64,000 bases of DNA from a virus. Lineage: Duplodnaviria > Caudoviricetes. This document shows positions 1-64,000 of this stretch, piece after piece. Both the position numbers and the translations under genes were made by a program. Under the pieces are notes generated by a model. That model worked only from the letters and a program-made list of their open reading frames with translations. It ran no database searches and had not been told where the DNA came from. The stretch spans positions 1-64,000 of IMG/VR virus record IMGVR_UViG_3300010429_001696; one strand, written 5' to 3'. How positions within the stretch are numbered: position 1 is the stretch's first letter; every line of letters starts with the position of its first letter.

Positions 1-669
1 CTTTTTTCTAGCCAAGGATCGCTGCTCTATCCTCAACTTTTTCATAGCAGATTTAAAGAAATCTTGGTTCTTGAATTTCTTTCCATCTGAAGTTATTACA
101 AAATCTTTTATGCCTAAATCAATTCCAACACTAGTTTTTAATTTTATTTCCTTTTTATCAGATTTTTTTTTCAATAGTATCAACCAATATAGATACATAA
201 TATTTATTAGTTACTGATTTACTAATCGTTACCGTTTTTATATCACCTTTAAATTCTCTATGTAAATCTATATCAACTAATTTTAATTTGGGTATAAAGA
301 TTTGTTTTTTATTTTCACTCAAAAATACACCTTGAGGCAACTGAAATGATTGTTTAGCATATTTTGATTTAAATTTAGGAAAACCCGAACCTTTAAAGAA
401 ATTGGTGTAAGCATTATCTAAATTAGCCATACTCATTTGTAATGCTTGAGATGGACTTTCTTTTAACCAAGGAGCATCAGTATTTTTTAATTCAGTTATT
501 TGTTTATTTAAATCAAAACATTTGAGATGTTTTTTATTTCCAACATAAGCACTAATTTTTGTTTCTAAACCAAGATTATATACAAACCTAACTTGACCAA
601 AAAAATATGAGACATTATTTCTTTTTGTTGTTGATTTGGATATATTCTATATTTATATGATTTCAACAT
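1..669 (-). pseudogene. tnpB: IS200/IS605 TnpB (RNA-guided nuclease), frameshifted, runs off window start
   Basis: ATG at 669 gives MLKSYKYRIYPNQQQK; after a shift in the run at 599-605 it reads GQVRFVYNLGL...QALQMSMANLDNAYTNFFKGSGFPKFKSK; after a second shift near 163-171 it reads VGIDLGIKDFVITSDG (RuvC-I). Confidence 0.9.
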
Positions 670-827
670 CTTAAACTAAACTTTTATTCTGTTTAAAATA
701 TATATAATTAAAAAAATATCATTTTTTTCCATTTTTAAAATGGTTTGAAGTGATGTAAATTAGGTAGTGAACAAAAAATGGAAAAATTACAAACTAATAA
801 AAAAAGAAAAAATAAATAAGTGATATT

Positions 828-3800
828 ATGAAGAAATTATTGATGATATTAAGTCACTGTTCAACAGGTGGGATGCCTCAAGTTGCTTGTAAAAGAATTG
901 AATTAATAAAAAATGACATAGATGTCTATGTTGTTGAATATGATAACATATCCGATCATTTCATCATTCAAAAAAATAGAATAAAAAAACTTTTAAAATC
1001 AAATCATTTTTTCACTCTTGGTAAAGATAAATTTGAGCTTCTTGATATAATAGAAAAAATACAACCAGATTATATCCACATGGAGGAAATGCCAGAATTG
1101 TTCATGTCATATGATCTAGCCACTGAATTATATAAGAAAGATAGAAAATACAAAATTTTTGAGACAACACATTCATCTGATTTTAACACAGATGACAAGA
1201 CTTTTTATCCAGATAAATTTCTTTTTGTTTCGCAATATAACTGTTATAAATTTAATAAATTCGGCATACCAACAGAAGTAATTGAATATCCGGTTGAAAA
1301 GAATAAAGTTAGTCAAGAAGTCAAATTAGAAAAAATGCGAAAATTGGGGCTAGATCCTAAATTCAAACATGTAGTGAATGTTGGACTTTTTACTCCTAGA
1401 AAAAATCAGGCATACGCTTTTGAAATAGCCAGAAAACTTGTGGATCAGCCAATAAAATTTCATTTCATTGGAAATCAAGCTGATAATTTCAAAACTTACT
1501 GGGAGCCGTTGATGAAAAATAAACCCAACAATTGTGTTTTATGGGGTGAAAGAGATGATGTAGATGATTTTTTGGACGCTTGTGATTTGTTTTTATTTAC
1601 TTCTATGGGATTTCGTTGGAACAAAGAATTGAATCCACTTGTTATAAAGGAAGCTCTTCAACACCAAATACCACAATTTTTATTTCCTCTGGATGTTTAT
1701 AATAGAAAATATGATATTGAAGAAACTATTCATTATTTAAAGGGAGATCCTGATATAGATAATAGACTTATAAGAGATTTTCTTTTTGAAAGAAAAAATG
1801 TTCCTTGGAATAATAAAAATGTTAAATACAAAATCAGGGCTGTTCATCTTTTATTGGAAGAAGATGATAGAAAATCAGAATCTATAAAAAATATAGAAAA
1901 ATTAAAAGATTATGGCATAGATTATGTTCAACATATAAACAAAAGATATACACAAGATCCACCAAAAGAAAATTGTGCTCGTCCGCAAGATGTTGGTAGA
2001 ATTGGAGCTTATTCTTTACGAGGACCGCATTACGGAAACTACACATCATTTAAAAATGCCATATTATCAGAGTTCACGGATGATATTGATTTTTTGATGG
2101 TTTTCGAATCAGATTGTATATTAAATGTGCCTGTAGAAGAATTTGCTGAAAAAATATACAAAGCTTGCGATTATATTCTCAAAGAAAGAATATATTATAT
2201 GTCATTTGGTGATGATCGCAATCTTAGGACTGGCGAAACAGTGTCCTCTGTTGAAAGAAAAATAGATGATGTCGATTGGATGTATATAACAAATAAAATT
2301 ATTGGTATTCAATCAATTATGTTTCCAAAATTTGCCAGAAATTATATAAACAGAGCTTATAGTACAACTTTATGGGATGTGTCGGATTTGATGTTCAATG
2401 ATATGTTTAGCTCAAAAACAAAAGGTATCGCTCCAAGATTAACTACCCAGATAGAGGGAATATCTACTATACAAGGTGAAAAAATACAGCATTTTTTATT
2501 GAAAGACATTAATAATTTTGTGAATGATAAATCTCCAAATGATGTTGTTATAGAGTATAATAAAAATGATAATAGATTTCATTTGTGTCTAAGCGATTTT
2601 TATCAAAAAGATATTAATAACATAAGAGTTGTGGTCCATATGGATGAAAATAAAAATGTTTTTGATACAACAACTACCCTATCGCCTTGGGGTTCGATAT
2701 GGATAGAACTATATGAAACATCAAAACATAATGATTTTTACTTTGATATTTATTATATGGATAAATTTCTATTCACAAAACATATGAGACTTGATAATGT
2801 TAGAGAAAAAAAGAGCATAGATGATATTGAAAAAATGTTAAATGAAATTAGAGAAAAAGAAAATGAGAGAGAAGTGAAAGAAATCGATCCAGAATTATTT
2901 ATTGTTAGTTATGATAAGACAGATGATAAAATTTATTTATCATATAAAGGTGATGGAGAACCAGTTTTCAATATTAAAATTAAAAATATTAAAAGTGGGG
3001 ATGTTGTTTTTGATCAAAAAGAAACTCAATTTTCTAAAGAATTTAATAACTGGATAAAATTAGACAATAGAAATCCTTATGGTTATGAAATAATTTATAA
3101 TAATACGGATGATTTGTTCTTGTTCTCCAAAGATTTGATATTGATGAAAATAGAAGCGGTGGTGGAAGATAGAAAAGAGTATAAAGAAATTCATAGAGAA
3201 ATTCAACCTGTTGTAGAAAGAAAAATCTCATCATCAAATTTCATAGATGAAGATATTTACTTGGTTATGACTTATCCAGATACAAAGATTAAAGAGAATA
3301 TAACCAAACAATGTTTAAATAGTCTGAAAAACAATGGTAAAAAAATAATATTAGCATCTCATTATCCAGTTGATAAAGAATTACAGGCGATGGCAGATTA
3401 TTATTTATATGATTCTTATAATCCGTTGATCAATCACACATTGTATAATTATTATTGGTCAATGATACCCGAGGGGAAAGTAGAAATATATCTGGATAAA
3501 ATTGATCAAAAATATCAATTAAATCAATCTCTTACTGTTCTGAATAATATCAAAAACGCAACTACTTTTGCTTATAAAATGGGATATAAAAATCTTATTT
3601 CAATAAGTTATGATTTTATTTTCAGTGAAGCGGATTTAAGTAAAATTGATGACATTTGTGATAGACTAAGAAAATATGAAAAGAATGGTTATTTTATGAG
3701 ATTTAAAGAAGGTGATATGACTTTATTAAAAAGTGTCTTCTTTATAACAAATTTGGAATTTTTTGAAAAAACATTTTCTAATCCTCGAACACCTGAGGAA

Positions 3801-5267
3801 TATAATAAAGAATGCTCACAGCTTGGGGTGAACAATTTCTTGGAGAACTATTTCTATAAGAAGCTCATTGATTATGAAGACGATCTTCTTATAGCGGACA
3901 CAAATGAAGATGAATTATTTAAAAATTCAAAAATAAATTTATTTTCTGGAGTTGAATATTTGACTTTACTGCCCGTTAAAAACGACAAAAGAAGTTTCAT
4001 TGTTTGGTTTAATTCGTCCAACATAACAGACAATAGAAGAATAGAATTTGAATATAAGAATGGAGATTTTATTGAGAGATCAACTCATTATATAAAAGAT
4101 CGAACATATTATATGAAAAAAATAACATTAAATGATGGAGATAATTATTCTATAACTGCAAAATTTATTGATTCTGTTAATAATCAAATTATATCAGTAA
4201 AAAATTATAATGTCAATTTGAATAATATTAATGATTTAAACATATATGGTGTTTTTACAGACAATAAAATAAAATCATCCTCAATAGAAGATAATTTTAC
4301 AATAAAATTTGATCCCGAGACAAATAACATATATTTCAAATCCATTGAAGATTTTCAGGGGAAAATATCCGTGATGGATTCTTATTCAAAAACAGCTTTT
4401 CATTGGTCAAAAACAAATATGAACAAGAATATTGAATATTATATAAATCCAATACCAAAGGGGGCTTTTGATTTTGAAAAAGATCCATATATCAATGGAT
4501 TTGATATATCATTCTATGATATGGATGACAATTTCTTATTTAACAAAATAATACCAACAAAAAAAGAGCCCGTGAATGTCGACGCTGTTATTCCACTAGG
4601 AATCACACCTTTTGACTGTTTATATTTTTTATGGAGAGATTTCTTTATTAATAAAACTTATGATGATTTTTTAAACAAAATAGGACTAGGAATAGAAACT
4701 GTTGTTGATCTTGGTGCCAATCAGGGTTTATTTACATATCTGATGTTGTTAAGAGGGGCTGAAGATATATATGCTGTCGAGGCTGTGAAGTCTTGTTGTG
4801 ATAACATGGAAAAAATGTTTAAAGATAATGATAATGTTTTTATTATTAATAAAGCCATATCAGATGATAATTCTATGGTTGATATATTTGTTAATCGTGT
4901 GAATACAACAGTGAGTTGTAGAGATCTGGAAAAATGTAAAAAACATCTTCCAAATTCAATAGATGGATATGATAAAATTTCAGTAGAAGGAATAACAATA
5001 AACAATTTAATAAAAGAAAAAAACATAGATAGAATAGATTTGTTGAAAGTTGATATTGAAGGAGATGAATATATGATGTTTGATACCATAACATATCGAA
5101 ATCTAATGAAGATAGAAAATATGATAATAGAGTTCCATCACAATCAAAATAATGATCTGGATTTAATTTTAAATAGATTAAAAGAAAATGGTTTCCATTA
5201 TCAAATAGTCAAACTTGATGATAATAATGGAGGAACTTTATATGTTTCAAAAAATAATATTTTTTAA
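828..5267 (+). CDS. Multidomain glycosyltransferase (GT-B N-terminus) with C-terminal FkbM-type methyltransferase
   Basis: GGMPQ, VGLFTPRKNQ, GERDDVDDFLDACDLFLFTS..ELNPLVIKEA (GT4-like); C-terminal VVDLGANQG...LLKVDIEGDE...IEFH. Confidence 0.85.
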   Translation: MKKLLMILSHCSTGGMPQVACKRIELIKNDIDVYVVEYDNISDHFIIQKNRIKKLLKSNHFFTLGKDKFELLDIIEKIQPDYIHMEEMPELFMSYDLATELYKKDRKYKIFETTHSSDFNTDDKTFYPDKFLFVSQYNCYKFNKFGIPTEVIEYPVEKNKVSQEVKLEKMRKLGLDPKFKHVVNVGLFTPRKNQAYAFEIARKLVDQPIKFHFIGNQADNFKTYWEPLMKNKPNNCVLWGERDDVDDFLDACDLFLFTSMGFRWNKELNPLVIKEALQHQIPQFLFPLDVYNRKYDIEETIHYLKGDPDIDNRLIRDFLFERKNVPWNNKNVKYKIRAVHLLLEEDDRKSESIKNIEKLKDYGIDYVQHINKRYTQDPPKENCARPQDVGRIGAYSLRGPHYGNYTSFKNAILSEFTDDIDFLMVFESDCILNVPVEEFAEKIYKACDYILKERIYYMSFGDDRNLRTGETVSSVERKIDDVDWMYITNKIIGIQSIMFPKFARNYINRAYSTTLWDVSDLMFNDMFSSKTKGIAPRLTTQIEGISTIQGEKIQHFLLKDINNFVNDKSPNDVVIEYNKNDNRFHLCLSDFYQKDINNIRVVVHMDENKNVFDTTTTLSPWGSIWIELYETSKHNDFYFDIYYMDKFLFTKHMRLDNVREKKSIDDIEKMLNEIREKENEREVKEIDPELFIVSYDKTDDKIYLSYKGDGEPVFNIKIKNIKSGDVVFDQKETQFSKEFNNWIKLDNRNPYGYEIIYNNTDDLFLFSKDLILMKIEAVVEDRKEYKEIHREIQPVVERKISSSNFIDEDIYLVMTYPDTKIKENITKQCLNSLKNNGKKIILASHYPVDKELQAMADYYLYDSYNPLINHTLYNYYWSMIPEGKVEIYLDKIDQKYQLNQSLTVLNNIKNATTFAYKMGYKNLISISYDFIFSEADLSKIDDICDRLRKYEKNGYFMRFKEGDMTLLKSVFFITNLEFFEKTFSNPRTPEEYNKECSQLGVNNFLENYFYKKLIDYEDDLLIADTNEDELFKNSKINLFSGVEYLTLLPVKNDKRSFIVWFNSSNITDNRRIEFEYKNGDFIERSTHYIKDRTYYMKKITLNDGDNYSITAKFIDSVNNQIISVKNYNVNLNNINDLNIYGVFTDNKIKSSSIEDNFTIKFDPETNNIYFKSIEDFQGKISVMDSYSKTAFHWSKTNMNKNIEYYINPIPKGAFDFEKDPYINGFDISFYDMDDNFLFNKIIPTKKEPVNVDAVIPLGITPFDCLYFLWRDFFINKTYDDFLNKIGLGIETVVDLGANQGLFTYLMLLRGAEDIYAVEAVKSCCDNMEKMFKDNDNVFIINKAISDDNSMVDIFVNRVNTTVSCRDLEKCKKHLPNSIDGYDKISVEGITINNLIKEKNIDRIDLLKVDIEGDEYMMFDTITYRNLMKIENMIIEFHHNQNNDLDLILNRLKENGFHYQIVKLDDNNGGTLYVSKNNIF

Positions 5268-5297
5268 AAGATTTGAATAAAAAAATAATAACATTAA

Positions 5298-7445
5298 ATG
5301 AAAATAGCACAGATAAATTTAGGATTAATTGAAATACCACCAAAAAGCTGGGGAGCTATCGAAAAGGTTATATGGAACTATAAACTTGAATTAGAGAAGC
5401 TTGGAAATCAAGTAGATATAGTTTATCCTTGGGAATTATATGATGGAGATAAATTAAAATATGATATTGTTCATTTTCATGCTGCCAATCAAGCGATAGA
5501 TACTTGGCGAGATTCAGGTCTCCCGTATGTGTTTTCGACACACGATCACCATGTGGTTAGATATGGCAAGTCATCTTCATTATATTCTAAGAATTTTTTA
5601 GCTATGAAGCAATCTGTGGCTTCAATAACTTATGCTGAGTTTTTGGTGGATTATTTTGATAAAACGGACAAACTTTATTATATACCACATGGAGTTGATA
5701 ATAAGATATATAGAGATAAAGGAATAAGAAATTCATCAAAACACAAACTTTTATGTGTTGCAAATAATGGTTATGCTGATGATCCAAAAAGTGATAGAAA
5801 AGGATTTAGATATGCCATTGAGGCCGCTAGAATGTTGAACATGGATATAACAATAGTTGGACCCGAGAACAACATGAATTTTTTCAGAGCCAATGATGAT
5901 CTATTGTCTTATGATAAATTAAAAATGATAAAAGATCCAAATGAAGAAGAGCTTGTGAATATTTATAACGAGCATACTATATTTTTGCATCTTTCTGAAT
6001 TAGAAGCGGGTCACCCAAATCTTACTTTACTCGAAGCGATGGCTTGCGGACTGCCTATAATTGGAACTTATAACGGTAAACGTCCTCTAATGGGCCTCGT
6101 TAAATGTAGTAGAAACTCAAAGGAAGTTAAAATGAAAATAGAAGAAGTTATTCAAAATTGGGATGAATATCATCAACTAGCCTTAGAAACTGGAAAGAAA
6201 TATGATTGGTCGAATGTAGTTAAAGAATTAAATGATTTTTATACATTTACTGTTTCTGTTAATAATACATATAGTAATGAAGATGTTAGACAAAGAGTTG
6301 TAAAAGCTTATGAAAATTCTACTCAAACTATAAGGGACTCAGTTGTGCCAAAAACAAAATTTAATATAAATTTTAATGATGGAGCATTTATCGAAATGTT
6401 GTCTCCTATAGATAAAAAAATAAAAGTGGATTTCATCGATAAAGACACAAATAATGTTGTTTATAACCTGAATATGGGATCGAACACTTGGGCAAAAACC
6501 AACACAAAATATTATAAAAATTGGCGAGTAAAAGTAAGTGGTGATGAAGAATTTACATATGAGATGGAATTAAAAGGTAGCAATGTTCTCATCGATTTTC
6601 AAAGCAGCTCGATAGGGGATACTTTGGCTTGGATACCTTATGCTGAGGAATTTAGAAAAAAACACGAGTGTGTTGTTTATTGCTCTATACATAACAATTT
6701 AGAAAAACTTTTTGAAAACGAATACAAAGATATTATATTCATAAAACCTGGCACTCAAATTGATTATTTATATGCGACATATAAACTAGGATGGTTTTCG
6801 CCACCTTGGGGTGGAAGCCGTGATGTTCATCCAAACGATTATAGAACAATGCCGCTACAAAAAACAGCATCTGATATACTTGGGCTAGATTATAAAGAAA
6901 TAGTGCCAAAAATAACAATACCAAAACAAGGAAGACCCATAGGTAGAAAATATGTTGTCATAGCCGAATATTCAACAGCCAATGCCAAACATTGGTTATA
7001 TCCAGGTGGATGGCAAAAAATAGTCAATTGGTTGAAAGAGAACGGATTAGAGGTTATGGTTATAAGCAAACAAGATACTAATTTAAAAGGAGTTATAAAA
7101 GAAACAGGCGACATGCCTTTAGAAAAAAGAATAAATCAAATAAATCATTCAGAATTTATGATAACTATCGGAAGTGGGCTGGCTTGGATAGCATGGGCTG
7201 TTGGCAAAAAAGTTGTTATGATCTCTGGCTTCAGTAAGCCGTTCTGCGAATTTAAATCAAATTGCATTAGAATAATAAACGAAAATGTTTGTAATGGATG
7301 TTTCAATGATGAAAGATATGAATTTGATAGAGGGGATTGGAATTGGTGTCCAGCACATAAAGACACTTCAAGAATGTTTGAATGCACGAAAACCATAACG
7401 CCAGAATTTGTCATGGAAGAAATAAAAAAGAATAATTTGTTGTAA
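5298..7445 (+). CDS. GT4 glycosyltransferase fused to TibC/Aah-like autotransporter heptosyltransferase domain
   Basis: WGAIEK and EAGHPNLTLLEAMACGLP; C-terminal SSIGDTLAWIPYAEEF, GSGLAWIAWAVGKKVVMISGFS and Cys cluster CNGC...WCPAH...FECTKTI. Confidence 0.85.
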   Translation: MKIAQINLGLIEIPPKSWGAIEKVIWNYKLELEKLGNQVDIVYPWELYDGDKLKYDIVHFHAANQAIDTWRDSGLPYVFSTHDHHVVRYGKSSSLYSKNFLAMKQSVASITYAEFLVDYFDKTDKLYYIPHGVDNKIYRDKGIRNSSKHKLLCVANNGYADDPKSDRKGFRYAIEAARMLNMDITIVGPENNMNFFRANDDLLSYDKLKMIKDPNEEELVNIYNEHTIFLHLSELEAGHPNLTLLEAMACGLPIIGTYNGKRPLMGLVKCSRNSKEVKMKIEEVIQNWDEYHQLALETGKKYDWSNVVKELNDFYTFTVSVNNTYSNEDVRQRVVKAYENSTQTIRDSVVPKTKFNINFNDGAFIEMLSPIDKKIKVDFIDKDTNNVVYNLNMGSNTWAKTNTKYYKNWRVKVSGDEEFTYEMELKGSNVLIDFQSSSIGDTLAWIPYAEEFRKKHECVVYCSIHNNLEKLFENEYKDIIFIKPGTQIDYLYATYKLGWFSPPWGGSRDVHPNDYRTMPLQKTASDILGLDYKEIVPKITIPKQGRPIGRKYVVIAEYSTANAKHWLYPGGWQKIVNWLKENGLEVMVISKQDTNLKGVIKETGDMPLEKRINQINHSEFMITIGSGLAWIAWAVGKKVVMISGFSKPFCEFKSNCIRIINENVCNGCFNDERYEFDRGDWNWCPAHKDTSRMFECTKTITPEFVMEEIKKNNLL

Positions 7446-7465
7446 AAGAATAAGGACTATCTACA

Positions 7466-7503
7466 TGAAAAACCAGAAAATATTAATATTTTCTGGTTTT
7501 TCA
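7466..7503. terminator. Perfect 38-bp palindrome, likely intrinsic terminator
   Basis: tgaaaaaccagaaaatattaatattttctggtttttca directly after the GT operon. Confidence 0.65.
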
Positions 7504-7538
7504 GTTTTTATATATAACATAAAAAATATTTTTTCAAT

Positions 7539-8693
7539 ATGAAACATGTGAAATCGTATGATGAGTTAAATGAGTCTATATTTGGAGATTTAGGGAGACT
7601 TGATCCAAAAAGATATGACAATGATAAAAAGTTTTTAAAACTCTATAAAGAAATTATTGATGATTTCAATAAATATGATCAAGATTTAAGAAAAGTGGCT
7701 ATAATAAATAATAAGGGCAAATCAATAACATCTAGTGAAATAAATGTTGGAGACCGCGCGACATTAACTTATGTTTTTGGCAAATTTCATCCGGTTTATA
7801 ATAATATACATACAGGAAATAGTAGAGCTGGAAAAAGAAAAATAAAAATAAGTTATATACCATTTTCAATAACTCTTAGGAAAAACGAACTTGAAAAGAT
7901 GTTTAAAACTAGTAGGATAAATTTAAAAAAAGTTAGAGTAAAAGAAGAAAAAACAATAGATAATCTTGAATATAATCCAAATATTTCTAAAAATTATGGC
8001 ATTTTTGAGGAGCCAACTGAATCCGATAGAAAAAAAATGGCCATGTATCACGAAATAGAGGACGAATATAGAGTGTCGGCCGACGTAGCTGGAAAATTAT
8101 TAAAAGCTTTTGTGGATGAATATCATCGTCAATATCCTAGTATAAAAGGTAAGTATATGAATAGTATGGAAATTTCAGATGCCAAAGCAGGCATAAAACC
8201 AGTTTTAAAATACATAGATGTGATAAATAAGGATGGTGAAGAGCTAATACTTGATATAAGAGAAGGAGATGATGAAAAGGAGATCAGAGATATGTTAAAG
8301 AATATGACAAAAAAAGAATACGATGCCTATTGTGAAAAAAAGAAAAAAGAGACATACGGGGAAAAATGGAAGAAAGACGAAGAATTGAAAAAGGCTGGAA
8401 TTGAAAAATGGAAAAACAAGTTTATTAATTTGTTTAAAAAATATAATATTGAAACTTGCCCCTATGGTGGAGGGGATAAAAGTTTTGATAATTTTGATCT
8501 TAGATATTATGGATATGAAATTCAAGTGGCTTTTTATGTGAATAAAGACATAAGTGAAAATGATTTAGATGAAAGAATAAAAAAATTATCAAAAGAAGAT
8601 TTTGAAAACTATAATTTTAAATATAGATTAGATCAAGATTACTCTACCAAAAAAACATGGTATGTCCATATTGTTTTAGAAGAAAATGATTAA
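7539..8693 (+). CDS. Hypothetical protein with capsid-targeting-like leader
   Basis: MKHVKSYDELNE N-terminus; TTATATATA motif upstream. Confidence 0.7.
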   Translation: MKHVKSYDELNESIFGDLGRLDPKRYDNDKKFLKLYKEIIDDFNKYDQDLRKVAIINNKGKSITSSEINVGDRATLTYVFGKFHPVYNNIHTGNSRAGKRKIKISYIPFSITLRKNELEKMFKTSRINLKKVRVKEEKTIDNLEYNPNISKNYGIFEEPTESDRKKMAMYHEIEDEYRVSADVAGKLLKAFVDEYHRQYPSIKGKYMNSMEISDAKAGIKPVLKYIDVINKDGEELILDIREGDDEKEIRDMLKNMTKKEYDAYCEKKKKETYGEKWKKDEELKKAGIEKWKNKFINLFKKYNIETCPYGGGDKSFDNFDLRYYGYEIQVAFYVNKDISENDLDERIKKLSKEDFENYNFKYRLDQDYSTKKTWYVHIVLEEND

Positions 8694-9294
8694 AGATTTT
8701 GAAAAATATAACTTTATAGATTTCGTCAAAAGTTTAAATATAAATTTAGATGATTTCAATTTATCGGATGAGAATTTCGATCATAAATCCATGATACATG
8801 GTGTAAATCATGTTTATAGAGTTATGTTTAATTGTTTTTTGATAGGAAGTAAAATGGGGGATATAAGAAATACAAGAAATGCTTTTTTCGCAGCTTTCTT
8901 ACATGATTTGGCAAGAAAAACAGATGCTGCTTGCAAAATACATGGAAGAGAGTCAGCCAAAACAAAACTACCTTTATATCTAGATGTTCTTTACAGAAAT
9001 GGGGCGGATGAAAAAGATATAAAATCAATAAAGACCGCCATAGAAAACCATAGCGATGCTTATGAATTAGAAAAAGAAAATCCATATTACAAGACAACAT
9101 CAATATTGAGAGATGCCGATGGAATGGATCTTGTTAGACTGGATAGAACAATAAATCCTAATATTTTAAGGAATAGAGAAAGCGCTGGCTTGATAGATAA
9201 GACAACAAAATTATATAACCATACAGTTTTCAAAAAATATGATAAATTTTACGATTTTTTAGATGATGGAATAAATATAGTTTTTAAAAAATAA
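8686..9294 (+). CDS. HD-domain phosphohydrolase
   Basis: HGVNHVYRV...FLHDLAR...HGRESA...NHS...LRDADGMDLVR. Confidence 0.85.
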   Translation: MIKDFEKYNFIDFVKSLNINLDDFNLSDENFDHKSMIHGVNHVYRVMFNCFLIGSKMGDIRNTRNAFFAAFLHDLARKTDAACKIHGRESAKTKLPLYLDVLYRNGADEKDIKSIKTAIENHSDAYELEKENPYYKTTSILRDADGMDLVRLDRTINPNILRNRESAGLIDKTTKLYNHTVFKKYDKFYDFLDDGINIVFKK

Positions 9295-9352
9295 TAATAA
9301 TGATAATATATTGATATTGAAATATTTTAATTTTTATTTCTATCAACTCTAT

Positions 9353-10102
9353 TTATTTCGAATCCAAAGGTCTTAAATTTGAAAAGTGATTCAATTTTAA
9401 AAGAATTTCTTCTGTCGTTGCGGTTTTCAATTCAATTATATGGTCTATATCCCATCCATATTTATAATCACCATTATATTTCCCATAATTTTCCCAATTC
9501 ATCCATGGCTCGAATTGTTTTTCTATGTGTTCTTTTAATGTCAAAAACGAGCAACCAATTATTTCTTCTATTTTATTCGTTTTTTTATATCTTCCTCTTC
9601 TTATGGATTTATTTATCATTGGGCAGATAATACATTTTAATCTGAACAAGCTGTCTGATTCTTTTCTATTTTTAGTATAGATCTTTCTTTTCTCGTTCAA
9701 TAATTCTCTGTTTTCAATATAATATTTCTTATTATATTCTTTTATTTTTTCTGAATTTTTGTTGCTTAATATTTTTTCCTTGTTGGTTTGATAATATTTC
9801 TTTTTTTGTTCATTTATAACATCTTTGTTCTCTTGTCTATATTTCATATTTTTCTCAAGAATATTTTCTCTGTTTTTTTGAAAATAAATTTTTTGAGAAT
9901 TCAATAGGGAGTCTTTGTTTTCAAGGTAATACTTTTTATTATATTCATTTTGTTTTTCTTTATTGTCTATTCTATACTTTTTTTTATAATTTTGTATTTT
10001 TTCGATATTTTTTTCTTGATATTTCTTATTGCGTTCTTTTATTTTCTCTTTATCTTTGAGATATCTTCTTCTTTCATATATTTTTGAAATTTCCTTATCC
10101 AA
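9353..10102 (-). CDS. HNH endonuclease-like protein with Lys/Glu/Tyr-rich helical repeats
   Basis: EKQFEPWMNWENYGK...WDIDHI...LNHFSNLRPL; N-terminal KKYYxENK repeats. Confidence 0.75.
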   Translation of the reverse strand: MDKEISKIYERRRYLKDKEKIKERNKKYQEKNIEKIQNYKKKYRIDNKEKQNEYNKKYYLENKDSLLNSQKIYFQKNRENILEKNMKYRQENKDVINEQKKKYYQTNKEKILSNKNSEKIKEYNKKYYIENRELLNEKRKIYTKNRKESDSLFRLKCIICPMINKSIRRGRYKKTNKIEEIIGCSFLTLKEHIEKQFEPWMNWENYGKYNGDYKYGWDIDHIIELKTATTEEILLKLNHFSNLRPLDSK

Positions 10103-10103
10103 T

Positions 10104-10490
10104 TTATCTCAATAATTTTATTAAATCTTCAACCAATATGGTTATTAATTTCTTGCCATTGATCTCTACATTGGGGATGTTTTTAATTATCGAAAATGCG
10201 GAACTACCATCTATTTCAAGATTTTCGATATGTTCTTTTAATAATTCATTATGAGAATAATAAACTTTCAATTCATCAAGAAACATTTTTAGATCAAATC
10301 CTTTTCTATTGTTATATTTTATCATTTGAAGTTCGTTATCTTGCTTCTCAATCAAAATATACCACAATTTTTGTTTTGATACTTTTATACGTTCCAAGAA
10401 ATTATAAGCCGATGCCGCTTTCGTGTTCTTCGGCATTTTAGCCACATGTCCGTGCAAATGTATCAAATCATCTTTTTCGTTATCTACCAT
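10104..10490 (-). CDS. Hypothetical protein (paralog of C-terminal part of 32114..32827)
   Basis: KLWYILIEKQ..KGF..IDGSSAFSIIKNIP aligns with KIWYCMTEKQ..KGF..IKGNDNFAILSNVP. Confidence 0.7.
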   Translation of the reverse strand: MVDNEKDDLIHLHGHVAKMPKNTKAASAYNFLERIKVSKQKLWYILIEKQDNELQMIKYNNRKGFDLKMFLDELKVYYSHNELLKEHIENLEIDGSSAFSIIKNIPNVEINGKKLITILVEDLIKLLR

Positions 10491-10585
10491 ATCTTGAAAT
10501 GAATTTTAAATTATATATAAAGAAAAAAAGGGCTAAAAAGGCGATTTTTCAAATTAATATATAATAAAAAAATAAAATAAGAAAT

Positions 10586-10819
10586 ATGAAAAATTTAAAA
10601 CTATACGAGCAATTTGAAATCGGTGATGATGACGTTAGTGATGATCAAATTTTAAAGAAGATGGAGCAAAATAAAGAGATAGATAAATTGGCTGAACAAG
10701 AATTCCGATCATTAAAAGATTTGCTTGCGAAAGAATCAAAAAGAGATGCTGATATAGCCGAATTGTGGTTCGGAATAGGATTTAGAAGAGGTTATAAAAA
10801 AAATAAAATAAAAAATTGA
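10586..10819 (+). CDS. Small protein with capsid-targeting-like leader
   Basis: MKNLKLYEQF; TTAATATATA upstream. Confidence 0.7.
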   Translation: MKNLKLYEQFEIGDDDVSDDQILKKMEQNKEIDKLAEQEFRSLKDLLAKESKRDADIAELWFGIGFRRGYKKNKIKN

Positions 10820-11946
10820 TTAAAAAATTTAAAATTTTTTTAAATGAGAAATATGAAGATATTCTAAAAAGTTATGGTAATGTAGCCAAAAATCTTCAAG
10901 ATGAAAGAGGTCACACTCCAAATGTATTCGGTCGCTTTGCGCATATCCCGTCAAACGGACTAGCAGAAAAATTATTGGAAAAATATTATGAACCAGGATT
11001 TAAATTATTAGACATAGGGTGTGGTCTGGGTAATATTTTAAAATTGGGCAATGAAATCGGATATCAATCAACAGGAATAGAAATAAACGAATCTTTAAAA
11101 AAATATCATGAAGGATTAAATGTGATTTATGGTGATGTTTTAAATATAGATCTAAAATTTATAAAGGATTTTGATGTTATATATCTATATAGACCATTGG
11201 GTCCATTAAACAAATGTAATAAATTATTTGAAAAATTATACAAAAATTGTAAAGATAATTGTAAAATAATATATGTTTATTCTTCTCAGTTAGAATTGGG
11301 TTTAAAAAGAAAATTTAATTTTGAAAAATTCGATACTGAGTTTACTTTCATGACGGATAGACCATATGACAAAAATTTCGAGAACTATTATTCGATATTA
11401 ACTCCTATAAAAAATGTAGAAGATGTTGATGCAAAAGAAGTTTTAAACAAAGCTATTAAAGAGCTTTCTAAGTATAGAGTAATAGATAATGAAGATTATA
11501 GTAGATCAGATCAAAAATATGGATCAACGTTTGTGTGTGACAATATAAACAACATAACAGATTTTTTGAGCCATTTAGAAAAATCATATCATTTAATTGA
11601 TAGCAACAATTTGGATATCAAATTTGCTCATACTTTTTATATCGAATATTCAGAAAAAGAAGAAGATTACAATAGAATAAAAATGAAATCTCCACTCGGG
11701 CGAGGCAAATATTATCCAGAATTTGACCCCACACCAAAAATAATGTATCTACCAATGGTTATATGGAGAATGAGCGGAATTGATATCGGAATCGAAAATA
11801 GACTTAAAAGGTTAGATATCATCAATTCTATTAAAAGAGATTTAAAAAGAATAGAAAATTATAAATTAAAATTTTTTAAATTATCTGTACATATGATTTA
11901 TTCTAAGATTGATGGCGAAATATATGAATTAATATATAAAATCTAA
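10816..11946 (+). CDS. Class I SAM-dependent methyltransferase with leader
   Basis: LLDIGCGLG, GIEIN, GDV, DVIYLYRP; N-terminal KKFKIFLNE. Confidence 0.75.
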   Translation: MIKKFKIFLNEKYEDILKSYGNVAKNLQDERGHTPNVFGRFAHIPSNGLAEKLLEKYYEPGFKLLDIGCGLGNILKLGNEIGYQSTGIEINESLKKYHEGLNVIYGDVLNIDLKFIKDFDVIYLYRPLGPLNKCNKLFEKLYKNCKDNCKIIYVYSSQLELGLKRKFNFEKFDTEFTFMTDRPYDKNFENYYSILTPIKNVEDVDAKEVLNKAIKELSKYRVIDNEDYSRSDQKYGSTFVCDNINNITDFLSHLEKSYHLIDSNNLDIKFAHTFYIEYSEKEEDYNRIKMKSPLGRGKYYPEFDPTPKIMYLPMVIWRMSGIDIGIENRLKRLDIINSIKRDLKRIENYKLKFFKLSVHMIYSKIDGEIYELIYKI

Positions 11947-11952
11947 TTTTTT

Positions 11953-12861
11953 CTAAAAATTTTTTAAAATGTTGCTAAATATATTTGAAATTTTTACATA
12001 ATATATTTCATTATATGAAGAATATTTATCATAATAAAAAATTTCTTTTATAGTTTTACTTGATATATCATCCAATTCTTTATATGATTTCTCTATATAC
12101 TCTTTATATTTTAATTTGAAAAATTTATTCCATTTATTATAATACTCAATCAAATCTTTTTTATCATGACATTCTTCACCATTAAAATATTGATTAAATA
12201 GTTTAGTAAAATTTAATAAATCGCTTATATCAGAAAATTGATCAATAAATTCGTTTGGGTCAAAATCTTTCAAAGATTCAAAAAATTTATATAAATATGA
12301 AGACTCAAATAATTTATACAATTCATCTTTACTACAATCACAATTTCTAAACTGAGCATATAACATTGTATATCTTGCTATTAACTCGTGTTCCAATGTC
12401 AAATAAACCAAATATAAAAATTTATCATATCTATTGTCAATATCTTTTTTTATTATAGAAACATATAAAGACTTCACAAAATCCAACATATCACTATCAT
12501 TCTCAATTGTGTAAATATCGTATATGTGTCTAATTTCGTGGGCGACAACAGATATCAGTTTATTCTTATCTATTTTTTTATCATATATTTCAATTGGTAT
12601 AATTATGTTTTCTCTGTTTCTATATAATAAATCATAGATGTTTACATTCGAATAATATACACTTTTTTCATCATCTTCGATAAAATTAATATGAACATTA
12701 GCAATATTATCTAGCAGCCCATATTTTCTCAAATCTAAATAAACGACACAAGATGAATCTACATTTTTCAAATCTTCCTCGATATAACTGATTATATTTT
12801 TAATATCCTCGGGAATATAAGATTTGAACTCGTTTAAAAAATTTTGATAATTATAAATCAT
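11953..12861 (-). CDS. Putative zincin metalloprotease-like protein
   Basis: VAHEIRH (HExxH) plus downstream EHELIAR; leader YQNFLNE. Confidence 0.55.
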   Translation of the reverse strand: MIYNYQNFLNEFKSYIPEDIKNIISYIEEDLKNVDSSCVVYLDLRKYGLLDNIANVHINFIEDDEKSVYYSNVNIYDLLYRNRENIIIPIEIYDKKIDKNKLISVVAHEIRHIYDIYTIENDSDMLDFVKSLYVSIIKKDIDNRYDKFLYLVYLTLEHELIARYTMLYAQFRNCDCSKDELYKLFESSYLYKFFESLKDFDPNEFIDQFSDISDLLNFTKLFNQYFNGEECHDKKDLIEYYNKWNKFFKLKYKEYIEKSYKELDDISSKTIKEIFYYDKYSSYNEIYYVKISNIFSNILKNF

Positions 12862-12901
12862 ATAAATATATATTCAATGAAATATCGTATGTTTTTGAAA
12901 G

Positions 12902-12973
12902 TTGAGATGAAAAGATTCGAACTTTTATCGGGTGATCCAAGAGTCACTAATGATGCCATTGCACCACATCTCA
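12902..12973 (-). tRNA. Atypical tRNA with 8-nt anticodon loop (CUCUUGGA; Lys-CUU or Gln-like)
   Basis: TGAGATG/CATCTCA acceptor, AAAAG-TTCGAAT-CTTTT T arm, GTGA/TCAC anticodon stem. Confidence 0.7.
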
Positions 12974-12976
12974 GAG

Positions 12977-13048
12977 TGGCGAGAGGGAATTTCGAAATCC
13001 CGGCCTAGCGAATATGAGTCGCTTGTTCTGCCTCTGAACTACCTCGCC
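12977..13048 (-). tRNA. tRNA-Met/Ile2 (CAT)
   Basis: GGCGAGG...AGCGA-CTCATAT-TCGCT...TCTCGCCA. Confidence 0.9.
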
Positions 13049-13160
13049 ATAATATTTTACAGAATACTTTTTTTGGACATATTTAAAAGACATGTTTTGG
13101 TTTTTTGTTGCTGTAAGTATTCTTTAGTTGTTTTGCTCATTAGATACCAGATTTTATTAG

Positions 13161-13233
13161 TTGCCCTGTCAGAGTATGATTCTGAATCTCAACATTCAAA
13201 GTGTTGCGTGATAGCCAATTTCACTACAAGGCA
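13161..13233 (-). tRNA. tRNA-Gln (TTG), non-canonical T loop ATCATAC
   Basis: TGCCTTG/CAGGGCA acceptor, CAACA-CTTTGAA-TGTTG. Confidence 0.85.
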
Positions 13234-13240
13234 GTATATC

Positions 13241-13492
13241 TTATATATTATATTTTTCGTATGTCTTCACCCATTTTTTAATCGCATTTCCACTAACGCC
13301 ATATTTTCTCCCAACACCACATAAACCAAATTCATCAATCTCATTTTTTAATTGCTCAAATGATGGTCTATCTACCTTTCTTCTAGATACAAAAGAATTC
13401 TTTATGTTGTTTTCTTTCTGTTTCAGTATAGACTTAAAATCATCTGGGATATACTTCTTAAATTCATTTAAAAAATCAAGATAATATTTCAT
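13241..13492 (-). CDS. Small protein: leader plus HTH like the C-terminus of phage HNH endonucleases
   Basis: MKYYLDFLNEFKKYIPDD; RRKVDRPS...GVGRKYGVSGNAIKKW. Confidence 0.65.
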   Translation of the reverse strand: MKYYLDFLNEFKKYIPDDFKSILKQKENNIKNSFVSRRKVDRPSFEQLKNEIDEFGLCGVGRKYGVSGNAIKKWVKTYEKYNI

Positions 13493-13559
13493 AAGGTTTT
13501 TAATTATATATTAAAAAATAATGATTTGGTTTAAATTTCAACATTTCAAAGAACTTTTG

Positions 13560-13645
13560 AGTCGACGGTCAGACTCGAACTGACATGCCTTTCGGTTTTT
13601 ACAATTTTGCAGATTGCTGGCTATTTCCAATTCACCCACGTCGAC
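13560..13645 (-). tRNA. tRNA-Cys (GCA) with enlarged variable region
   Basis: GTCGACG/CGTCGAC-T, GCAAT-CTGCAAA-ATTGT, variable AAAAACCGAAAGGCAT. Confidence 0.85.
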
Positions 13646-14526
13646 AAATTATTTAAATATTTTTGTTCATATTTTTTAATATCTTCTAAAAACCACACCT
13701 CAAAATCTAATCCTAATTTTTTTGCTGATTCCCATTTATTATAATCATCTTCTTTTATCCTGCCCTTTATCTCTAAATTTTTAATGCTATCATTGTTATT
13801 TATGATTCGAAAATCTATGATATAAGTGTGTTCATTTTTATCGATTCCAATATATTTTATTCTAACCTTACCATATTCCCAATCTTTGATCAAATTGATT
13901 TCTTTCATTTTATCTAAAATATAACAAGCTCTTAATTCATATGTTCCTTGAACTCTGATATCTTTATATTCTAACCATTTTGTTGTTCCACCAGCAACAT
14001 AATTCTTTCCAGTGTCGTAAGATTTTTTATTTACTTTGCTCCAATTTATATTAGAATTATGAACAGTTAACCATCCTCCTCTTTTTTTAGATGCACAACT
14101 AATACTGCAATATTTTTGATTTCTCTTAGCCCATTTTATTTCAAATTCTTTTTCACAATATTCACACTTTAATAATACTGTGTGACTATGGCATCCTTTA
14201 TCAGTCAAAGTTTTAGAAATTTTGTTTTTTGTTTCATCACTATGATTTCTGGAATTGGCGCATTTTCTTGAGCAGAATTTATTATATTTCCCTTTATCAA
14301 AATCGTTTTCAGTGATTCTAATATAGAAAATATTATTACATTTAGAACATTTTTGTTTTAATTCTATTCTTTTTGATTTTTCAACACCTTTAAATTTTTC
14401 TGAATTTTTTCTAATTCTCTCTTCTTTTTTGGGGTTTGAATCACAATTTGAAACATGTAAAGCATATAAACATTGTTTATCAACTTCTATTAATTTGTTA
14501 CACCATTTACAAATTTTACTATACAT
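13621..14526 (-). CDS. Zn-finger plus PD-(D/E)xK (TnsA-like) free-standing homing endonuclease
   Basis: Likely start MYSKICKWC at 14526; CxxC/FCSRKCANSR/YCSISCA motifs; QGTYELR..YIIDFRII..LEIKGR; 3' end overlaps tRNA-Cys. Confidence 0.75.
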   Translation of the reverse strand: MYSKICKWCNKLIEVDKQCLYALHVSNCDSNPKKEERIRKNSEKFKGVEKSKRIELKQKCSKCNNIFYIRITENDFDKGKYNKFCSRKCANSRNHSDETKNKISKTLTDKGCHSHTVLLKCEYCEKEFEIKWAKRNQKYCSISCASKKRGGWLTVHNSNINWSKVNKKSYDTGKNYVAGGTTKWLEYKDIRVQGTYELRACYILDKMKEINLIKDWEYGKVRIKYIGIDKNEHTYIIDFRIINNNDSIKNLEIKGRIKEDDYNKWESAKKLGLDFEVWFLEDIKKYEQKYLNNLSTWVNWK

Positions 14527-14605
14527 AATTATATATATAAAAATTTGCCGGTTCATAATAGAATCGAACTTAATATTTCCAATAATTTCAAAGAACTTAT
14601 CTAAG

Positions 14606-14908
14606 CGGTGCCGACCGGGCTCGAACCGGCGACTTCCTGCGTGCATTTTTTAAAACCTTTTTGTTTCCAAAAAGTTAGGACTATATCATCATCTCAGAGA
14701 GATGTTGGATGCTAATTTGGTATTATATTATATTGCTATAACCCCCAATAGTCTCTGCACCTTCCGTCTCTGACGGCTTGGCTCAGGATTACCATCTTTT
14801 TAAAAAAGTTAGGCTTCCCTGAATTCATCCAATTTTTCAATCATTATCGCTAATGAAAGCTGCCACTTCTGACAGGCAGGCATTCTAAACCAACTGAACT
14901 ACAGCACC
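14606..14908 (-). tRNA. tRNA-Asp (GTC) interrupted by group I intron
   Basis: 5' exon GGTGCTGTAGTTCAGTTGGTTTAGAATGCCTGCCTGT (14908-14872) plus 3' exon CACGCAGGAAGTCGCCGGTTCGAGCCCGGTCGGCACCG (14643-14606). Confidence 0.92.
14644..14871 (-). ncRNA. Group I intron (IC-like, ORF-less, 228 nt) at anticodon position 35/36
   Basis: Follows U, ends in G; core motifs AATTCAGGGAAGCC, GGTAATCCTGAGCCAAG, GTGCAGAGACTA, GATATAGTCC. Confidence 0.9.
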
Positions 14909-14978
14909 ATATTTTTTCAAAGCCAATAAATTAGCAAAGAAAATTAATTTTTTATCAATATTTCAATGAACTATTATG

Positions 14979-15063
14979 CGTCCCAGGAAGGATTCGAACC
15001 TACGTTGGATTTTCATCGTCGGGTTAACAGCCCGGACCGTTCGACCACTACGGCAACTGAGAC
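14979..15063 (-). tRNA. tRNA-Asn (GTT) with long variable arm
   Basis: GTCTCAG/CTGGGAC-G, CGGG-CTGTTAA-CCCG, variable arm GAT-GAAA-ATC. Confidence 0.85.
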
Positions 15064-15068
15064 TTTTG

Positions 15069-15155
15069 CGGTCCCTACGGGATTCGAACCCGTCTGAGAT
15101 ATTTCTATCAACCGATGTGACAGACCGGCAGCCACGCCTAGCAGCCCCAGAGACC
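15069..15155 (-). tRNA. tRNA-Asp (GTC) with long variable arm
   Basis: GGTCTCT/AGGGACC-G, CCGGT-CTGTCAC-ATCGG, variable arm GATA-GAAA-TATC. Confidence 0.85.
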
Positions 15156-15159
15156 AGAG

Positions 15160-15233
15160 TAGTCAAGGGCGGACTCGAACCGCCAGCCACGACTTTATCA
15201 GAGTCGCAATCTAACCAATTGATATACTTGACT
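15160..15233 (-). tRNA. tRNA-Ile (GAT)
   Basis: AGTCAAG/CTTGACT-A, CGACT-CTGATAA-AGTCG. Confidence 0.92.
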
Positions 15234-15263
15234 ATGCAATAATTTCAAAGAACTTAAAATTTG

Positions 15264-15333
15264 TGCCGCCGGAAGGATCTCGAACCTTCGCGCCGAGGTT
15301 TTACAGACCTGTCGCCTACCCTGGGTCGTCGGC
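15264..15333 (-). tRNA. Atypical tRNA-Tyr (GTA): short variable loop, weak D arm, 8-nt T loop
   Basis: GCCGACG/CGGCGGC-A, AGGT-CTGTAAA-ACCT, GAAGG-TTCGAGAT-CCTTC. Confidence 0.7.
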
Positions 15334-15350
15334 AATTCTAAAAAGATAAA

Positions 15351-15529
15351 AAAATTGTCTGCTCATTCCAAGTATGAAATAAAGTTTCTGGACATATCCT
15401 ATTAGGGACTTCACCAGAATGCAAGTCTACCTGACCTTTATCTTACTAAGCGAATTGACGTTTTCTTGGAAAAACTATGACAATCTTTCTGAAGGATTAT
15501 CATCGATTCACTTTTCACCAGACAATTTT
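15351..15529 (-). ncRNA. Unidentified multi-branched structured RNA (~180 nt)
   Basis: 11-bp closing stem AAAATTGTCTG/CAGACAATTTT; internal stems TGATAATC/GATTGTCA, GTTTT/AAAAC, TTCTGG/CCAGAA, AGATAAAG/CTTTATTT; no ORF; inside tRNA operon. Confidence 0.65.
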
Positions 15530-15532
15530 ATA

Positions 15533-15628
15533 AAAAATGTGTGTTCCAACATGAAACCGTAGGACTTTTTCCGTCTGATTACCGGAACCTGTGGGACACT
15601 GGGAATCGAACCCTCACCACACATTTTT
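15533..15628 (-). ncRNA. Unidentified structured RNA (~95 nt) with T-loop hairpin
   Basis: Closing stem AAAAATGTGTG/CACACATTTTT, GGG-TTCGATT-CCC, TTCCG/CGGAA. Confidence 0.6.
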
Positions 15629-15898
15629 AATCTCATTTTTTCAAAGAACTATTTTTTTATTATATTTTTTATATTTTTAACTTTTAACTTCAACCATCTT
15701 TTATTTCTAACAACCGTTCTATCTTTATCATTCAACTCCACTTTTTCGCCATCCCATATGCCAGTTAAATATATTTTTATGGATTTTCTACCATTTGAAT
15801 AATCATATTTAGAATCAACATATTCAACAAGATCCCCTTCCTCTATTTCATTATAATTTTTTTTATCATTGCTCCTTTCTTATTATATTTTTTAAAAC

Positions 15899-15932
15899 AA
15901 AAAAACCCAATCTTTTATTTCAGATTGGGTTT
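15899..15932 (-). terminator. Attenuator terminator of tRNA operon 1
   Basis: AAACCCAATCT-GAAATAAA-AGATTGGGTTT followed by TTTTGTTTT. Confidence 0.85.
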
Positions 15933-15960
15933 ATAAAAACTAAGCTATATGCAAAATGAT

Positions 15961-16023
15961 TCACCCAATCAGAATTTTCATTTGATCGTCATAAATATTC
16001 ATATAATTACACATAGTTTTCAT
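15961..16023 (-). CDS. Leader peptide 1, MKTMCNYMNIYDDQMKILIG
   Basis: 20-codon ORF whose end (GATTGGGTGA) is complementary to the terminator 5' arm; codons match downstream tRNAs. Confidence 0.8.
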   Translation of the reverse strand: MKTMCNYMNIYDDQMKILIG

Positions 16024-16030
16024 AATTGCT

Positions 16031-16120
16031 CGTTTATTATATATTGTATTAAAAAAGTCGTTTTTTTCCGTTTTTGTTTTAATTATACGACAAAATTACT
16101 AAAAAGTTTCAAAATAAAAA
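16031..16120 (-). promoter_or_regulatory. Promoter module 1 (TAATTTTG element plus AATATATA element)
   Basis: ~90 bp near-duplicate of 17789-17880; TAnnTTTG at 16091-16098. Confidence 0.7.
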
Positions 16121-16139
16121 ATATTTTTTAATTTTTTTT

Positions 16140-16418
16140 TTAAAAAACTCCGTTATCTTCGCCATATGTTGCATTCCAATAGATTATATCTTTTATATCT
16201 ATAATTACATCATCTAAAGTTTTTACTCTATAAGGCCTAGCTCTTTTTAATTCATCTGGTGTGAAAATTCTATGATTATACATTTTCATTGCTTTTTCAG
16301 CCTTATCATTTGTCTCCTCACAAAAATTTTCAGCTTCTTTTATGTCTGTAAAAATATGATAAAAGATTGTATCATCTGGTGTTATAACTACATAAATTTC
16401 ACTCGTTTCATATCTCAT
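16140..16418 (-). CDS. Hypothetical protein
   Basis: Open ORF in a minus-strand gene run. Confidence 0.6.
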   Translation of the reverse strand: MRYETSEIYVVITPDDTIFYHIFTDIKEAENFCEETNDKAEKAMKMYNHRIFTPDELKRARPYRVKTLDDVIIDIKDIIYWNATYGEDNGVF

Positions 16419-16511
16419 CGTTTTTTTTTATTTTTTTTATCTAGGGCTTTTGTGGTCTTTCTACGAAATCTTCACCGAAAGGATCATCCGTATTAAATGC
16501 TTCAAATTTTT

Positions 16512-17117
16512 TCATGTTAATTTATCATTTTCCTTATCAGATATTCTATTAACAAAATATGTATTGTCTTGTGGAAGTTTTTTTGAAACATTAAAAGAAT
16601 GAATTTCATTTTTATATTTCAATCTCAGATAATTCTCTCTGTTTTTATCAATCTGGATGCATTGAAATATCGTTATCACCATGGCCAACATAGATATAAT
16701 AAATCCATTAATAGAGCCCTGATCATTTATTCCTCTAAAGAAACATATAATATAAAATATGAATATGGCTGCTGTTAATATGATTGCTCCGGTTGTGAAA
16801 ATTCCAATTTCTTCATTTTTCTTATCCAAAAAAATATTAAATATAAAATTTATTCCTTTATCATAAAACTTTTTTATTTTATTTAAAATGTTGAATCTTT
16901 CTCCAATCTGTTCTATTTTATCAATATCTATTATATTATTGCTAAAATATTCTAATATCATTTTCTGATATTTTGGACTCAAACTACTAAAAACATTAAC
17001 TATCTTATTTCTTATACCATCATCATTTATATACTTGTTTATTAATTTCAAATCGAAATCGATGGTATTGTTCTCGGCTAAGAATTCATCATAATTTTTC
17101 ATTTTCCTATCTTTCAT
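16512..17117 (-). CDS. Hypothetical membrane protein with T4 CTS-like leader
   Basis: MKNYDEFLAE; two hydrophobic segments. Confidence 0.65.
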   Translation of the reverse strand: MKDRKMKNYDEFLAENNTIDFDLKLINKYINDDGIRNKIVNVFSSLSPKYQKMILEYFSNNIIDIDKIEQIGERFNILNKIKKFYDKGINFIFNIFLDKKNEEIGIFTTGAIILTAAIFIFYIICFFRGINDQGSINGFIISMLAMVITIFQCIQIDKNRENYLRLKYKNEIHSFNVSKKLPQDNTYFVNRISDKENDKLT

Positions 17118-17175
17118 TTTATTAATATTTCTTTTTATTTTATATATTAATAAAAAAAAACAGAAAAAATAATAA

Positions 17176-17376
17176 TTACCATCTTATAATTTTGAAGTTT
17201 GCTCCTTTACTTTTTACTATTTTACCTTCTTTTTCGAGTTCAGCAATAATGATATCAACCAGAACTTTATTCAATTCTGATATATCCCAGTAGTAAAAAG
17301 TATCTCCTCGCTTCGCTGATTTTAAAATCTCACGACGAAGAAATTTTAATATTTCTTGTTTTTGTTCTGGTAACAT
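17176..17376 (-). CDS. Hypothetical protein
   Basis: Start MLPEQK at 17376; the longer ORF call overlaps a tRNA. Confidence 0.6.
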   Translation of the reverse strand: MLPEQKQEILKFLRREILKSAKRGDTFYYWDISELNKVLVDIIIAELEKEGKIVKSKGANFKIIRW

Positions 17377-17396
17377 TTTTTTTTGTAAGTTTTTTG

Positions 17397-17476
17397 TTGT
17401 GGTGGAGGGATTTGAACCCTCATACACCAGATTACGCTTTTAATGCATGTTTATAAGACATGTGCGATACACCACA
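17397..17476 (-). tRNA. tRNA-Ile (TAT)-like, lacking a normal D arm
   Basis: TGTGGTG/CACCACA-A, 7-nt connector, CATGT-CTTATAA-ACATG, 24-nt extra region, GAGGG-TTCAAAT-CCCTC. Confidence 0.75.
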
Positions 17477-17482
17477 ATATTG

Positions 17483-17558
17483 TACTCCCGATGGGACTCG
17501 AACCCACAACTTCCGCCTTGAAAGGGCGGCGACTTTAAACCAGTTCGTCTACAGGAGC
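17483..17558 (-). tRNA. tRNA-Glu (TTC)
   Basis: GCTCCTG/CGGGAGT-A, CCGCC-CTTTCAA-GGCGG. Confidence 0.92.
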
Positions 17559-17566
17559 TTATGATT

Positions 17567-17640
17567 TGGTAGCCTGTTTGGAAATCGAATCCAAATTGTC
17601 GATGTGAGAAACCGATCTCCTGCCATTAGAGGAACAGGCC
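17567..17640 (-). tRNA. tRNA-Glu (CTC) with encoded CCA
   Basis: GGCCTGT/ACAGGCT-ACCA, TCGGT-TTCTCAC-ATCGA. Confidence 0.88.
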
Positions 17641-17676
17641 ATATATTTTTTTTTCAAAGAACAATCAAAACATAAC

Positions 17677-17703
17677 AAAAAACCCAATCTTTTTTGATTG
17701 GGT
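17677..17703 (-). terminator. Attenuator terminator of tRNA operon 2
   Basis: ACCCAATC-AAAAAA-GATTGGGT followed by TTTTTGTT. Confidence 0.85.
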
Positions 17704-17738
17704 CTCTTATATAAAAAAGCATATAAAAATATTCCCAA

Positions 17739-17789
17739 TCAAGTTGGCGAGTTTTCTATCTCTTCATATATGTTAAAATTTTTCATCAT
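17739..17789 (-). CDS. Leader peptide 2, MMKNFNIYEEIENSPT
   Basis: Contains ATA TAT GAA GAG ATA GAA; stop lies within TTGATTGGG, complementary to the terminator 5' arm. Confidence 0.8.
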   Translation of the reverse strand: MMKNFNIYEEIENSPT

Positions 17790-17880
17790 TTATTATATAT
17801 TGTATTTAAAAAGTCGTTTTTTTCCGTTTTTCGTTTCAATTATAGCACAAAATTACTAAAAAGTTTTAAATAAAAAAAAT
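17789..17880 (-). promoter_or_regulatory. Promoter module 2 (duplicate of module 1)
   Basis: TAnnTTTG at 17848-17855, then AAAACGGAAAAAAACGACTTTTT..AATACAATATATAATAAA. Confidence 0.7.
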
Positions 17881-17893
17881 TAAATTTATTATT

Positions 17894-18130
17894 TTATATT
17901 TTTACTAAATCTTTGTAGTTATAACAATATTTTAAACCAGATGGCAACCATATCACATCGAATTCATCTGGTTCATCGTTATATGGATTTCCAGCAACAA
18001 TTCCCTCACAATTCCCAAATTCATATCCATGACTAGCGCTTCCAAGTAAACCATCACCAGATAATTTTAATTTTTCTTTAAAATCATTTGACATTTTTAC
18101 CTTATCTCCTATTTTATAGTCGTTTTTCAT
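17894..18130 (-). CDS. Small SH3/KOW-like hypothetical protein
   Basis: YKIGDKVKM...GIV...DVIW; TAATTTTG upstream. Confidence 0.6.
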   Translation of the reverse strand: MKNDYKIGDKVKMSNDFKEKLKLSGDGLLGSASHGYEFGNCEGIVAGNPYNDEPDEFDVIWLPSGLKYCYNYKDLVKI

Positions 18131-18182
18131 AATGAAGCAAAATTATAAAAAAAGTTTGAAATAAAAAATTTTTTAAAAAAGT

Positions 18183-18350
18183 TCAAACTATTCTTTTCTT
18201 ATTGAATTTCATATTTACATCAGACGATTTTTCTTCGCCATCACTTACAGAAAAACCACCGACTTCCGTTTTTTTGTTTGGTTTTTGAATATCATGGAGT
18301 TTAGAAAATTCTTCGAATTTGAGTAAATTATCTAATTTTTTTTCAGCCAT
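18183..18350 (-). CDS. 55-aa protein with leader and KTEVG motif (absent from ORF track)
   Basis: MAEKKLDNLLKFEEFSKLHDIQKPNKKTEVGG; TTAATATATA upstream; resembles N-termini at 36911 and 37148. Confidence 0.65.
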   Translation of the reverse strand: MAEKKLDNLLKFEEFSKLHDIQKPNKKTEVGGFSVSDGEEKSSDVNMKFNKKRIV

Positions 18351-18404
18351 TTTAAATGAATTTTTTATTGTATATATTAAAAAATTTCATTCAAAAATAA
18401 TCAC

Positions 18405-18647
18405 TTAGATAATTTCCAGTTCTCTATTATCTATACGGCCTTCAACTGTAAAATATCCAGCATCTGGACCTTGTGGTACACTAAAAAATAAAGTTTCATC
18501 ATCATTTTGATGAATTTTTACTTTCTTGCTAAATTTACTCATCACTTTATCTTTGGCTTCTAAAAAGGTGTTTGCTTCAACTCCTTTTGTCCAGATGCCC
18601 ATAGTGACAGTCCCATTAAAAACTTGTTGAGTAACTATGTAAATCAT
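18405..18647 (-). CDS. Hypothetical protein
   Basis: Open ORF in operon. Confidence 0.6.
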   Translation of the reverse strand: MIYIVTQQVFNGTVTMGIWTKGVEANTFLEAKDKVMSKFSKKVKIHQNDDETLFFSVPQGPDAGYFTVEGRIDNRELEII

Positions 18648-18679
18648 AATATTTTAATATTTTTTTAACATTCTTTCTT

Positions 18680-19246
18680 TCATTTAAAAATATATATTCC
18701 TTTATTATTTAATAATCCATCACAATAACAACATCTTACTTTATAATCCTTAAAAACTATTCTTAAAAAATAATCATATAATTTATTTTTCCTATCATCT
18801 TGTGATAATCCAATAACATAAGAATAATTTTTAATTTTGTTATAATCTCTTACAATATAACCGATTTTGCCTAGTACTTCATATATCTCTTTTTTATTAG
18901 TTGGCTCTTCATACCTATCCACATCTCTATTTAATTCCGTGAATGAAATGTTATAAACAAATTCGTTGTTGATTTTATCACAATAGTTTTTCATTTTTAA
19001 AAGATCCAACCTATAATAATTATTAGAAGATGTTTGAAATCTTATGGTAATTATATCATTATCTAAATATATTACATCATAGTTCACGTCAGAATAATCC
19101 TTATCAAAAATTTCATTTAATTTTAAAAAAGGATTTTCGCCAATATATTTACTGGTATATATTTTAATATTTTTGTCTAATCTATTGTTATTGAATACTT
19201 TATAATATTCTTTAAAAGTTAGATAAGAAACATAAAGATATTTCAT
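18680..19246 (-). CDS. Hypothetical protein
   Basis: Open ORF in operon. Confidence 0.6.
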   Translation of the reverse strand: MKYLYVSYLTFKEYYKVFNNNRLDKNIKIYTSKYIGENPFLKLNEIFDKDYSDVNYDVIYLDNDIITIRFQTSSNNYYRLDLLKMKNYCDKINNEFVYNISFTELNRDVDRYEEPTNKKEIYEVLGKIGYIVRDYNKIKNYSYVIGLSQDDRKNKLYDYFLRIVFKDYKVRCCYCDGLLNNKGIYIFK

Positions 19247-19255
19247 TTAAAAAAA

Positions 19256-19534
19256 CTAAATTCTTTCATATCCACTCTCAAATGCTTCGGCAGGAGAAAA
19301 TGATTTATATCCATCTTTATATACAACATAGTAACCTCCAACTTGTGGTTTATGTTTTTGCATATATTCAAAATTCACCTTGAATGGAGCATAAGCTTCT
19401 TCTTCTGGAGTAATCATAGCGCTTCCATCCGTTTCTCTGTTCTCACCTTCACCATCTCTCACAATGGATTTAATTTTTAACGCCCAAACTTCTTTGTAGC
19501 ATTTATATTTTGGCATTTCGATTGATGCGCACAT
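19256..19534 (-). CDS. Conserved phage hypothetical protein
   Basis: PKYKCYKEVWALKI...GGYYVVYKDGYKSFSPAEAFESGY. Confidence 0.75.
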   Translation of the reverse strand: MCASIEMPKYKCYKEVWALKIKSIVRDGEGENRETDGSAMITPEEEAYAPFKVNFEYMQKHKPQVGGYYVVYKDGYKSFSPAEAFESGYERI

Positions 19535-19543
19535 AATTTTATA

Positions 19544-19750
19544 TTATTTTTCTTCTTCTGTTTCTGTTTTTTCAACATCAACATCTTCATCTTTTATATC
19601 TTCGTTTTCTTCGTTCTTAGCTTTTCCGCATTTTTTTGCATATCTTACAAAATATTTAGCAAGTAATTCTGTGTCATTCGACCAGTCATCTTCTCTTTTC
19701 TTATCAATTTTCTTGATAAACCGTTTAGCATTTTTAATGTTGTTTTTCAT
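19544..19750 (-). CDS. Hypothetical protein
   Basis: Open ORF. Confidence 0.55.
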   Translation of the reverse strand: MKNNIKNAKRFIKKIDKKREDDWSNDTELLAKYFVRYAKKCGKAKNEENEDIKDEDVDVEKTETEEEK

Positions 19751-19796
19751 ATATTATTTTTTTTATATTATTTTATACTCCTAAAAATTAAATGTT

Positions 19797-20315
19797 TTAT
19801 TTTTTAACAAAATTTTCTAAAAAGAAATTTTTTATTTTGTTTCCATTTTCAGTGACCTCGGGATGACCTTGAAAAGCCAATATTGGTTTGGTTTTATGTC
19901 TTATCCACATAACCATACCATTTACAATTTCTCCAACAAATCCATCTGGTATTCTATCGAAATAATAAGTGTGATTATAAAACATATTATAATTTTCACC
20001 AACAAATCTTAAATTTTCATTGAGTTTCCTATTTTTTGTCATTTTTTTCATTTCTCCACCAAAGGTATGGCATAAAATATGGAGACCCAAGCATATACCT
20101 AAAACTGGCTTATTGGTTTGTTTCAACCATTCTTTTTCTTTTTTAATATTTTCAAACGTTTCGTCCGGTGTTGGACCGCCAGATAAAACTATATAATCAT
20201 ATTGTTCGGCAACTTCACTATTAAAGTTTGTGCAGTTTATCATATCGCATCCATCAAATAATTTTATGATTTCGCCGATATATTTTGTGTTATGATTGAT
20301 TATAAGACCTTTCAT
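19797..20315 (-). CDS. Class I glutamine amidotransferase
   Basis: LSGGP, PVLGICLG, FQGHPE triad. Confidence 0.9.
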   Translation of the reverse strand: MKGLIINHNTKYIGEIIKLFDGCDMINCTNFNSEVAEQYDYIVLSGGPTPDETFENIKKEKEWLKQTNKPVLGICLGLHILCHTFGGEMKKMTKNRKLNENLRFVGENYNMFYNHTYYFDRIPDGFVGEIVNGMVMWIRHKTKPILAFQGHPEVTENGNKIKNFFLENFVKK

Positions 20316-20374
20316 TTTTCAAAATTAATAAAAAAATATTTCAGAAAAAAAAAATTAATATATAATTTTTGATT

Positions 20375-21412
20375 ATGAATATTAAACTTTTTGAACAATT
20401 TTCTGATGAAAAATATAAAGTTGGAGATCTTTTTTATGTTAGAGATCCAAAGAATTATGATGTATATGAATTGATCGAAATTTCTGAGGAACCTGTTTTA
20501 CATTGGGGAATAAGTCGCTCGGAGAAAAAAACTGACATTTATTATAATGTAAGTTCGGATGGAAATACACTCAGTTATACAAAAAATTATTTTGATAGTA
20601 TATTTGGTCTTATTGATAATAAAACAACAGAAAAATATAAAAAGAAAGAGTTATTAAAATTTAACATATCTCAAGATTTGAAAAATATTCTATATGATTT
20701 CGATTTTAAACCAGAAAAGCCAAATTTATATGAATATACAAATTTTGATACAAATGAAAAAAACAATAATTTAATAGATTGTAAAGATGCCAATGGGAAA
20801 AAACTATCTATTCGTACAGGCAAATTTTTTAAAATGATATGTCCTAACTCTAAACCTACAAGAATAGAATACCTTGTTGGTGAATATAAATCTAGACATG
20901 ATATGATTTATAACAAAATTAATTTAGAAATAGTCAAGGGAGAAGAAATACGGCATTGGTACTTGGATGAGAACTACAAAGAAGGACATGGAAGCCTAAA
21001 TAATTCTTGTATGAGATTTAAAGATTGTCAAAAAAAATTAAACCTTTATTGTGACAATCCAAAAAAAGTCGCTCTTGTTATATTAAAAAGTGAAGAAAAT
21101 AAATTGCTTGGAAGGGCTCTTTTATGGAAATTAGACAAACCAAATAATAAAATTTATATGGATAGAATATATACTGTAGTGGATTTTTATGAAAACATTT
21201 TTTTAAAATTCGCAAGAAAAAATGGATATTTAAATTATTATGACAGTAGAGAAAAAATGGTCGTTGAACTTAAAACAAAATCAAGTCCTGATAAAAATCC
21301 ATATATGGACACATTTTCATGTTATAATTATAAAAAACATTTTTTAACAAATTATATAGACTATGATTTTGATGAAGATGATGATAATTACGAAACATTT
21401 GACTATGCTTAA
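20375..21412 (+). CDS. Phage protein, SCM/GRALLW/MDRIY family, paralog 1
   Basis: IKLFEQF leader; GSLNNSCMR...LGRALLWK...MDRIY...PYMDT. Confidence 0.75.
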   Translation: MNIKLFEQFSDEKYKVGDLFYVRDPKNYDVYELIEISEEPVLHWGISRSEKKTDIYYNVSSDGNTLSYTKNYFDSIFGLIDNKTTEKYKKKELLKFNISQDLKNILYDFDFKPEKPNLYEYTNFDTNEKNNNLIDCKDANGKKLSIRTGKFFKMICPNSKPTRIEYLVGEYKSRHDMIYNKINLEIVKGEEIRHWYLDENYKEGHGSLNNSCMRFKDCQKKLNLYCDNPKKVALVILKSEENKLLGRALLWKLDKPNNKIYMDRIYTVVDFYENIFLKFARKNGYLNYYDSREKMVVELKTKSSPDKNPYMDTFSCYNYKKHFLTNYIDYDFDEDDDNYETFDYA

Positions 21413-21428
21413 ATAAAAGATAAAAGAT

Positions 21429-21725
21429 ATGTGGAAATTTTTGAAAATATACGAGCAATTTGATTTTGATGAAGATGATCCTTGGGGTGAAGAAAGAGCT
21501 GTCATTAAAGAGCCAAAATTTGAAATAGGTGATAAAGTAAAAACGAGATATGAAATACTCGATAGCTCTCGCAGTGTATATATAGAAAGATATGAAATTG
21601 GTGAAGTAATGAAAACTGAAAAAGAAAAAAATCAATTTTCTTATATAATTGAATTCGAAGGGAATAGAATTTTCAAAGTTCTTGATGAGCATCAGAACAA
21701 GTTCTATATATTAGAAAAAATTTGA
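21429..21725 (+). CDS. Small leader-bearing SH3/KOW-like protein
   Basis: LKIYEQFDFDEDDPWGEE..FEIGDKVK. Confidence 0.65.
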   Translation: MWKFLKIYEQFDFDEDDPWGEERAVIKEPKFEIGDKVKTRYEILDSSRSVYIERYEIGEVMKTEKEKNQFSYIIEFEGNRIFKVLDEHQNKFYILEKI

Positions 21726-22223
21726 TCAATCTTTGATATGAGATCTTGTTAGCCAAGCCACTTTTTCGGTTTCATCTAAAAGTCCTTCCAAGAAATTAGT
21801 TGTTCCATTATCAACATCTTCTTCTTTTAAAAACTTTCTTATCGAAACAATGGTATCCTCAATATCTTTTAAAATAAGCTCATACATTTCTTCGATATCT
21901 GTTATATCATCTTCACAATCTTTTAAATCTGCTTCATCTAAATATCCCTTTACAGTACTTATTGGTCTTCCGCCCAAAAATCTAACTCTTTCTGCAATGC
22001 TATCTATTTTTTCAAAGGCCCCTTCATATATATCTTGAAAGAATTTATGAGCCTGGGCGAAATCTTTACCAACCATATTCCAGTGAAAATTAAAAGCTTT
22101 AACCATTAAAATAAAATGATTTGATAAAAGTTTATTTAAAAACTCAATAACTGGTTTTGTTTCTTTTTCTTCCAGGTCAATGTTAATGTCACTGTAACCT
22201 TCAAAAGTTTTCATTATTCTCAT
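21726..22223 (-). CDS. dps: Dps/ferritin-like DNA protection protein
   Basis: FHWNMVG.DF..AHKFF..IDSIAERVRFLGG..EKVAW. Confidence 0.9.
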   Translation of the reverse strand: MRIMKTFEGYSDINIDLEEKETKPVIEFLNKLLSNHFILMVKAFNFHWNMVGKDFAQAHKFFQDIYEGAFEKIDSIAERVRFLGGRPISTVKGYLDEADLKDCEDDITDIEEMYELILKDIEDTIVSIRKFLKEEDVDNGTTNFLEGLLDETEKVAWLTRSHIKD

Positions 22224-22276
22224 AGCTTTAATATTTTTTTATATTATATATTGAAATATTTAAATCATTTTTTATG

Positions 22277-22306
22277 AAAAAAAAAAGAGACCCCCGTAAG
22301 AGTCTC
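22277..22306 (-). terminator. Intrinsic terminator after gp32-like gene
   Basis: GAGACTCTTACGGGGGTCTC followed by U-tract. Confidence 0.75.
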
Positions 22307-22336
22307 CTTTTTTCGTTTAAAGCGCATGTGTCTTGA

Positions 22337-23359
22337 TTAGATTCCATCATCATCTTCATCATCAAAGTCAAATATGCTGTCGATGTCATCATCAACAATA
22401 TTGACCGGTGCTCTTTCTGATGATGTTTTAGCTACTCTTTCAGCCTTAACCACTTCATTTCCAGTTAGAATAGATATTATTCTTTCAACATTTGCACGCT
22501 GCTCGTCGGTGAGTGGTTTTGGTGCGTGATTACTTAAATCAACATTATCCGGGCGGTTCATCAAAACTTCTTTAATTTTAGCTTGCCATTTCTTGTCTGT
22601 TATCGCTGGTTTACCATCAATAATTTCAACAGGAGGAGTGACGAATTTTTGTGATTTTTCGCTAAAAATTTTCAAAGGTGTGCTGGTTAGGAATGTGCTG
22701 GTGTCATAATTCGGCATATCTACTGGAGGACCAGGTCTTCCATCAGGCGGAGGAGTTTTCTTAATTTTTATAACTAACCGAAAATCTTTACCAGTAACAA
22801 AGTCAAAAACATTGCATTTTGAACCATCTTCTGATACTTCACCATTTTTTTCTGCATTGATTTTTTCCAAAATTTTTGTTCCATATGGATAAACCAAAAT
22901 CTTACCAACAAGCTCTGGATGTTGCTCGTCTTCAATTACCATTATATAAGAATAGTACTTAGTACTTCTCTTAATGAGTTTTGAATTTTCAACATCAGCA
23001 CTGTTGTTTGATTTGTTTAATTTCCAATAAGTTGTACATAATGGACAAGGTGTTTGTTTTGAAGTGTTTTTCTCACAATCATAATATCCAGAAAGTTCGG
23101 GATAATTTTTGAAATCAGCATAATGTACGTGTTTTTGGATTGCTGCTGGACCTGCCCCGCTTCCATCCTTATAAACATTTCTAAGGAAACGGATAATGGC
23201 CCTGTAACCTGTTCCCCTTGGATCTGCCGAGTCCTCGGGTCTTGGACGATAGATACCGTCCTGATTTTTGCTCTCTTTGTTCAAAAAAGCCAATTCTTCA
23301 TTTTCTTTTTCACTAGAAGCCCCAAATAAGAAATCTTCATCATTTTTAAATTCTGCCAT
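22337..23359 (-). CDS. T4 gp32-like single-stranded DNA-binding protein
   Basis: AIIRFL, C...CPLC, YYSYIMVIED..HPELVGKI.VY.YG.KI, FD..GKDFRLVIK, NYDTS.F, acidic tail. Confidence 0.85.
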   Translation of the reverse strand: MAEFKNDEDFLFGASSEKENEELAFLNKESKNQDGIYRPRPEDSADPRGTGYRAIIRFLRNVYKDGSGAGPAAIQKHVHYADFKNYPELSGYYDCEKNTSKQTPCPLCTTYWKLNKSNNSADVENSKLIKRSTKYYSYIMVIEDEQHPELVGKILVYPYGTKILEKINAEKNGEVSEDGSKCNVFDFVTGKDFRLVIKIKKTPPPDGRPGPPVDMPNYDTSTFLTSTPLKIFSEKSQKFVTPPVEIIDGKPAITDKKWQAKIKEVLMNRPDNVDLSNHAPKPLTDEQRANVERIISILTGNEVVKAERVAKTSSERAPVNIVDDDIDSIFDFDDEDDDGI

Positions 23360-23467
23360 AAAGCCTATAATTATTTTTTGAATGAGTTTAAAAGCCGATA
23401 AGCCTAAAATTCATTTTAGAGATTATATAAAAAAACTACAAAAAGTTTTGAAAAAAAAAAATAAAAA

Positions 23468-23803
23468 TTATTCTTTGATGAGAGGCGGATCGTTCTTGAA
23501 TCCGTACTTATCTTTTATTTTCTTTATCAACGAACTAACTATTATTGGAGTTGACATAAACATTTCTTTATAACTGGTAATGTCCACCTCGGGATTTTCA
23601 TCGATATATAACATCGTCTCATCAGTGAAATCTTTACAAAATGTGTTATAATCATATTGATAATTTATATCAAATGCCTCAAAAGCCTTGTTGATCATTT
23701 TAACAGATTCTTTAAAATCATCGTACTTCTCTACAAATAAATCATTAAAAAGCCTATCTTTTATTTCTTGCTTTCTTTTCTCAATTTCATTTTTATCTAT
23801 CAT
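23468..23803 (-). CDS. Hypothetical protein
   Basis: Open ORF. Confidence 0.6.
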   Translation of the reverse strand: MIDKNEIEKRKQEIKDRLFNDLFVEKYDDFKESVKMINKAFEAFDINYQYDYNTFCKDFTDETMLYIDENPEVDITSYKEMFMSTPIIVSSLIKKIKDKYGFKNDPPLIKE

Positions 23804-23892
23804 TAACTTTAAATAGTTTTTTTATATAAATATATATAAAAAATTGAAACCAGTGTTTTTTATATATAGAACAAAAAGAAAAATAATATTAA

Positions 23893-26442
23893 ATGGCTTC
23901 TTTTACAACATCTTCTTCTGTAGGGTCTTCCAGCACATCTACAACAAAAACATATAAAAAGTTATCAACAGCATCTGAATCAAATAGTGGAGGAGGAGCT
24001 TTAAAATATGATCCTTTAAACACATCTACCGATACTTATTATACTCAGCAAGAAATTTTAAATGTTGATAATAATATAAATTACAGAACATCATCCAACG
24101 CTGTCAAATTACTACCTGTTATTGAGAACAATAATGGAAAGGTGAAATTATATACAGAAGTCAATTCAAATTTCAAAGTAGGGGATAAAGTTTATATAAT
24201 GTATGATCAATCATCTGCGAACACTAGAATTTATTTAAAAGGAATACAAAATTCATCCAATAAAATTTTTACTTTTTTCAATTCTATTCCTTATGGGGCA
24301 ACTTATTATCTATATAAAAAAGAAGATTTAGAAGTCGATTTCGTTTTAGTAACTGGTTATACTATAAGCGATGAAAGAAATTCTATAACTATTGATGAAC
24401 CACCAAAATCCACTGATAAAATCGAGCTTTATTATAATTTTATACCAGATATAATTTTGGATAATTATCTAGAATTTTCAGCTTGTACGTTTTTAATAAC
24501 CAATTTATTTTTATCAAACTGGCAATATTTATATCAGTCACAAGGATATAAAATATTGGAAATGAATGAGTTGAATAATGAGATAACCATAGATCGTTAT
24601 TTTGATTCTAGGTTTCTGAATAAAAAAATATACAATCATTATATAGGTAGAGCTTATATAAAAAACATAGATTTTGTAAGAGGTGAGATAGATGGAGCGA
24701 TGATAAACTCTATGTATTTGAATAGTGGCGAGACAACTGCCATAGATATCAATATGGTTCAGGCAATAGTTTTTAGCGGACAAAGCAAGCTTGTTGATGT
24801 TAAAAACAAATATGATTCCAACTATGTAAGCACAAATGCCGAAATCACAACAAAATCAGTAACTACTTATAAACCATATATTTATAAAGGTAGTAGTGTT
24901 ATTGATAATCAAACGGATACAATATCATCTTATTATAGTAAAAATAATAATATTTATGGTTATAATTACATAAATAATGTTTCTATGACTGGTGTAACCA
25001 TAAGAGTTGGTTATTTTAAAAATTGCACAATAAAAGATTCTTATATTTATGGTGGTGAATTTATAAATTGTAATATAATAGGAGGCACGATTTCGGATGG
25101 TTATTTTATAAATTGCCAAGTTGAATCGAGCAGATGGTTAAATGGCACGTGGGAAGATCAAACCAATACGGAAGACACTTTTAATCCTTATGATGGTGTT
25201 TGGTCAAATGGTGTTTGGAATTATGGAATATTTAGAAATATGACTTGGTTGGATGGTATTTTCAATGATGGATATTTCTATGATAGTACTTGGACAAAGG
25301 GAACCTTTAAAGGGGGTGAAATGATGTCAATAGATCCATTATTAATGAATACTTGGTATGATGGAATATTTAGTGGTGGGGTCATTTTAAATATGATTTG
25401 GAAAAATGGAAGCTTTAATGGAGGCACTATAACAAATTGCGTGTGGGAAGATGGAACCTTTAATGATGGAACGATGAAAACGTGCACGTGGGCAACTGGA
25501 ACGGTCAATGGTGGCACAATAAATAACACAATATGGCAAGATGGCACTTTCAATAAAGGATTAATGAGTTGTTGTTATTGGAATGATGGAACGTTCAATG
25601 GGGGAACATTTAATTCGGATAACAATATAAAGTTGGGAAGTGATTATAATGGAGTCTTTACAAATGGTGGAGCTCTTACACAAAAAGATGTCAATAAATC
25701 ATATTATTGGAACAATGGAACGTTCAATGGTGGAAGTTTTTTGAACAGCATATGGATGGATGGAGCGTTTATTAATGGAGTTATAGATCAAGGTAGTTTG
25801 TGGATAAAAGGCGATTTTTTAAACGGAGAATTTAAAAATAGTTATTGGATGGAAGGAACTTTCAAACAAGGCAAAGTAACAAATTCATCTTTTCATAATG
25901 TAAACTGGGGTCGAGGCACTTGGCTGAGTGGAAATATTGGAATAATTGACACGGCGGGAAAATCCTCAACAACATATCCTATAGTTAATTGGTATGGCGG
26001 AGTTTTTAATGAAGGAGTGTTTGGTCACGCTCTATGGAGTTATTTCAATAGCAATTTTGTTTCTGTGGATAATACTGGAGTGACATATAATCCTTATGTT
26101 GGAAATCCTAGTTTGTCAGCGGTGACGATGAATTGGCATGATGGAAACTTTTATGGTAAACATTTTTATAGTTATTTTGCTAGTGGAGATACTTTATGTT
26201 CGATTGCTATTGGTGGGTTCTCAGGCGGCACGTTTTATAATGGTTATTTTAGAGGAGTTTTTTATAATGGAACATGGGCAGGCGGAACATTTTTATCACC
26301 ACCTTGCTGCAATAAATCTCGTCAAATTATTGTCAATAATATGCCCATATTTACAACGGATCCAAGGAATAAAAAACTTGGCAGAAAATATGGTTTAATA
26401 AATCCAAAAGCTGGAAGAAAGACTGGAAATAGCACTTTATAA
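23893..26442 (+). CDS. Beta-helix repeat protein (W-x-x-G-x-F-x-x-G decamers), likely virion-associated
   Basis: Many ~10-aa repeats such as WEDGTFNDGT; Ser/Thr-rich N-terminus; TATATATA upstream. Confidence 0.7.
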   Translation: MASFTTSSSVGSSSTSTTKTYKKLSTASESNSGGGALKYDPLNTSTDTYYTQQEILNVDNNINYRTSSNAVKLLPVIENNNGKVKLYTEVNSNFKVGDKVYIMYDQSSANTRIYLKGIQNSSNKIFTFFNSIPYGATYYLYKKEDLEVDFVLVTGYTISDERNSITIDEPPKSTDKIELYYNFIPDIILDNYLEFSACTFLITNLFLSNWQYLYQSQGYKILEMNELNNEITIDRYFDSRFLNKKIYNHYIGRAYIKNIDFVRGEIDGAMINSMYLNSGETTAIDINMVQAIVFSGQSKLVDVKNKYDSNYVSTNAEITTKSVTTYKPYIYKGSSVIDNQTDTISSYYSKNNNIYGYNYINNVSMTGVTIRVGYFKNCTIKDSYIYGGEFINCNIIGGTISDGYFINCQVESSRWLNGTWEDQTNTEDTFNPYDGVWSNGVWNYGIFRNMTWLDGIFNDGYFYDSTWTKGTFKGGEMMSIDPLLMNTWYDGIFSGGVILNMIWKNGSFNGGTITNCVWEDGTFNDGTMKTCTWATGTVNGGTINNTIWQDGTFNKGLMSCCYWNDGTFNGGTFNSDNNIKLGSDYNGVFTNGGALTQKDVNKSYYWNNGTFNGGSFLNSIWMDGAFINGVIDQGSLWIKGDFLNGEFKNSYWMEGTFKQGKVTNSSFHNVNWGRGTWLSGNIGIIDTAGKSSTTYPIVNWYGGVFNEGVFGHALWSYFNSNFVSVDNTGVTYNPYVGNPSLSAVTMNWHDGNFYGKHFYSYFASGDTLCSIAIGGFSGGTFYNGYFRGVFYNGTWAGGTFLSPPCCNKSRQIIVNNMPIFTTDPRNKKLGRKYGLINPKAGRKTGNSTL

Positions 26443-26448
26443 TGAAAA

Positions 26449-27423
26449 TTAAATTCTATAGAACGGATCTCCAGATATTTGTTTAGAAAGTGATTCAGAA
26501 CCTATTCTTATATATTTGAAAAAACTTCGTTCTGTTGTGTGACCAGTTATATTCATTATTTCTAAAAGAGTCATTCTTCCAGTAAGGTACATGTTTGTTG
26601 CGGCACTTCTTCTAGCTGTATGCGACGATATGAGTTCCCATTTTTTCTTCGTCTCGCTAACAATATTACCTCCCCTAGTGTAACTATATGTAATATTGTC
26701 ATCAAATCCTATTTTTTTACATATCAATTTGATATATCTATTGAAATGTTGAGAACAAAGGTTGAAATTTAGGTTTCCATCATATTTTTCATATATTTCT
26801 TTGATATAGTCGTGAAGAGGAATAATAACTTTTTTGTGAGTTTTTTGTGTCATTTTAATCAAATAGTCTCCATTAAAATTTTCTTTTTCTAATTTTGAAT
26901 AATCACCATATCTAAGAGCTGTCAAGCATCCTATGATGAACAAATCCCTTATTCTTTCTTGTTTTTTTGTCAGTCCTTTATAATAATATATTCTTGTTAT
27001 CTCGTTCATAGACAAATATGTTGAAAAAGATTCTTCTTGATTAACATCAACATCGTCATACGTGTTATCAACAGCATAACCATAATTGGCGGCTTTTCTC
27101 ACCATAGCCTTAACTAAAAATAATAGATTTTTTATATAGTTCTGTTTCAGATCTCTTTCTTGAAGATAGATTATGAAATCATCTAAAAATTCTTCATTAA
27201 CACTGTTTGTGTAGATTGTTGCCTCGTATATCTTGGAGAAATTATTCAAATGATAAATTAAAGTTTTGTAATTTGATGGATAATGAACACTCATTCTTTT
27301 TGATTTTCTTTTCACTGTCATTTCAATGAAATCAGAAAAAAGGACTCCGAATTTTGGTTCATTTTTATTTGAATAATTTATATAATCTTTGGATTTTTTC
27401 TCAATTACATTTTCCTCTAGCAT
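26449..27423 (-). CDS. Tyrosine recombinase/integrase, Bacteroidetes type
   Basis: RDLFIIGCLTALRYGD, QKT, ISSHTARRSAATN, ITGHTTE.SFFKYI. Confidence 0.92.
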   Translation of the reverse strand: MLEENVIEKKSKDYINYSNKNEPKFGVLFSDFIEMTVKRKSKRMSVHYPSNYKTLIYHLNNFSKIYEATIYTNSVNEEFLDDFIIYLQERDLKQNYIKNLLFLVKAMVRKAANYGYAVDNTYDDVDVNQEESFSTYLSMNEITRIYYYKGLTKKQERIRDLFIIGCLTALRYGDYSKLEKENFNGDYLIKMTQKTHKKVIIPLHDYIKEIYEKYDGNLNFNLCSQHFNRYIKLICKKIGFDDNITYSYTRGGNIVSETKKKWELISSHTARRSAATNMYLTGRMTLLEIMNITGHTTERSFFKYIRIGSESLSKQISGDPFYRI

Positions 27424-27513
27424 AATTCTTTTTTTTAAACATAAATAGTTTTTAATTTTTTGTTTGAAAAATATTATGAAAAAATCGCGTGAAAAGTTCC
27501 AAAGGTGAACTAA

Positions 27514-29889
27514 TTAATTTTCATAATTCCATGAGGCTATTGAATTTATTATCGCTTTCATCCAGTCAATAATAAGATAGCCATGTTTAATGCTATCATA
27601 TCCTGTCAATTTATTCCTTAGATACATTGTTAGTCCAGATGTATATTGTAATTCTCCTGACGCTTTACCTGCTCTTGTAACAAAACTTGCACTTGTCAGA
27701 TATGTAGTAAATGAATCTGAATGCAAAAGCACACCGCCAACAGTTTCATCCCTATTAACTGCAATTATATAATCGAATGAGCCAGAACCTATAAATGCCT
27801 TTAAATCTGTTACTTCTTCTTCTAAGCCTGCATCCCAATTTGATATAGTAGTATTTTTAGGATTTGCACTTGGTATAAATGTTATATTGCACTCATTTAA
27901 TAGCTGTATTGTAGCAGGTTTATCGTCTGATAATATCTGATTTATTGCACCGTGTATCGTTAATTGGTCGTGATTTGTATTAGTCACTCCAACAACTAAT
28001 ACCTTCTTTTCTCCGCTACCAATTACTATTTTATAGACATCTGTACCGTCTAAATCATATATAACCGATGCTGTATTGTGTTTTGCGATAATATCAGCAT
28101 AACTTGTATCAAGTTTCCCAAATTCATATGAGTAAAAAGATGGAGCTATGCACTTGTCATAATAAATTGAATCGTAAACTTTTTTTACCGCATTATGCAA
28201 CACTTTTGACCCACATAACATTAACTCAACTGCTCTGATAGTACGAACAGAATCGCTCAGCCAATAGTCTGACGCCCTGCTTGTTTCTGAGCAATATCCT
28301 GGGATACCATAATTCTCAACTATATAACCAACTTCAAAACCAATTAGCCCATAATCTGCCCAGCTAAATGAACCGCCTGATTTAACAATAGCAATCCAAT
28401 CATTAATATAATTAGTCGCTTCTGTTTTGAATGCATATTGCATCCCCTCCTGATAGCCTGGCTCCGCGGCGAGTGTCTTATTGGAAAAATCATGACAAGC
28501 TAAATACCAATCAATCCCTGTTTTGCTTTTAAAATATGTTTTAATGTTTTGCGTTTCAGAAATGCTAAAAGGTGCTATACCTTTTTTAGTTGGATTATAT
28601 GTTTGATCATCCCAGCAATAATCAAAATTTGCTGATATATCAACACCATCATAAGGGTATCGTTGTGAGTTTTCAAATCCATAAGGATTAATTATTGGGA
28701 TAATAAATATCCTATAATTTTCAGCCATATATTCAATAAAATCGCCCCCCGTATGGTTGCATATTCTTCGTATAAACTCGATAGACGCATATTTAGAATA
28801 CGGTTCATCTCCATGTGCTCCGCTTGTAAATAATGCAGTATATTGATATGATGATGGTATAAACTCATACGCAAACATATCATAAGTACCCGACCCATCC
28901 TTTCCTATGTTTACTTTATTTACAATCCCATTATAATTCGTCGTATAGCTATCTATTAGCGCAATCTGCTGCGAATATGTTTCTGAGTAAGAAAATGTAT
29001 CAATATCATCCACCAGCTCTACAAATAAATCAATGCCATAAATCAACTCATCCCATGCTGATTTTATAATATCAATATCAATCTGATCTAATCCGCTTCC
29101 GAAAAATCTCAACCCAACCGTATCTGATGTATAAAATAGTCTATTTGATCCTACTATTTTAGCACACAAATCAGGTATGGTTTCGTTTGCCAATGATGTA
29201 GAATTTGCATTCGCTAATCCTTTCCCGATTCCATCTATAAATAATTGATGCTGAGTTGCGTTTAACCTAACTCCTATGAATAATTTATTTGAATCATAGC
29301 CCCCATCTATCACTTCAAATGCACCTTGTATTCTCACATAACATTTACCATCTGCTAATCGTGTAATTAATACAACTCCAGGATTTCCTGAACCTGTATT
29401 ATATAACCCGCTCGCATAATCAGCTCCCAAAATTCTATTATTATAATACCAAATACCATTAGAACAATTATTTTGTGTATATAAAGTTCCTCCGTCAGCG
29501 GTAGGATTAAATCCTGTGTCTATATACGTTTGTGATGCTGGGATACCGGTAAATCCCTGTTCTTGTATATACGTTGGTGGTGTAGCACTTAATGTGGCTT
29601 TTCTTGATGGTGCATTCCACCATATCAAAGCGTCCTCTGCTGTTGGCATTCCTGCGGCATAAGGTAATAAACAGGCTAATTTAGCCCATGTATTACGGCT
29701 TGAGGCGTTGTCACCTTTTAATCTTTCAATAAATTTGTTTTGTCTAATTTGAACAGCAATTAAAGGTTTCTCACCTGTCATGGCTTCTTGAATTGCTTTA
29801 TATTCATCACAAAAAACGTTCAACTTTGACGCTTGCTGTGATGCAGCTATACTGAAAATCGAATATGTTATTCCTCCTAATGGTACCAT
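27514..29889 (-). CDS. M14 zinc carboxypeptidase-domain protein with N-terminal LamG-like region
   Basis: GAHGDE, IIPIINPYG, DISANFD, ACHD. Confidence 0.7.
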   Translation of the reverse strand: MVPLGGITYSIFSIAASQQASKLNVFCDEYKAIQEAMTGEKPLIAVQIRQNKFIERLKGDNASSRNTWAKLACLLPYAAGMPTAEDALIWWNAPSRKATLSATPPTYIQEQGFTGIPASQTYIDTGFNPTADGGTLYTQNNCSNGIWYYNNRILGADYASGLYNTGSGNPGVVLITRLADGKCYVRIQGAFEVIDGGYDSNKLFIGVRLNATQHQLFIDGIGKGLANANSTSLANETIPDLCAKIVGSNRLFYTSDTVGLRFFGSGLDQIDIDIIKSAWDELIYGIDLFVELVDDIDTFSYSETYSQQIALIDSYTTNYNGIVNKVNIGKDGSGTYDMFAYEFIPSSYQYTALFTSGAHGDEPYSKYASIEFIRRICNHTGGDFIEYMAENYRIFIIPIINPYGFENSQRYPYDGVDISANFDYCWDDQTYNPTKKGIAPFSISETQNIKTYFKSKTGIDWYLACHDFSNKTLAAEPGYQEGMQYAFKTEATNYINDWIAIVKSGGSFSWADYGLIGFEVGYIVENYGIPGYCSETSRASDYWLSDSVRTIRAVELMLCGSKVLHNAVKKVYDSIYYDKCIAPSFYSYEFGKLDTSYADIIAKHNTASVIYDLDGTDVYKIVIGSGEKKVLVVGVTNTNHDQLTIHGAINQILSDDKPATIQLLNECNITFIPSANPKNTTISNWDAGLEEEVTDLKAFIGSGSFDYIIAVNRDETVGGVLLHSDSFTTYLTSASFVTRAGKASGELQYTSGLTMYLRNKLTGYDSIKHGYLIIDWMKAIINSIASWNYEN

Positions 29890-29892
29890 TTT

Positions 29893-30540
29893 TTATGCCG
29901 TTCCTCCTATACAAGTCCAAGAATTTGTTCCAGTTTTTATTAAAACTAAAATATTATATTGCTCAGCTGTTTTTGGATTACCATGAACTGTAACGTTACC
30001 ATTTAATGCTGAAACTGTTATTTGATCCGTTCCAGATTGCTCAAGTATAGTTGTCATACCACTAGATATTAATTCAGTATCATTGTCTGGTACACTTATA
30101 GTTGAGCCAGTGCTAAACATCAAGTATTTGCTCATATCATTGCTTGTTAGTTGATAAGTTAGCCCTGTTATCAATTCAATAACGATATTGTCTGGCGATG
30201 ATAAACCAGATGAACCAGAAGACCCGTCTATTCCTACTCCACTCGTTCCACTGGTCCCACTAGTTCCATCTATTCCTATTCCACTAGTACCGCTTGTTCC
30301 AGATGTGCCAGAAGTTCCATCTATTCCTATTCCACTAGTACCGCTTGTTCCAGATGTGCCAGAAGTTCCATCTATTCCTACTCCACTCGTTCCACTGGTT
30401 CCATCTATTCCACTGGTTCCATCTATTCCACTCGTGCCACTCGAGCCATATGACGAGTCTCCATACACATAATCAAATAGCTCGTTTATTTTTTTCAGTT
30501 TATTATATTCGGGTTCTGTAAGTCTTATCCACTTTGCCAT
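29893..30540 (-). CDS. Gly/Thr/Ser-repeat (GTSGTSG) fibre-like protein
   Basis: Tandem DGTSGTSGTSG repeats; C-terminal LIKTGTNSW..IG domain typical of phage fibre proteins. Confidence 0.75.
   Translation of the reverse strand: MAKWIRLTEPEYNKLKKINELFDYVYGDSSYGSSGTSGIDGTSGIDGTSGTSGVGIDGTSGTSGTSGTSGIGIDGTSGTSGTSGTSGIGIDGTSGTSGTSGVGIDGSSGSSGLSSPDNIVIELITGLTYQLTSNDMSKYLMFSTGSTISVPDNDTELISSGMTTILEQSGTDQITVSALNGNVTVHGNPKTAEQYNILVLIKTGTNSWTCIGGTA
30225..30447 (-). repeat. Coding tandem repeats (GIDGTSGTSG)
   Basis: Duplicated 48-nt unit gttccatctattcctattccactagtaccgcttgttccagatgtgccagaa. Confidence 0.85.
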
Positions 30541-30752
30541 TTATTTCTGATATTTTTTATTTATATATTAATTTTAAATTTTATTAAAATGTGGACCCAA
30601 TAGCAGCATTTTTCATTCATAAAATCATCATACGTTTTAAGACTTCTCATGGTTCAAATATTCTATTTTTATTTATATATTAATTTTAAATTTTAAATTT
30701 TGAATTAATTAAAAATTTGACTTTTTTTAGCAATATATATAATTGATGCCAA

Positions 30753-31207
30753 ATGAACTACTACGACACTGAAGATGTCGTAGTTTCGGGAACATAATGT
30801 TCCTTCTCTTTAAGCGTTTCACAGATTACGCCAGATTTCTCTGGTCTTATTTGGTCTCCACGCTCGTAATCAGTCGTTCCAACTGATATATTTATTCTAT
30901 ATCCTTCGTTGAGGATATTAGTTGCTGCGTTAAAATCTCTATCGTGTTTCTCACCACATTTACAAGTCCACTCACGCACCTTTAATGTTAAACCATTATT
31001 TATCCAACCACATTTAGAACAAGTTTTGCTTGAAGGGAAGAACCTATCTATATGAACTACAGATTTATCATTCCATCCTGCTTTGTATTCAAGTGTGTCT
31101 ATGAACTTACTCCAACAAACATCACTAATGGCTTTTGATAGTTTATGATTTTTCATCATACCTTTTACATTTAAATCTTCCAGATATATTGTATCAAATT
31201 GCTTCAA
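30753..31207 (-). mobile_element. tnpB: 5'-truncated tnpB with intact IS200/IS605 right end and omegaRNA region
   Basis: IYLEDLNVKGM, FFPSSKTCSKCG, WTCKCGEKHDRDFNAATNI; terminal hairpin CTACGACATCTTCAGTGTCGTAG followed by TAGTTCAT. Confidence 0.88.
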
Positions 31208-31530
31208 AGGGAGAAAGAAAAATAAAACAAATTTTAGAAAAAAATGACGTGAATTATTTTTATGAATATAGGTTTAATGATTGCAGAAATGAACTACCTC
31301 TCCCATTTGATTTTTATTTACCTGATTTCAAAACTTGCATAGAATATGATGGAATTCAACATTTTGAGATAATAGAACATTTTGGTGGCGAAAATTCTTT
31401 TATAGAAAGGCGTTTAAAAGATGAAATTAAAAATAAATATTGTAAAGATAAAAAAATTAATTTGATTAGAATATCGCACAATAACTATGATAATATTGAA
31501 AAAATAATAAAAAATGAATTATTATATTAA
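31198..31530 (+). pseudogene. 5'-truncated DUF559/Vsr-like endonuclease
   Basis: SKGERKI..EYRFNDCR..LPFDFYLP..CIEYDGIQHF..D..KNKYC..LIRI; no plausible start. Confidence 0.8.
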
Positions 31531-31592
31531 TATATATAGAAAAAAAGAAAAAAAATATTAATATATAATTAAAAAAAAATAATTTATAAATT

Positions 31593-32099
31593 ATGACAAA
31601 CAACTTATTTGAATTCAGAGAATTTCAAAAGAAAAACAGAACCAAAACAAGGTTGAACGAAAATGTCCAGGCTGTTGATGACATATATCGCGTGCGCAAA
31701 CGAATTGATGTTCCCATGTCATTGGTTAATGCTTTCAAAAAGAAAGTAAAAGATGAGAGTGGAAAAAATATTGGTCAGTTTTATTCAGATGTTGAGTTAG
31801 CTGAAGAAATAGCTGATTATATCATTTCATCTTACGTTAGCATAGAGAACTTACCAGTGAATTTGATATTGGGTGATCAATATTCAAAAGCACAAGGTGG
31901 TCAAGGCCAACCAGATGAATTCGATGACACTCAACCTGTTCAAGGGCAACCTCAAGCTCAACCAGCTCCACAAGGACAACCACAGGCTCAGGCTCAACCA
32001 GCTCCACAGGCTCAGGCTCAACCAGCTCCACAGGCACCTGCTCCACAAGGTCAGGCTCAAAGAACAGCAGCACAAGTGCCACCAGCTCAGGCTATTTAA
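31593..32099 (+). CDS. Hypothetical protein with leader and Gln/Pro/Ala-rich tail
   Basis: LFEFREFQKK..LNE; QAQPAPQ repeats. Confidence 0.75.
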   Translation: MTNNLFEFREFQKKNRTKTRLNENVQAVDDIYRVRKRIDVPMSLVNAFKKKVKDESGKNIGQFYSDVELAEEIADYIISSYVSIENLPVNLILGDQYSKAQGGQGQPDEFDDTQPVQGQPQAQPAPQGQPQAQAQPAPQAQAQPAPQAPAPQGQAQRTAAQVPPAQAI

Positions 32100-32113
32100 A
32101 AAATTAAAGAAAC

Positions 32114-32827
32114 ATGGACGAACTCGAACATCTTTATAACATATACCAGTCAAATATAAAGACTGAAAAATTTATTGAGGAGAACAACAATTTCATCAAT
32201 GTTGGTGATATTGTTGTTGCCTCATATAATAATAAAGAAGTTCGTGGCGAAGTATCTGCAGTTTTAGAAAATAAATTTGAGATTAAAGGAAAAAATGGTA
32301 ACAAAATAAGAGTTACTATTGATGATATTATGGAGCATTATCCAAAAAATCGTCACTTTGAAAACAAGGTTTTAAAAAAGGATGATGAAGAAATCGTTGC
32401 TCAAAAGAAAAAGAAAACTTTTAAAGAAATTGAGCAAGACGAAATGAAAAACTCGCCAGACGATCAGGTCGATCTAACAATAAATGAAAAGATAAAGATT
32501 TTTGGCAAAGTACTAAAATATCAAGATGTGAAATATTCTGATATAGAAAATATGTTCGAAAAAAGAGTATTGACTGTTGAAAAAATATGGTATTGTATGA
32601 CAGAAAAACAGGGTGAAATTCACGTTGTTCGTCAAAATGAAAAGGGATTTAGAATACAACCATTTGCTATGAGCCTAATGGATCATTTTTTAAAAGTCAA
32701 ACCTTTAAATGAAGGATATAATCAAATAAAAATAAAAGGAAATGATAATTTCGCTATTCTATCGAATGTTCCTCCTTTAATTTATGGTAAAGTTTTAAAC
32801 GGTTTAATATCGCTTCTAAGTAAGTAA
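32114..32827 (+). CDS. Hypothetical protein (SH3-like N-terminus; paralog of 10104..10490)
   Basis: INVGDIVVA..GEV; shared KIWY..EKQ domain. Confidence 0.7.
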   Translation: MDELEHLYNIYQSNIKTEKFIEENNNFINVGDIVVASYNNKEVRGEVSAVLENKFEIKGKNGNKIRVTIDDIMEHYPKNRHFENKVLKKDDEEIVAQKKKKTFKEIEQDEMKNSPDDQVDLTINEKIKIFGKVLKYQDVKYSDIENMFEKRVLTVEKIWYCMTEKQGEIHVVRQNEKGFRIQPFAMSLMDHFLKVKPLNEGYNQIKIKGNDNFAILSNVPPLIYGKVLNGLISLLSK

Positions 32828-32948
32828 AAAAAAAATGAGTTATGAAAATTGTAATCCATCGTGGCCTTTCTCGAAATATGACATAGAAAAAATTGTTTAT
32901 TTACCAGAGTTTGGATGTTAAAAATGAAAAAAATAATAAAATAATAAA

Positions 32949-33155
32949 ATGGCAAAAATTAAAAGATTTGACGAAAATGAGATAAAATTGAGAAATACAT
33001 TTTATTTCATATATGATGAAAAAGATATAGAATTTCTTAAATCTTTAAAGTTAACAGACGAGCAAAATGCCAATCTATCAAGATTAATAGAAAATTATGG
33101 TCAAGACAAGTATTCTGAAGGATATACTGATGGATGTCAAAATGAAAGTTATTGA
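32949..33155 (+). CDS. Small leader-bearing protein
   Basis: MAKIKRFDE. Confidence 0.6.
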   Translation: MAKIKRFDENEIKLRNTFYFIYDEKDIEFLKSLKLTDEQNANLSRLIENYGQDKYSEGYTDGCQNESY

Positions 33156-33157
33156 TT

Positions 33158-33285
33158 TTTGTGATGTTTTCAATTCTTCTCCCTTGCATTTCTAATAACA
33201 TTTCTATATATTTAAATCCGAATCTGGTTAATCTATCTTTGTGTTCTACAATTATCACATCGATGTCTTTATCTTGAAGTAACAT
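33158..33285 (-). pseudogene. IS607 TnpA serine-resolvase fragment
   Basis: IDVIIVEHKDRLTRFGFKYIEMLLEMQGRRIE. Confidence 0.8.
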
Positions 33286-33383
33286 ATTTAATTTAGGGAT
33301 GTGGATTTAAAATATCCCACACATTTGAAGATGATTATCAAAAGTTTTTAAAACATCAATATTTCATTTATCTATATTGAAAT

Positions 33384-34106
33384 ATGAATTATATTTTATC
33401 AAACATTCTTTTCGGTTATCCAAAAATGGCAAAATATCAAATTGAATATTTTGATAATTATTTTGTTCCTTTGATACAAAAGCGTGGTTATCAAGAAGAT
33501 GATAAAATAATAATCACTGGAAATATATTTTATAACACGTCAAATGTAAGTTTTGAGCTACTCAGTAAAGCAATTTCTATATTGAATAGTCTGTCTTCTT
33601 GTGTTGAAATAGAAATTATGAACAATGAATACTGTGAAAATATAATAAAGAAAGAAAATATCACTTTTAAAAAAAATTCTTTTTATGACAATGTAAAACT
33701 CAATTTGTTTGGATTTAAAAAGAGTGAATATGATATAGGATTTGAAGTTGTTAAAGATGGTGAAATAAAATTTGTTGAAAATAAAAAATCACCAAGATTT
33801 GTAGAATGTAGAATAGATAAAATAGAAGATATTACAAATATGAACATTGACACTAAAAATTTTATTGATATCACGATAAATAGTGATTTGCTAGACACAC
33901 CAGAGCATAAAAATCTGATAAACATATTTTTATCTAAAAATATATTTAATAATGTTTATTATTCAGAAAAGTCAGAACCAAAAAGAAAGGATGCTGTGAT
34001 GGTGGAAGGCATCACTAATATAAGAGATATAATAATGAACAATATCGATGAAGATCTAAAAGATGATATGATGAATATTTTTAAACTGAGTGATGGAGTC
34101 TTTTAA
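33384..34106 (+). CDS. Degenerate gp47/Mre11-like recombination endonuclease homolog
   Basis: ILSNILFG..QIEYFDNYFVPLI..IIITGNIFYN..FVENKKSPRF follow the gp47 layout but metal ligands are replaced. Confidence 0.5.
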   Translation: MNYILSNILFGYPKMAKYQIEYFDNYFVPLIQKRGYQEDDKIIITGNIFYNTSNVSFELLSKAISILNSLSSCVEIEIMNNEYCENIIKKENITFKKNSFYDNVKLNLFGFKKSEYDIGFEVVKDGEIKFVENKKSPRFVECRIDKIEDITNMNIDTKNFIDITINSDLLDTPEHKNLINIFLSKNIFNNVYYSEKSEPKRKDAVMVEGITNIRDIIMNNIDEDLKDDMMNIFKLSDGVF

Positions 34107-34121
34107 AAAAAAATTATTTAT

Positions 34122-34790
34122 ATGAAATTTGATTATGAAACCGGATGTTATTATCCTGAAAATGAATTGGAAGGATGTAGAGGAACACATAAAGAAATAC
34201 CTTTGTACCTTTTAAATTTTGATGTATATCCAACTGATGTTGTTGTTGATCTCGGTATGTATATCGGTATGTTTGGTAGATATTGCATGAGTAAGGATGT
34301 TAAAAATTATTATGGATTTGAAGCGGATGAAAATTATTTTGAAATCGCTCGTAAGAATTTAGATCCAAACTATAAACTTTTCAACTTTATGATAAGTGAT
34401 AAAGTTGAAGACGTAATGTATGAATACTGGGGACATTCTGATTATAAGACAACTGTTGGACTTGTTGATGTCATGAGTCGTTATGAGCGTGTCGATCTTC
34501 TAAAAATGGATATCGAAGGATATGAGTATAAATTATTTAAAGATAAGAAATCGCTAGATTTTTTAATGTCAATAAATAAAATGTCATTTGAAATTCATGG
34601 AGTAAAAGAAAATTATGATTATATAATCAATTTGATAAAAGAATTTGAAGAAAAAGGTTATAATTATGACATTAGGGATGTTGTTGGGTTACAAGTAAAA
34701 GATGGTTTCATAAAAAATATCTGGTATCCAGATGTTTCTTCTCAGGCCAGAGATTGGTATAATGAATTAATCATATATTTTTGGAAATAA
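34122..34790 (+). CDS. FkbM-family methyltransferase
   Basis: VVDLGMYIG, FEAD, LLKMDIEGYE, FEIH. Confidence 0.85.
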   Translation: MKFDYETGCYYPENELEGCRGTHKEIPLYLLNFDVYPTDVVVDLGMYIGMFGRYCMSKDVKNYYGFEADENYFEIARKNLDPNYKLFNFMISDKVEDVMYEYWGHSDYKTTVGLVDVMSRYERVDLLKMDIEGYEYKLFKDKKSLDFLMSINKMSFEIHGVKENYDYIINLIKEFEEKGYNYDIRDVVGLQVKDGFIKNIWYPDVSSQARDWYNELIIYFWK

Positions 34791-34794
34791 GAGA

Positions 34795-35733
34795 TTAATA
34801 TTTAAATAATTTACTAACAGACATGTTTTTTTGATTTCTTATAATAGCGTCACCTAGTAAATTGGCTATTGTAATAACTGTTATCTTTTTATATTTCTCA
34901 TTTTCTTTTAACCTCAGAGGTATAGTGTCTGTAACAATCAATTCATCTATAACAGAATCTTCTATTTTTTGTTTGGCGCTGTTGGACAAGACTGGATGAA
35001 CAACAAGAGCTTTAACACTTTTAGCCCCCTTTTTCATAAGAAGTTCAGCACATTCTATTAGAGTTCCGCCCGAGTCAATGATATCATCAACAATGATAAC
35101 ATTTTTATCAGTAACATCACCAACGAGTATCATATCATCTATCTCTCCATCTTTATTGCGGTGTTTATGACAAATAACAAATTCAGTCTTTAAAATTCCA
35201 CTAAGATGTGCTGATTTTTTTGCTGCTCCAACATCTGGTGAGCAGAAAACCAAATTTTTAATTTTCGAATTTTCGATGTAAGGTACTTGTACATAAGAGG
35301 CAAATAATTGATCAAATGGTATGTTAAAAAATCCACTTGTTTGATCAGCGTGTAACTCGATTGCTACAACACGTGTTGCTCCAGCCGCTTCTAAAAAATC
35401 AGCCACCAATTTAGCCCCAACGCTAACTCTTGGGCGGTCTTTCCTATCTTGTCTCCCCATTGGATAATAAGTTAGAACAGCTATTATTCTCCTGGCGGAA
35501 GCTAATTTAGCTGCTTGCACGGCTAGACACAGCTCCATAAAATTATCAGAAGGTGAATAACAGCTAGATATAATATAAACATCTTTTCCTCTTATATTTT
35601 CACCGTAAGTGATTCTCATTTCTCCATCAGAGAATCTTTTGGTTTCCATTCTTCCTAGTCTTGTGTGACAATGTTTAGCTACCTTGTGCCCCAATTCCAG
35701 AGCTGATTGACAAGCGAAAATTTTCATAGACAA
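34795..35733 (-). CDS. prs: Ribose-phosphate pyrophosphokinase
   Basis: FSDGE, RQDRK, ELHADQ, SPDVG, IIVDDIIDSGGT. Confidence 0.95.
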   Translation of the reverse strand: MSMKIFACQSALELGHKVAKHCHTRLGRMETKRFSDGEMRITYGENIRGKDVYIISSCYSPSDNFMELCLAVQAAKLASARRIIAVLTYYPMGRQDRKDRPRVSVGAKLVADFLEAAGATRVVAIELHADQTSGFFNIPFDQLFASYVQVPYIENSKIKNLVFCSPDVGAAKKSAHLSGILKTEFVICHKHRNKDGEIDDMILVGDVTDKNVIIVDDIIDSGGTLIECAELLMKKGAKSVKALVVHPVLSNSAKQKIEDSVIDELIVTDTIPLRLKENEKYKKITVITIANLLGDAIIRNQKNMSVSKLFKY

Positions 35734-35847
35734 TATTGTTTTTTTAAATCAAAGGTTTCATATAAATATAAACAAAATTAAATAAAATGTTTATAACAAA
35801 AAACGAGTTTTTAAAAATAATATATAATAAAAAATAATTTAAAAAAA

Positions 35848-36402
35848 ATGGAAAGAAAAGGAATTAAAAATTTTGATGATTTTTTAAAAATTGAGAAAAA
35901 TGAAAATGAATTCGAAGAAAATCTTGATGTGAAAAACGTTGACATGGAAAACGATAATATTGAAGACATTGAAGACATTGATGATGATGTTGAAGATATA
36001 GATGAAATTGATAACGAAAAAGACATTGATGATGTTGAAAATTATGACGAATCAGATGATGAGGAAGAAGAATGGAAAGAAAAAATAAAAAATTCGTTAT
36101 CCACTATAATCTCTGAAGACAATATCTCGCCAGATGAATTACTTGATTTTATAGTAGAATACTTGAGCGATGAATATGATCTTAATGTCGATTTTGAACA
36201 AACCATTGATGATGAAGATGAAGAAGAGGAAGATTTAGATGAATTCGGCGATGATGATTTTGAAGATGAAGATCTTGAAGATGACGATCTTGAAGATGAA
36301 GAAGATGACGATCTTGAAGATCTTGAAGATGAAGAAGATGACGATCTTGAAGATCTTGAAGATGAAGAAGATGACGATCTTGAAGATGATGAAAAAAAAT
36401 AA
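35848..36402 (+). CDS. Highly acidic protein with leader (possible head core/scaffold component)
   Basis: IKNFDDFLK; DDDLEDLEDEE tandem repeats. Confidence 0.7.
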   Translation: MERKGIKNFDDFLKIEKNENEFEENLDVKNVDMENDNIEDIEDIDDDVEDIDEIDNEKDIDDVENYDESDDEEEEWKEKIKNSLSTIISEDNISPDELLDFIVEYLSDEYDLNVDFEQTIDDEDEEEEDLDEFGDDDFEDEDLEDDDLEDEEDDDLEDLEDEEDDDLEDLEDEEDDDLEDDEKK

Positions 36403-36411
36403 TTCATAAAG

Positions 36412-36819
36412 GTGAACAATGTTTCTATAAGGGATTTTCATAGTTTTGTGAAAGAAGATTCATTGAACGAACATTTATTGAAGATACCATTTGGTAAAGT
36501 AAAAAAGGTTATAATAAATCCCCACGGGCATCATTATATAAGAGATAAAATAGTTTGTTATGTCGGAAGAGATGAAAATGGGACATACATAAAATTCGAT
36601 GATTTGAATTGGAAAATATTAATAAAAAACCATATAAAAAATATTTTAGAAATAGATGAAAGTGGCAGAGAGATTCATGTCGAGCTAGAAAGAAAAAATG
36701 AAAGAAGAATGACGACGTTAGATTTCATTATATCACCATTTTCTATGACAAAGGATTTGAAGAAATCATTGGATAATAGTTATGTTTTTCACATAAAAGA
36801 CTATGACTCAATTGGTTAA
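36412..36819 (+). CDS. Hypothetical protein with leader
   Basis: IRDFHSFVKE..LNE. Confidence 0.65.
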   Translation: MNNVSIRDFHSFVKEDSLNEHLLKIPFGKVKKVIINPHGHHYIRDKIVCYVGRDENGTYIKFDDLNWKILIKNHIKNILEIDESGREIHVELERKNERRMTTLDFIISPFSMTKDLKKSLDNSYVFHIKDYDSIG

Positions 36820-36910
36820 TAATTTTTCGTTTTTTTACAATTTTTCAAAAAATGAAAAAAAAATATCAATATATACTTTCATAAAAAACAAAAAAAAAAT
36901 AATTGAAACG

Positions 36911-37129
36911 ATGGCAAAATTAGAAAATTTATTAAATTTCAATGATTTTGAAAAAAATTGGGAAGCAAAAAAACAAAAATCCACTAAAAGAACTGAAGTA
37001 GGATTGGATATTCTACAAGAAAAAGCATCCCCTAAACAAATTGAAGCCAGAAAGAAATTCATGGAAATGATCAAGAATAAAAAAGCTGGTAAGAAAGAAA
37101 AGAAGGGTTGCAAAAAATGTGGAGAATAA
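36911..37129 (+). CDS. Small basic protein, KRTEVG family
   Basis: MAKLENLLNFNDFEKNWEAKKQKSTKRTEVGLD; ATG at 36911. Confidence 0.7.
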   Translation: MAKLENLLNFNDFEKNWEAKKQKSTKRTEVGLDILQEKASPKQIEARKKFMEMIKNKKAGKKEKKGCKKCGE

Positions 37130-37147
37130 AAAAATAATAAATTAGAT

Positions 37148-37621
37148 ATGGGCAATTTAAATAATCTTTTTAATTTCAGCGATTTCGAAAAAAATTGGAA
37201 CGCTAAAAAGCAATCCTCAACAAAGAGAACTGAGGTTGGTCTAGATGTTCTAAACGAACATTTATATATGAAAGTAATGGATCAAGAAGCTACTGGATGG
37301 CAAGATAACGTTAAAAAATTCTTGAAAAGCGTTAATAAAAATATTGACATGAATCAGGCTAAGGACATCAAAATTGATGATGATACAGCTTTCTTCACAA
37401 TAAGAAACCGCAAACATGAAGTAAATAAAGAAAACGGCTCCATGACATTATGGAGAATGAAAACAACAGCTTTCAGAAAAAAGATTAAAGATGAAGCTGG
37501 TAGAATTCGCGAAGAAAGAAAACGCACAAAAGTTTCAGAAGAAATAGAAGTTCATGTTCCAATTGGAAAAGAAGAAGCCGCTAACTTATATGAAAAGCTA
37601 AAAGATAAAGCTGAAGATTAA
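37148..37621 (+). CDS. Hypothetical protein, KRTEVG family
   Basis: Shares ~37-aa N-terminus with the preceding gene. Confidence 0.75.
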   Translation: MGNLNNLFNFSDFEKNWNAKKQSSTKRTEVGLDVLNEHLYMKVMDQEATGWQDNVKKFLKSVNKNIDMNQAKDIKIDDDTAFFTIRNRKHEVNKENGSMTLWRMKTTAFRKKIKDEAGRIREERKRTKVSEEIEVHVPIGKEEAANLYEKLKDKAED

Positions 37622-37654
37622 TATTTTTTTTTCATATGTTTCATATTTTTTTTT

Positions 37655-37684
37655 AAGACCAGTTAAAAGCTGGTCTTTTTTTTT
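37655..37684 (+). terminator. Intrinsic terminator
   Basis: AAGACCAGTTAAAAGCTGGTCTT followed by T-tract. Confidence 0.75.
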
Positions 37685-37700
37685 AATATATAAAAATTAT

Positions 37701-38030
37701 ATGAAACACTTGAAACTATACGAGCAATATGATTTTGATGATCTCTCGGATGAAGAGCTTTTCGGTAAACCAGAAAAAGATTTGAAGCTTGCAAAATTGG
37801 GAGGATATTATTATGTTGTTTATAAAAGATCAAAAACATGGAGAAATATTTTATTGTTCGATGGGGGAGAAAATGATACAATAAGTAGAAACACCTTTGA
37901 GGATCTCAATCCTCCAACTCCAAAAATGGATAGTGCTATATTTGTTTTTAAAGGTGAGTATGGGAATATGTTTACTTATTACAAGTGGAAAAAATTACCA
38001 AAAGAGATAAAAGATAGAATAGATATATGA
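37701..38030 (+). CDS. Leader-bearing hypothetical protein
   Basis: MKHLKLYEQYDFDDLSDEELFG. Confidence 0.75.
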   Translation: MKHLKLYEQYDFDDLSDEELFGKPEKDLKLAKLGGYYYVVYKRSKTWRNILLFDGGENDTISRNTFEDLNPPTPKMDSAIFVFKGEYGNMFTYYKWKKLPKEIKDRIDI

Positions 38031-38371
38031 AACACTTGAAACTATACGAGCAATATGATTTTGATGATCTCTCGGATGAAGAGCTTTTCGGTGAGAATAA
38101 AGGACCTTATGATAATATTTTAAAATATGGTAATGATGGACCTGATTTTAAGTGTGGAGATAGAGTTAGATTAACAGAAAAAGGGCGAAGGTATTTTATT
38201 AGTAAATTATCCGATGGAACGATTGTTGATTATGATGGAGCAAAATATTACCTAGTTTGTTTTGATAATTTTTTTAGTTACGGACATGCTGGATGTAAAG
38301 GAAACGATTTTTATAATATGCCTGATGGGCATGGATACTGGGTTGAAGAATACTATTTGGAAAGCGTATGA
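38027..38371 (+). CDS. Leader-bearing SH3-like protein
   Basis: Same leader; FKCGDRVR..GTIVD..YLVCFD..GH..HGYWV. Confidence 0.75.
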   Translation: MKHLKLYEQYDFDDLSDEELFGENKGPYDNILKYGNDGPDFKCGDRVRLTEKGRRYFISKLSDGTIVDYDGAKYYLVCFDNFFSYGHAGCKGNDFYNMPDGHGYWVEEYYLESV

Positions 38372-38721
38372 AATATCTAAAACTATACGAGCAATATGAT
38401 TTCGAGGATCTGTCGGATGATGATCTCTTTGGTCCAATTTCAAAAGGACCTTATGATAATATTTTGAAATATGGTAATAATGGACCTGATTTTAAATGTG
38501 GAGATAGAGTTAGATTGACAAATAGTTGGCAAAACTCCATTCCTGGTTTCGGCGAAATATCTGAAGGGACGATTGTCGATTTTGAATATCCAAGATTATA
38601 TCTAGTTTGTTTTGATAATTATTTTCGTCATGGACACACTGGAGCCAGAGGAGGAAAATTTTATAATATACCAGAAAAACATGGATACTGGGTTGATGGA
38701 TATTTTTTAGAAGGAATATGA
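38368..38721 (+). CDS. Tandem paralog of 38027..38371
   Basis: Near-identical motif order. Confidence 0.75.
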   Translation: MKYLKLYEQYDFEDLSDDDLFGPISKGPYDNILKYGNNGPDFKCGDRVRLTNSWQNSIPGFGEISEGTIVDFEYPRLYLVCFDNYFRHGHTGARGGKFYNIPEKHGYWVDGYFLEGI

Positions 38722-38727
38722 AATATT

Positions 38728-39249
38728 TTAATGGATATTGTTATCGTATTTCAACTTTAATATCATATAGTTTGTTATAAGATCTTGATATTTAATATCG
38801 TCTATATCTCCAAGACTAACTTTCACAACGCGATTCTCATTTGTTGATTTAACACTCGATTGTTTATAGTCATTAAAATTTAATTCCAATAAGCAAACAT
38901 AATATTTTGATTTATCTCCATCATTATCTTTATAAAAAACATTATTGATCTCTGGAGTATATACACTACTTAGAACTATACCTGTTTCATTCAATAATAT
39001 TCTTTTCAAATTTTGTATATCTGTTGATTCTTCATCATATTCCCCTTTTATACAAGTTAATTGATATTGATCAGATTCTCCTTTTTTTAATGCCGGAAAT
39101 TTGCCATATCTCAAAAGAAAATATCCTTCATCTTTAAAGTATGGAAGAATAACTATTTCAGATATATTATTTTTATTATCAACAGAAAGATTTTTTTCAT
39201 CTTCTCCTTTTTGTCTAACATTTTTTTCTAATTTTGTAAATCTATCCAT
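38728..39249 (-). CDS. Degenerate Nudix-fold protein
   Basis: IVILPY..CIKGEYDEE..NLKRILLNETGI (eroded Nudix box). Confidence 0.5.
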   Translation of the reverse strand: MDRFTKLEKNVRQKGEDEKNLSVDNKNNISEIVILPYFKDEGYFLLRYGKFPALKKGESDQYQLTCIKGEYDEESTDIQNLKRILLNETGIVLSSVYTPEINNVFYKDNDGDKSKYYVCLLELNFNDYKQSSVKSTNENRVVKVSLGDIDDIKYQDLITNYMILKLKYDNNIH

Positions 39250-39393
39250 CTTATATTAAAGTTTTTTCTTTTATATATTAAAAATTAATTTTTAAAATAA
39301 AAATAATTTTTGTAATTTTGTATATATATTTAGGCAAAAAATATTAAAACATATTTTAATATATATTGTCGAGTAAACTTAATATTAAGAAAT

Positions 39394-40332
39394 ATGATAG
39401 AAAAAAACGAAGATTATTATCCTTTGATATTATCCAGAAAATTTTATAATATACTTCAAAGTATTGATGATGAGATATCTAAATATTTAATAAAATGTTT
39501 CAAAGATGGAGTTCTTTTCAAGGAAACGTTTATAGACATAACTATCGATAATGATATTGTATCATTTTTACCATCTGAGGTAATAAATAGAATGATGCAA
39601 AGTGGTGACTTTGATAAAAAAGAAGTTTGGATAAGTGGTAGAAGAATATCAACTAGAATTGGTCGATTGATTTTACGTTTAACTTCAAATAAATTTTCAG
39701 AAAAATCTATAGAAAGTTTTGTAAATAGTTATAAGGCTAGAATAGAAATCAGATCTCTATTTAAAAATTTCAGACTGGTTGAAGGAGATGAAATAAAAAA
39801 ATGGTATTTATCCGATAATTATGTTCCAGGAGGCGGCACATTAAATAATTCTTGTATGGCAAAAGCATCGGCCCAGAATTTTTTTGACATATATACAAAA
39901 AATCCAGAAAAAATAAAGTTATTGATATTATTAAATGAAGAAAAAAAATTAATATTAGGTAGAGCTCTAATATGGTTTTTAGATAGTCCAAAACAATCAA
40001 TATTGATGGATAGAATATATTACTCAGAGGATTATATATTGAATGTTTTTATAGATTATGCAACTAAAAATGGATGGTATTATAAAGTGAGTAACGAAAA
40101 TCCTTTGATAAGTGTAATGGATGGCACTCCATATAGAGTTAAAATGTGGTTGAGAATAAAAAAATATAATTATGAAAAATTTCCATTTGTGGATAATATG
40201 GGATTTTTTGAACCAAAAAAGTTTATATTGACCAATGATCCAAAATATCTAAAAAAGATAGGATCAGAATATTATTATGATCTCTGTGATAATTTTGGGG
40301 GATATGAAATAAGAAATGATTTTGAATACTAA
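39394..40332 (+). CDS. SCM/GRAL/MDRIY family, paralog 2
   Basis: GTLNNSCMA..LGRALIW..MDRIY..PFVDN. Confidence 0.75.
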   Translation: MIEKNEDYYPLILSRKFYNILQSIDDEISKYLIKCFKDGVLFKETFIDITIDNDIVSFLPSEVINRMMQSGDFDKKEVWISGRRISTRIGRLILRLTSNKFSEKSIESFVNSYKARIEIRSLFKNFRLVEGDEIKKWYLSDNYVPGGGTLNNSCMAKASAQNFFDIYTKNPEKIKLLILLNEEKKLILGRALIWFLDSPKQSILMDRIYYSEDYILNVFIDYATKNGWYYKVSNENPLISVMDGTPYRVKMWLRIKKYNYEKFPFVDNMGFFEPKKFILTNDPKYLKKIGSEYYYDLCDNFGGYEIRNDFEY

Positions 40333-40379
40333 AAATGAGATTAAAATAATAATATATAAGAAAAAATAATAATACGAGA

Positions 40380-41795
40380 ATGTCGAACATTAAAGAAATA
40401 TTTTTAAAATTAACCAGTACAACTACACCCAATGGACATGAAAATCTTATGGAGCCATATCTTCCTGCTGGATGGAAAAAGGATTTCTATGGAAATTATT
40501 ATTATGTTATTGGTGGCGGCGGAACGACGGTGATGTTTACATCCCATTTAGATACAGCTGATATTGGTCAGCCCAAAAAAATAACGCATGAGTTTCAAGG
40601 TAATATAATAAAAACAGATGGAAAAACAATTTTGGGGGCAGATGACAAAGCTGGCGCCGCTGTTATGATATCAATGATAGAGAATAGTGTGCCAGGTCTT
40701 TATTATTTCTTTCTGGGTGAAGAGAGGCATAGATTGGGTTCGACAGCTCTAGCTGAGCGTATAAAGAAAGATAAAGGAGATATTTTTAAAAATATTAATA
40801 AGGTAATATCTCTAGATAGAAGTAAGACGTCTAGTATAATAACTTATCAAGCAAGTGATAGATGTTGTTCGGAAGCTTTTGCAAGTGATTTAGCCACAAA
40901 ATTGACAGAACAAGGACTACCGTATAAAGCTGACCCAACTGGTTTATATACAGACTCTTATAGTTTTATAGAAATATTTCCAGAATGTACAAATTTATCT
41001 GTTGGCTATGAAGATCAACACGCGATGCGTGAAACGCAAGATATAGTTTTTCTACAAAAGTTGGCTGATGTTTGTCTTAAAATTGATTGGGAATCATTAA
41101 AAGTAGAAAGAGATCCATCGAAAGTAGAAAGAAGAACTTACTCGAATTATTATACTTCGGGAACAAGGAATAAATATTATGGTTTTGAAGATGATTATTG
41201 GAATGAAGATTCTTGGCATTCACCATCACAAAACGCTGTATCATCCAAATATGTAACAGATTATATGGGTGAACAAGTGTTAAAAGACGAATGCGTTTGG
41301 TGTGAATTTGATAAAGTTTGGTGTAAGAAAGATGATGCAATATGGGTTGATTATGTTGGTTTCTGGGTTGCTCCAGACATAGATCCAGAAAAAGTTAAAG
41401 CCAATGCTGAAAGAAGAAAATCTAAGCCTTCTAATTTACAAAAATTATCCAAAGATAATATTGCTGTTGGCGCTGAATTATTTATTAACGATAAAAGTTG
41501 GGGCACAATAAAAAGTATAGAAGGCTCGCATATTATAACAGGCGTCGATGATGCTTCAGAAGTGATGATACCAATAGAAAAAGCCATCGCTGATGGTTCA
41601 TATTTTATAAAGCCTGTTGCTGGATCAAATGTTGTGACTCCAAGTAATGTCGAAACTGGTATGGTAGTCATTCATCCTTCTTTTGGTGATGGAAAGATTA
41701 TATCATTAGCTAATGATAAATTAATAGCTAAAGTACAATTTAAAGATGCTGGTATAAAAGATATTTTTGTGCAAATATCAAATATGAAATTTTAA
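40380..41795 (+). CDS. M20/M28 family metallopeptidase with C-terminal SH3-like domains
   Basis: SHLDT, LGADDKAG, GEE, SLDR, YTDS, NLSVGY..QH; VIHPSFGDGKI. Confidence 0.85.
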   Translation: MSNIKEIFLKLTSTTTPNGHENLMEPYLPAGWKKDFYGNYYYVIGGGGTTVMFTSHLDTADIGQPKKITHEFQGNIIKTDGKTILGADDKAGAAVMISMIENSVPGLYYFFLGEERHRLGSTALAERIKKDKGDIFKNINKVISLDRSKTSSIITYQASDRCCSEAFASDLATKLTEQGLPYKADPTGLYTDSYSFIEIFPECTNLSVGYEDQHAMRETQDIVFLQKLADVCLKIDWESLKVERDPSKVERRTYSNYYTSGTRNKYYGFEDDYWNEDSWHSPSQNAVSSKYVTDYMGEQVLKDECVWCEFDKVWCKKDDAIWVDYVGFWVAPDIDPEKVKANAERRKSKPSNLQKLSKDNIAVGAELFINDKSWGTIKSIEGSHIITGVDDASEVMIPIEKAIADGSYFIKPVAGSNVVTPSNVETGMVVIHPSFGDGKIISLANDKLIAKVQFKDAGIKDIFVQISNMKF

Positions 41796-41798
41796 AAA

Positions 41799-43136
41799 AT
41801 GAAGAAATTCGGTAATTTTCTAAATGAGGATGCTGAGCCTAAGGAGCTTGTGAAAATGATATTTTCTGATGATTTCAAGAAAACATTAACGAATATACTT
41901 GAGGTAAGGCAAAGTAATATATCAAAAAGATTACTAGAACTTCCTAAATCGGACCAGAAGTTTGACATATCTTATGTTGATATTGATGAGGAAAAAGATT
42001 CTGTTACCTATTTGACTATCAATAGAATAGAAAGATTAAAAAAAGAAGGGGCACTGCCCGATGAGTACTGGAAAACAAAATTAAGAGACACAACAAAAAT
42101 AGGTAGATTTGTTAAAAAGATATTTGGTTCGAAATTTAATGAAAAAAGCGTCAATGCTTTCGCCGATAAATTCAAAACTATGTCTGGCTCAGACCAAAAT
42201 CTTCATAAATTTGAAATAGTTGATGGGGATGATTTGATTTATTGGTACAATAGAAATAATTATTCGGAGAAAATTGGTACTCTTGGGGCTGATGTAATGT
42301 CATACAATGCGTCGAGCATTTATTTGAATATGTATAGTAAAAATCCTAAAAAATGTAAGTTATTGATATTGAAAAGTGATACCAATGATAAAAGAATTAT
42401 AGGACGAGCTCTTTTATGGAAATTAACTACTCCAAGTGATAAAATCTTTATGGATAGAGTTTATTCCACAAAATCATCTCATGTTGATTTATTTATAAAT
42501 TATGCTAAAAGAGAGGGATGGTTATATAAAGGCGAGCAAGTATACGGAGATTCTCCTATCGTTAATGATGGAGTTGATAGAAACATTAAAATGCATGTTG
42601 AAATAGATAACACGGACTTTAAATATTATCCTTTCGTTGACACTTTGAGATATTATTATCCAAATCTAAAAATATTAGCCAATCACAAAGAATTAGATGA
42701 TATAATATATACCTTGAATGACGAGAATGGTAAATATCAAGAATATGAATGGGATAGTGAAAAGGGATTTAAAAAAGATCCAACTGTTTTCGATTCTAAT
42801 GCTTCTAAGGATATAAATTTTCGAGATGCTATGTGGTGCGAGGTTGACAATGCTTATTGTGGAAAAAGAGATGCGGTTTTTCTATCCTATAAAAATGTAT
42901 ATGCTTTACCGAAATCAGATAAAATAGTATATTCAGAGTATCAAAAAAGGTATTATTTAAAAGAAGATTGCGTTTGGTCTGAGCCATTAAAAAGTTGGAT
43001 ATGGAATAAATATGCTGTTGATGTTTATCACGATAAAGACAGAACAACCGATCCAGATAAAGTTCATCGTTTTGAAGTGAACAGATCTATTAAAAAGGTG
43101 GGCGATTATTGGTACGACATAGACTTAGATATCTAA
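41799..43136 (+). CDS. SCM/GRAL/MDRIY family, paralog 3 (Cys lost)
   Basis: GTLGADVM..IGRALLWK..MDRVY..PFVDT; leader MKKFGNFLNE. Confidence 0.75.
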   Translation: MKKFGNFLNEDAEPKELVKMIFSDDFKKTLTNILEVRQSNISKRLLELPKSDQKFDISYVDIDEEKDSVTYLTINRIERLKKEGALPDEYWKTKLRDTTKIGRFVKKIFGSKFNEKSVNAFADKFKTMSGSDQNLHKFEIVDGDDLIYWYNRNNYSEKIGTLGADVMSYNASSIYLNMYSKNPKKCKLLILKSDTNDKRIIGRALLWKLTTPSDKIFMDRVYSTKSSHVDLFINYAKREGWLYKGEQVYGDSPIVNDGVDRNIKMHVEIDNTDFKYYPFVDTLRYYYPNLKILANHKELDDIIYTLNDENGKYQEYEWDSEKGFKKDPTVFDSNASKDINFRDAMWCEVDNAYCGKRDAVFLSYKNVYALPKSDKIVYSEYQKRYYLKEDCVWSEPLKSWIWNKYAVDVYHDKDRTTDPDKVHRFEVNRSIKKVGDYWYDIDLDI

Positions 43137-45649
43137 GTTGTGAATCTATTTATTATATAACAAATATAACTTATTTCATCCTTGCTTATTTGATGATTGT
43201 TTGGTAAATATAGACCATATTTGTCGACCAGCACAGAATTTAACATATCTTTATTTTCACCATATAAATCTAGCCAAAATGGTTGTTTTGTTATAGCCCC
43301 ACAGATTAATGGCCTGGTTTCTATATCAGCTTCATTTAATGATTTGACAATTTCTTTGATACGAGGATGTATTATGGGGTAGGCAAAATTTGATATAAAA
43401 CAATTTTTTGGAGGAGATAATTTCCAATATTGATTTTCTATCAAATTGTCATATAATTTAAAATTTTCATTTCTTTTATTTATAATAAATTCTAGTTTAT
43501 CTATTTGTCTCAATCCTATAAAAGCCTGTAAATCAGTTGATCTCAAATTAAAGCCAGGATAATAAAAAGTATATAACGATTTGAAATCATCAACTGAATA
43601 TTTTTCTCTCATCTTCTGTTTGTATTCGCTGCTCCAATCTCTATCCCACCCATGAGATCTTATGGACATTAAAATGTTGTATAATTTCACATCGTCCGTT
43701 GAAACAAATCCACCTTCTATCGTGGAGTTGTGCAAACATATGGGTTGATTCCCACCGACAAAATTCTCTAAATTTTTTACACTAAAATCAAACACGTATT
43801 CATATTCTGGCGATATTTCTTCAATACTTCTAATTTTAATTGGAATGATATCACCGTTTTTGAATTTATCAAGATTCTCTTTTATTCCATATAGATTTAT
43901 TTTTTTATATGATTCATTGAAGATAATTTCACCATCATTATTGAATGTTATGTTGTTTAATACAAATTGATATTGTGGTTTGACATTAGATATTTTATTA
44001 CTATTTTTGAACTTCCTTTCTTTTTTGTTATTGATTGTTATTAACCCACCATTTAATCCTATGATATTACACAAATAAGATATGTCTGTTATCAACTTTT
44101 CGGAAACGCTTGTGACACTAATTCGATTTTTTCCTTTAATGGTGCCGTCGCCGGAGAAATATGCGTATAAAAAAGATATTATGCATTCATTGCTGCTATG
44201 AAATATAAATGATGGTATTCTTTTATTAGATGCCCCAGATTTTATATTAAAAAAATCTTTAAATACTATTTTTAATGTTTCGGACGAAACTTTAATATTG
44301 CAAGAGTTTGTATTTTCATTGAAATTTTTATATGAATTTAATCCAAAAATAGATTTTATAGAATTTGTGACATCATCAATATATTCTTTTTCCTTTATAT
44401 CAAATGAAAAATTTAATGAAGAATCACCATACGACCCCTCAGCTAAAAAATATCCAATTAAACGGCATAATTCTTTATTTATTTTATATTTAACTGGTAT
44501 ATATTTGTCCCTTGGTGTTCTTTTTTTTGCTATTTTTAAATCATTTTTATCGGTTTTTAAATATTCAATTGGTAAAATTTTTCTTTTTTTCCAGTTATAT
44601 TTTTGTTTATTTTCTTTACTATTCCATTTGAAATGAATATCATCTAAATCTTTTATATCATAATCGATCACAAAAAACTCATTTTTCATTTTTTTACAAA
44701 AATTCAAAAAATCTAATTCTTTTTTAACATGAGGCCTTTGTATTTTTGTCGGAACAAAAATATAATCATCCAGTTTTATATCACATCCTTTTACAATAGA
44801 AATATCAGATTTTTCTTTATCATATTTAAAAACACTGTGATCCTCTGTTAATTCGACAATTCTATTATTAAATAATTTTAATTGAAAAATTTTTTTATTA
44901 TCGATTTTATGTTTTAAAATGTGATCGGGACTCACATATATTGTCTTATAGTTTTCATCAAACGATAATATTTTTATTTTTGACACATCAGAGTTATATT
45001 TATTGTAAATTTCATCAATATTTTCTATATTAAAAATGTTATTCTCATCCAGATAAGGTATTGGAGTTTTTGGGGACACTGACATATGGTGCCCCATATA
45101 TAGACTAAAACTACTCATCGAGCCAAAACAACCAGTTTGAATGTTCTCATAAGTCGAGCCGATTGATTCGCAAGAATCTTCCAATAAAATAACATCATAC
45201 TTTAAACAAAGATCCATTATTTCTGTCATTTTATTAGGGGTGCCTAAAACATGAACTATGATCAGAGTGGCGGGTTTTTCTTTTTCAAATATTTTTTCAA
45301 GTGCTTCTATATTAATGCCCAATGTGTCCATTTCTATATCGCAAACTATTGGCTCATATCCAAGTTGTATGAAGGGAGATATAGTAGTCACCCAAGATAC
45401 ATCTGGAAAAACAATTTTTTTATTTTTTAAATATCCACTTTGTAGCAAAGCATATGCCATTGCTAGATTGGCGGATGAGCCAGAGTTTAAATAAACAGAA
45501 TATTTTCTTCCCAGAAAATTAGACCATTTCTTTTCTAATTCAATGGTTAATTCTCCCTTTGTTAATCTGGGATATGGATAAGTTTGTAACCAGATGACCA
45601 GTTCGTCTATATCTTTCTTGTCTATTGTGTCATTTACTAGTTTAATCAT
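43133..45649 (-). CDS. ColD-like PLP enzyme (DegT/DnrJ family; GDP-4-keto-6-deoxymannose 3-dehydratase-like) with intein
   Basis: NSGSSANL, LLEDSCES, SFSLYMGHHM^STIEGG, SHGWDR, GFNLRSTDLQA; 386-aa extein. Confidence 0.85.
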   Translation of the reverse strand: MIKLVNDTIDKKDIDELVIWLQTYPYPRLTKGELTIELEKKWSNFLGRKYSVYLNSGSSANLAMAYALLQSGYLKNKKIVFPDVSWVTTISPFIQLGYEPIVCDIEMDTLGINIEALEKIFEKEKPATLIIVHVLGTPNKMTEIMDLCLKYDVILLEDSCESIGSTYENIQTGCFGSMSSFSLYMGHHMSVSPKTPIPYLDENNIFNIENIDEIYNKYNSDVSKIKILSFDENYKTIYVSPDHILKHKIDNKKIFQLKLFNNRIVELTEDHSVFKYDKEKSDISIVKGCDIKLDDYIFVPTKIQRPHVKKELDFLNFCKKMKNEFFVIDYDIKDLDDIHFKWNSKENKQKYNWKKRKILPIEYLKTDKNDLKIAKKRTPRDKYIPVKYKINKELCRLIGYFLAEGSYGDSSLNFSFDIKEKEYIDDVTNSIKSIFGLNSYKNFNENTNSCNIKVSSETLKIVFKDFFNIKSGASNKRIPSFIFHSSNECIISFLYAYFSGDGTIKGKNRISVTSVSEKLITDISYLCNIIGLNGGLITINNKKERKFKNSNKISNVKPQYQFVLNNITFNNDGEIIFNESYKKINLYGIKENLDKFKNGDIIPIKIRSIEEISPEYEYVFDFSVKNLENFVGGNQPICLHNSTIEGGFVSTDDVKLYNILMSIRSHGWDRDWSSEYKQKMREKYSVDDFKSLYTFYYPGFNLRSTDLQAFIGLRQIDKLEFIINKRNENFKLYDNLIENQYWKLSPPKNCFISNFAYPIIHPRIKEIVKSLNEADIETRPLICGAITKQPFWLDLYGENKDMLNSVLVDKYGLYLPNNHQISKDEISYICYIINRFTT
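43727..45082 (-). mobile_element. Intein (452 aa) with LAGLIDADG homing endonuclease
   Basis: Begins SVSPKTPI; block B VELTEDHSVF; LIGYFLAEGS and FLYAYFSGDG; ends VFDFSV..NFVGG..CLHN followed by Ser. Confidence 0.92.
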
Positions 45650-45654
45650 ATTTT

Positions 45655-46296
45655 TTAAGGTTGTTTTATAATTTGGCTAAATTCAACATCAATTGGAGTT
45701 CTTCTGCCAAATATTTTTACTGATATTTTCATTCTTCTTTTATCCTCATTTATCTCTTCTATAGTGCCATTAAAATTTGAAAAGGGACCTTCTGTTATTA
45801 TAACTGTTTCTCCCAAAATAAAATCGTTAATATTTTCAGTTTTTTCTTTCGATTCATCCACTTTTCCGAGAATAGCATTTATTTCGCTTTCGCGCATTGG
45901 TGTACAAATATATTTTTTAATTTTCTTTCCAGTGTTTTCATCTTTAATTTCTTGCCATCCTCCAAGCATATTCATAACTCCATCAGTGTTGTTGATAATA
46001 TGCAGGATCTCTGGTTCCAGGCGAGATTGTATCAATAAATATCCAGGGAAAAAATTTACTTCGCGGGTCGCTTTTTTTCCTTTTCTAATATAATTTTCTT
46101 TTCTGGTGGGTAATATGAGATTTAAAACCATATCTTCCAATCCACTTAAACGCAATTGTGATTCTATGTGTTTTTTAGCTTTTTTCTCTTGTGCGCTATA
46201 ACATCTTATGACATACCATTTTACATCATTTAATTCTGGTGTAACTGGATTCATTTCAATTTTTTCTTCTTCTTTGGGTGTGTCCATAATGTTCAT
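45655..46296 (-). CDS. nusG: Transcription antitermination factor NusG
   Basis: WYVIRCYSAQE, FFPGY, GETVIITEGPFSNFNG, VKIFGRRTP. Confidence 0.93.
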   Translation of the reverse strand: MNIMDTPKEEEKIEMNPVTPELNDVKWYVIRCYSAQEKKAKKHIESQLRLSGLEDMVLNLILPTRKENYIRKGKKATREVNFFPGYLLIQSRLEPEILHIINNTDGVMNMLGGWQEIKDENTGKKIKKYICTPMRESEINAILGKVDESKEKTENINDFILGETVIITEGPFSNFNGTIEEINEDKRRMKISVKIFGRRTPIDVEFSQIIKQP

Positions 46297-47084
46297 AATT
46301 TGTTTTTTAAATCATTTATTGTATCTTTTAATAATGTCTCGTATAAGTATAATTCATTTTGTTGCGAATAATAATTCTTTTCTTTGTGTTTGCTTTCGGT
46401 ATCTAACCTTTCATTTACATAATAAGAATAATCCATATTAAATTCTTTATATAGATCTCTTATAAATCGATTCACATCAAATAATTGTCCAGCCCCAACA
46501 ACTTCATCTTTATCTGCTTTTATCGATCGCTCAACCATATATTTAGTATGAACCATATCTCGTTTAAAATAAGTATAACCTATTTCTATTGCCTTCTTAT
46601 TTATAATAGAATCGAATATTTTACCAAATAAAAAATCTTTTCTTCTATATACAGAATTGAAATAAAAAGGATGAATTATTACTACTTTAAACCATTTATC
46701 ATCTTTTTCTCTCAGTTCATATATTCGATTTCTCAATAAAAGTTTTGATTTCACGTAATCATTTGGATATTCATATAGAGGTTCGGAGTTTATATAAACT
46801 TTACCTTGATATTTATTCCACATCTCGCAACTTGTATATATGACGATCCTGTTAGAGTTATCTATCAGTCGTTCAATAACTTCCATTGTATATTTAAAAT
46901 TAGGAGTTATGAAATCCAAATCGTTTAAATGAACTCTCTGCTCAGCAAAAGTTAAATATACTGAGTCCCAGTCAGCGCTTTTCAAAAAACCATAGTCTAT
47001 ATTTCTAGAAGAAATTTTTTGATAGTTTTCTGGAAAATAATAGGATAGTTGTGATGTGTTGCCAATAACAAGATCATTATTCAT
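46293..47084 (-). CDS. Divergent NAD-dependent epimerase/dehydratase
   Basis: VIGNTSQL, YVKSK (YxxxK), KRDMVH. Confidence 0.7.
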   Translation of the reverse strand: MNNDLVIGNTSQLSYYFPENYQKISSRNIDYGFLKSADWDSVYLTFAEQRVHLNDLDFITPNFKYTMEVIERLIDNSNRIVIYTSCEMWNKYQGKVYINSEPLYEYPNDYVKSKLLLRNRIYELREKDDKWFKVVIIHPFYFNSVYRRKDFLFGKIFDSIINKKAIEIGYTYFKRDMVHTKYMVERSIKADKDEVVGAGQLFDVNRFIRDLYKEFNMDYSYYVNERLDTESKHKEKNYYSQQNELYLYETLLKDTINDLKNKL

Positions 47085-47139
47085 GTGAAAAAGAATAATT
47101 TTTTTATTTTATAAAAAATATTTATAGAAAAGTTTTTTC

Positions 47140-48004
47140 TTATTCATATATTATTAAATTTTCGTTGCTTAGTCCCCAAACATCACCATTTATATCAAAT
47201 TTTTCATTTGTTATCCAATCATTTGATCTTCTTGTTATTTTCCTGTTTGAAGAAGATTCATAATGTTCTAAATGATAAACAAAAATATCGTGGTCTTCTA
47301 GATCTTCACCCAATTCATATCTTCTTAATAATCTTCTGTGTAACTCTATGTCTTGCCATCCCCAATAAACTAATTTTTCATAAAATCCAGTTGATTCAAA
47401 AAGTATATTTTTCTTTAATAATAAAACAGATGCTCCTCCTAGAAAACTATTCAGAGAGATTTTCTTATGATATAAAAAATTTTTATTGTTCTTTATATAA
47501 TTTTCCACCTTTTTATAATTTTTAAAATCTTTATAATCAGCGGTTTCTATTTGATATCTAGACCCCCAATAGAATTTTTTAGTATTCATTTTATGATTTG
47601 AAAACATAGAAGATTCACCATTTTTAATAAATTTATAAACATTTTCGAAACTTTTATATGGCCAATATCCATCTGGAATCCCCCCATATAATATACTCAC
47701 CATCTGAATTTCTGAAAGCCACATTCAAAGGATGAACATAGGAATAATTTTGATCTGGTGGATTATATTTTTCTGCGATATCGGGTGAAACATAAATATA
47801 TTTTATTATATTCAAATTATCTTTTATATAAGATAGTTTTTCAATTAATGGTGTCTCACTCCCCCAGTCACATATAACTATTTGAACATCACTAACTTGT
47901 AATTTTTTTATATTGTCCAAATGCTTTAATAACACAAAATCAAATCTTTGGATAAAATTATCCAGATATTCATCATCTTTACATTGCATTGATATACTTA
48001 TCAT
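47140..48004 (-). pseudogene. GT2-like glycosyltransferase split by a +1 frameshift near 47675
   Basis: IVICDWGS..NVAFRNSDGEYIIWGDS joins DGYWPYKS..GFYEKLVYWGWQD. Confidence 0.75.
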
Positions 48005-48100
48005 ACTTACTATTTATTAAATTTTAATGGTTTGTTCTAAAAAAATGAAAAAAAAAAAATTAAAATAAACTTTTTTCTTTTTGAGCACTAATATTTCATT

Positions 48101-48775
48101 ATGAAACTATTAATAAAATTTCCCACTAGAAACAGAGTAAAAAAATTTTTTGATGTTTTAGATCTTTATTATGACTATCTTGAAGATAAGGATAATACGG
48201 AAATATGTGTTTCATTGGATACGGATGACAAGACAATGAACAATGACGCTATATTCAAAAGATTGGAAACCTATGATAATCTCTCCTATTTTGTTTCTAA
48301 TAACAAAAGTAAAATACAAGCAATAAATGCTGATTTGGAAGAATTTGATGGCGATTTCGATATAATTTTATTGGCGTCCGATGATATGGTGCCCCAAATA
48401 AAAGGATACGACAATATTATTAGAGAAAATATGGAAAAATATTATCCAGACACTGATGGTGTTTTATGGTTTTTTGATGGAAATCGCCGAGATTTAAATA
48501 CTCTTTGTATTTTAGGAAAAAAATATTATGATAGATTTGGATATATCTATCATCCTGGTTATAAATCAGTATACGTGGATAACGAATTCACACAAGTAGC
48601 GAATCGTTTAAAAAGGCAAACATTTATAGATCAATGTATTATAAAACATGAACACCCAGACATGCCTCAGTTCAGGGACAGGATCGATAATTTATATGTA
48701 GAAAATAGTAAATATTATCCAGCCGATCATAGTTTTTTTATGTTGAGACAAAAAAATAATTTTGGTTTAAAATGA
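48101..48775 (+). CDS. GT-A glycosyltransferase
   Basis: FPTRNR, KIQAIN, LASDDM, YVDNE. Confidence 0.75.
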   Translation: MKLLIKFPTRNRVKKFFDVLDLYYDYLEDKDNTEICVSLDTDDKTMNNDAIFKRLETYDNLSYFVSNNKSKIQAINADLEEFDGDFDIILLASDDMVPQIKGYDNIIRENMEKYYPDTDGVLWFFDGNRRDLNTLCILGKKYYDRFGYIYHPGYKSVYVDNEFTQVANRLKRQTFIDQCIIKHEHPDMPQFRDRIDNLYVENSKYYPADHSFFMLRQKNNFGLK

Positions 48776-49428
48776 AATTAATTTCTTTTTGTTTGTGGGG
48801 GAATATACCAAAATATACTATTGGGGCTATAAAAAACGCAGAATTAAAACAATCAATTTATCCGGATTGGATCGCCAGATTTTATTGCAGTGATAATGTT
48901 TCAGCAGATATAATAGAAAAATTAAAATCTTTTCCAAATGTTGAGGTTTGTATAATGCCGGATGATGGATGGAGGGCTATGTTTTGGAGATTTCTTCCAG
49001 CATCTGATCCTGATGTTTCAGCTATTTTGAGTCGTGACACAGATAGTAGGTTAAGCGTAAGAGAGAAAATGGCTGTTGATGTTTGGCTTGCTAGTGATAA
49101 GAGGTTTTTATCTTTGAGAGATCACCCATGGCATGATATACCAATTTTGGGAGGCATGTGGGGTGCAAAATATCCAATATTATCAAATATGAAAGAATTG
49201 ATAGAATCATACAACAAAGGAAATTATTGGCAAGTGGATCAAGAGTTTTTAAGTAGAGTAATTTTTCCGATTGTGAGAAATGACACAATGTTCATTGACG
49301 ATTTTTTTGGGGGTATAAGATTTCCTTCAAATAGAATAAATTATGAATTTGTCGGAGATTCTTTTGATGAAAACGATAATAGACATCCAGATTACTGGGT
49401 AGTCCTAAAAAATTATTTGGGGGGTTAA
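48772..49428 (+). CDS. Glycosyltransferase-like protein
   Basis: SFCLWG..KY..GA..N, MFWRF, SRDTDSR, RDHPWH, GGMWG, DQEFL. Confidence 0.7.
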   Translation: MKLISFCLWGNIPKYTIGAIKNAELKQSIYPDWIARFYCSDNVSADIIEKLKSFPNVEVCIMPDDGWRAMFWRFLPASDPDVSAILSRDTDSRLSVREKMAVDVWLASDKRFLSLRDHPWHDIPILGGMWGAKYPILSNMKELIESYNKGNYWQVDQEFLSRVIFPIVRNDTMFIDDFFGGIRFPSNRINYEFVGDSFDENDNRHPDYWVVLKNYLGG

Positions 49429-49701
49429 CAAAATTTTGAACAATCTTACACAATATTTAACAATGGAAAACCTTAGTGTAAAGAATATGATGTCAAACTA
49501 ATAAATCGGATGTTCTAAAAGTTGATAAGAATAAAATAAAATACAGACCTAATTGGATATATCAAATGATGTTGAAGTTTTTTCAAAATGTTACAAAAAA
49601 TGATAATTATTTAATATTAGAATCCGATTCTGCTGTATTGAAAAAATTACCCTTTTTTAAAAAGATGTATACCATAATAGGCAAAAAATATTTTAAAATA
49701 A

Positions 49702-50472
49702 ATGGAAATAGAATTTGAAAGTGTAGAAATATTTAGAAATCAATATAGAAATATACCTGGTTTTGTTTTTGGGTCCGGCCCTTCTTTAAAAGATATTAAT
49801 ATAAATTCTTTGTATAATAAGGGAGTTATAATATCATGCAATTCATCGATAGTGGAATTAGATTATGCCGACTTTTTTATATTTACTGATGGAGCTGTTC
49901 CATTTTACAATTTCTATAATGATGCTATTAAAAAATCAAAAAATATAATATTCGCGGGTAGAGGAATAGATTACAAATATTATTATAATAATATTAATGG
50001 TTACGGCGAAGCAATAGAACACAATAATAATAAATACTTAATTGACAGGAGATATGATAATAGAGGAAGGGGTTTTCTTAATAATGATTCTGACAACGCC
50101 GCCAATTTTGATTTTTTTGACGGAAAATTAATAGATGGCACTGATGTTTGTCACGTAGCATCTCATCTTTCTCATATATTGGGATGCAACCCAACATACA
50201 TTATTGGTGTAGATTTAAAATGGGATGGCAATGAAAGATATTTCAGGTCTTTTTCAGATGATTCTATTTTGCAAAGAAACAATAGTCCATATAGATATAT
50301 GGATAACAAATCTTATTTTGGTGATAATAATAGAGATATTTTTTTAAACATGAGCTATAATAGTTGGATAAAAATAACTAGAGAAAACAAAAATCTCAAT
50401 ATAAAATGTGCTAGTAAAAAAAGTCGACTTAATGATTTTTTTGATTATGTTGATATAAATAAAATATTTTAA
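49702..50472 (+). CDS. Maf/DUF115-like putative nonulosonate transferase
   Basis: FGSGPSL, ISCN, LGCNPTYIIGVDL. Confidence 0.7.
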   Translation: MEIEFESVEIFRNQYRNIPGFVFGSGPSLKDININSLYNKGVIISCNSSIVELDYADFFIFTDGAVPFYNFYNDAIKKSKNIIFAGRGIDYKYYYNNINGYGEAIEHNNNKYLIDRRYDNRGRGFLNNDSDNAANFDFFDGKLIDGTDVCHVASHLSHILGCNPTYIIGVDLKWDGNERYFRSFSDDSILQRNNSPYRYMDNKSYFGDNNRDIFLNMSYNSWIKITRENKNLNIKCASKKSRLNDFFDYVDINKIF

Positions 50473-50474
50473 CA

Positions 50475-51491
50475 ATGTTAAATAATAAAACGGTTTTAAT
50501 AACAGGCGGAACGGGTTCTTTTGGAAACAAATTTGTTGATATCGTATTAAAGAGATTTCCGAATATCAAAAGAATAATAATATATTCTAGAGATGAAATG
50601 AAACAATATGAAATGTCACAAAAATATCCATCATGCAAATATCCATGCATGAGATATTTCATAGGTGATGTTAGAGATTTGAATAGATTGAAAATGGCAA
50701 CTCAAAATGTTGATATAGTTATACATGCTGCTGCCATAAAACATGTGCCTGTAGCTGAAGAAAATCCAATGGAATGTATAAAAACGAATATCATTGGAGC
50801 GCAAAATGTTATAGATGCTTCATTAGAAAATAAAATATATTGTGTTGTGGCTCTATCAACAGATAAAGCGTCATCCCCAATAAACTTATATGGCGCATCA
50901 AAATTGTGTTCTGATAAATTATTTATAGCCGCGAACAATCTCAAAGGGCATAAAAATATAAAATTCTGTGTTGTGCGTTATGGAAATGTGATGGGTTCTA
51001 GAGGGTCCGTTATGCCATATTTTATTAAAATGAGAAGCAGTGGAATATTACCAGTGACAGATGAAAATATGACAAGGTTCAATATATCTTTAGATGATGG
51101 TGTTGAATTAGTTTTACATGCTATAGAAAAATCCTTGGGTGGAGAAATATTCGTTCCCAAAATACCGTCTTATAAATTAGTAGATGTGGCTCGAGCGATA
51201 TCACCATCATCAAAGATAAATATTATTGGAATGAGGCCTGGTGAAAAGTTACACGAAGAAATGATATCTAAAAATGATTCATATAACACCATAGATGCTG
51301 GTGAATATTATATCATATTACCAACATTTTCATGGTTTTATAAAAAGGAAGATTATGTAAAATTTCATGACGGAAAAGATGTGCCAGTTGGATTTTCTTA
51401 TTCATCAGATAAAAATAATGATTGGTTGACCACAGAAGATATAATATCATCTATAAAAAAATACATTGATCAAAATTTCATACCATTATGA
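50475..51491 (+). CDS. pseB: UDP-GlcNAc 4,6-dehydratase (inverting)
   Basis: TGGTGSFG, SRDEMKQ, STDKA..PINLYGASKL, RYGNVMGSRGSV, RPGEKLHE. Confidence 0.93.
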   Translation: MLNNKTVLITGGTGSFGNKFVDIVLKRFPNIKRIIIYSRDEMKQYEMSQKYPSCKYPCMRYFIGDVRDLNRLKMATQNVDIVIHAAAIKHVPVAEENPMECIKTNIIGAQNVIDASLENKIYCVVALSTDKASSPINLYGASKLCSDKLFIAANNLKGHKNIKFCVVRYGNVMGSRGSVMPYFIKMRSSGILPVTDENMTRFNISLDDGVELVLHAIEKSLGGEIFVPKIPSYKLVDVARAISPSSKINIIGMRPGEKLHEEMISKNDSYNTIDAGEYYIILPTFSWFYKKEDYVKFHDGKDVPVGFSYSSDKNNDWLTTEDIISSIKKYIDQNFIPL

Positions 51492-52231
51492 TATTCGCTT
51501 TTGTTCAAGCTAGGATGGGATCAACTAGATTGCCAGGTAAGGTTATGAAAAATATAAATAAAAAACCTTTGATATGGCATGTTATCGATAGATTAAAATA
51601 TTCAAAAAATATAAATAAAATCATCATTTTAACAACAATCAATAAAAAAGACGATGTTCTTTTTAAATGGTGTCGAAACCATAATTTAGAAATTTTCAGA
51701 GGAGATGAAGAAAATGTTGTAAAAAGATTTTATGATGCCGCTATCAATTTTAAATTGAGTGATAATGACATAATAATTAGAATAACATCTGATGATCCTT
51801 TTAAAGATCCATTGATTATTGATAAAATGATAGATATTTTAACTGAAAAAAAATTGGATTTTATATTCAATAATTGCCCACCAACATTCCCAGAAGGATT
51901 GGATATCGAGATTTTTAGATTTTCTTTATTAAAAAACAACATTGACGAAATACAAAATTCATTTGACAAACAACACGTGACACAATATTTCTATAGGATG
52001 ACTGAAATAAAAAAAGAAAATTTTTTCAATTCCGTCGATCAATCAGATTTAAGATGGACCATAGACACAATAGATGATTTGAAAATGACAAAAAAAATTT
52101 ATAAACTTTTATATCAAGAAAATAATATATTCACAACAAATGATATTATAAATTTGCTTGAAAATAAGGTTGATATTAAAAATATCAACAAAAATGTGAA
52201 AAGAAGTTTTATGTATGAAAAGGATATCTAA
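51488..52231 (+). CDS. SpsF/PseF-type cytidylyltransferase
   Basis: QARMGSTRLPGKV, RITSDDP, RWTIDT.DD. Confidence 0.85.
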   Translation: MIFAFVQARMGSTRLPGKVMKNINKKPLIWHVIDRLKYSKNINKIIILTTINKKDDVLFKWCRNHNLEIFRGDEENVVKRFYDAAINFKLSDNDIIIRITSDDPFKDPLIIDKMIDILTEKKLDFIFNNCPPTFPEGLDIEIFRFSLLKNNIDEIQNSFDKQHVTQYFYRMTEIKKENFFNSVDQSDLRWTIDTIDDLKMTKKIYKLLYQENNIFTTNDIINLLENKVDIKNINKNVKRSFMYEKDI

Positions 52232-53378
52232 AATAGAAAAAAAATATGTTCTTCAATGTTTAAATGATCAGTTTAGAACATCAAAAGGAAGCTATTTTAC
52301 GTCTTTGGTTGAAAAAAAAATTAAAGATTTATATAATGTTAAACATGCTATAAGTCATTCTAATGGTACTGCAACCCTACACAACGCTATTAATTCATTG
52401 GGGATCGATAAAGATGATGAAATTATTGTCCCTCCATTAACGATGTCATCAACGGCTATATCTGTATTGATGAACAACTCCATTCCTGTTTTCGCTGATG
52501 TGGATATGGATACTTTTAATATAAGCCCAAATTCTATATTAAATGCGATTACACCCAAAACAAAAGCTATTATGGCGGTTTCATTATATGGACTATCACC
52601 GGATTATGATGAAATTTTAAAAATTTGTAATAAATATAATTTATTTTTGATAGAAGATAATGCTGAAAGTTTTTTAAGTGAATATAAAGGAAAACTAATT
52701 GGTTCTTTTGGAAATTTTTCTAGCTTTAGTTTTCAATCAAGTAAACATTTAACTTGTGGTGAAGGTGGAATGTTAATTACTAATGATGATGATTTGGCTG
52801 ATAGAGCTAGAAGATTTTCAAGTCTTGGTTATCAAGGACTAAAAGAATCATCTAAAATAACGAAAAGCGATATACAAAATCCATCTTATGATAGGCATGT
52901 ATCACTCGGATTCAATTATAGAATGTCAGAGATACAATCATCTATTTTACTTGGTCAAATAGAAAGATCTCGTAAATTAGTCGATAGAAGAATAGAAGTG
53001 GCTAATCTTTTTATGGAAGCCATAGATAATTGCGAATTTTTGAAATGTCAATATGTACCTGATGGTTATAAAAATACATGGTGGACTTTCTCAATGATAT
53101 TAAAAACGGATAGTGATATAGATTGGTATAGATTCAGAGAAATCTTTTTAAATTATGGCGGAGATGAATATTATGCAGCATGGAAATTATCATATAAAGA
53201 ACCTTTATTTTTAAACATGAATGACAATAGAATATGGCAGAAATATAATGAAAATATTTGTCCTAATGCTGATTATTTACAAAAGAAAATGATCCAATTA
53301 AAAACAAATTATTGGAATTTAAAAGATGCTGAAAAGCAAGTGAAAATTCTTAAAAAGACAATAAAAAAATTTAAATAA
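52215..53378 (+). CDS. DegT/PseC-type sugar aminotransferase
   Basis: SNGTATLH, IEDNAE, SFQSSKHLTCGEGG, GFNYRM. Confidence 0.88.
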   Translation: MKRISKIEKKYVLQCLNDQFRTSKGSYFTSLVEKKIKDLYNVKHAISHSNGTATLHNAINSLGIDKDDEIIVPPLTMSSTAISVLMNNSIPVFADVDMDTFNISPNSILNAITPKTKAIMAVSLYGLSPDYDEILKICNKYNLFLIEDNAESFLSEYKGKLIGSFGNFSSFSFQSSKHLTCGEGGMLITNDDDLADRARRFSSLGYQGLKESSKITKSDIQNPSYDRHVSLGFNYRMSEIQSSILLGQIERSRKLVDRRIEVANLFMEAIDNCEFLKCQYVPDGYKNTWWTFSMILKTDSDIDWYRFREIFLNYGGDEYYAAWKLSYKEPLFLNMNDNRIWQKYNENICPNADYLQKKMIQLKTNYWNLKDAEKQVKILKKTIKKFK

Positions 53379-53380
53379 AT

Positions 53381-54439
53381 ATGTTTCCAAAAGAAATAGT
53401 CATAGGCGATAAAATAATAGGTGTGGGGCATCCCACATATATAATCGCCGAAATAGGAGCTAATTTTGATAATAATATAGAAAAAGCGAAATTGCTTTGT
53501 TTAAAGGCGAAAGAGTCTGGGGCTGATTGTGCAAAATTTCAAAGTTTCATATCTCAAAAAATAGTATCAGGAAAAGGATTTGCGAATATGAAATTGAAAG
53601 GTGTTCACGGTAGCTGGTCAAAACCAATTGAACAAGTTTTCAAAGAAGCTGAATTCCCAAGAGAATGGCACAAAGAAATTTCGGATTATTGTAAGGAAAT
53701 TGATATACATTTTTCAACATCGCCATATGATTTTGAAGCTGTTGATTTATGTGAACAATTAAATGTTCCATTTATCAAAATTGGTTCTGGTGAAATAACA
53801 TGGCATGAAATTCTTGAACACATTGCTAGTAAAAATAAACCAATGTTTCTAGCAACTGGTGATTCCACATTGTCTGAAATAGATGAAGCTGTTAGAGTGA
53901 TAGAATCAACTGGAAATAATAATCTGGTTTTGATGCAATGCATAACCAATTATCCATCTAAAATTGAAAGCGCGAATATTAGCGTATTGAAGACATATAA
54001 GAAAGCGTTCAATATTTTAACTGGTTATTCTGATCATTCACCCGGTTTAGTTGTCGCTTTGGGTTCGGTTTCTTTGGGTGCTTGTGTAATAGAAAAACAC
54101 TTTACTTTAAACAATAATGATATTGGACCAGATCATCCTCACTCCATGAACGTATCTGATTTCAAAACAATGGTAAAATGTATTAGAGAACTTGAAAAAG
54201 CATTAGGATCATCTAGAAAACAAGTTGTTGATGAAGAATCTGAAACAGTAATAGTTCAAAGAAGATGTTTATATGCTAATAAAAATATTTTAAAAGATGA
54301 TATTATAAAATATGATGATATTATCGAACTGAGACCAGCTCTTGGTATATATCCAAAATATAAAAAAAATATTATTGGTAAACGGGCTAGTAGATATATT
54401 GAAAAATATACACCCATTTTTTGGGAGGACATAATATGA
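53381..54439 (+). CDS. NeuB/PseI nonulosonic acid synthase
   Basis: IIAEIGAN, KFQ, KIGSGE, GYSDHS, IEKHFT, GPDH, SAF domain. Confidence 0.92.
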   Translation: MFPKEIVIGDKIIGVGHPTYIIAEIGANFDNNIEKAKLLCLKAKESGADCAKFQSFISQKIVSGKGFANMKLKGVHGSWSKPIEQVFKEAEFPREWHKEISDYCKEIDIHFSTSPYDFEAVDLCEQLNVPFIKIGSGEITWHEILEHIASKNKPMFLATGDSTLSEIDEAVRVIESTGNNNLVLMQCITNYPSKIESANISVLKTYKKAFNILTGYSDHSPGLVVALGSVSLGACVIEKHFTLNNNDIGPDHPHSMNVSDFKTMVKCIRELEKALGSSRKQVVDEESETVIVQRRCLYANKNILKDDIIKYDDIIELRPALGIYPKYKKNIIGKRASRYIEKYTPIFWEDII

Positions 54440-55014
54440 TAAGCGAAAGAGAAAAATTTATGGCTATAATTGATGGCGAGATTTTAAAAAAATCAGATGC
54501 TATTATAATTTTAGAAGGAGACGGTGAAAATAGAAACGAGAAATCAGCCGAATTATACAGAAATGGTTGGGGAGAAAAAATTGTTTTTTCTGGTGGGTTT
54601 GATGATCCAAAATCAGGAGCCTACATACAAAAAAATATTCTTGATAAATTAATTTCTTTTGGTGTCAGAGGTGAAGATGTAATAGAAGAAAGAAATTCTA
54701 AAAACACAAAAGAACAAGGCGATGAAGTCATGAAAATTGTAAAAGAAAAAAATTGGAAAAAAATTATATTAGTTGCATCAAATTATCACCAATATCGAGC
54801 ATATTTAACCTTTTTGAAAAGTATGGAAAATGCTAATTTATTAATAGAAATATTCAATGCCCCAGCTCGATTAAAATGGTTTGATAAAAATGAGTGGGGG
54901 GCCAGATATGAAATATTAGATCTAGAATTTGATAAAATCGATCGATATAAAGATCATTTAATGTCATATGAAAAAGCAATAAAATATCAGAAATGGAAAG
55001 AAAAACAAGTGTAG
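54436..55014 (+). CDS. YdcF/DUF218 family protein
   Basis: DAIIIL, FSGG, E.NSKNTKEQ, LVASNYHQYRA. Confidence 0.85.
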   Translation: MISEREKFMAIIDGEILKKSDAIIILEGDGENRNEKSAELYRNGWGEKIVFSGGFDDPKSGAYIQKNILDKLISFGVRGEDVIEERNSKNTKEQGDEVMKIVKEKNWKKIILVASNYHQYRAYLTFLKSMENANLLIEIFNAPARLKWFDKNEWGARYEILDLEFDKIDRYKDHLMSYEKAIKYQKWKEKQV

Positions 55015-55592
55015 AAAAAGCTCAAATATTATTTGGAAAAAATTTTATAGGAAAAGAAGAAATTAATTCCATAACTAAATTTGCGAAACTATATGTAAGT
55101 GAATACAAAGAAAACATGATTAGTTTGCAAGATGATATTGATGTTAAAAATTCTATTTTGATATATGGAAAAGGTTTGGATATTAACGGAAATCTTTATA
55201 ACATAAAAAACATGTTAAGTATATTCGGTAAAGAACCAGATAAAAATGAACCGTGTTTTTATAATCAAGATTGGTATCTAAAAGAAGATTTTATACATAA
55301 ATCTTTGGATGAAAAATGGTATATTGTTAAAAAAAATGTGTGTCATACGAAAAAAATGTTAAAAGATGTTAAAAATCTCCCATCAACTATTTTATTAACC
55401 TACGTTTTTTTTATTAATTTTTTGGTTAATTCTGAAGTTTTATGGGAAGACGATTTTATTTGGACATCCGATGTTGATCACAATGGCGATAGAATATATT
55501 GTGGTAGATATTTTGATATTGAATCTTTTAATAAAAATGGTTTCAACATTCATAGACATTTAAAAATAAAAAATAATTTTGGATATGTATGA
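54993..55592 (+). CDS. Hypothetical protein
   Basis: Overlapping operon ORF. Confidence 0.65.
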   Translation: MERKTSVEKAQILFGKNFIGKEEINSITKFAKLYVSEYKENMISLQDDIDVKNSILIYGKGLDINGNLYNIKNMLSIFGKEPDKNEPCFYNQDWYLKEDFIHKSLDEKWYIVKKNVCHTKKMLKDVKNLPSTILLTYVFFINFLVNSEVLWEDDFIWTSDVDHNGDRIYCGRYFDIESFNKNGFNIHRHLKIKNNFGYV

Positions 55593-56194
55593 TTAATGTT
55601 TTGATGCCATTTTATAATAGTGAAAAATATTTAAAAAGAAGTTTGGAATCGATACTCGCACAAACTTTTCGAGACTTTCAAATAATTTTATTAGATGATG
55701 GTTCCAATGATAATTCAGTAAATATAATAAAATCATATAATGATAATAGAATAAAGTTATTTGAGAATAAGAAAAATATGGGCAGAGGATATTCTAGGAA
55801 TATTTTATTAGAGTTGTCTAACACCGAATTATCATGTTGGTGTGATTCTGACGACTATATGTTGCCTCAGAAGTTGGAAAAACAATATGATTACTTTTTG
55901 AATAATCAAGGTTGTTATTTTTTAGCCACAGAAATGTATGATATGAATGTTGATAAAATAATTGGCGTTGGATGCAATAAACATTGGATGATTAATGAAT
56001 TAACATTGTAAAAATTAAAAATTAGCAATTGTATAAATCATCCAACAGTCATGTTTAAAACAGAAATAGCCAAAAAATTGAAATTTAATGATACAATGAA
56101 ATTTAATGAAGACTGGGATTTTTATATTAGATTATATCAAATGGGTTATAAAGTAGAGTGTCTTAATGATATATTATATGTCTATAAACTTTAA
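55589..56194 (+). pseudogene. GT2 glycosyltransferase with in-frame TAA at 56009-56011
   Basis: LMPFYN..DDGS..DSDD; same frame continues INHPTVMFK..EDWDF to 56194. Confidence 0.8.
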
Positions 56195-56213
56195 TCAAAA
56201 ATAATTATTTAAA

Positions 56214-56975
56214 ATGGATTTGATGTATCATGCCGGTCTCGGCGACAATATAATATGTAATGCAATAGTTAGAAATTTTTGTAAAGAATATGAATTTATA
56301 AATATTTTTGTAAATAGTAATAATTACGTCTCTATTGAATTCATGTTTAGAGATATAAAAAATTTGAATTATATAATATGGAATCATAATAAGAAAATAG
56401 AATTTGAGGGATATTTTGATGAAAATTCTTCAGATTTTTATAAATGGTATCAAAACAATTTAAAAAATGGCTTAAATGGCACATTAAATGGTGTCGGAGC
56501 AAATAACTACTCGTTACAAAATAAAAAAATTATTCGTATAACAAACAATAATACAAACATAAATTTTGATAGATCTTTTTATGAATGTGCTGGATTGGAT
56601 TTTAACAAAAGGTGGGATGACTTTTATGTGGATAGAGATATTCAAAAAGAAATATGTTTTTTTGAAAAATTTAATATATCTGGTGAAAAATTTATTTTTT
56701 TACATGAAGGCGGTAGTTCTGGTATGTCAAAAATAAATAGAAAAAAAATTAGTAATGATTTACCAATAATTGAAGCTAAAAGAGAACTTACAGACAATAT
56801 TTTTGATTATTGTTATATAATAGAGAATGCTGCTGAAATACACTGTGTTGATAGTAGTTTTTTATTTTTAACAGATTCTATTAAAACAAATGGTGATTTA
56901 TTTGTTCATCGATATACAAAAAAATTGAGTAATAGTGAAATGCCAACTTTAAGAAAGAATTGGAATATAATGTAG
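56214..56975 (+). CDS. Putative glycosyltransferase-like protein
   Basis: HAGLGDNIICN..FY..G..IENAAEIHCVDSSF. Confidence 0.6.
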   Translation: MDLMYHAGLGDNIICNAIVRNFCKEYEFINIFVNSNNYVSIEFMFRDIKNLNYIIWNHNKKIEFEGYFDENSSDFYKWYQNNLKNGLNGTLNGVGANNYSLQNKKIIRITNNNTNINFDRSFYECAGLDFNKRWDDFYVDRDIQKEICFFEKFNISGEKFIFLHEGGSSGMSKINRKKISNDLPIIEAKRELTDNIFDYCYIIENAAEIHCVDSSFLFLTDSIKTNGDLFVHRYTKKLSNSEMPTLRKNWNIM

Positions 56976-56991
56976 AAAATAAATTAAAAAC

Positions 56992-57999
56992 ATGAAATTT
57001 AAAGCTGTCATCTTAGAAAAAATAAACAAACCTCTTGTCATAAAAGAAATAGAAACAACACCACTAAAAAGAGGGCAAGTTTTAGTAAAAAATTTGGTGA
57101 GTGGCTTGTGCGGTGCCCAACTACAGGAAATACGTGGCGAAAAAGGAAATGCGAAATTTGTGCCTCATCTTTTAGGGCATGAAGGATGCGGAATTGTTCA
57201 AGAAGTTGGCGAAGATGTTACCAATGTTAAAGTTGGGGATAAAGTTGTTATGCATTGGAGAAAAGGAAATGGTATAGAATCAGATTTTCCAGAATACATA
57301 ATAGATGGAAACAAGAAAAGTTCAGGAAAGATAACAACATTGAGCGAATACTCAATAATCTCTGAAAATCGTTCAACATCCGTACCCATTGATACTCCAG
57401 ATGATTTTTGCGCGTTGCTGGGATGCGCTATAACAACAGCTTACGGCGTTGTAAATGATGAGATTAATTGGAGCTGGCAACATAAAAATAATAAAATTTT
57501 AATTATTGGTATCGGAGGAGTTGGTTTGAATATATATGAAGCTTTAATGTCTTATTGCCTTTTCAAAGGTGGTGAGATTACATGCTTAGATAAATTTGAT
57601 AAAAATGATATAAAAACCATTAAAAGTCTATCTGAAACTAATTCTAAATTTGATGTTATAATAGATACAACTGGAAATTCTGAATTGATATCCGAGTCTT
57701 TGAAATATTTGAATGACAATGGTCAGTATATTATAGTCTCCCAAATCAACAGCGATTTAATAATAAATAAAGATATATTCAATTCAATGTTTTCAGAAAA
57801 CGGGAAGACAATAAAATTTTCACAAGGTGGAAAATCTTTTCCATCATATCACGTTCCACATTATATAAAAATGCAAAAAGAAGGAGAATTATCCTATGAA
57901 AAAATCATAACACACAAATTTGATATGAATGAAATAAATGAGGCGATAGAATTATTGAAGACTGGAAATTGTGGTCGAATAATGATAAAAATTAATTAA
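56992..57999 (+). CDS. Zinc-binding (MDR) dehydrogenase
   Basis: GLCG, LGHEGCG, LLGCA, GIGGVG. Confidence 0.88.
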   Translation: MKFKAVILEKINKPLVIKEIETTPLKRGQVLVKNLVSGLCGAQLQEIRGEKGNAKFVPHLLGHEGCGIVQEVGEDVTNVKVGDKVVMHWRKGNGIESDFPEYIIDGNKKSSGKITTLSEYSIISENRSTSVPIDTPDDFCALLGCAITTAYGVVNDEINWSWQHKNNKILIIGIGGVGLNIYEALMSYCLFKGGEITCLDKFDKNDIKTIKSLSETNSKFDVIIDTTGNSELISESLKYLNDNGQYIIVSQINSDLIINKDIFNSMFSENGKTIKFSQGGKSFPSYHVPHYIKMQKEGELSYEKIITHKFDMNEINEAIELLKTGNCGRIMIKIN

Positions 58000-58007
58000 C
58001 AAAATAT

Positions 58008-58535
58008 ATGAAATATAAAGACGCTTTAATACAATCAATGAATAAATTAGCCGAAGATCCAAAAACACTTTTTTTGGGATATGGCGTTAAATATGGGAAA
58101 GCTTTGAACACTTTGAAAGATGTTAATCTAGAACAGATAATAGAAACTCCACTAGCAGAGAATTTAATGATGAGCATGGCTATTGGATTATCTATAGAGG
58201 GTTATAAACCAATAGTTTATTTCGAAAGATTTAATTTTATATTAATAGCTTTAGATTCTATTGTGAATCATTTGGATATGTTTAGAGAGATATCTGATAA
58301 TCAATATAGACCAAAGGTTATAATAAGAGTTACGGTTGGAAGAAAACTGACACCTTTTTTTACAGGGCCAACACACACAAGTGATTTCACCGAAGCTTTG
58401 AAAAAATTAGTAAAGTTCCCGGTTTTGAATCCAAAAACACCAACCGAGGTTATAGACGCTTATAGATTTGCGAGTCAATATGAAAATAGTGTGATGATAA
58501 TAGAAGACGCTGATATTATTGATATAAATTACTGA
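58008..58535 (+). CDS. ThDP enzyme beta subunit (pyrimidine-binding domain only)
   Basis: ETPLAE, MAIG, GPTH. Confidence 0.8.
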   Translation: MKYKDALIQSMNKLAEDPKTLFLGYGVKYGKALNTLKDVNLEQIIETPLAENLMMSMAIGLSIEGYKPIVYFERFNFILIALDSIVNHLDMFREISDNQYRPKVIIRVTVGRKLTPFFTGPTHTSDFTEALKKLVKFPVLNPKTPTEVIDAYRFASQYENSVMIIEDADIIDINY

Positions 58536-58554
58536 AAAAATAATAAGAAATGAT

Positions 58555-59163
58555 ATGATGAAAAAAGAAGAATTAATAGATTTTGAAAATGATATAATAG
58601 AATTATATAAAAAGGGATATCTTCCTTATGTAATGCATTTTTGTGGTGGTAACGAGGACGAATTGATAAAAATATTCGAAAAAATAAAACCGAATGATTA
58701 CATATTTTCTGATCACAGAACACATTATCATTATTTATTGGCTGGTGGTAGTAAAGAAAAGTTGAAGGACGATATAATGAGAGGTAAAAGTATGTTTGTC
58801 TTTGATAAAAAATTGAATTTTTTGTCAACATCTATTGTGGCTGGCGGACCTTGTATAGCCGCTGGAATGGCAATGGGAATAAAATTAAAAGGTGATGATA
58901 GACACGTTTGGTGTTTTATTGGTGATGGAGCTGAAGATGAGGGTCATTTTTATGAAGCTGTTAGATATGTAGATGGTCATGATCTGCCTTGCACTTTTAT
59001 AATAGAAGATAATAATAGAAATGTTGATACCCCCAAAATAGAAAGATATGGCAAAAATGCGATGAACTGGCCATCTTGCGTAATAAGATATCATTACGAA
59101 CCAATTTACCCACATTGTAGTGTTCCTATGAAGGAATGGTTAAAATTTAAGATGTATGAATAA
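58555..59163 (+). CDS. ThDP enzyme E1-alpha-like subunit
   Basis: HRTH, GDGAEDEG..EDNN. Confidence 0.85.
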   Translation: MMKKEELIDFENDIIELYKKGYLPYVMHFCGGNEDELIKIFEKIKPNDYIFSDHRTHYHYLLAGGSKEKLKDDIMRGKSMFVFDKKLNFLSTSIVAGGPCIAAGMAMGIKLKGDDRHVWCFIGDGAEDEGHFYEAVRYVDGHDLPCTFIIEDNNRNVDTPKIERYGKNAMNWPSCVIRYHYEPIYPHCSVPMKEWLKFKMYE

Positions 59164-59234
59164 TTACGCCAATATAATAGAATTAATAATATTATTTCTC
59201 AAATTTTTCTTGTTAAAAAGTAAATATAAAACCA

Positions 59235-60161
59235 ATGTGGAATTATGAAGATTTAATAGACGGCGCTATAGGTTATGGTAGAATATCAGACTTTATTATT
59301 ACAAATAACAAGACTCCTTTAAATAATGATATATTAGAAAAAGACGCCATAATACTTTGTAGAACAGATTTAATTGATTTTTTATTTAGTTTCATAAAAA
59401 ATTCAAATAAAAATTACATATTGATCACACATTTTACAGATCGTCATGTTAACGAATCAGAAGAACAAAGAACACACAATAATTCAGCCATATTTAGTCA
59501 TAAGCCGTCGTGTGTTATAAAATGGTACGCGACGACGACGACTTTCCATCATAAAGATTTAATTCAAATACCATTGGGATTTGGTATTCATTGGGAACAC
59601 CCAAATTGGCCAAGATTCAATGAAAAATATAGGCAATGGATGTACGACAATTGCGAGAGATTGGTAAATATTGAAAAAAATAACAATACAGTATATTGCA
59701 ATTTTACTACTGGTGGATTTCAATCTTATAGGGATGATGTCGTAAAAAAGTTACAAACTTCTGGTATAAATTGCTTTGTTAGAGAAAAAAGAATACCTTT
59801 TCCAGAATATTGCGAAGAAATGGCAAAATATAAATTTGTAGCTTCGCCGCCAGGTGATGGTATTGATGCTCATAGAAATTGGGAAGCTTTATACTTAGGT
59901 TGCATTCCAATAGTCTTGGATAGTATGCCCGTGGCGTCATACAATGGGTGGTTCACTTATAGGGGGAATGTTAGGGGCGTGAACATATACGAAAATTATG
60001 ATTTACCGTTTTTAGTCGTTGATAATTATTCTAAAATAAATTATAATTTGTTGAATAATTATCTAGACTATTATAAAAAGCATGATTTTAAATATGAACA
60101 AATGAATTTATCTTATTGGGAAAATAAAATGAAAAATGATTTAAAAAATTGTTCAGATTAA
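59235..60161 (+). CDS. Exostosin-like (GT47-like) protein
   Basis: IPLG..YKFVASPPGDGIDAHRNWEALYLGCIPIV. Confidence 0.7.
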   Translation: MWNYEDLIDGAIGYGRISDFIITNNKTPLNNDILEKDAIILCRTDLIDFLFSFIKNSNKNYILITHFTDRHVNESEEQRTHNNSAIFSHKPSCVIKWYATTTTFHHKDLIQIPLGFGIHWEHPNWPRFNEKYRQWMYDNCERLVNIEKNNNTVYCNFTTGGFQSYRDDVVKKLQTSGINCFVREKRIPFPEYCEEMAKYKFVASPPGDGIDAHRNWEALYLGCIPIVLDSMPVASYNGWFTYRGNVRGVNIYENYDLPFLVVDNYSKINYNLLNNYLDYYKKHDFKYEQMNLSYWENKMKNDLKNCSD

Positions 60162-60177
60162 AAAAAAATTATATTTA

Positions 60178-60909
60178 ATGAAAATATTGATAATAGGGGA
60201 TAGTTGTAGAGACGTTTTTGTTTATTGTGAAGCTATAAGATTGGCACCGGATGTTCCAGTGCCTGTTTTAAATATTGTAAATGAGATCGAAAACCCAGGA
60301 ATGGCTAAAAATGTTCATAGAAATATTATTAGTCTTGGGGCCAATTGTGATATATTGACAAATAGTAATTGGTATAACATAACAAAGACAAGATATATCC
60401 ATGATAAAAGCAATCATTCGTTTTTTAGAGTGGATTCTAAGTGTGAAATAGACAGAATAGATTTAAAAAAAATTGATTTTGATTATGATATAATTGCCAT
60501 ATCTGATTATGATAAAGGATTTTTAAAAAAGGAAGATATAGAATATATTTCCAAAAAAAATAATAATATTTTTATTGACACTAAGAAAATTCTTGGTGAT
60601 TGGATCAAAAATGTTTCTTTTATTAAAATAAATAATTATGAATATTCTCGTAGTATAGAATATATCAAAAAAAATAAAGATGTTGATGATAAGATCATAA
60701 ACACAATGGCAGAACAAGGTTGCTTTTATAGAGGAAAAAATTATCCAGTTAAGAAAGTTGAAGTCAAAGATGCGTCTGGCGCCGGTGATACATTTTTTGC
60801 AGCATTAGTATTTGAATATTCTAAGAATAATATCATAGAAGACGCCATAAGATTCGCCAATGATTGTGCTTCAAAGATAGTCCAACATAAAGGTGTTGGC
60901 GTGATATAA
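60178..60909 (+). CDS. HldE/RfaE-like heptose kinase domain (PfkB family)
   Basis: IGD..D..RLAPDVPVPV..GMAKNV..KTR..SDYDKG..DASGAGDTF. Confidence 0.85.
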   Translation: MKILIIGDSCRDVFVYCEAIRLAPDVPVPVLNIVNEIENPGMAKNVHRNIISLGANCDILTNSNWYNITKTRYIHDKSNHSFFRVDSKCEIDRIDLKKIDFDYDIIAISDYDKGFLKKEDIEYISKKNNNIFIDTKKILGDWIKNVSFIKINNYEYSRSIEYIKKNKDVDDKIINTMAEQGCFYRGKNYPVKKVEVKDASGAGDTFFAALVFEYSKNNIIEDAIRFANDCASKIVQHKGVGVI

Positions 60910-60955
60910 AAACAATAACAGCAAATAGATAATATGAAAAAAATAATAAATTATC

Positions 60956-61804
60956 ATGAAAATTCTAATTATACAGGAACAGGGGCGACATGAAAAAAAT
61001 AAAAACTATCGCGAGTCTCTATCTTTTGATCGCGGATTTAAAAGATTAGGAATAGATAGTGTTGTGTGGGGATTGAATTATCCAACATTTAATATTTCAT
61101 TCAATGAAATATCGAAAGATTGTGACGCGATTTTATTGATAGAAAATTATGAAAGTGGGTGGCTACCGAACATTAGTAACTTTAAAGGGTTAAAATTTTT
61201 TTGGAGCGTTGATTCACATATTATACCACAACAACATATTCAAATGTGTAAGAATAATAAAATTGATATAGTATTAAATGCTATAGAATCACATGGTCGC
61301 TATTTCAGCCCAGCTAAATCGTATTATTTCCCAAACGCACATGATGATGAATTATTGGATTATAGACCAGATATCCAAAAAATTTATGATGTTGGTTTTT
61401 GTGGTAATTATGTTAATAGAAAATCTTGGATAGATACTATACCAAATATCAAGAGAGACATATTTGTTATAGGGGATGATATGGTAAATGCGATAAATTC
61501 CTATAAAATACATTTCAACAGAAACGTGGCGAATGATATAAATTATCGAACACCAGAAACATTGGGATGTAAAACCTTTCTTTTAACAAACTTTACAGAA
61601 AACTTGGATAAAATTTACAAAATAGGGGATCATTTGGATATTTATAATGACATAAATGATTTAAAAGAGAAGATAAATTATTACTTAAATAATGAAGAAA
61701 AGAGAAAAAAAATTGAAGAATCTGGATATCAGTGGGTTAAACAGAATCACACTTATTTGAAAAGATGTGAGAGATTAATAGAGATAATAAAAGAAAATAT
61801 CTAA
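60956..61804 (+). CDS. CgeB/GT1_2-like glycosyltransferase
   Basis: YDVGFCG, KIHFN..INYR..E..G..FLLT, HTY..R. Confidence 0.8.
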   Translation: MKILIIQEQGRHEKNKNYRESLSFDRGFKRLGIDSVVWGLNYPTFNISFNEISKDCDAILLIENYESGWLPNISNFKGLKFFWSVDSHIIPQQHIQMCKNNKIDIVLNAIESHGRYFSPAKSYYFPNAHDDELLDYRPDIQKIYDVGFCGNYVNRKSWIDTIPNIKRDIFVIGDDMVNAINSYKIHFNRNVANDINYRTPETLGCKTFLLTNFTENLDKIYKIGDHLDIYNDINDLKEKINYYLNNEEKRKKIEESGYQWVKQNHTYLKRCERLIEIIKENI

Positions 61805-61809
61805 CAGGA

Positions 61810-62406
61810 ATGACCAGTGAAGAATTAATACAATTTGAAAAGGAGATAGCCGATTATTTTAATGACGCTAAAATAAAGGCCCCTGTTCATTTATATAATG
61901 GAAATGAAGAACAAATGATAGAAATTTTCAAAAAAATAGAAAAAAATGATTGGGTCTTTTGTAGTTGGCGAGCTCATTATCAATGCCTTTTGAAAGGCGT
62001 TCCAAAATTGAGGCTAAAAAAGGATATTTTAAATGGCAAATCTATGGGATTGTGTTATCCAGATTATAAAATCTTTTCATCTTCTATTGTTGGGGGAAAT
62101 ATACCAATAGCCACTGGGGTTGCTCTGGATATAAAACGGAAAAACCTGAGTAACAATGTGTGGTGCTTTGTTGGGGATATGACATCTGAGACCGGAACGT
62201 TTTATGAAAATTGGAAATATGCCGTAAATCATTCTTTGCCAATAACTTATATAATAGAAGATAATGAAGTTTCTGTTTGCACGGATACTAAAAAAGTTTG
62301 GAACGAAGAAGAATTATTTTTTGAAAAAGAAACAAGAAAGATAATTTATTATAAATATAAGTCAGAATATCCACACGCTGGTGCTGGAAAAAGAGTACAA
62401 TTTTAA
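61810..62406 (+). CDS. ThDP enzyme E1-alpha-like subunit (second copy)
   Basis: WRAH, GDMTSETG..EDN, YPHAG. Confidence 0.85.
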   Translation: MTSEELIQFEKEIADYFNDAKIKAPVHLYNGNEEQMIEIFKKIEKNDWVFCSWRAHYQCLLKGVPKLRLKKDILNGKSMGLCYPDYKIFSSSIVGGNIPIATGVALDIKRKNLSNNVWCFVGDMTSETGTFYENWKYAVNHSLPITYIIEDNEVSVCTDTKKVWNEEELFFEKETRKIIYYKYKSEYPHAGAGKRVQF

Positions 62407-62409
62407 AAA

Positions 62410-62949
62410 ATGGAGAATTTAAAATATTTCGATGAATTAAAACGTTCGATGGATTGGTTGGGGGAGAAAGAAGATACTTTTTTCTTGGGTCAAGCTGTTG
62501 AATATCAAGGTACTGCAATTACCAATACATTAACTGGTATTGATAGAAACAAATTATTAGAAATGCCAGTAAATGAAGATATGCAAATGGGTATGTCTAT
62601 CGGCATGGCTATGAACGGAACAATTCCAATTTCGATATTTCCAAGATGGAATTTTTTAATATTAGCAACAAATCAAATTTTAAATCATTTGGATCAAATA
62701 TCTCTTATGTCAAATTATAATGCTAAAGTAATTATAAGAACGTCTATTGGGTCTGTAAGACCACTAGATCCCCAGCATCAACATCGATCAGATTTTACAG
62801 ATGGTTTTAAATTGATGTGTAAAAAAATAGATATCATTCGTTTGAACGAGCCTTGGCAAATATATAATGCTTATAAAAGGGCATATGAGAGGCAAGATGG
62901 CGTGTCAACAATATTAGTGGAATGGGGAGATTATTATAATGAAAAATGA
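62410..62949 (+). CDS. ThDP enzyme beta subunit (second copy)
   Basis: EMPVNE..GMSIG..PQHQH. Confidence 0.8.
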   Translation: MENLKYFDELKRSMDWLGEKEDTFFLGQAVEYQGTAITNTLTGIDRNKLLEMPVNEDMQMGMSIGMAMNGTIPISIFPRWNFLILATNQILNHLDQISLMSNYNAKVIIRTSIGSVRPLDPQHQHRSDFTDGFKLMCKKIDIIRLNEPWQIYNAYKRAYERQDGVSTILVEWGDYYNEK

Positions 62950-63892
62950 TTATTTAAAGAACAAAAAGATTTTAATAACAGGATCAAGCGGGCTTGTTGG
63001 TGCCAGTTTCATTGAAAGTTTATCTGGTGAAGAATGTGAAATTTGGGCTTGGGTAAAAAATGACGTGCCTCCTTATTTACAGAACATATTGAATAAATGC
63101 CATATAATAAAAAAAGATTTAACAGAAAGGGAATCTTTTTCAGATTTACCACAATTTGATATTATTATACATTCGGCTGGTTATGCTCAACCAATGAAGT
63201 TTTTGGCGGACAAAACAAGAACAATAGAAATAAATACAATGTCTACGATATGGTTGATGGATAAACTATTAGAGGGCGGCAAATTTTTATTTATTTCATC
63301 CAGTGAGATTTATAATGGGCTTGATAAATATGATATAAAAGAAACAGATATTGGAAGAGCAAACACCGATCACCCGAGATCTTGTTATATAACAAGTAAA
63401 AAATGTGGCGAAAGTATATGTTATTCATATATAAATGATAGAGGAATTGATGCAAAAATAGCGAGACTCGGTTTAACATATGGGCCTTATGTTAAAATTG
63501 GGGATAAGAGAGTTATAAATACTTTAATTGAAAAAGCCATATTTGAAAAAGAAATATCACTATTGGATGGGGGGGATGCTATAAGAACTTTTTGCTTTAT
63601 AACTGACGCAGTTGAAATGATGTGGAACATACTTCTAAATGGTAAGAACGTAGTTTATAATGTGGGTGGAATATATTATTGCTCCATATTAGACATTGCT
63701 AAAAAAATAGGCAGACATTTCGATAAAGAAATTGTGGTGCCAATAGAAGATAAAAAATTGGAAGGAAGTCCGAAAATAGTTAATATAGATATATCTAGAT
63801 ATTTATTAGAATTCGGAAATAAATCATTTGTTAAAATAGATGATGGTATAGAAAAAACTATTGAATGGATAAAATATATTCATTCTTTTTAA
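62939..63892 (+). CDS. NAD-dependent epimerase/dehydratase (UDP-GlcA decarboxylase-like)
   Basis: TGSSGLVG, SSSEIY, PRSCYITSKK, YGP, RTFC. Confidence 0.85.
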   Translation: MKNDYLKNKKILITGSSGLVGASFIESLSGEECEIWAWVKNDVPPYLQNILNKCHIIKKDLTERESFSDLPQFDIIIHSAGYAQPMKFLADKTRTIEINTMSTIWLMDKLLEGGKFLFISSSEIYNGLDKYDIKETDIGRANTDHPRSCYITSKKCGESICYSYINDRGIDAKIARLGLTYGPYVKIGDKRVINTLIEKAIFEKEISLLDGGDAIRTFCFITDAVEMMWNILLNGKNVVYNVGGIYYCSILDIAKKIGRHFDKEIVVPIEDKKLEGSPKIVNIDISRYLLEFGNKSFVKIDDGIEKTIEWIKYIHSF

Positions 63893-64000
63893 TTATTTTT
63901 TCTTTATTAACATACCAACATAAGAGAAATTTTTGCCATATAAAGTGAAATCATTTGTGTTGAACGTCAAGTTTTCTCTTCCACTTGTTGAGCTATCAAA
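63893..64000 (-). CDS. 3' end of a gene entering from beyond the window
   Basis: Open frame FDSSTSGRE...MLIKKK* ending at 63893. Confidence 0.45.
   Translation of the reverse strand, partial: FDSSTSGRENLTFNTNDFTLYGKNFSYVGMLIKKK

What the first reader, a model, noticed from the sequence alone, without database searches (positions are those of the whole stretch)
17397..17476. tRNA-Ile(UAU) with no D arm in the normal place and a D-loop-like segment 3' of the anticodon arm
Only TATCGCA links acceptor and anticodon stems, while a 24-nt insert CATTAAAAGCGTAATCTGGTGTAT follows the anticodon arm. It holds GCG (could pair with the connector CGC) and TAATCTGGT (D-loop-like GG). A UAU anticodon reads AUA without TilS lysidine. 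The two ATA codons in the cognate leader argue this odd RNA is functionally tied to AUA decoding, as a tRNA or a decoy.
Basis: partly seen in the sequence, partly recalled or inferred. Interest (0 to 1): 0.7.

Follow-up and report, generated by a model that had tools for sequence, protein, structure and literature searches.

The report
Phage isoleucine tRNA with rewired D-arm
This 80-base phage gene is a conserved transfer RNA, most likely for the isoleucine codon AUA, whose D-arm pieces are all present but joined in a different order from the textbook cloverleaf; I found no paper describing this layout, and ARAGORN misses it.

Summary
On the minus strand of 17397-17476 lie a 7-bp acceptor stem, a 7-nt connector, a UAU anticodon arm, 24 extra nt and a normal T arm.

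It is not a decayed gene. Pattern scans found over 40 distinct relatives in phage contigs, metagenomes and bacterial tRNA arrays.

- **The helix is real.** The connector triplet always pairs with a triplet 3' of the anticodon arm: 100% of cells in the 20-sequence alignment and 107/108 in the 36 parsed members, with compensatory changes at all three pairs. RNAalifold finds the same helix unaided.
- **The tRNA core is kept.** U8, A14, GG, A21 and A73 are kept. The R15-Y48 tertiary pair covaries (G-C 19, A-U 15, 2 exceptions).
- **The window belongs to the family.** A model built without the window scores it at 61.4 bits, against 39.7 for Rfam tRNA.

One D-stem strand plus the D-loop has moved behind the anticodon arm.

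Function is inferred, not shown. ATA makes up 58% of this phage's Ile codons. Nearly all members carry Ile-box anticodons (UAU, GAU, CAU). One phage array covers 19 amino acids canonically, with Ile supplied only by a rewired gene.

The scan has noted this layout before on other DNA.

The parts
17397..17476 (-). Whole rewired tRNA-Ile(UAU) gene, 80 nt, no encoded CCA
   Evidence: Rfam tRNA 39.7 bits; family model R1 61.4 bits, E 2e-13
17470..17476 (-). Acceptor stem, 5' strand (RNA positions 1-7)
   Evidence: 7/7 pairs with 17398-17404; all 7 pairs covary in the family
17468..17469 (-). U8 A9
   Evidence: Invariant in 36/36 parsed members
17464..17467 (-). Strand equivalent to D-stem 3' strand (positions 22-25): U then CGC, placed directly after U8 A9
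   Evidence: CGC pairs with GCG at 17435-17437; 107/108 cells paired in the family, double changes at all 3 pairs
17463..17463 (-). Position-26 equivalent (A)
   Evidence: Faces A at 17438 (26.44-like); C.A in 29/36 members, paired in some long forms
17446..17462 (-). Anticodon arm: 5-bp stem, loop CUUAUAA, anticodon UAU at 17453-17455
   Evidence: stem pairs covary; U33 and A37 kept in all members
17438..17445 (-). Linker CAUUAAA plus A (44-like), bulged from the extended helix
   Evidence: Length varies in the family (mostly 4 nt, also 7, 10 or 11, once 2); motif AUUAAA shared with L303, L301 and L305
17434..17437 (-). Strand equivalent to D-stem 5' strand (positions 10-13): GCG then U, placed after the anticodon arm
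   Evidence: Pairs with 17464-17466; U.U at 13.22 in 35/36 members; RNAalifold predicts the helix unaided
17422..17433 (-). Displaced D-loop and joiner: A14 A15 UCU G18 G19 U GU A21 U48
   Evidence: A14, GG and A21 invariant; A15-U48 fits the R15-Y48 covariation, G-C 19, A-U 15, 2 exceptions
17405..17421 (-). T arm: 5-bp stem, loop UUCAAAU
17397..17404 (-). Acceptor 3' strand and discriminator A73
   Evidence: A73 in 35/36 members
17482..17640 (-). Two canonical tRNA-Glu genes (CUC, UUC) directly upstream on the same strand, 5-nt spacer to the rewired gene: one tRNA array
   Evidence: ARAGORN and Rfam; terminator-like hairpin at 17675-17710 just upstream of the array

Best explanation
The element is a member of a conserved family of phage (and tRNA-array) transfer RNAs in which the tRNA core is threaded in a different order. 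The normal order is 8-9, D-stem 5' strand, D-loop, D-stem 3' strand, 26, anticodon arm, variable loop, T arm. Here the chain runs U8-A9, D-stem 3'-strand equivalent (U CGC), 26, anticodon arm, a bulged linker, D-stem 5'-strand equivalent (GCG U), D-loop (A14 R15 .. G18 G19 .. A21), Y48, T arm. The secondary structure is therefore a three-way junction. The short D helix stacks on the anticodon stem as one long hairpin, and the D-loop is the single strand that leads into the T arm. Shown here: the helix, the conserved core residues and the 15-48 covariation. Inferred: these let it fold into the usual L shape (U8-A14, R15-Y48, G18G19 with the T loop). Also inferred: it is cut out of the tRNA-Glu/tRNA-Glu/Ile transcript, receives CCA, is charged by the host IleRS (the phage has none) and reads AUA, this phage's main isoleucine codon, without needing lysidine from TilS.
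For: Structure: on a MAFFT alignment of 20 relatives, the rewired helix is 100% paired, and all 3 pairs show changes on both sides. The 15-48 column pair is G-C 15 and A-U 5 with no exception. 0 of 500 shuffles reach any measure, and slid registers collapse to 32-49% paired. RNAalifold predicts the identical structure unaided. Among 36 unique members parsed by sequence anchors only, 107/108 helix cells pair. U8A9, A14 and A21 are 36/36, and A73 is 35/36. The window scores 61.4 bits with model R1, which was built without it. Its nearest form, L303, differs by compensatory changes in the acceptor, D, anticodon and T helices.

Function: anticodons are UAU 29, GAU 4, CAU 2, that is all three Ile-box types, plus one CCG. 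Members sit inside same-strand tRNA arrays with spacers of a few nt. In L133, 29 canonical tRNAs cover 19 amino acids, and Ile is supplied only by a rewired GAU gene. In L005 the only Ile genes are two rewired ones, GAU and UAU. In this phage ATA is 58% of Ile codons and the fifth commonest codon. The phage also has a canonical tRNA-Ile(GAU) for AUU/AUC.
Against: There is no expression, processing, aminoacylation or decoding data. For this single sequence, the nearest-neighbour energy of the proposed fold (-19.0 kcal/mol) is 1 kcal/mol worse than an alternative hairpin (-20.0), and the rewired helix has low pair probability. That alternative is not conserved in L303. The L-shaped fold is inferred from conserved residues, not modelled. 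No relative was found in five contigs that share a 67-71% identical terminase, but these are fragments. Mukai et al. report that six allo-tRNA(UAU) variants they tested were inactive in E. coli and may not be used for translation (PMC5389517), so a UAU anticodon alone does not prove a translational role.
Confidence: 0.7

Rival explanations
1. A tRNA-like RNA that keeps the tRNA shape but is not used on the ribosome. It could be a decoy or sponge for a host tRNA-targeting nuclease or modification enzyme, or a regulator, as has been suggested for many allo-tRNA(UAU) species.
For: Conservation of fold and anticodon loop would also be expected of a mimic. Mukai et al. found six tested allo-tRNA(UAU) variants inactive and linked such genes to toxin-antitoxin loci. 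The unusual wiring might impair some step of translation.
Against: The acceptor/T branch is a standard 7/5, with A73 kept in 35/36 members. All three Ile-box anticodons occur. Rewired genes fill the only empty amino-acid slot in otherwise complete arrays (L133, L005). The codon it would read is the phage's main Ile codon.
Confidence: 0.2
2. A working tRNA that is charged with an amino acid other than isoleucine, so that AUA is recoded or mistranslated in infected cells.
For: The rearranged core could change synthetase recognition. The same window carries other odd tRNAs. A few rewired members have Arg anticodons (L012 UCU, L159 CCG).
Against: A73 and Ile-box anticodons are kept across the family, and rewired GAU forms stand in for the ordinary tRNA-Ile in arrays. 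With ATA at 5.5% of codons, recoding would alter nearly every protein.
Confidence: 0.05
3. A D-armless tRNA with an unstructured long variable region (boomerang or Y shape, as in animal mitochondria). On this reading the CGC/GCG match has no structural role.
For: Rfam aligns it that way. The single-sequence fold does not favour the short helix.
Against: All three pairs covary, 107/108 cells are paired, and RNAalifold recovers the helix. The D-loop residues and the 15-48 pair are conserved.
Confidence: 0.03
4. A decayed tRNA pseudogene or a rearrangement scar. The 9-of-10 repeat of the 5' acceptor strand just before the T arm could hint at a duplication.
For: RNA positions 1-10 and 46-55 match at 9 of 10 bases (read). 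ARAGORN does not call the gene.
Against: More than 40 distinct relatives have compensatory changes. The repeat is not shared by L303, whose acceptor differs while the D-loop segment is the same. So the repeat is a coincidence of this copy.
Confidence: 0.02

Closest known systems
Canonical bacterial and phage elongator tRNA-Ile (Rfam RF00005): tRNA-Ile(GAU), lysidine tRNA-Ile2(CAU) and the rare tRNA-Ile(UAU) of bacteria without TilS such as Mycoplasma mobile (the last from my own knowledge)
   Same: 7/5 acceptor/T branch, A73, standard T loop, 7-nt anticodon loop with U33 and A37, Ile-box anticodons, U8, A14, R15-Y48, G18G19, A21, location in tRNA arrays.
   Different: No D hairpin between positions 9 and 26. 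One D-stem strand and the D-loop lie 3' of the anticodon arm. The structure is a three-way rather than four-way junction. No variable loop crosses from position 44 to 48.
D-armless animal mitochondrial tRNA-Ser(GCU) and related truncated mt-tRNAs (PMC10412605, PMC7609411)
   Same: No D hairpin. A short connector joins the acceptor and anticodon stems. These are accepted as working tRNAs despite a non-cloverleaf fold.
   Different: Those RNAs have lost the D-arm and are called Y- or boomerang-shaped. That they also lack the D-loop/T-loop elbow contact is from my own knowledge. Here every D-arm element is kept and only reordered, and the RNA is full length (76-84 nt) and non-organellar.
allo-tRNAs (8/4 and 9/3), including allo-tRNA(UAU), of Mukai et al. 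2017 (PMC5389517)
   Same: Irregular tRNAs found by metagenome mining in bacteria and phages. UAU is a predominant anticodon. They occur in clusters of odd tRNAs.
   Different: allo-tRNAs keep cloverleaf connectivity and have an 8/4 or 9/3 acceptor/T branch, a long V-arm hairpin and a long D stem with a tetraloop. The window's RNA is 7/5, has no V hairpin and has no D hairpin.
Permuted tRNA genes of the red alga Cyanidioschyzon merolae (PMC3728597)
   Same: The order of tRNA segments in the gene departs from the norm.
   Different: The paper's abstract says the 3' half of the coding sequence lies upstream of the 5' half. That the mature tRNA is restored to a normal cloverleaf by processing is from my own knowledge. 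Here the acceptor ends are in the normal place, and the mature RNA itself would carry the new connectivity.

Membership tests
Canonical tRNA (Rfam RF00005 cloverleaf) | Score at or above the curated gathering threshold | tested here: met
   39.7 bits against 29
Canonical tRNA (Rfam RF00005 cloverleaf) | 7-bp acceptor stem with discriminator, 5-bp T stem with 7-nt UUCRAAU loop | tested here: met
   7/7 and 5/5 pairs, loop UUCAAAU, A73
Canonical tRNA (Rfam RF00005 cloverleaf) | 5-bp anticodon stem, 7-nt loop with U33 and purine 37 | tested here: met
   Loop CUUAUAA on a 5-bp stem
Canonical tRNA (Rfam RF00005 cloverleaf) | D hairpin between position 9 and position 26 | tested here: not met
   Only 4 nt where the model has 15; ARAGORN finds no gene
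Canonical tRNA (Rfam RF00005 cloverleaf) | Aminoacylated and used on the ribosome | not testable with these tools
   Needs wet-lab assays
Rewired-D-arm tRNA family (model R1, defined here) | U8-A9, then a 4-nt strand and position 26 directly before the anticodon arm; its three inner bases pair with a triplet 3' of the arm | tested here: met
   CGC with GCG in the window; in the family 107/108 cells pair and all 3 pairs covary
Rewired-D-arm tRNA family (model R1, defined here) | U-A-R .. U-G-G .. A-Y segment between that triplet and the T stem, with R15-Y48 covariation | tested here: met
   Window has A15 and U48; family has G-C 19, A-U 15, G.G 2
Rewired-D-arm tRNA family (model R1, defined here) | Significant score with a model built without the window | tested here: met
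   61.4 bits, E 2e-13; next best place in the genome 19.2 bits
AUA-reading tRNA-Ile | Anticodon UAU with A37, A38 and discriminator A73 | tested here: met
   Read from the sequence
AUA-reading tRNA-Ile | Charged by IleRS and reads AUA but not AUG | not testable with these tools
   Indirect support only: Ile-box anticodons in the family, arrays where it fills the Ile slot, ATA use
allo-tRNA (Mukai et al. 2017) | 8/4 or 9/3 acceptor/T branch | tested here: not met
   7/5 branch
allo-tRNA (Mukai et al. 2017) | Long V-arm hairpin and long D stem with tetraloop | tested here: not met
   The 24-nt segment forms no conserved hairpin of its own and there is no D hairpin
D-armless mitochondrial tRNA-Ser(GCU) type | D-arm elements lost, including the D-loop GG that docks on the T loop | tested here: not met
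   A14, R15, G18G19 and A21 are all present and conserved, only displaced

The most novel reading that the evidence does not exclude
This is a working elongator tRNA whose backbone threads the universal tRNA core in a different order. It would be a natural topological isomer of the cloverleaf, used outside organelles, common in phage tRNA arrays, invisible to the gene finder tested, and undescribed in the literature I could search. The rewiring may be adaptive, for example to tune how U34 reads AUA against AUG, or to escape host enzymes that recognise the normal D-arm.
Probability: 0.6. Interest if true: 0.85.

Novelty: new variant of a known kind. Interest (0 to 1): 0.8.

Why it matters
Outside shrunken mitochondrial tRNAs, cloverleaf connectivity is treated as universal, and tRNA finders assume it. 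This family keeps the tertiary contacts of the L shape but joins the strands in another order. If it works in translation, three things follow:
- It would show that the fold, not the wiring, is what the translation apparatus requires.
- Phage tRNA inventories are under-counted. ARAGORN found 0 of 42 distinct copies.
- It offers a natural test case for how RNase P, the CCA enzyme, IleRS, EF-Tu, modification enzymes and the ribosome read the tRNA core.

It may also show how AT-rich phages secure AUA decoding without TilS. A cultured bacterium with a copy (Chryseosolibacter histidini PWU4) makes this testable.

Tried and rejected
- **Pseudogene or duplication scar.** Rejected on conservation and covariation. 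The 9-of-10 repeat of the acceptor strand is private to this copy.
- **ARAGORN mitochondrial-mode reading** as tRNA-Leu(UAA) with an 11-nt D-loop. Rejected: it breaks the conserved UAU arm.
- **Single-sequence MFE hairpin**, RNA positions 29-36 with 48-55. Rejected: not conserved in L303.
- **Searches that found nothing.**
  - The exact-arm pattern in viral contigs found nothing.
  - My first metagenome pattern had too short a gap and found nothing. The corrected pattern found 5 contigs.
  - BLAST of a short-form member against cultured-phage records gave only a chance hit inside a protein gene.
  - Five contigs with a related terminase have no copy, but all are fragments.
  - Neighbouring ORFs are orphans and gave no synteny handle.
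- **Phage-encoded charging enzymes.** No IleRS, and no TilS above cut-off, is encoded by the phage.
- **Literature.** Five searches found no description of this layout.

Full report
**Setting.** The window is the first 64 kb of a 193,754-base virus record with 28.6% G+C. The record encodes a Terminase_6N large terminase and no NCLDV capsid match, so I read it as a large tailed phage. The finding lies on the minus strand at the end of a small tRNA array. The order is tRNA-Glu(CUC) at 17567-17640, tRNA-Glu(UUC) at 17482-17558, a 5-nt spacer, then the element at 17397-17476. A terminator-like hairpin lies just upstream of the array. A 66-codon ORF starts 20 nt downstream.

**The observation.** The description is exact. 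In order, the element has:
- a 7-nt acceptor strand;
- the connector U-A-U-C-G-C-A;
- a 5-bp stem with loop CUUAUAA (anticodon UAU);
- 24 nt;
- a 5-bp T stem with loop UUCAAAU;
- the complementary acceptor strand and A73.

Rfam's tRNA model matches above threshold (39.7 bits against 29). It does so only by deleting the D arm and inserting 21 nt in the variable region. ARAGORN does not report it.

**It is a family, not a relic.** I ran a pattern joining the UAU loop, a UGGU and the T loop at the unusual spacing. It found 66 viral contigs. Most show the same layout as the window, and a smaller group are class-II-like tRNAs noted under observations in passing. A second pattern without the anticodon, a scan of 185,579 species genomes and a metagenome scan added more. 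After filtering, 36 unique sequences from the model-fitted alignments A3-A5 could be parsed by sequence anchors alone. With the five metagenome copies and one more from those alignments there are 42.

The evidence for structure is as follows:
- **MAFFT alignment.** It holds 20 short-form members, none from the window. The triplet after U8-A9-U pairs with a triplet 3' of the anticodon arm in 100% of cells, with changes on both sides at all three pairs. No shuffle out of 500 reaches any measure. Sliding the partner by one to three columns drops pairing to 32-49%.
- **Independent prediction.** RNAalifold, given only the alignment, predicts exactly this structure.
- **All 36 parsed members.** 107 of 108 helix cells pair. 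The triplet combinations include CGG/CCG, CCC/GGG, AGG/CCU, GCC/GGC, CUC/GAG, CAC/GUG, ACC/GGU, CCG/CGG and the window's CGC/GCG.

**The tRNA core is kept.** These residues are invariant or nearly so:
- U8-A9;
- a U.U pair at the 13.22 position (35/36);
- A14 right after the 3'-located strand;
- the UGG of the D-loop;
- an A just before the last unpaired base (A21-like);
- A73 (35/36).

The base after A14 (R15) and the base just before the T stem (Y48) covary as G-C (19) or A-U (15), with two exceptions. This is the behaviour of the Levitt tertiary pair of ordinary tRNAs. Close relatives differ at this pair, for example L083 (G-C) and L126 (A-U), so the change has occurred more than once.

From this I read the chain as: 1-7, U8, A9, [22-25], 26, [27-43], linker, 44-like base, [10-13], A14, R15, G18 G19, A21, Y48, [49-65], [66-72], 73. 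The helix and the conserved residues are shown. That they assemble into the usual L shape is my inference, based on textbook knowledge of the layered tRNA core (U8-A14-A21 next to 15-48 and 13-22).

**The window's copy.**
- Model R1, built without the window, scores it at 61.4 bits (E 2e-13). The next best place in the genome scores 19.2 bits.
- It is an intermediate form. The linker between the anticodon stem and the returning strand is 7+1 nt, against 4+1 in the common 77-nt form and 10-11+1 in the 82-84-nt forms.
- Its nearest relative is L303:1685-1764, an 80-nt copy on a metagenome contig. L303 has the same linker motif and the same D-loop segment. It differs in the acceptor, D (CUC/GAG), anticodon and T helices, and all those differences are compensated. 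Two 84-nt copies (L301, L305) share the AUUAAA linker motif.
- For the single sequence, the thermodynamic model slightly prefers another hairpin (-20.0 against -19.0 kcal/mol). That hairpin depends on a chance repeat of the acceptor strand and is absent from L303.

**What it does.** No experiment is available, so function is inferred. The evidence for a working tRNA-Ile is:
- **Anticodons.** They are UAU (29), GAU (4) and CAU (2), the three anticodon types of the isoleucine box. There is one CCG among the parsed set and one UCU outside it, at L012:3536-3615.
- **Location.** The genes sit in same-strand tRNA arrays a few nt from ordinary tRNAs.
- **L133.** 29 canonical tRNAs cover 19 amino acids. 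Isoleucine is the only one missing, and a rewired GAU gene lies in the array.
- **L005.** The only Ile genes among twelve tRNAs are two adjacent rewired ones, GAU and UAU.
- **L104.** A rewired GAU gene sits beside a canonical UAU gene.
- **This phage.** A canonical tRNA-Ile(GAU) is present. ATA supplies 58% of isoleucine codons, at 54.7 per 1000, the fifth commonest codon.
- **Charging.** The phage encodes no IleRS, and no TilS above cut-off. Charging would therefore fall to the host enzyme. From established knowledge, a UAU anticodon needs no lysidine.

That many are expected in any 36 codons.

**Distribution.** Copies occur in these prokaryote assemblies:
- the isolate Chryseosolibacter histidini PWU4, inside a 17-tRNA array;
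- genome bins labelled Cyclobacteriaceae, Bacteroidetes, Myxococcota, Methylomirabilis and Fimenecus.

I did not determine whether these arrays lie in prophages.

**Comparison with the known.** Five full-text searches found no description of this layout.
- **allo-tRNAs** of Mukai et al. share the UAU anticodon and the metagenomic and phage setting. They keep cloverleaf wiring with 8/4 or 9/3 branches.
- **Mitochondrial D-armless tRNAs** have lost the arm rather than reordered it.
- **Permuted red-algal tRNA genes** place the 3' half of the coding sequence upstream of the 5' half. That processing restores a normal cloverleaf is my own knowledge.
- **Rfam** has no separate family for it.

Earlier notes of this scan describe the same layout on at least seven other genomes. 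I reached the reading before seeing them and tested their main claims here. Those claims were the rewired helix, GAU-anticodon members, presence in bacterial arrays, and ARAGORN blindness.

**Verdict.**
- The best reading is a working AUA-reading tRNA-Ile with a reordered D-arm (confidence 0.7).
- The main rival is a tRNA-shaped decoy or regulator (0.2).
- I class it as a new variant of a known kind.

Noticed in passing
window 14605-14908 (-), intron 14657-14883: A canonical tRNA-Asp(GUC) gene is split in its anticodon loop by a group I intron. Rfam Intron_gpI scores 93.5 bits against a threshold of 50 in a local search. The whole-window gathering pass had not listed it. ARAGORN with introns gives a 228-nt intron. 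The segment matches unannotated DNA of many jumbo phages at about 70% identity.
   Followed up: partly
window 13621-14646 (-): A 341-aa ORF with an HNH endonuclease match (PHROG 1271, E 6e-7) lies directly downstream of the intron-bearing tRNA-Asp. It could be a homing endonuclease.
   Followed up: no
window 14978-15063 and 15068-15155 (-): tRNA-Asn(GUU), 86 nt, and a second tRNA-Asp(GUC), 88 nt, have an extra base pair on the acceptor stem and similar 12-15-nt variable-arm hairpins. The latter gives a weak tRNA-Sec match of 25.5 bits. They resemble allo-tRNAs, in which GUC is a predominant anticodon. I did not test whether they are 8/4.
   Followed up: no
window 12901-12973 (-) and 13559-13645 (-): A tRNA with an 8-nt anticodon loop (CUUG), and an 87-nt tRNA-Cys(GCA) with a long unpaired variable region.
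   Followed up: no
L010:7816-7905, L012:4443-4532, L013:2426-2514, L027:3858-3946, L034:3275-3363: A second group of phage tRNA(UAU) genes of 89-90 nt. They have a normal D arm and a long variable arm whose loop carries a D-loop-like UAGAUUGG, and a CCA follows base 73 in the flank printed. They are possibly allo-tRNA(UAU) relatives.
   Followed up: no
L012:3536-3615 (+) and L159:3191-3264 (-): The rewired layout occurs with arginine anticodons, UCU (42.7 bits) and CCG (55.7 bits), so it may not be limited to isoleucine. ARAGORN instead parses the L159 copy as a 91-nt tRNA-Arg.
   Followed up: partly
L133 (27.7-kb viral contig), 3507-14364: An array of 29 canonical tRNAs covers 19 amino acids. 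Isoleucine is supplied only by a rewired GAU gene at 12888-12964.
   Followed up: yes
L151:1874-1943 and 2469-2542 (-): Two tRNA-like elements share an acceptor stem, a UAAUUGGU segment and a T arm. They carry a long hairpin without a 7-nt anticodon loop in place of the anticodon arm.
   Followed up: no
L014, L016, L062, L044, L006, L302, L304 (long-form members): The 10-11-nt linker of the 82-84-nt forms holds a conserved UAUAAU-like motif. In the window, L303, L301 and L305 the motif is AUUAAA. Its role is unknown; it might form base triples in the D-helix groove.
   Followed up: no
window 828-8693 and 43133-54439: A sugar-modification gene set: two large glycosyltransferase proteins (one with an FkbM methyltransferase domain), two DegT-family aminotransferases (one interrupted by an intein with a LAGLIDADG domain) and NeuB.
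   Followed up: no
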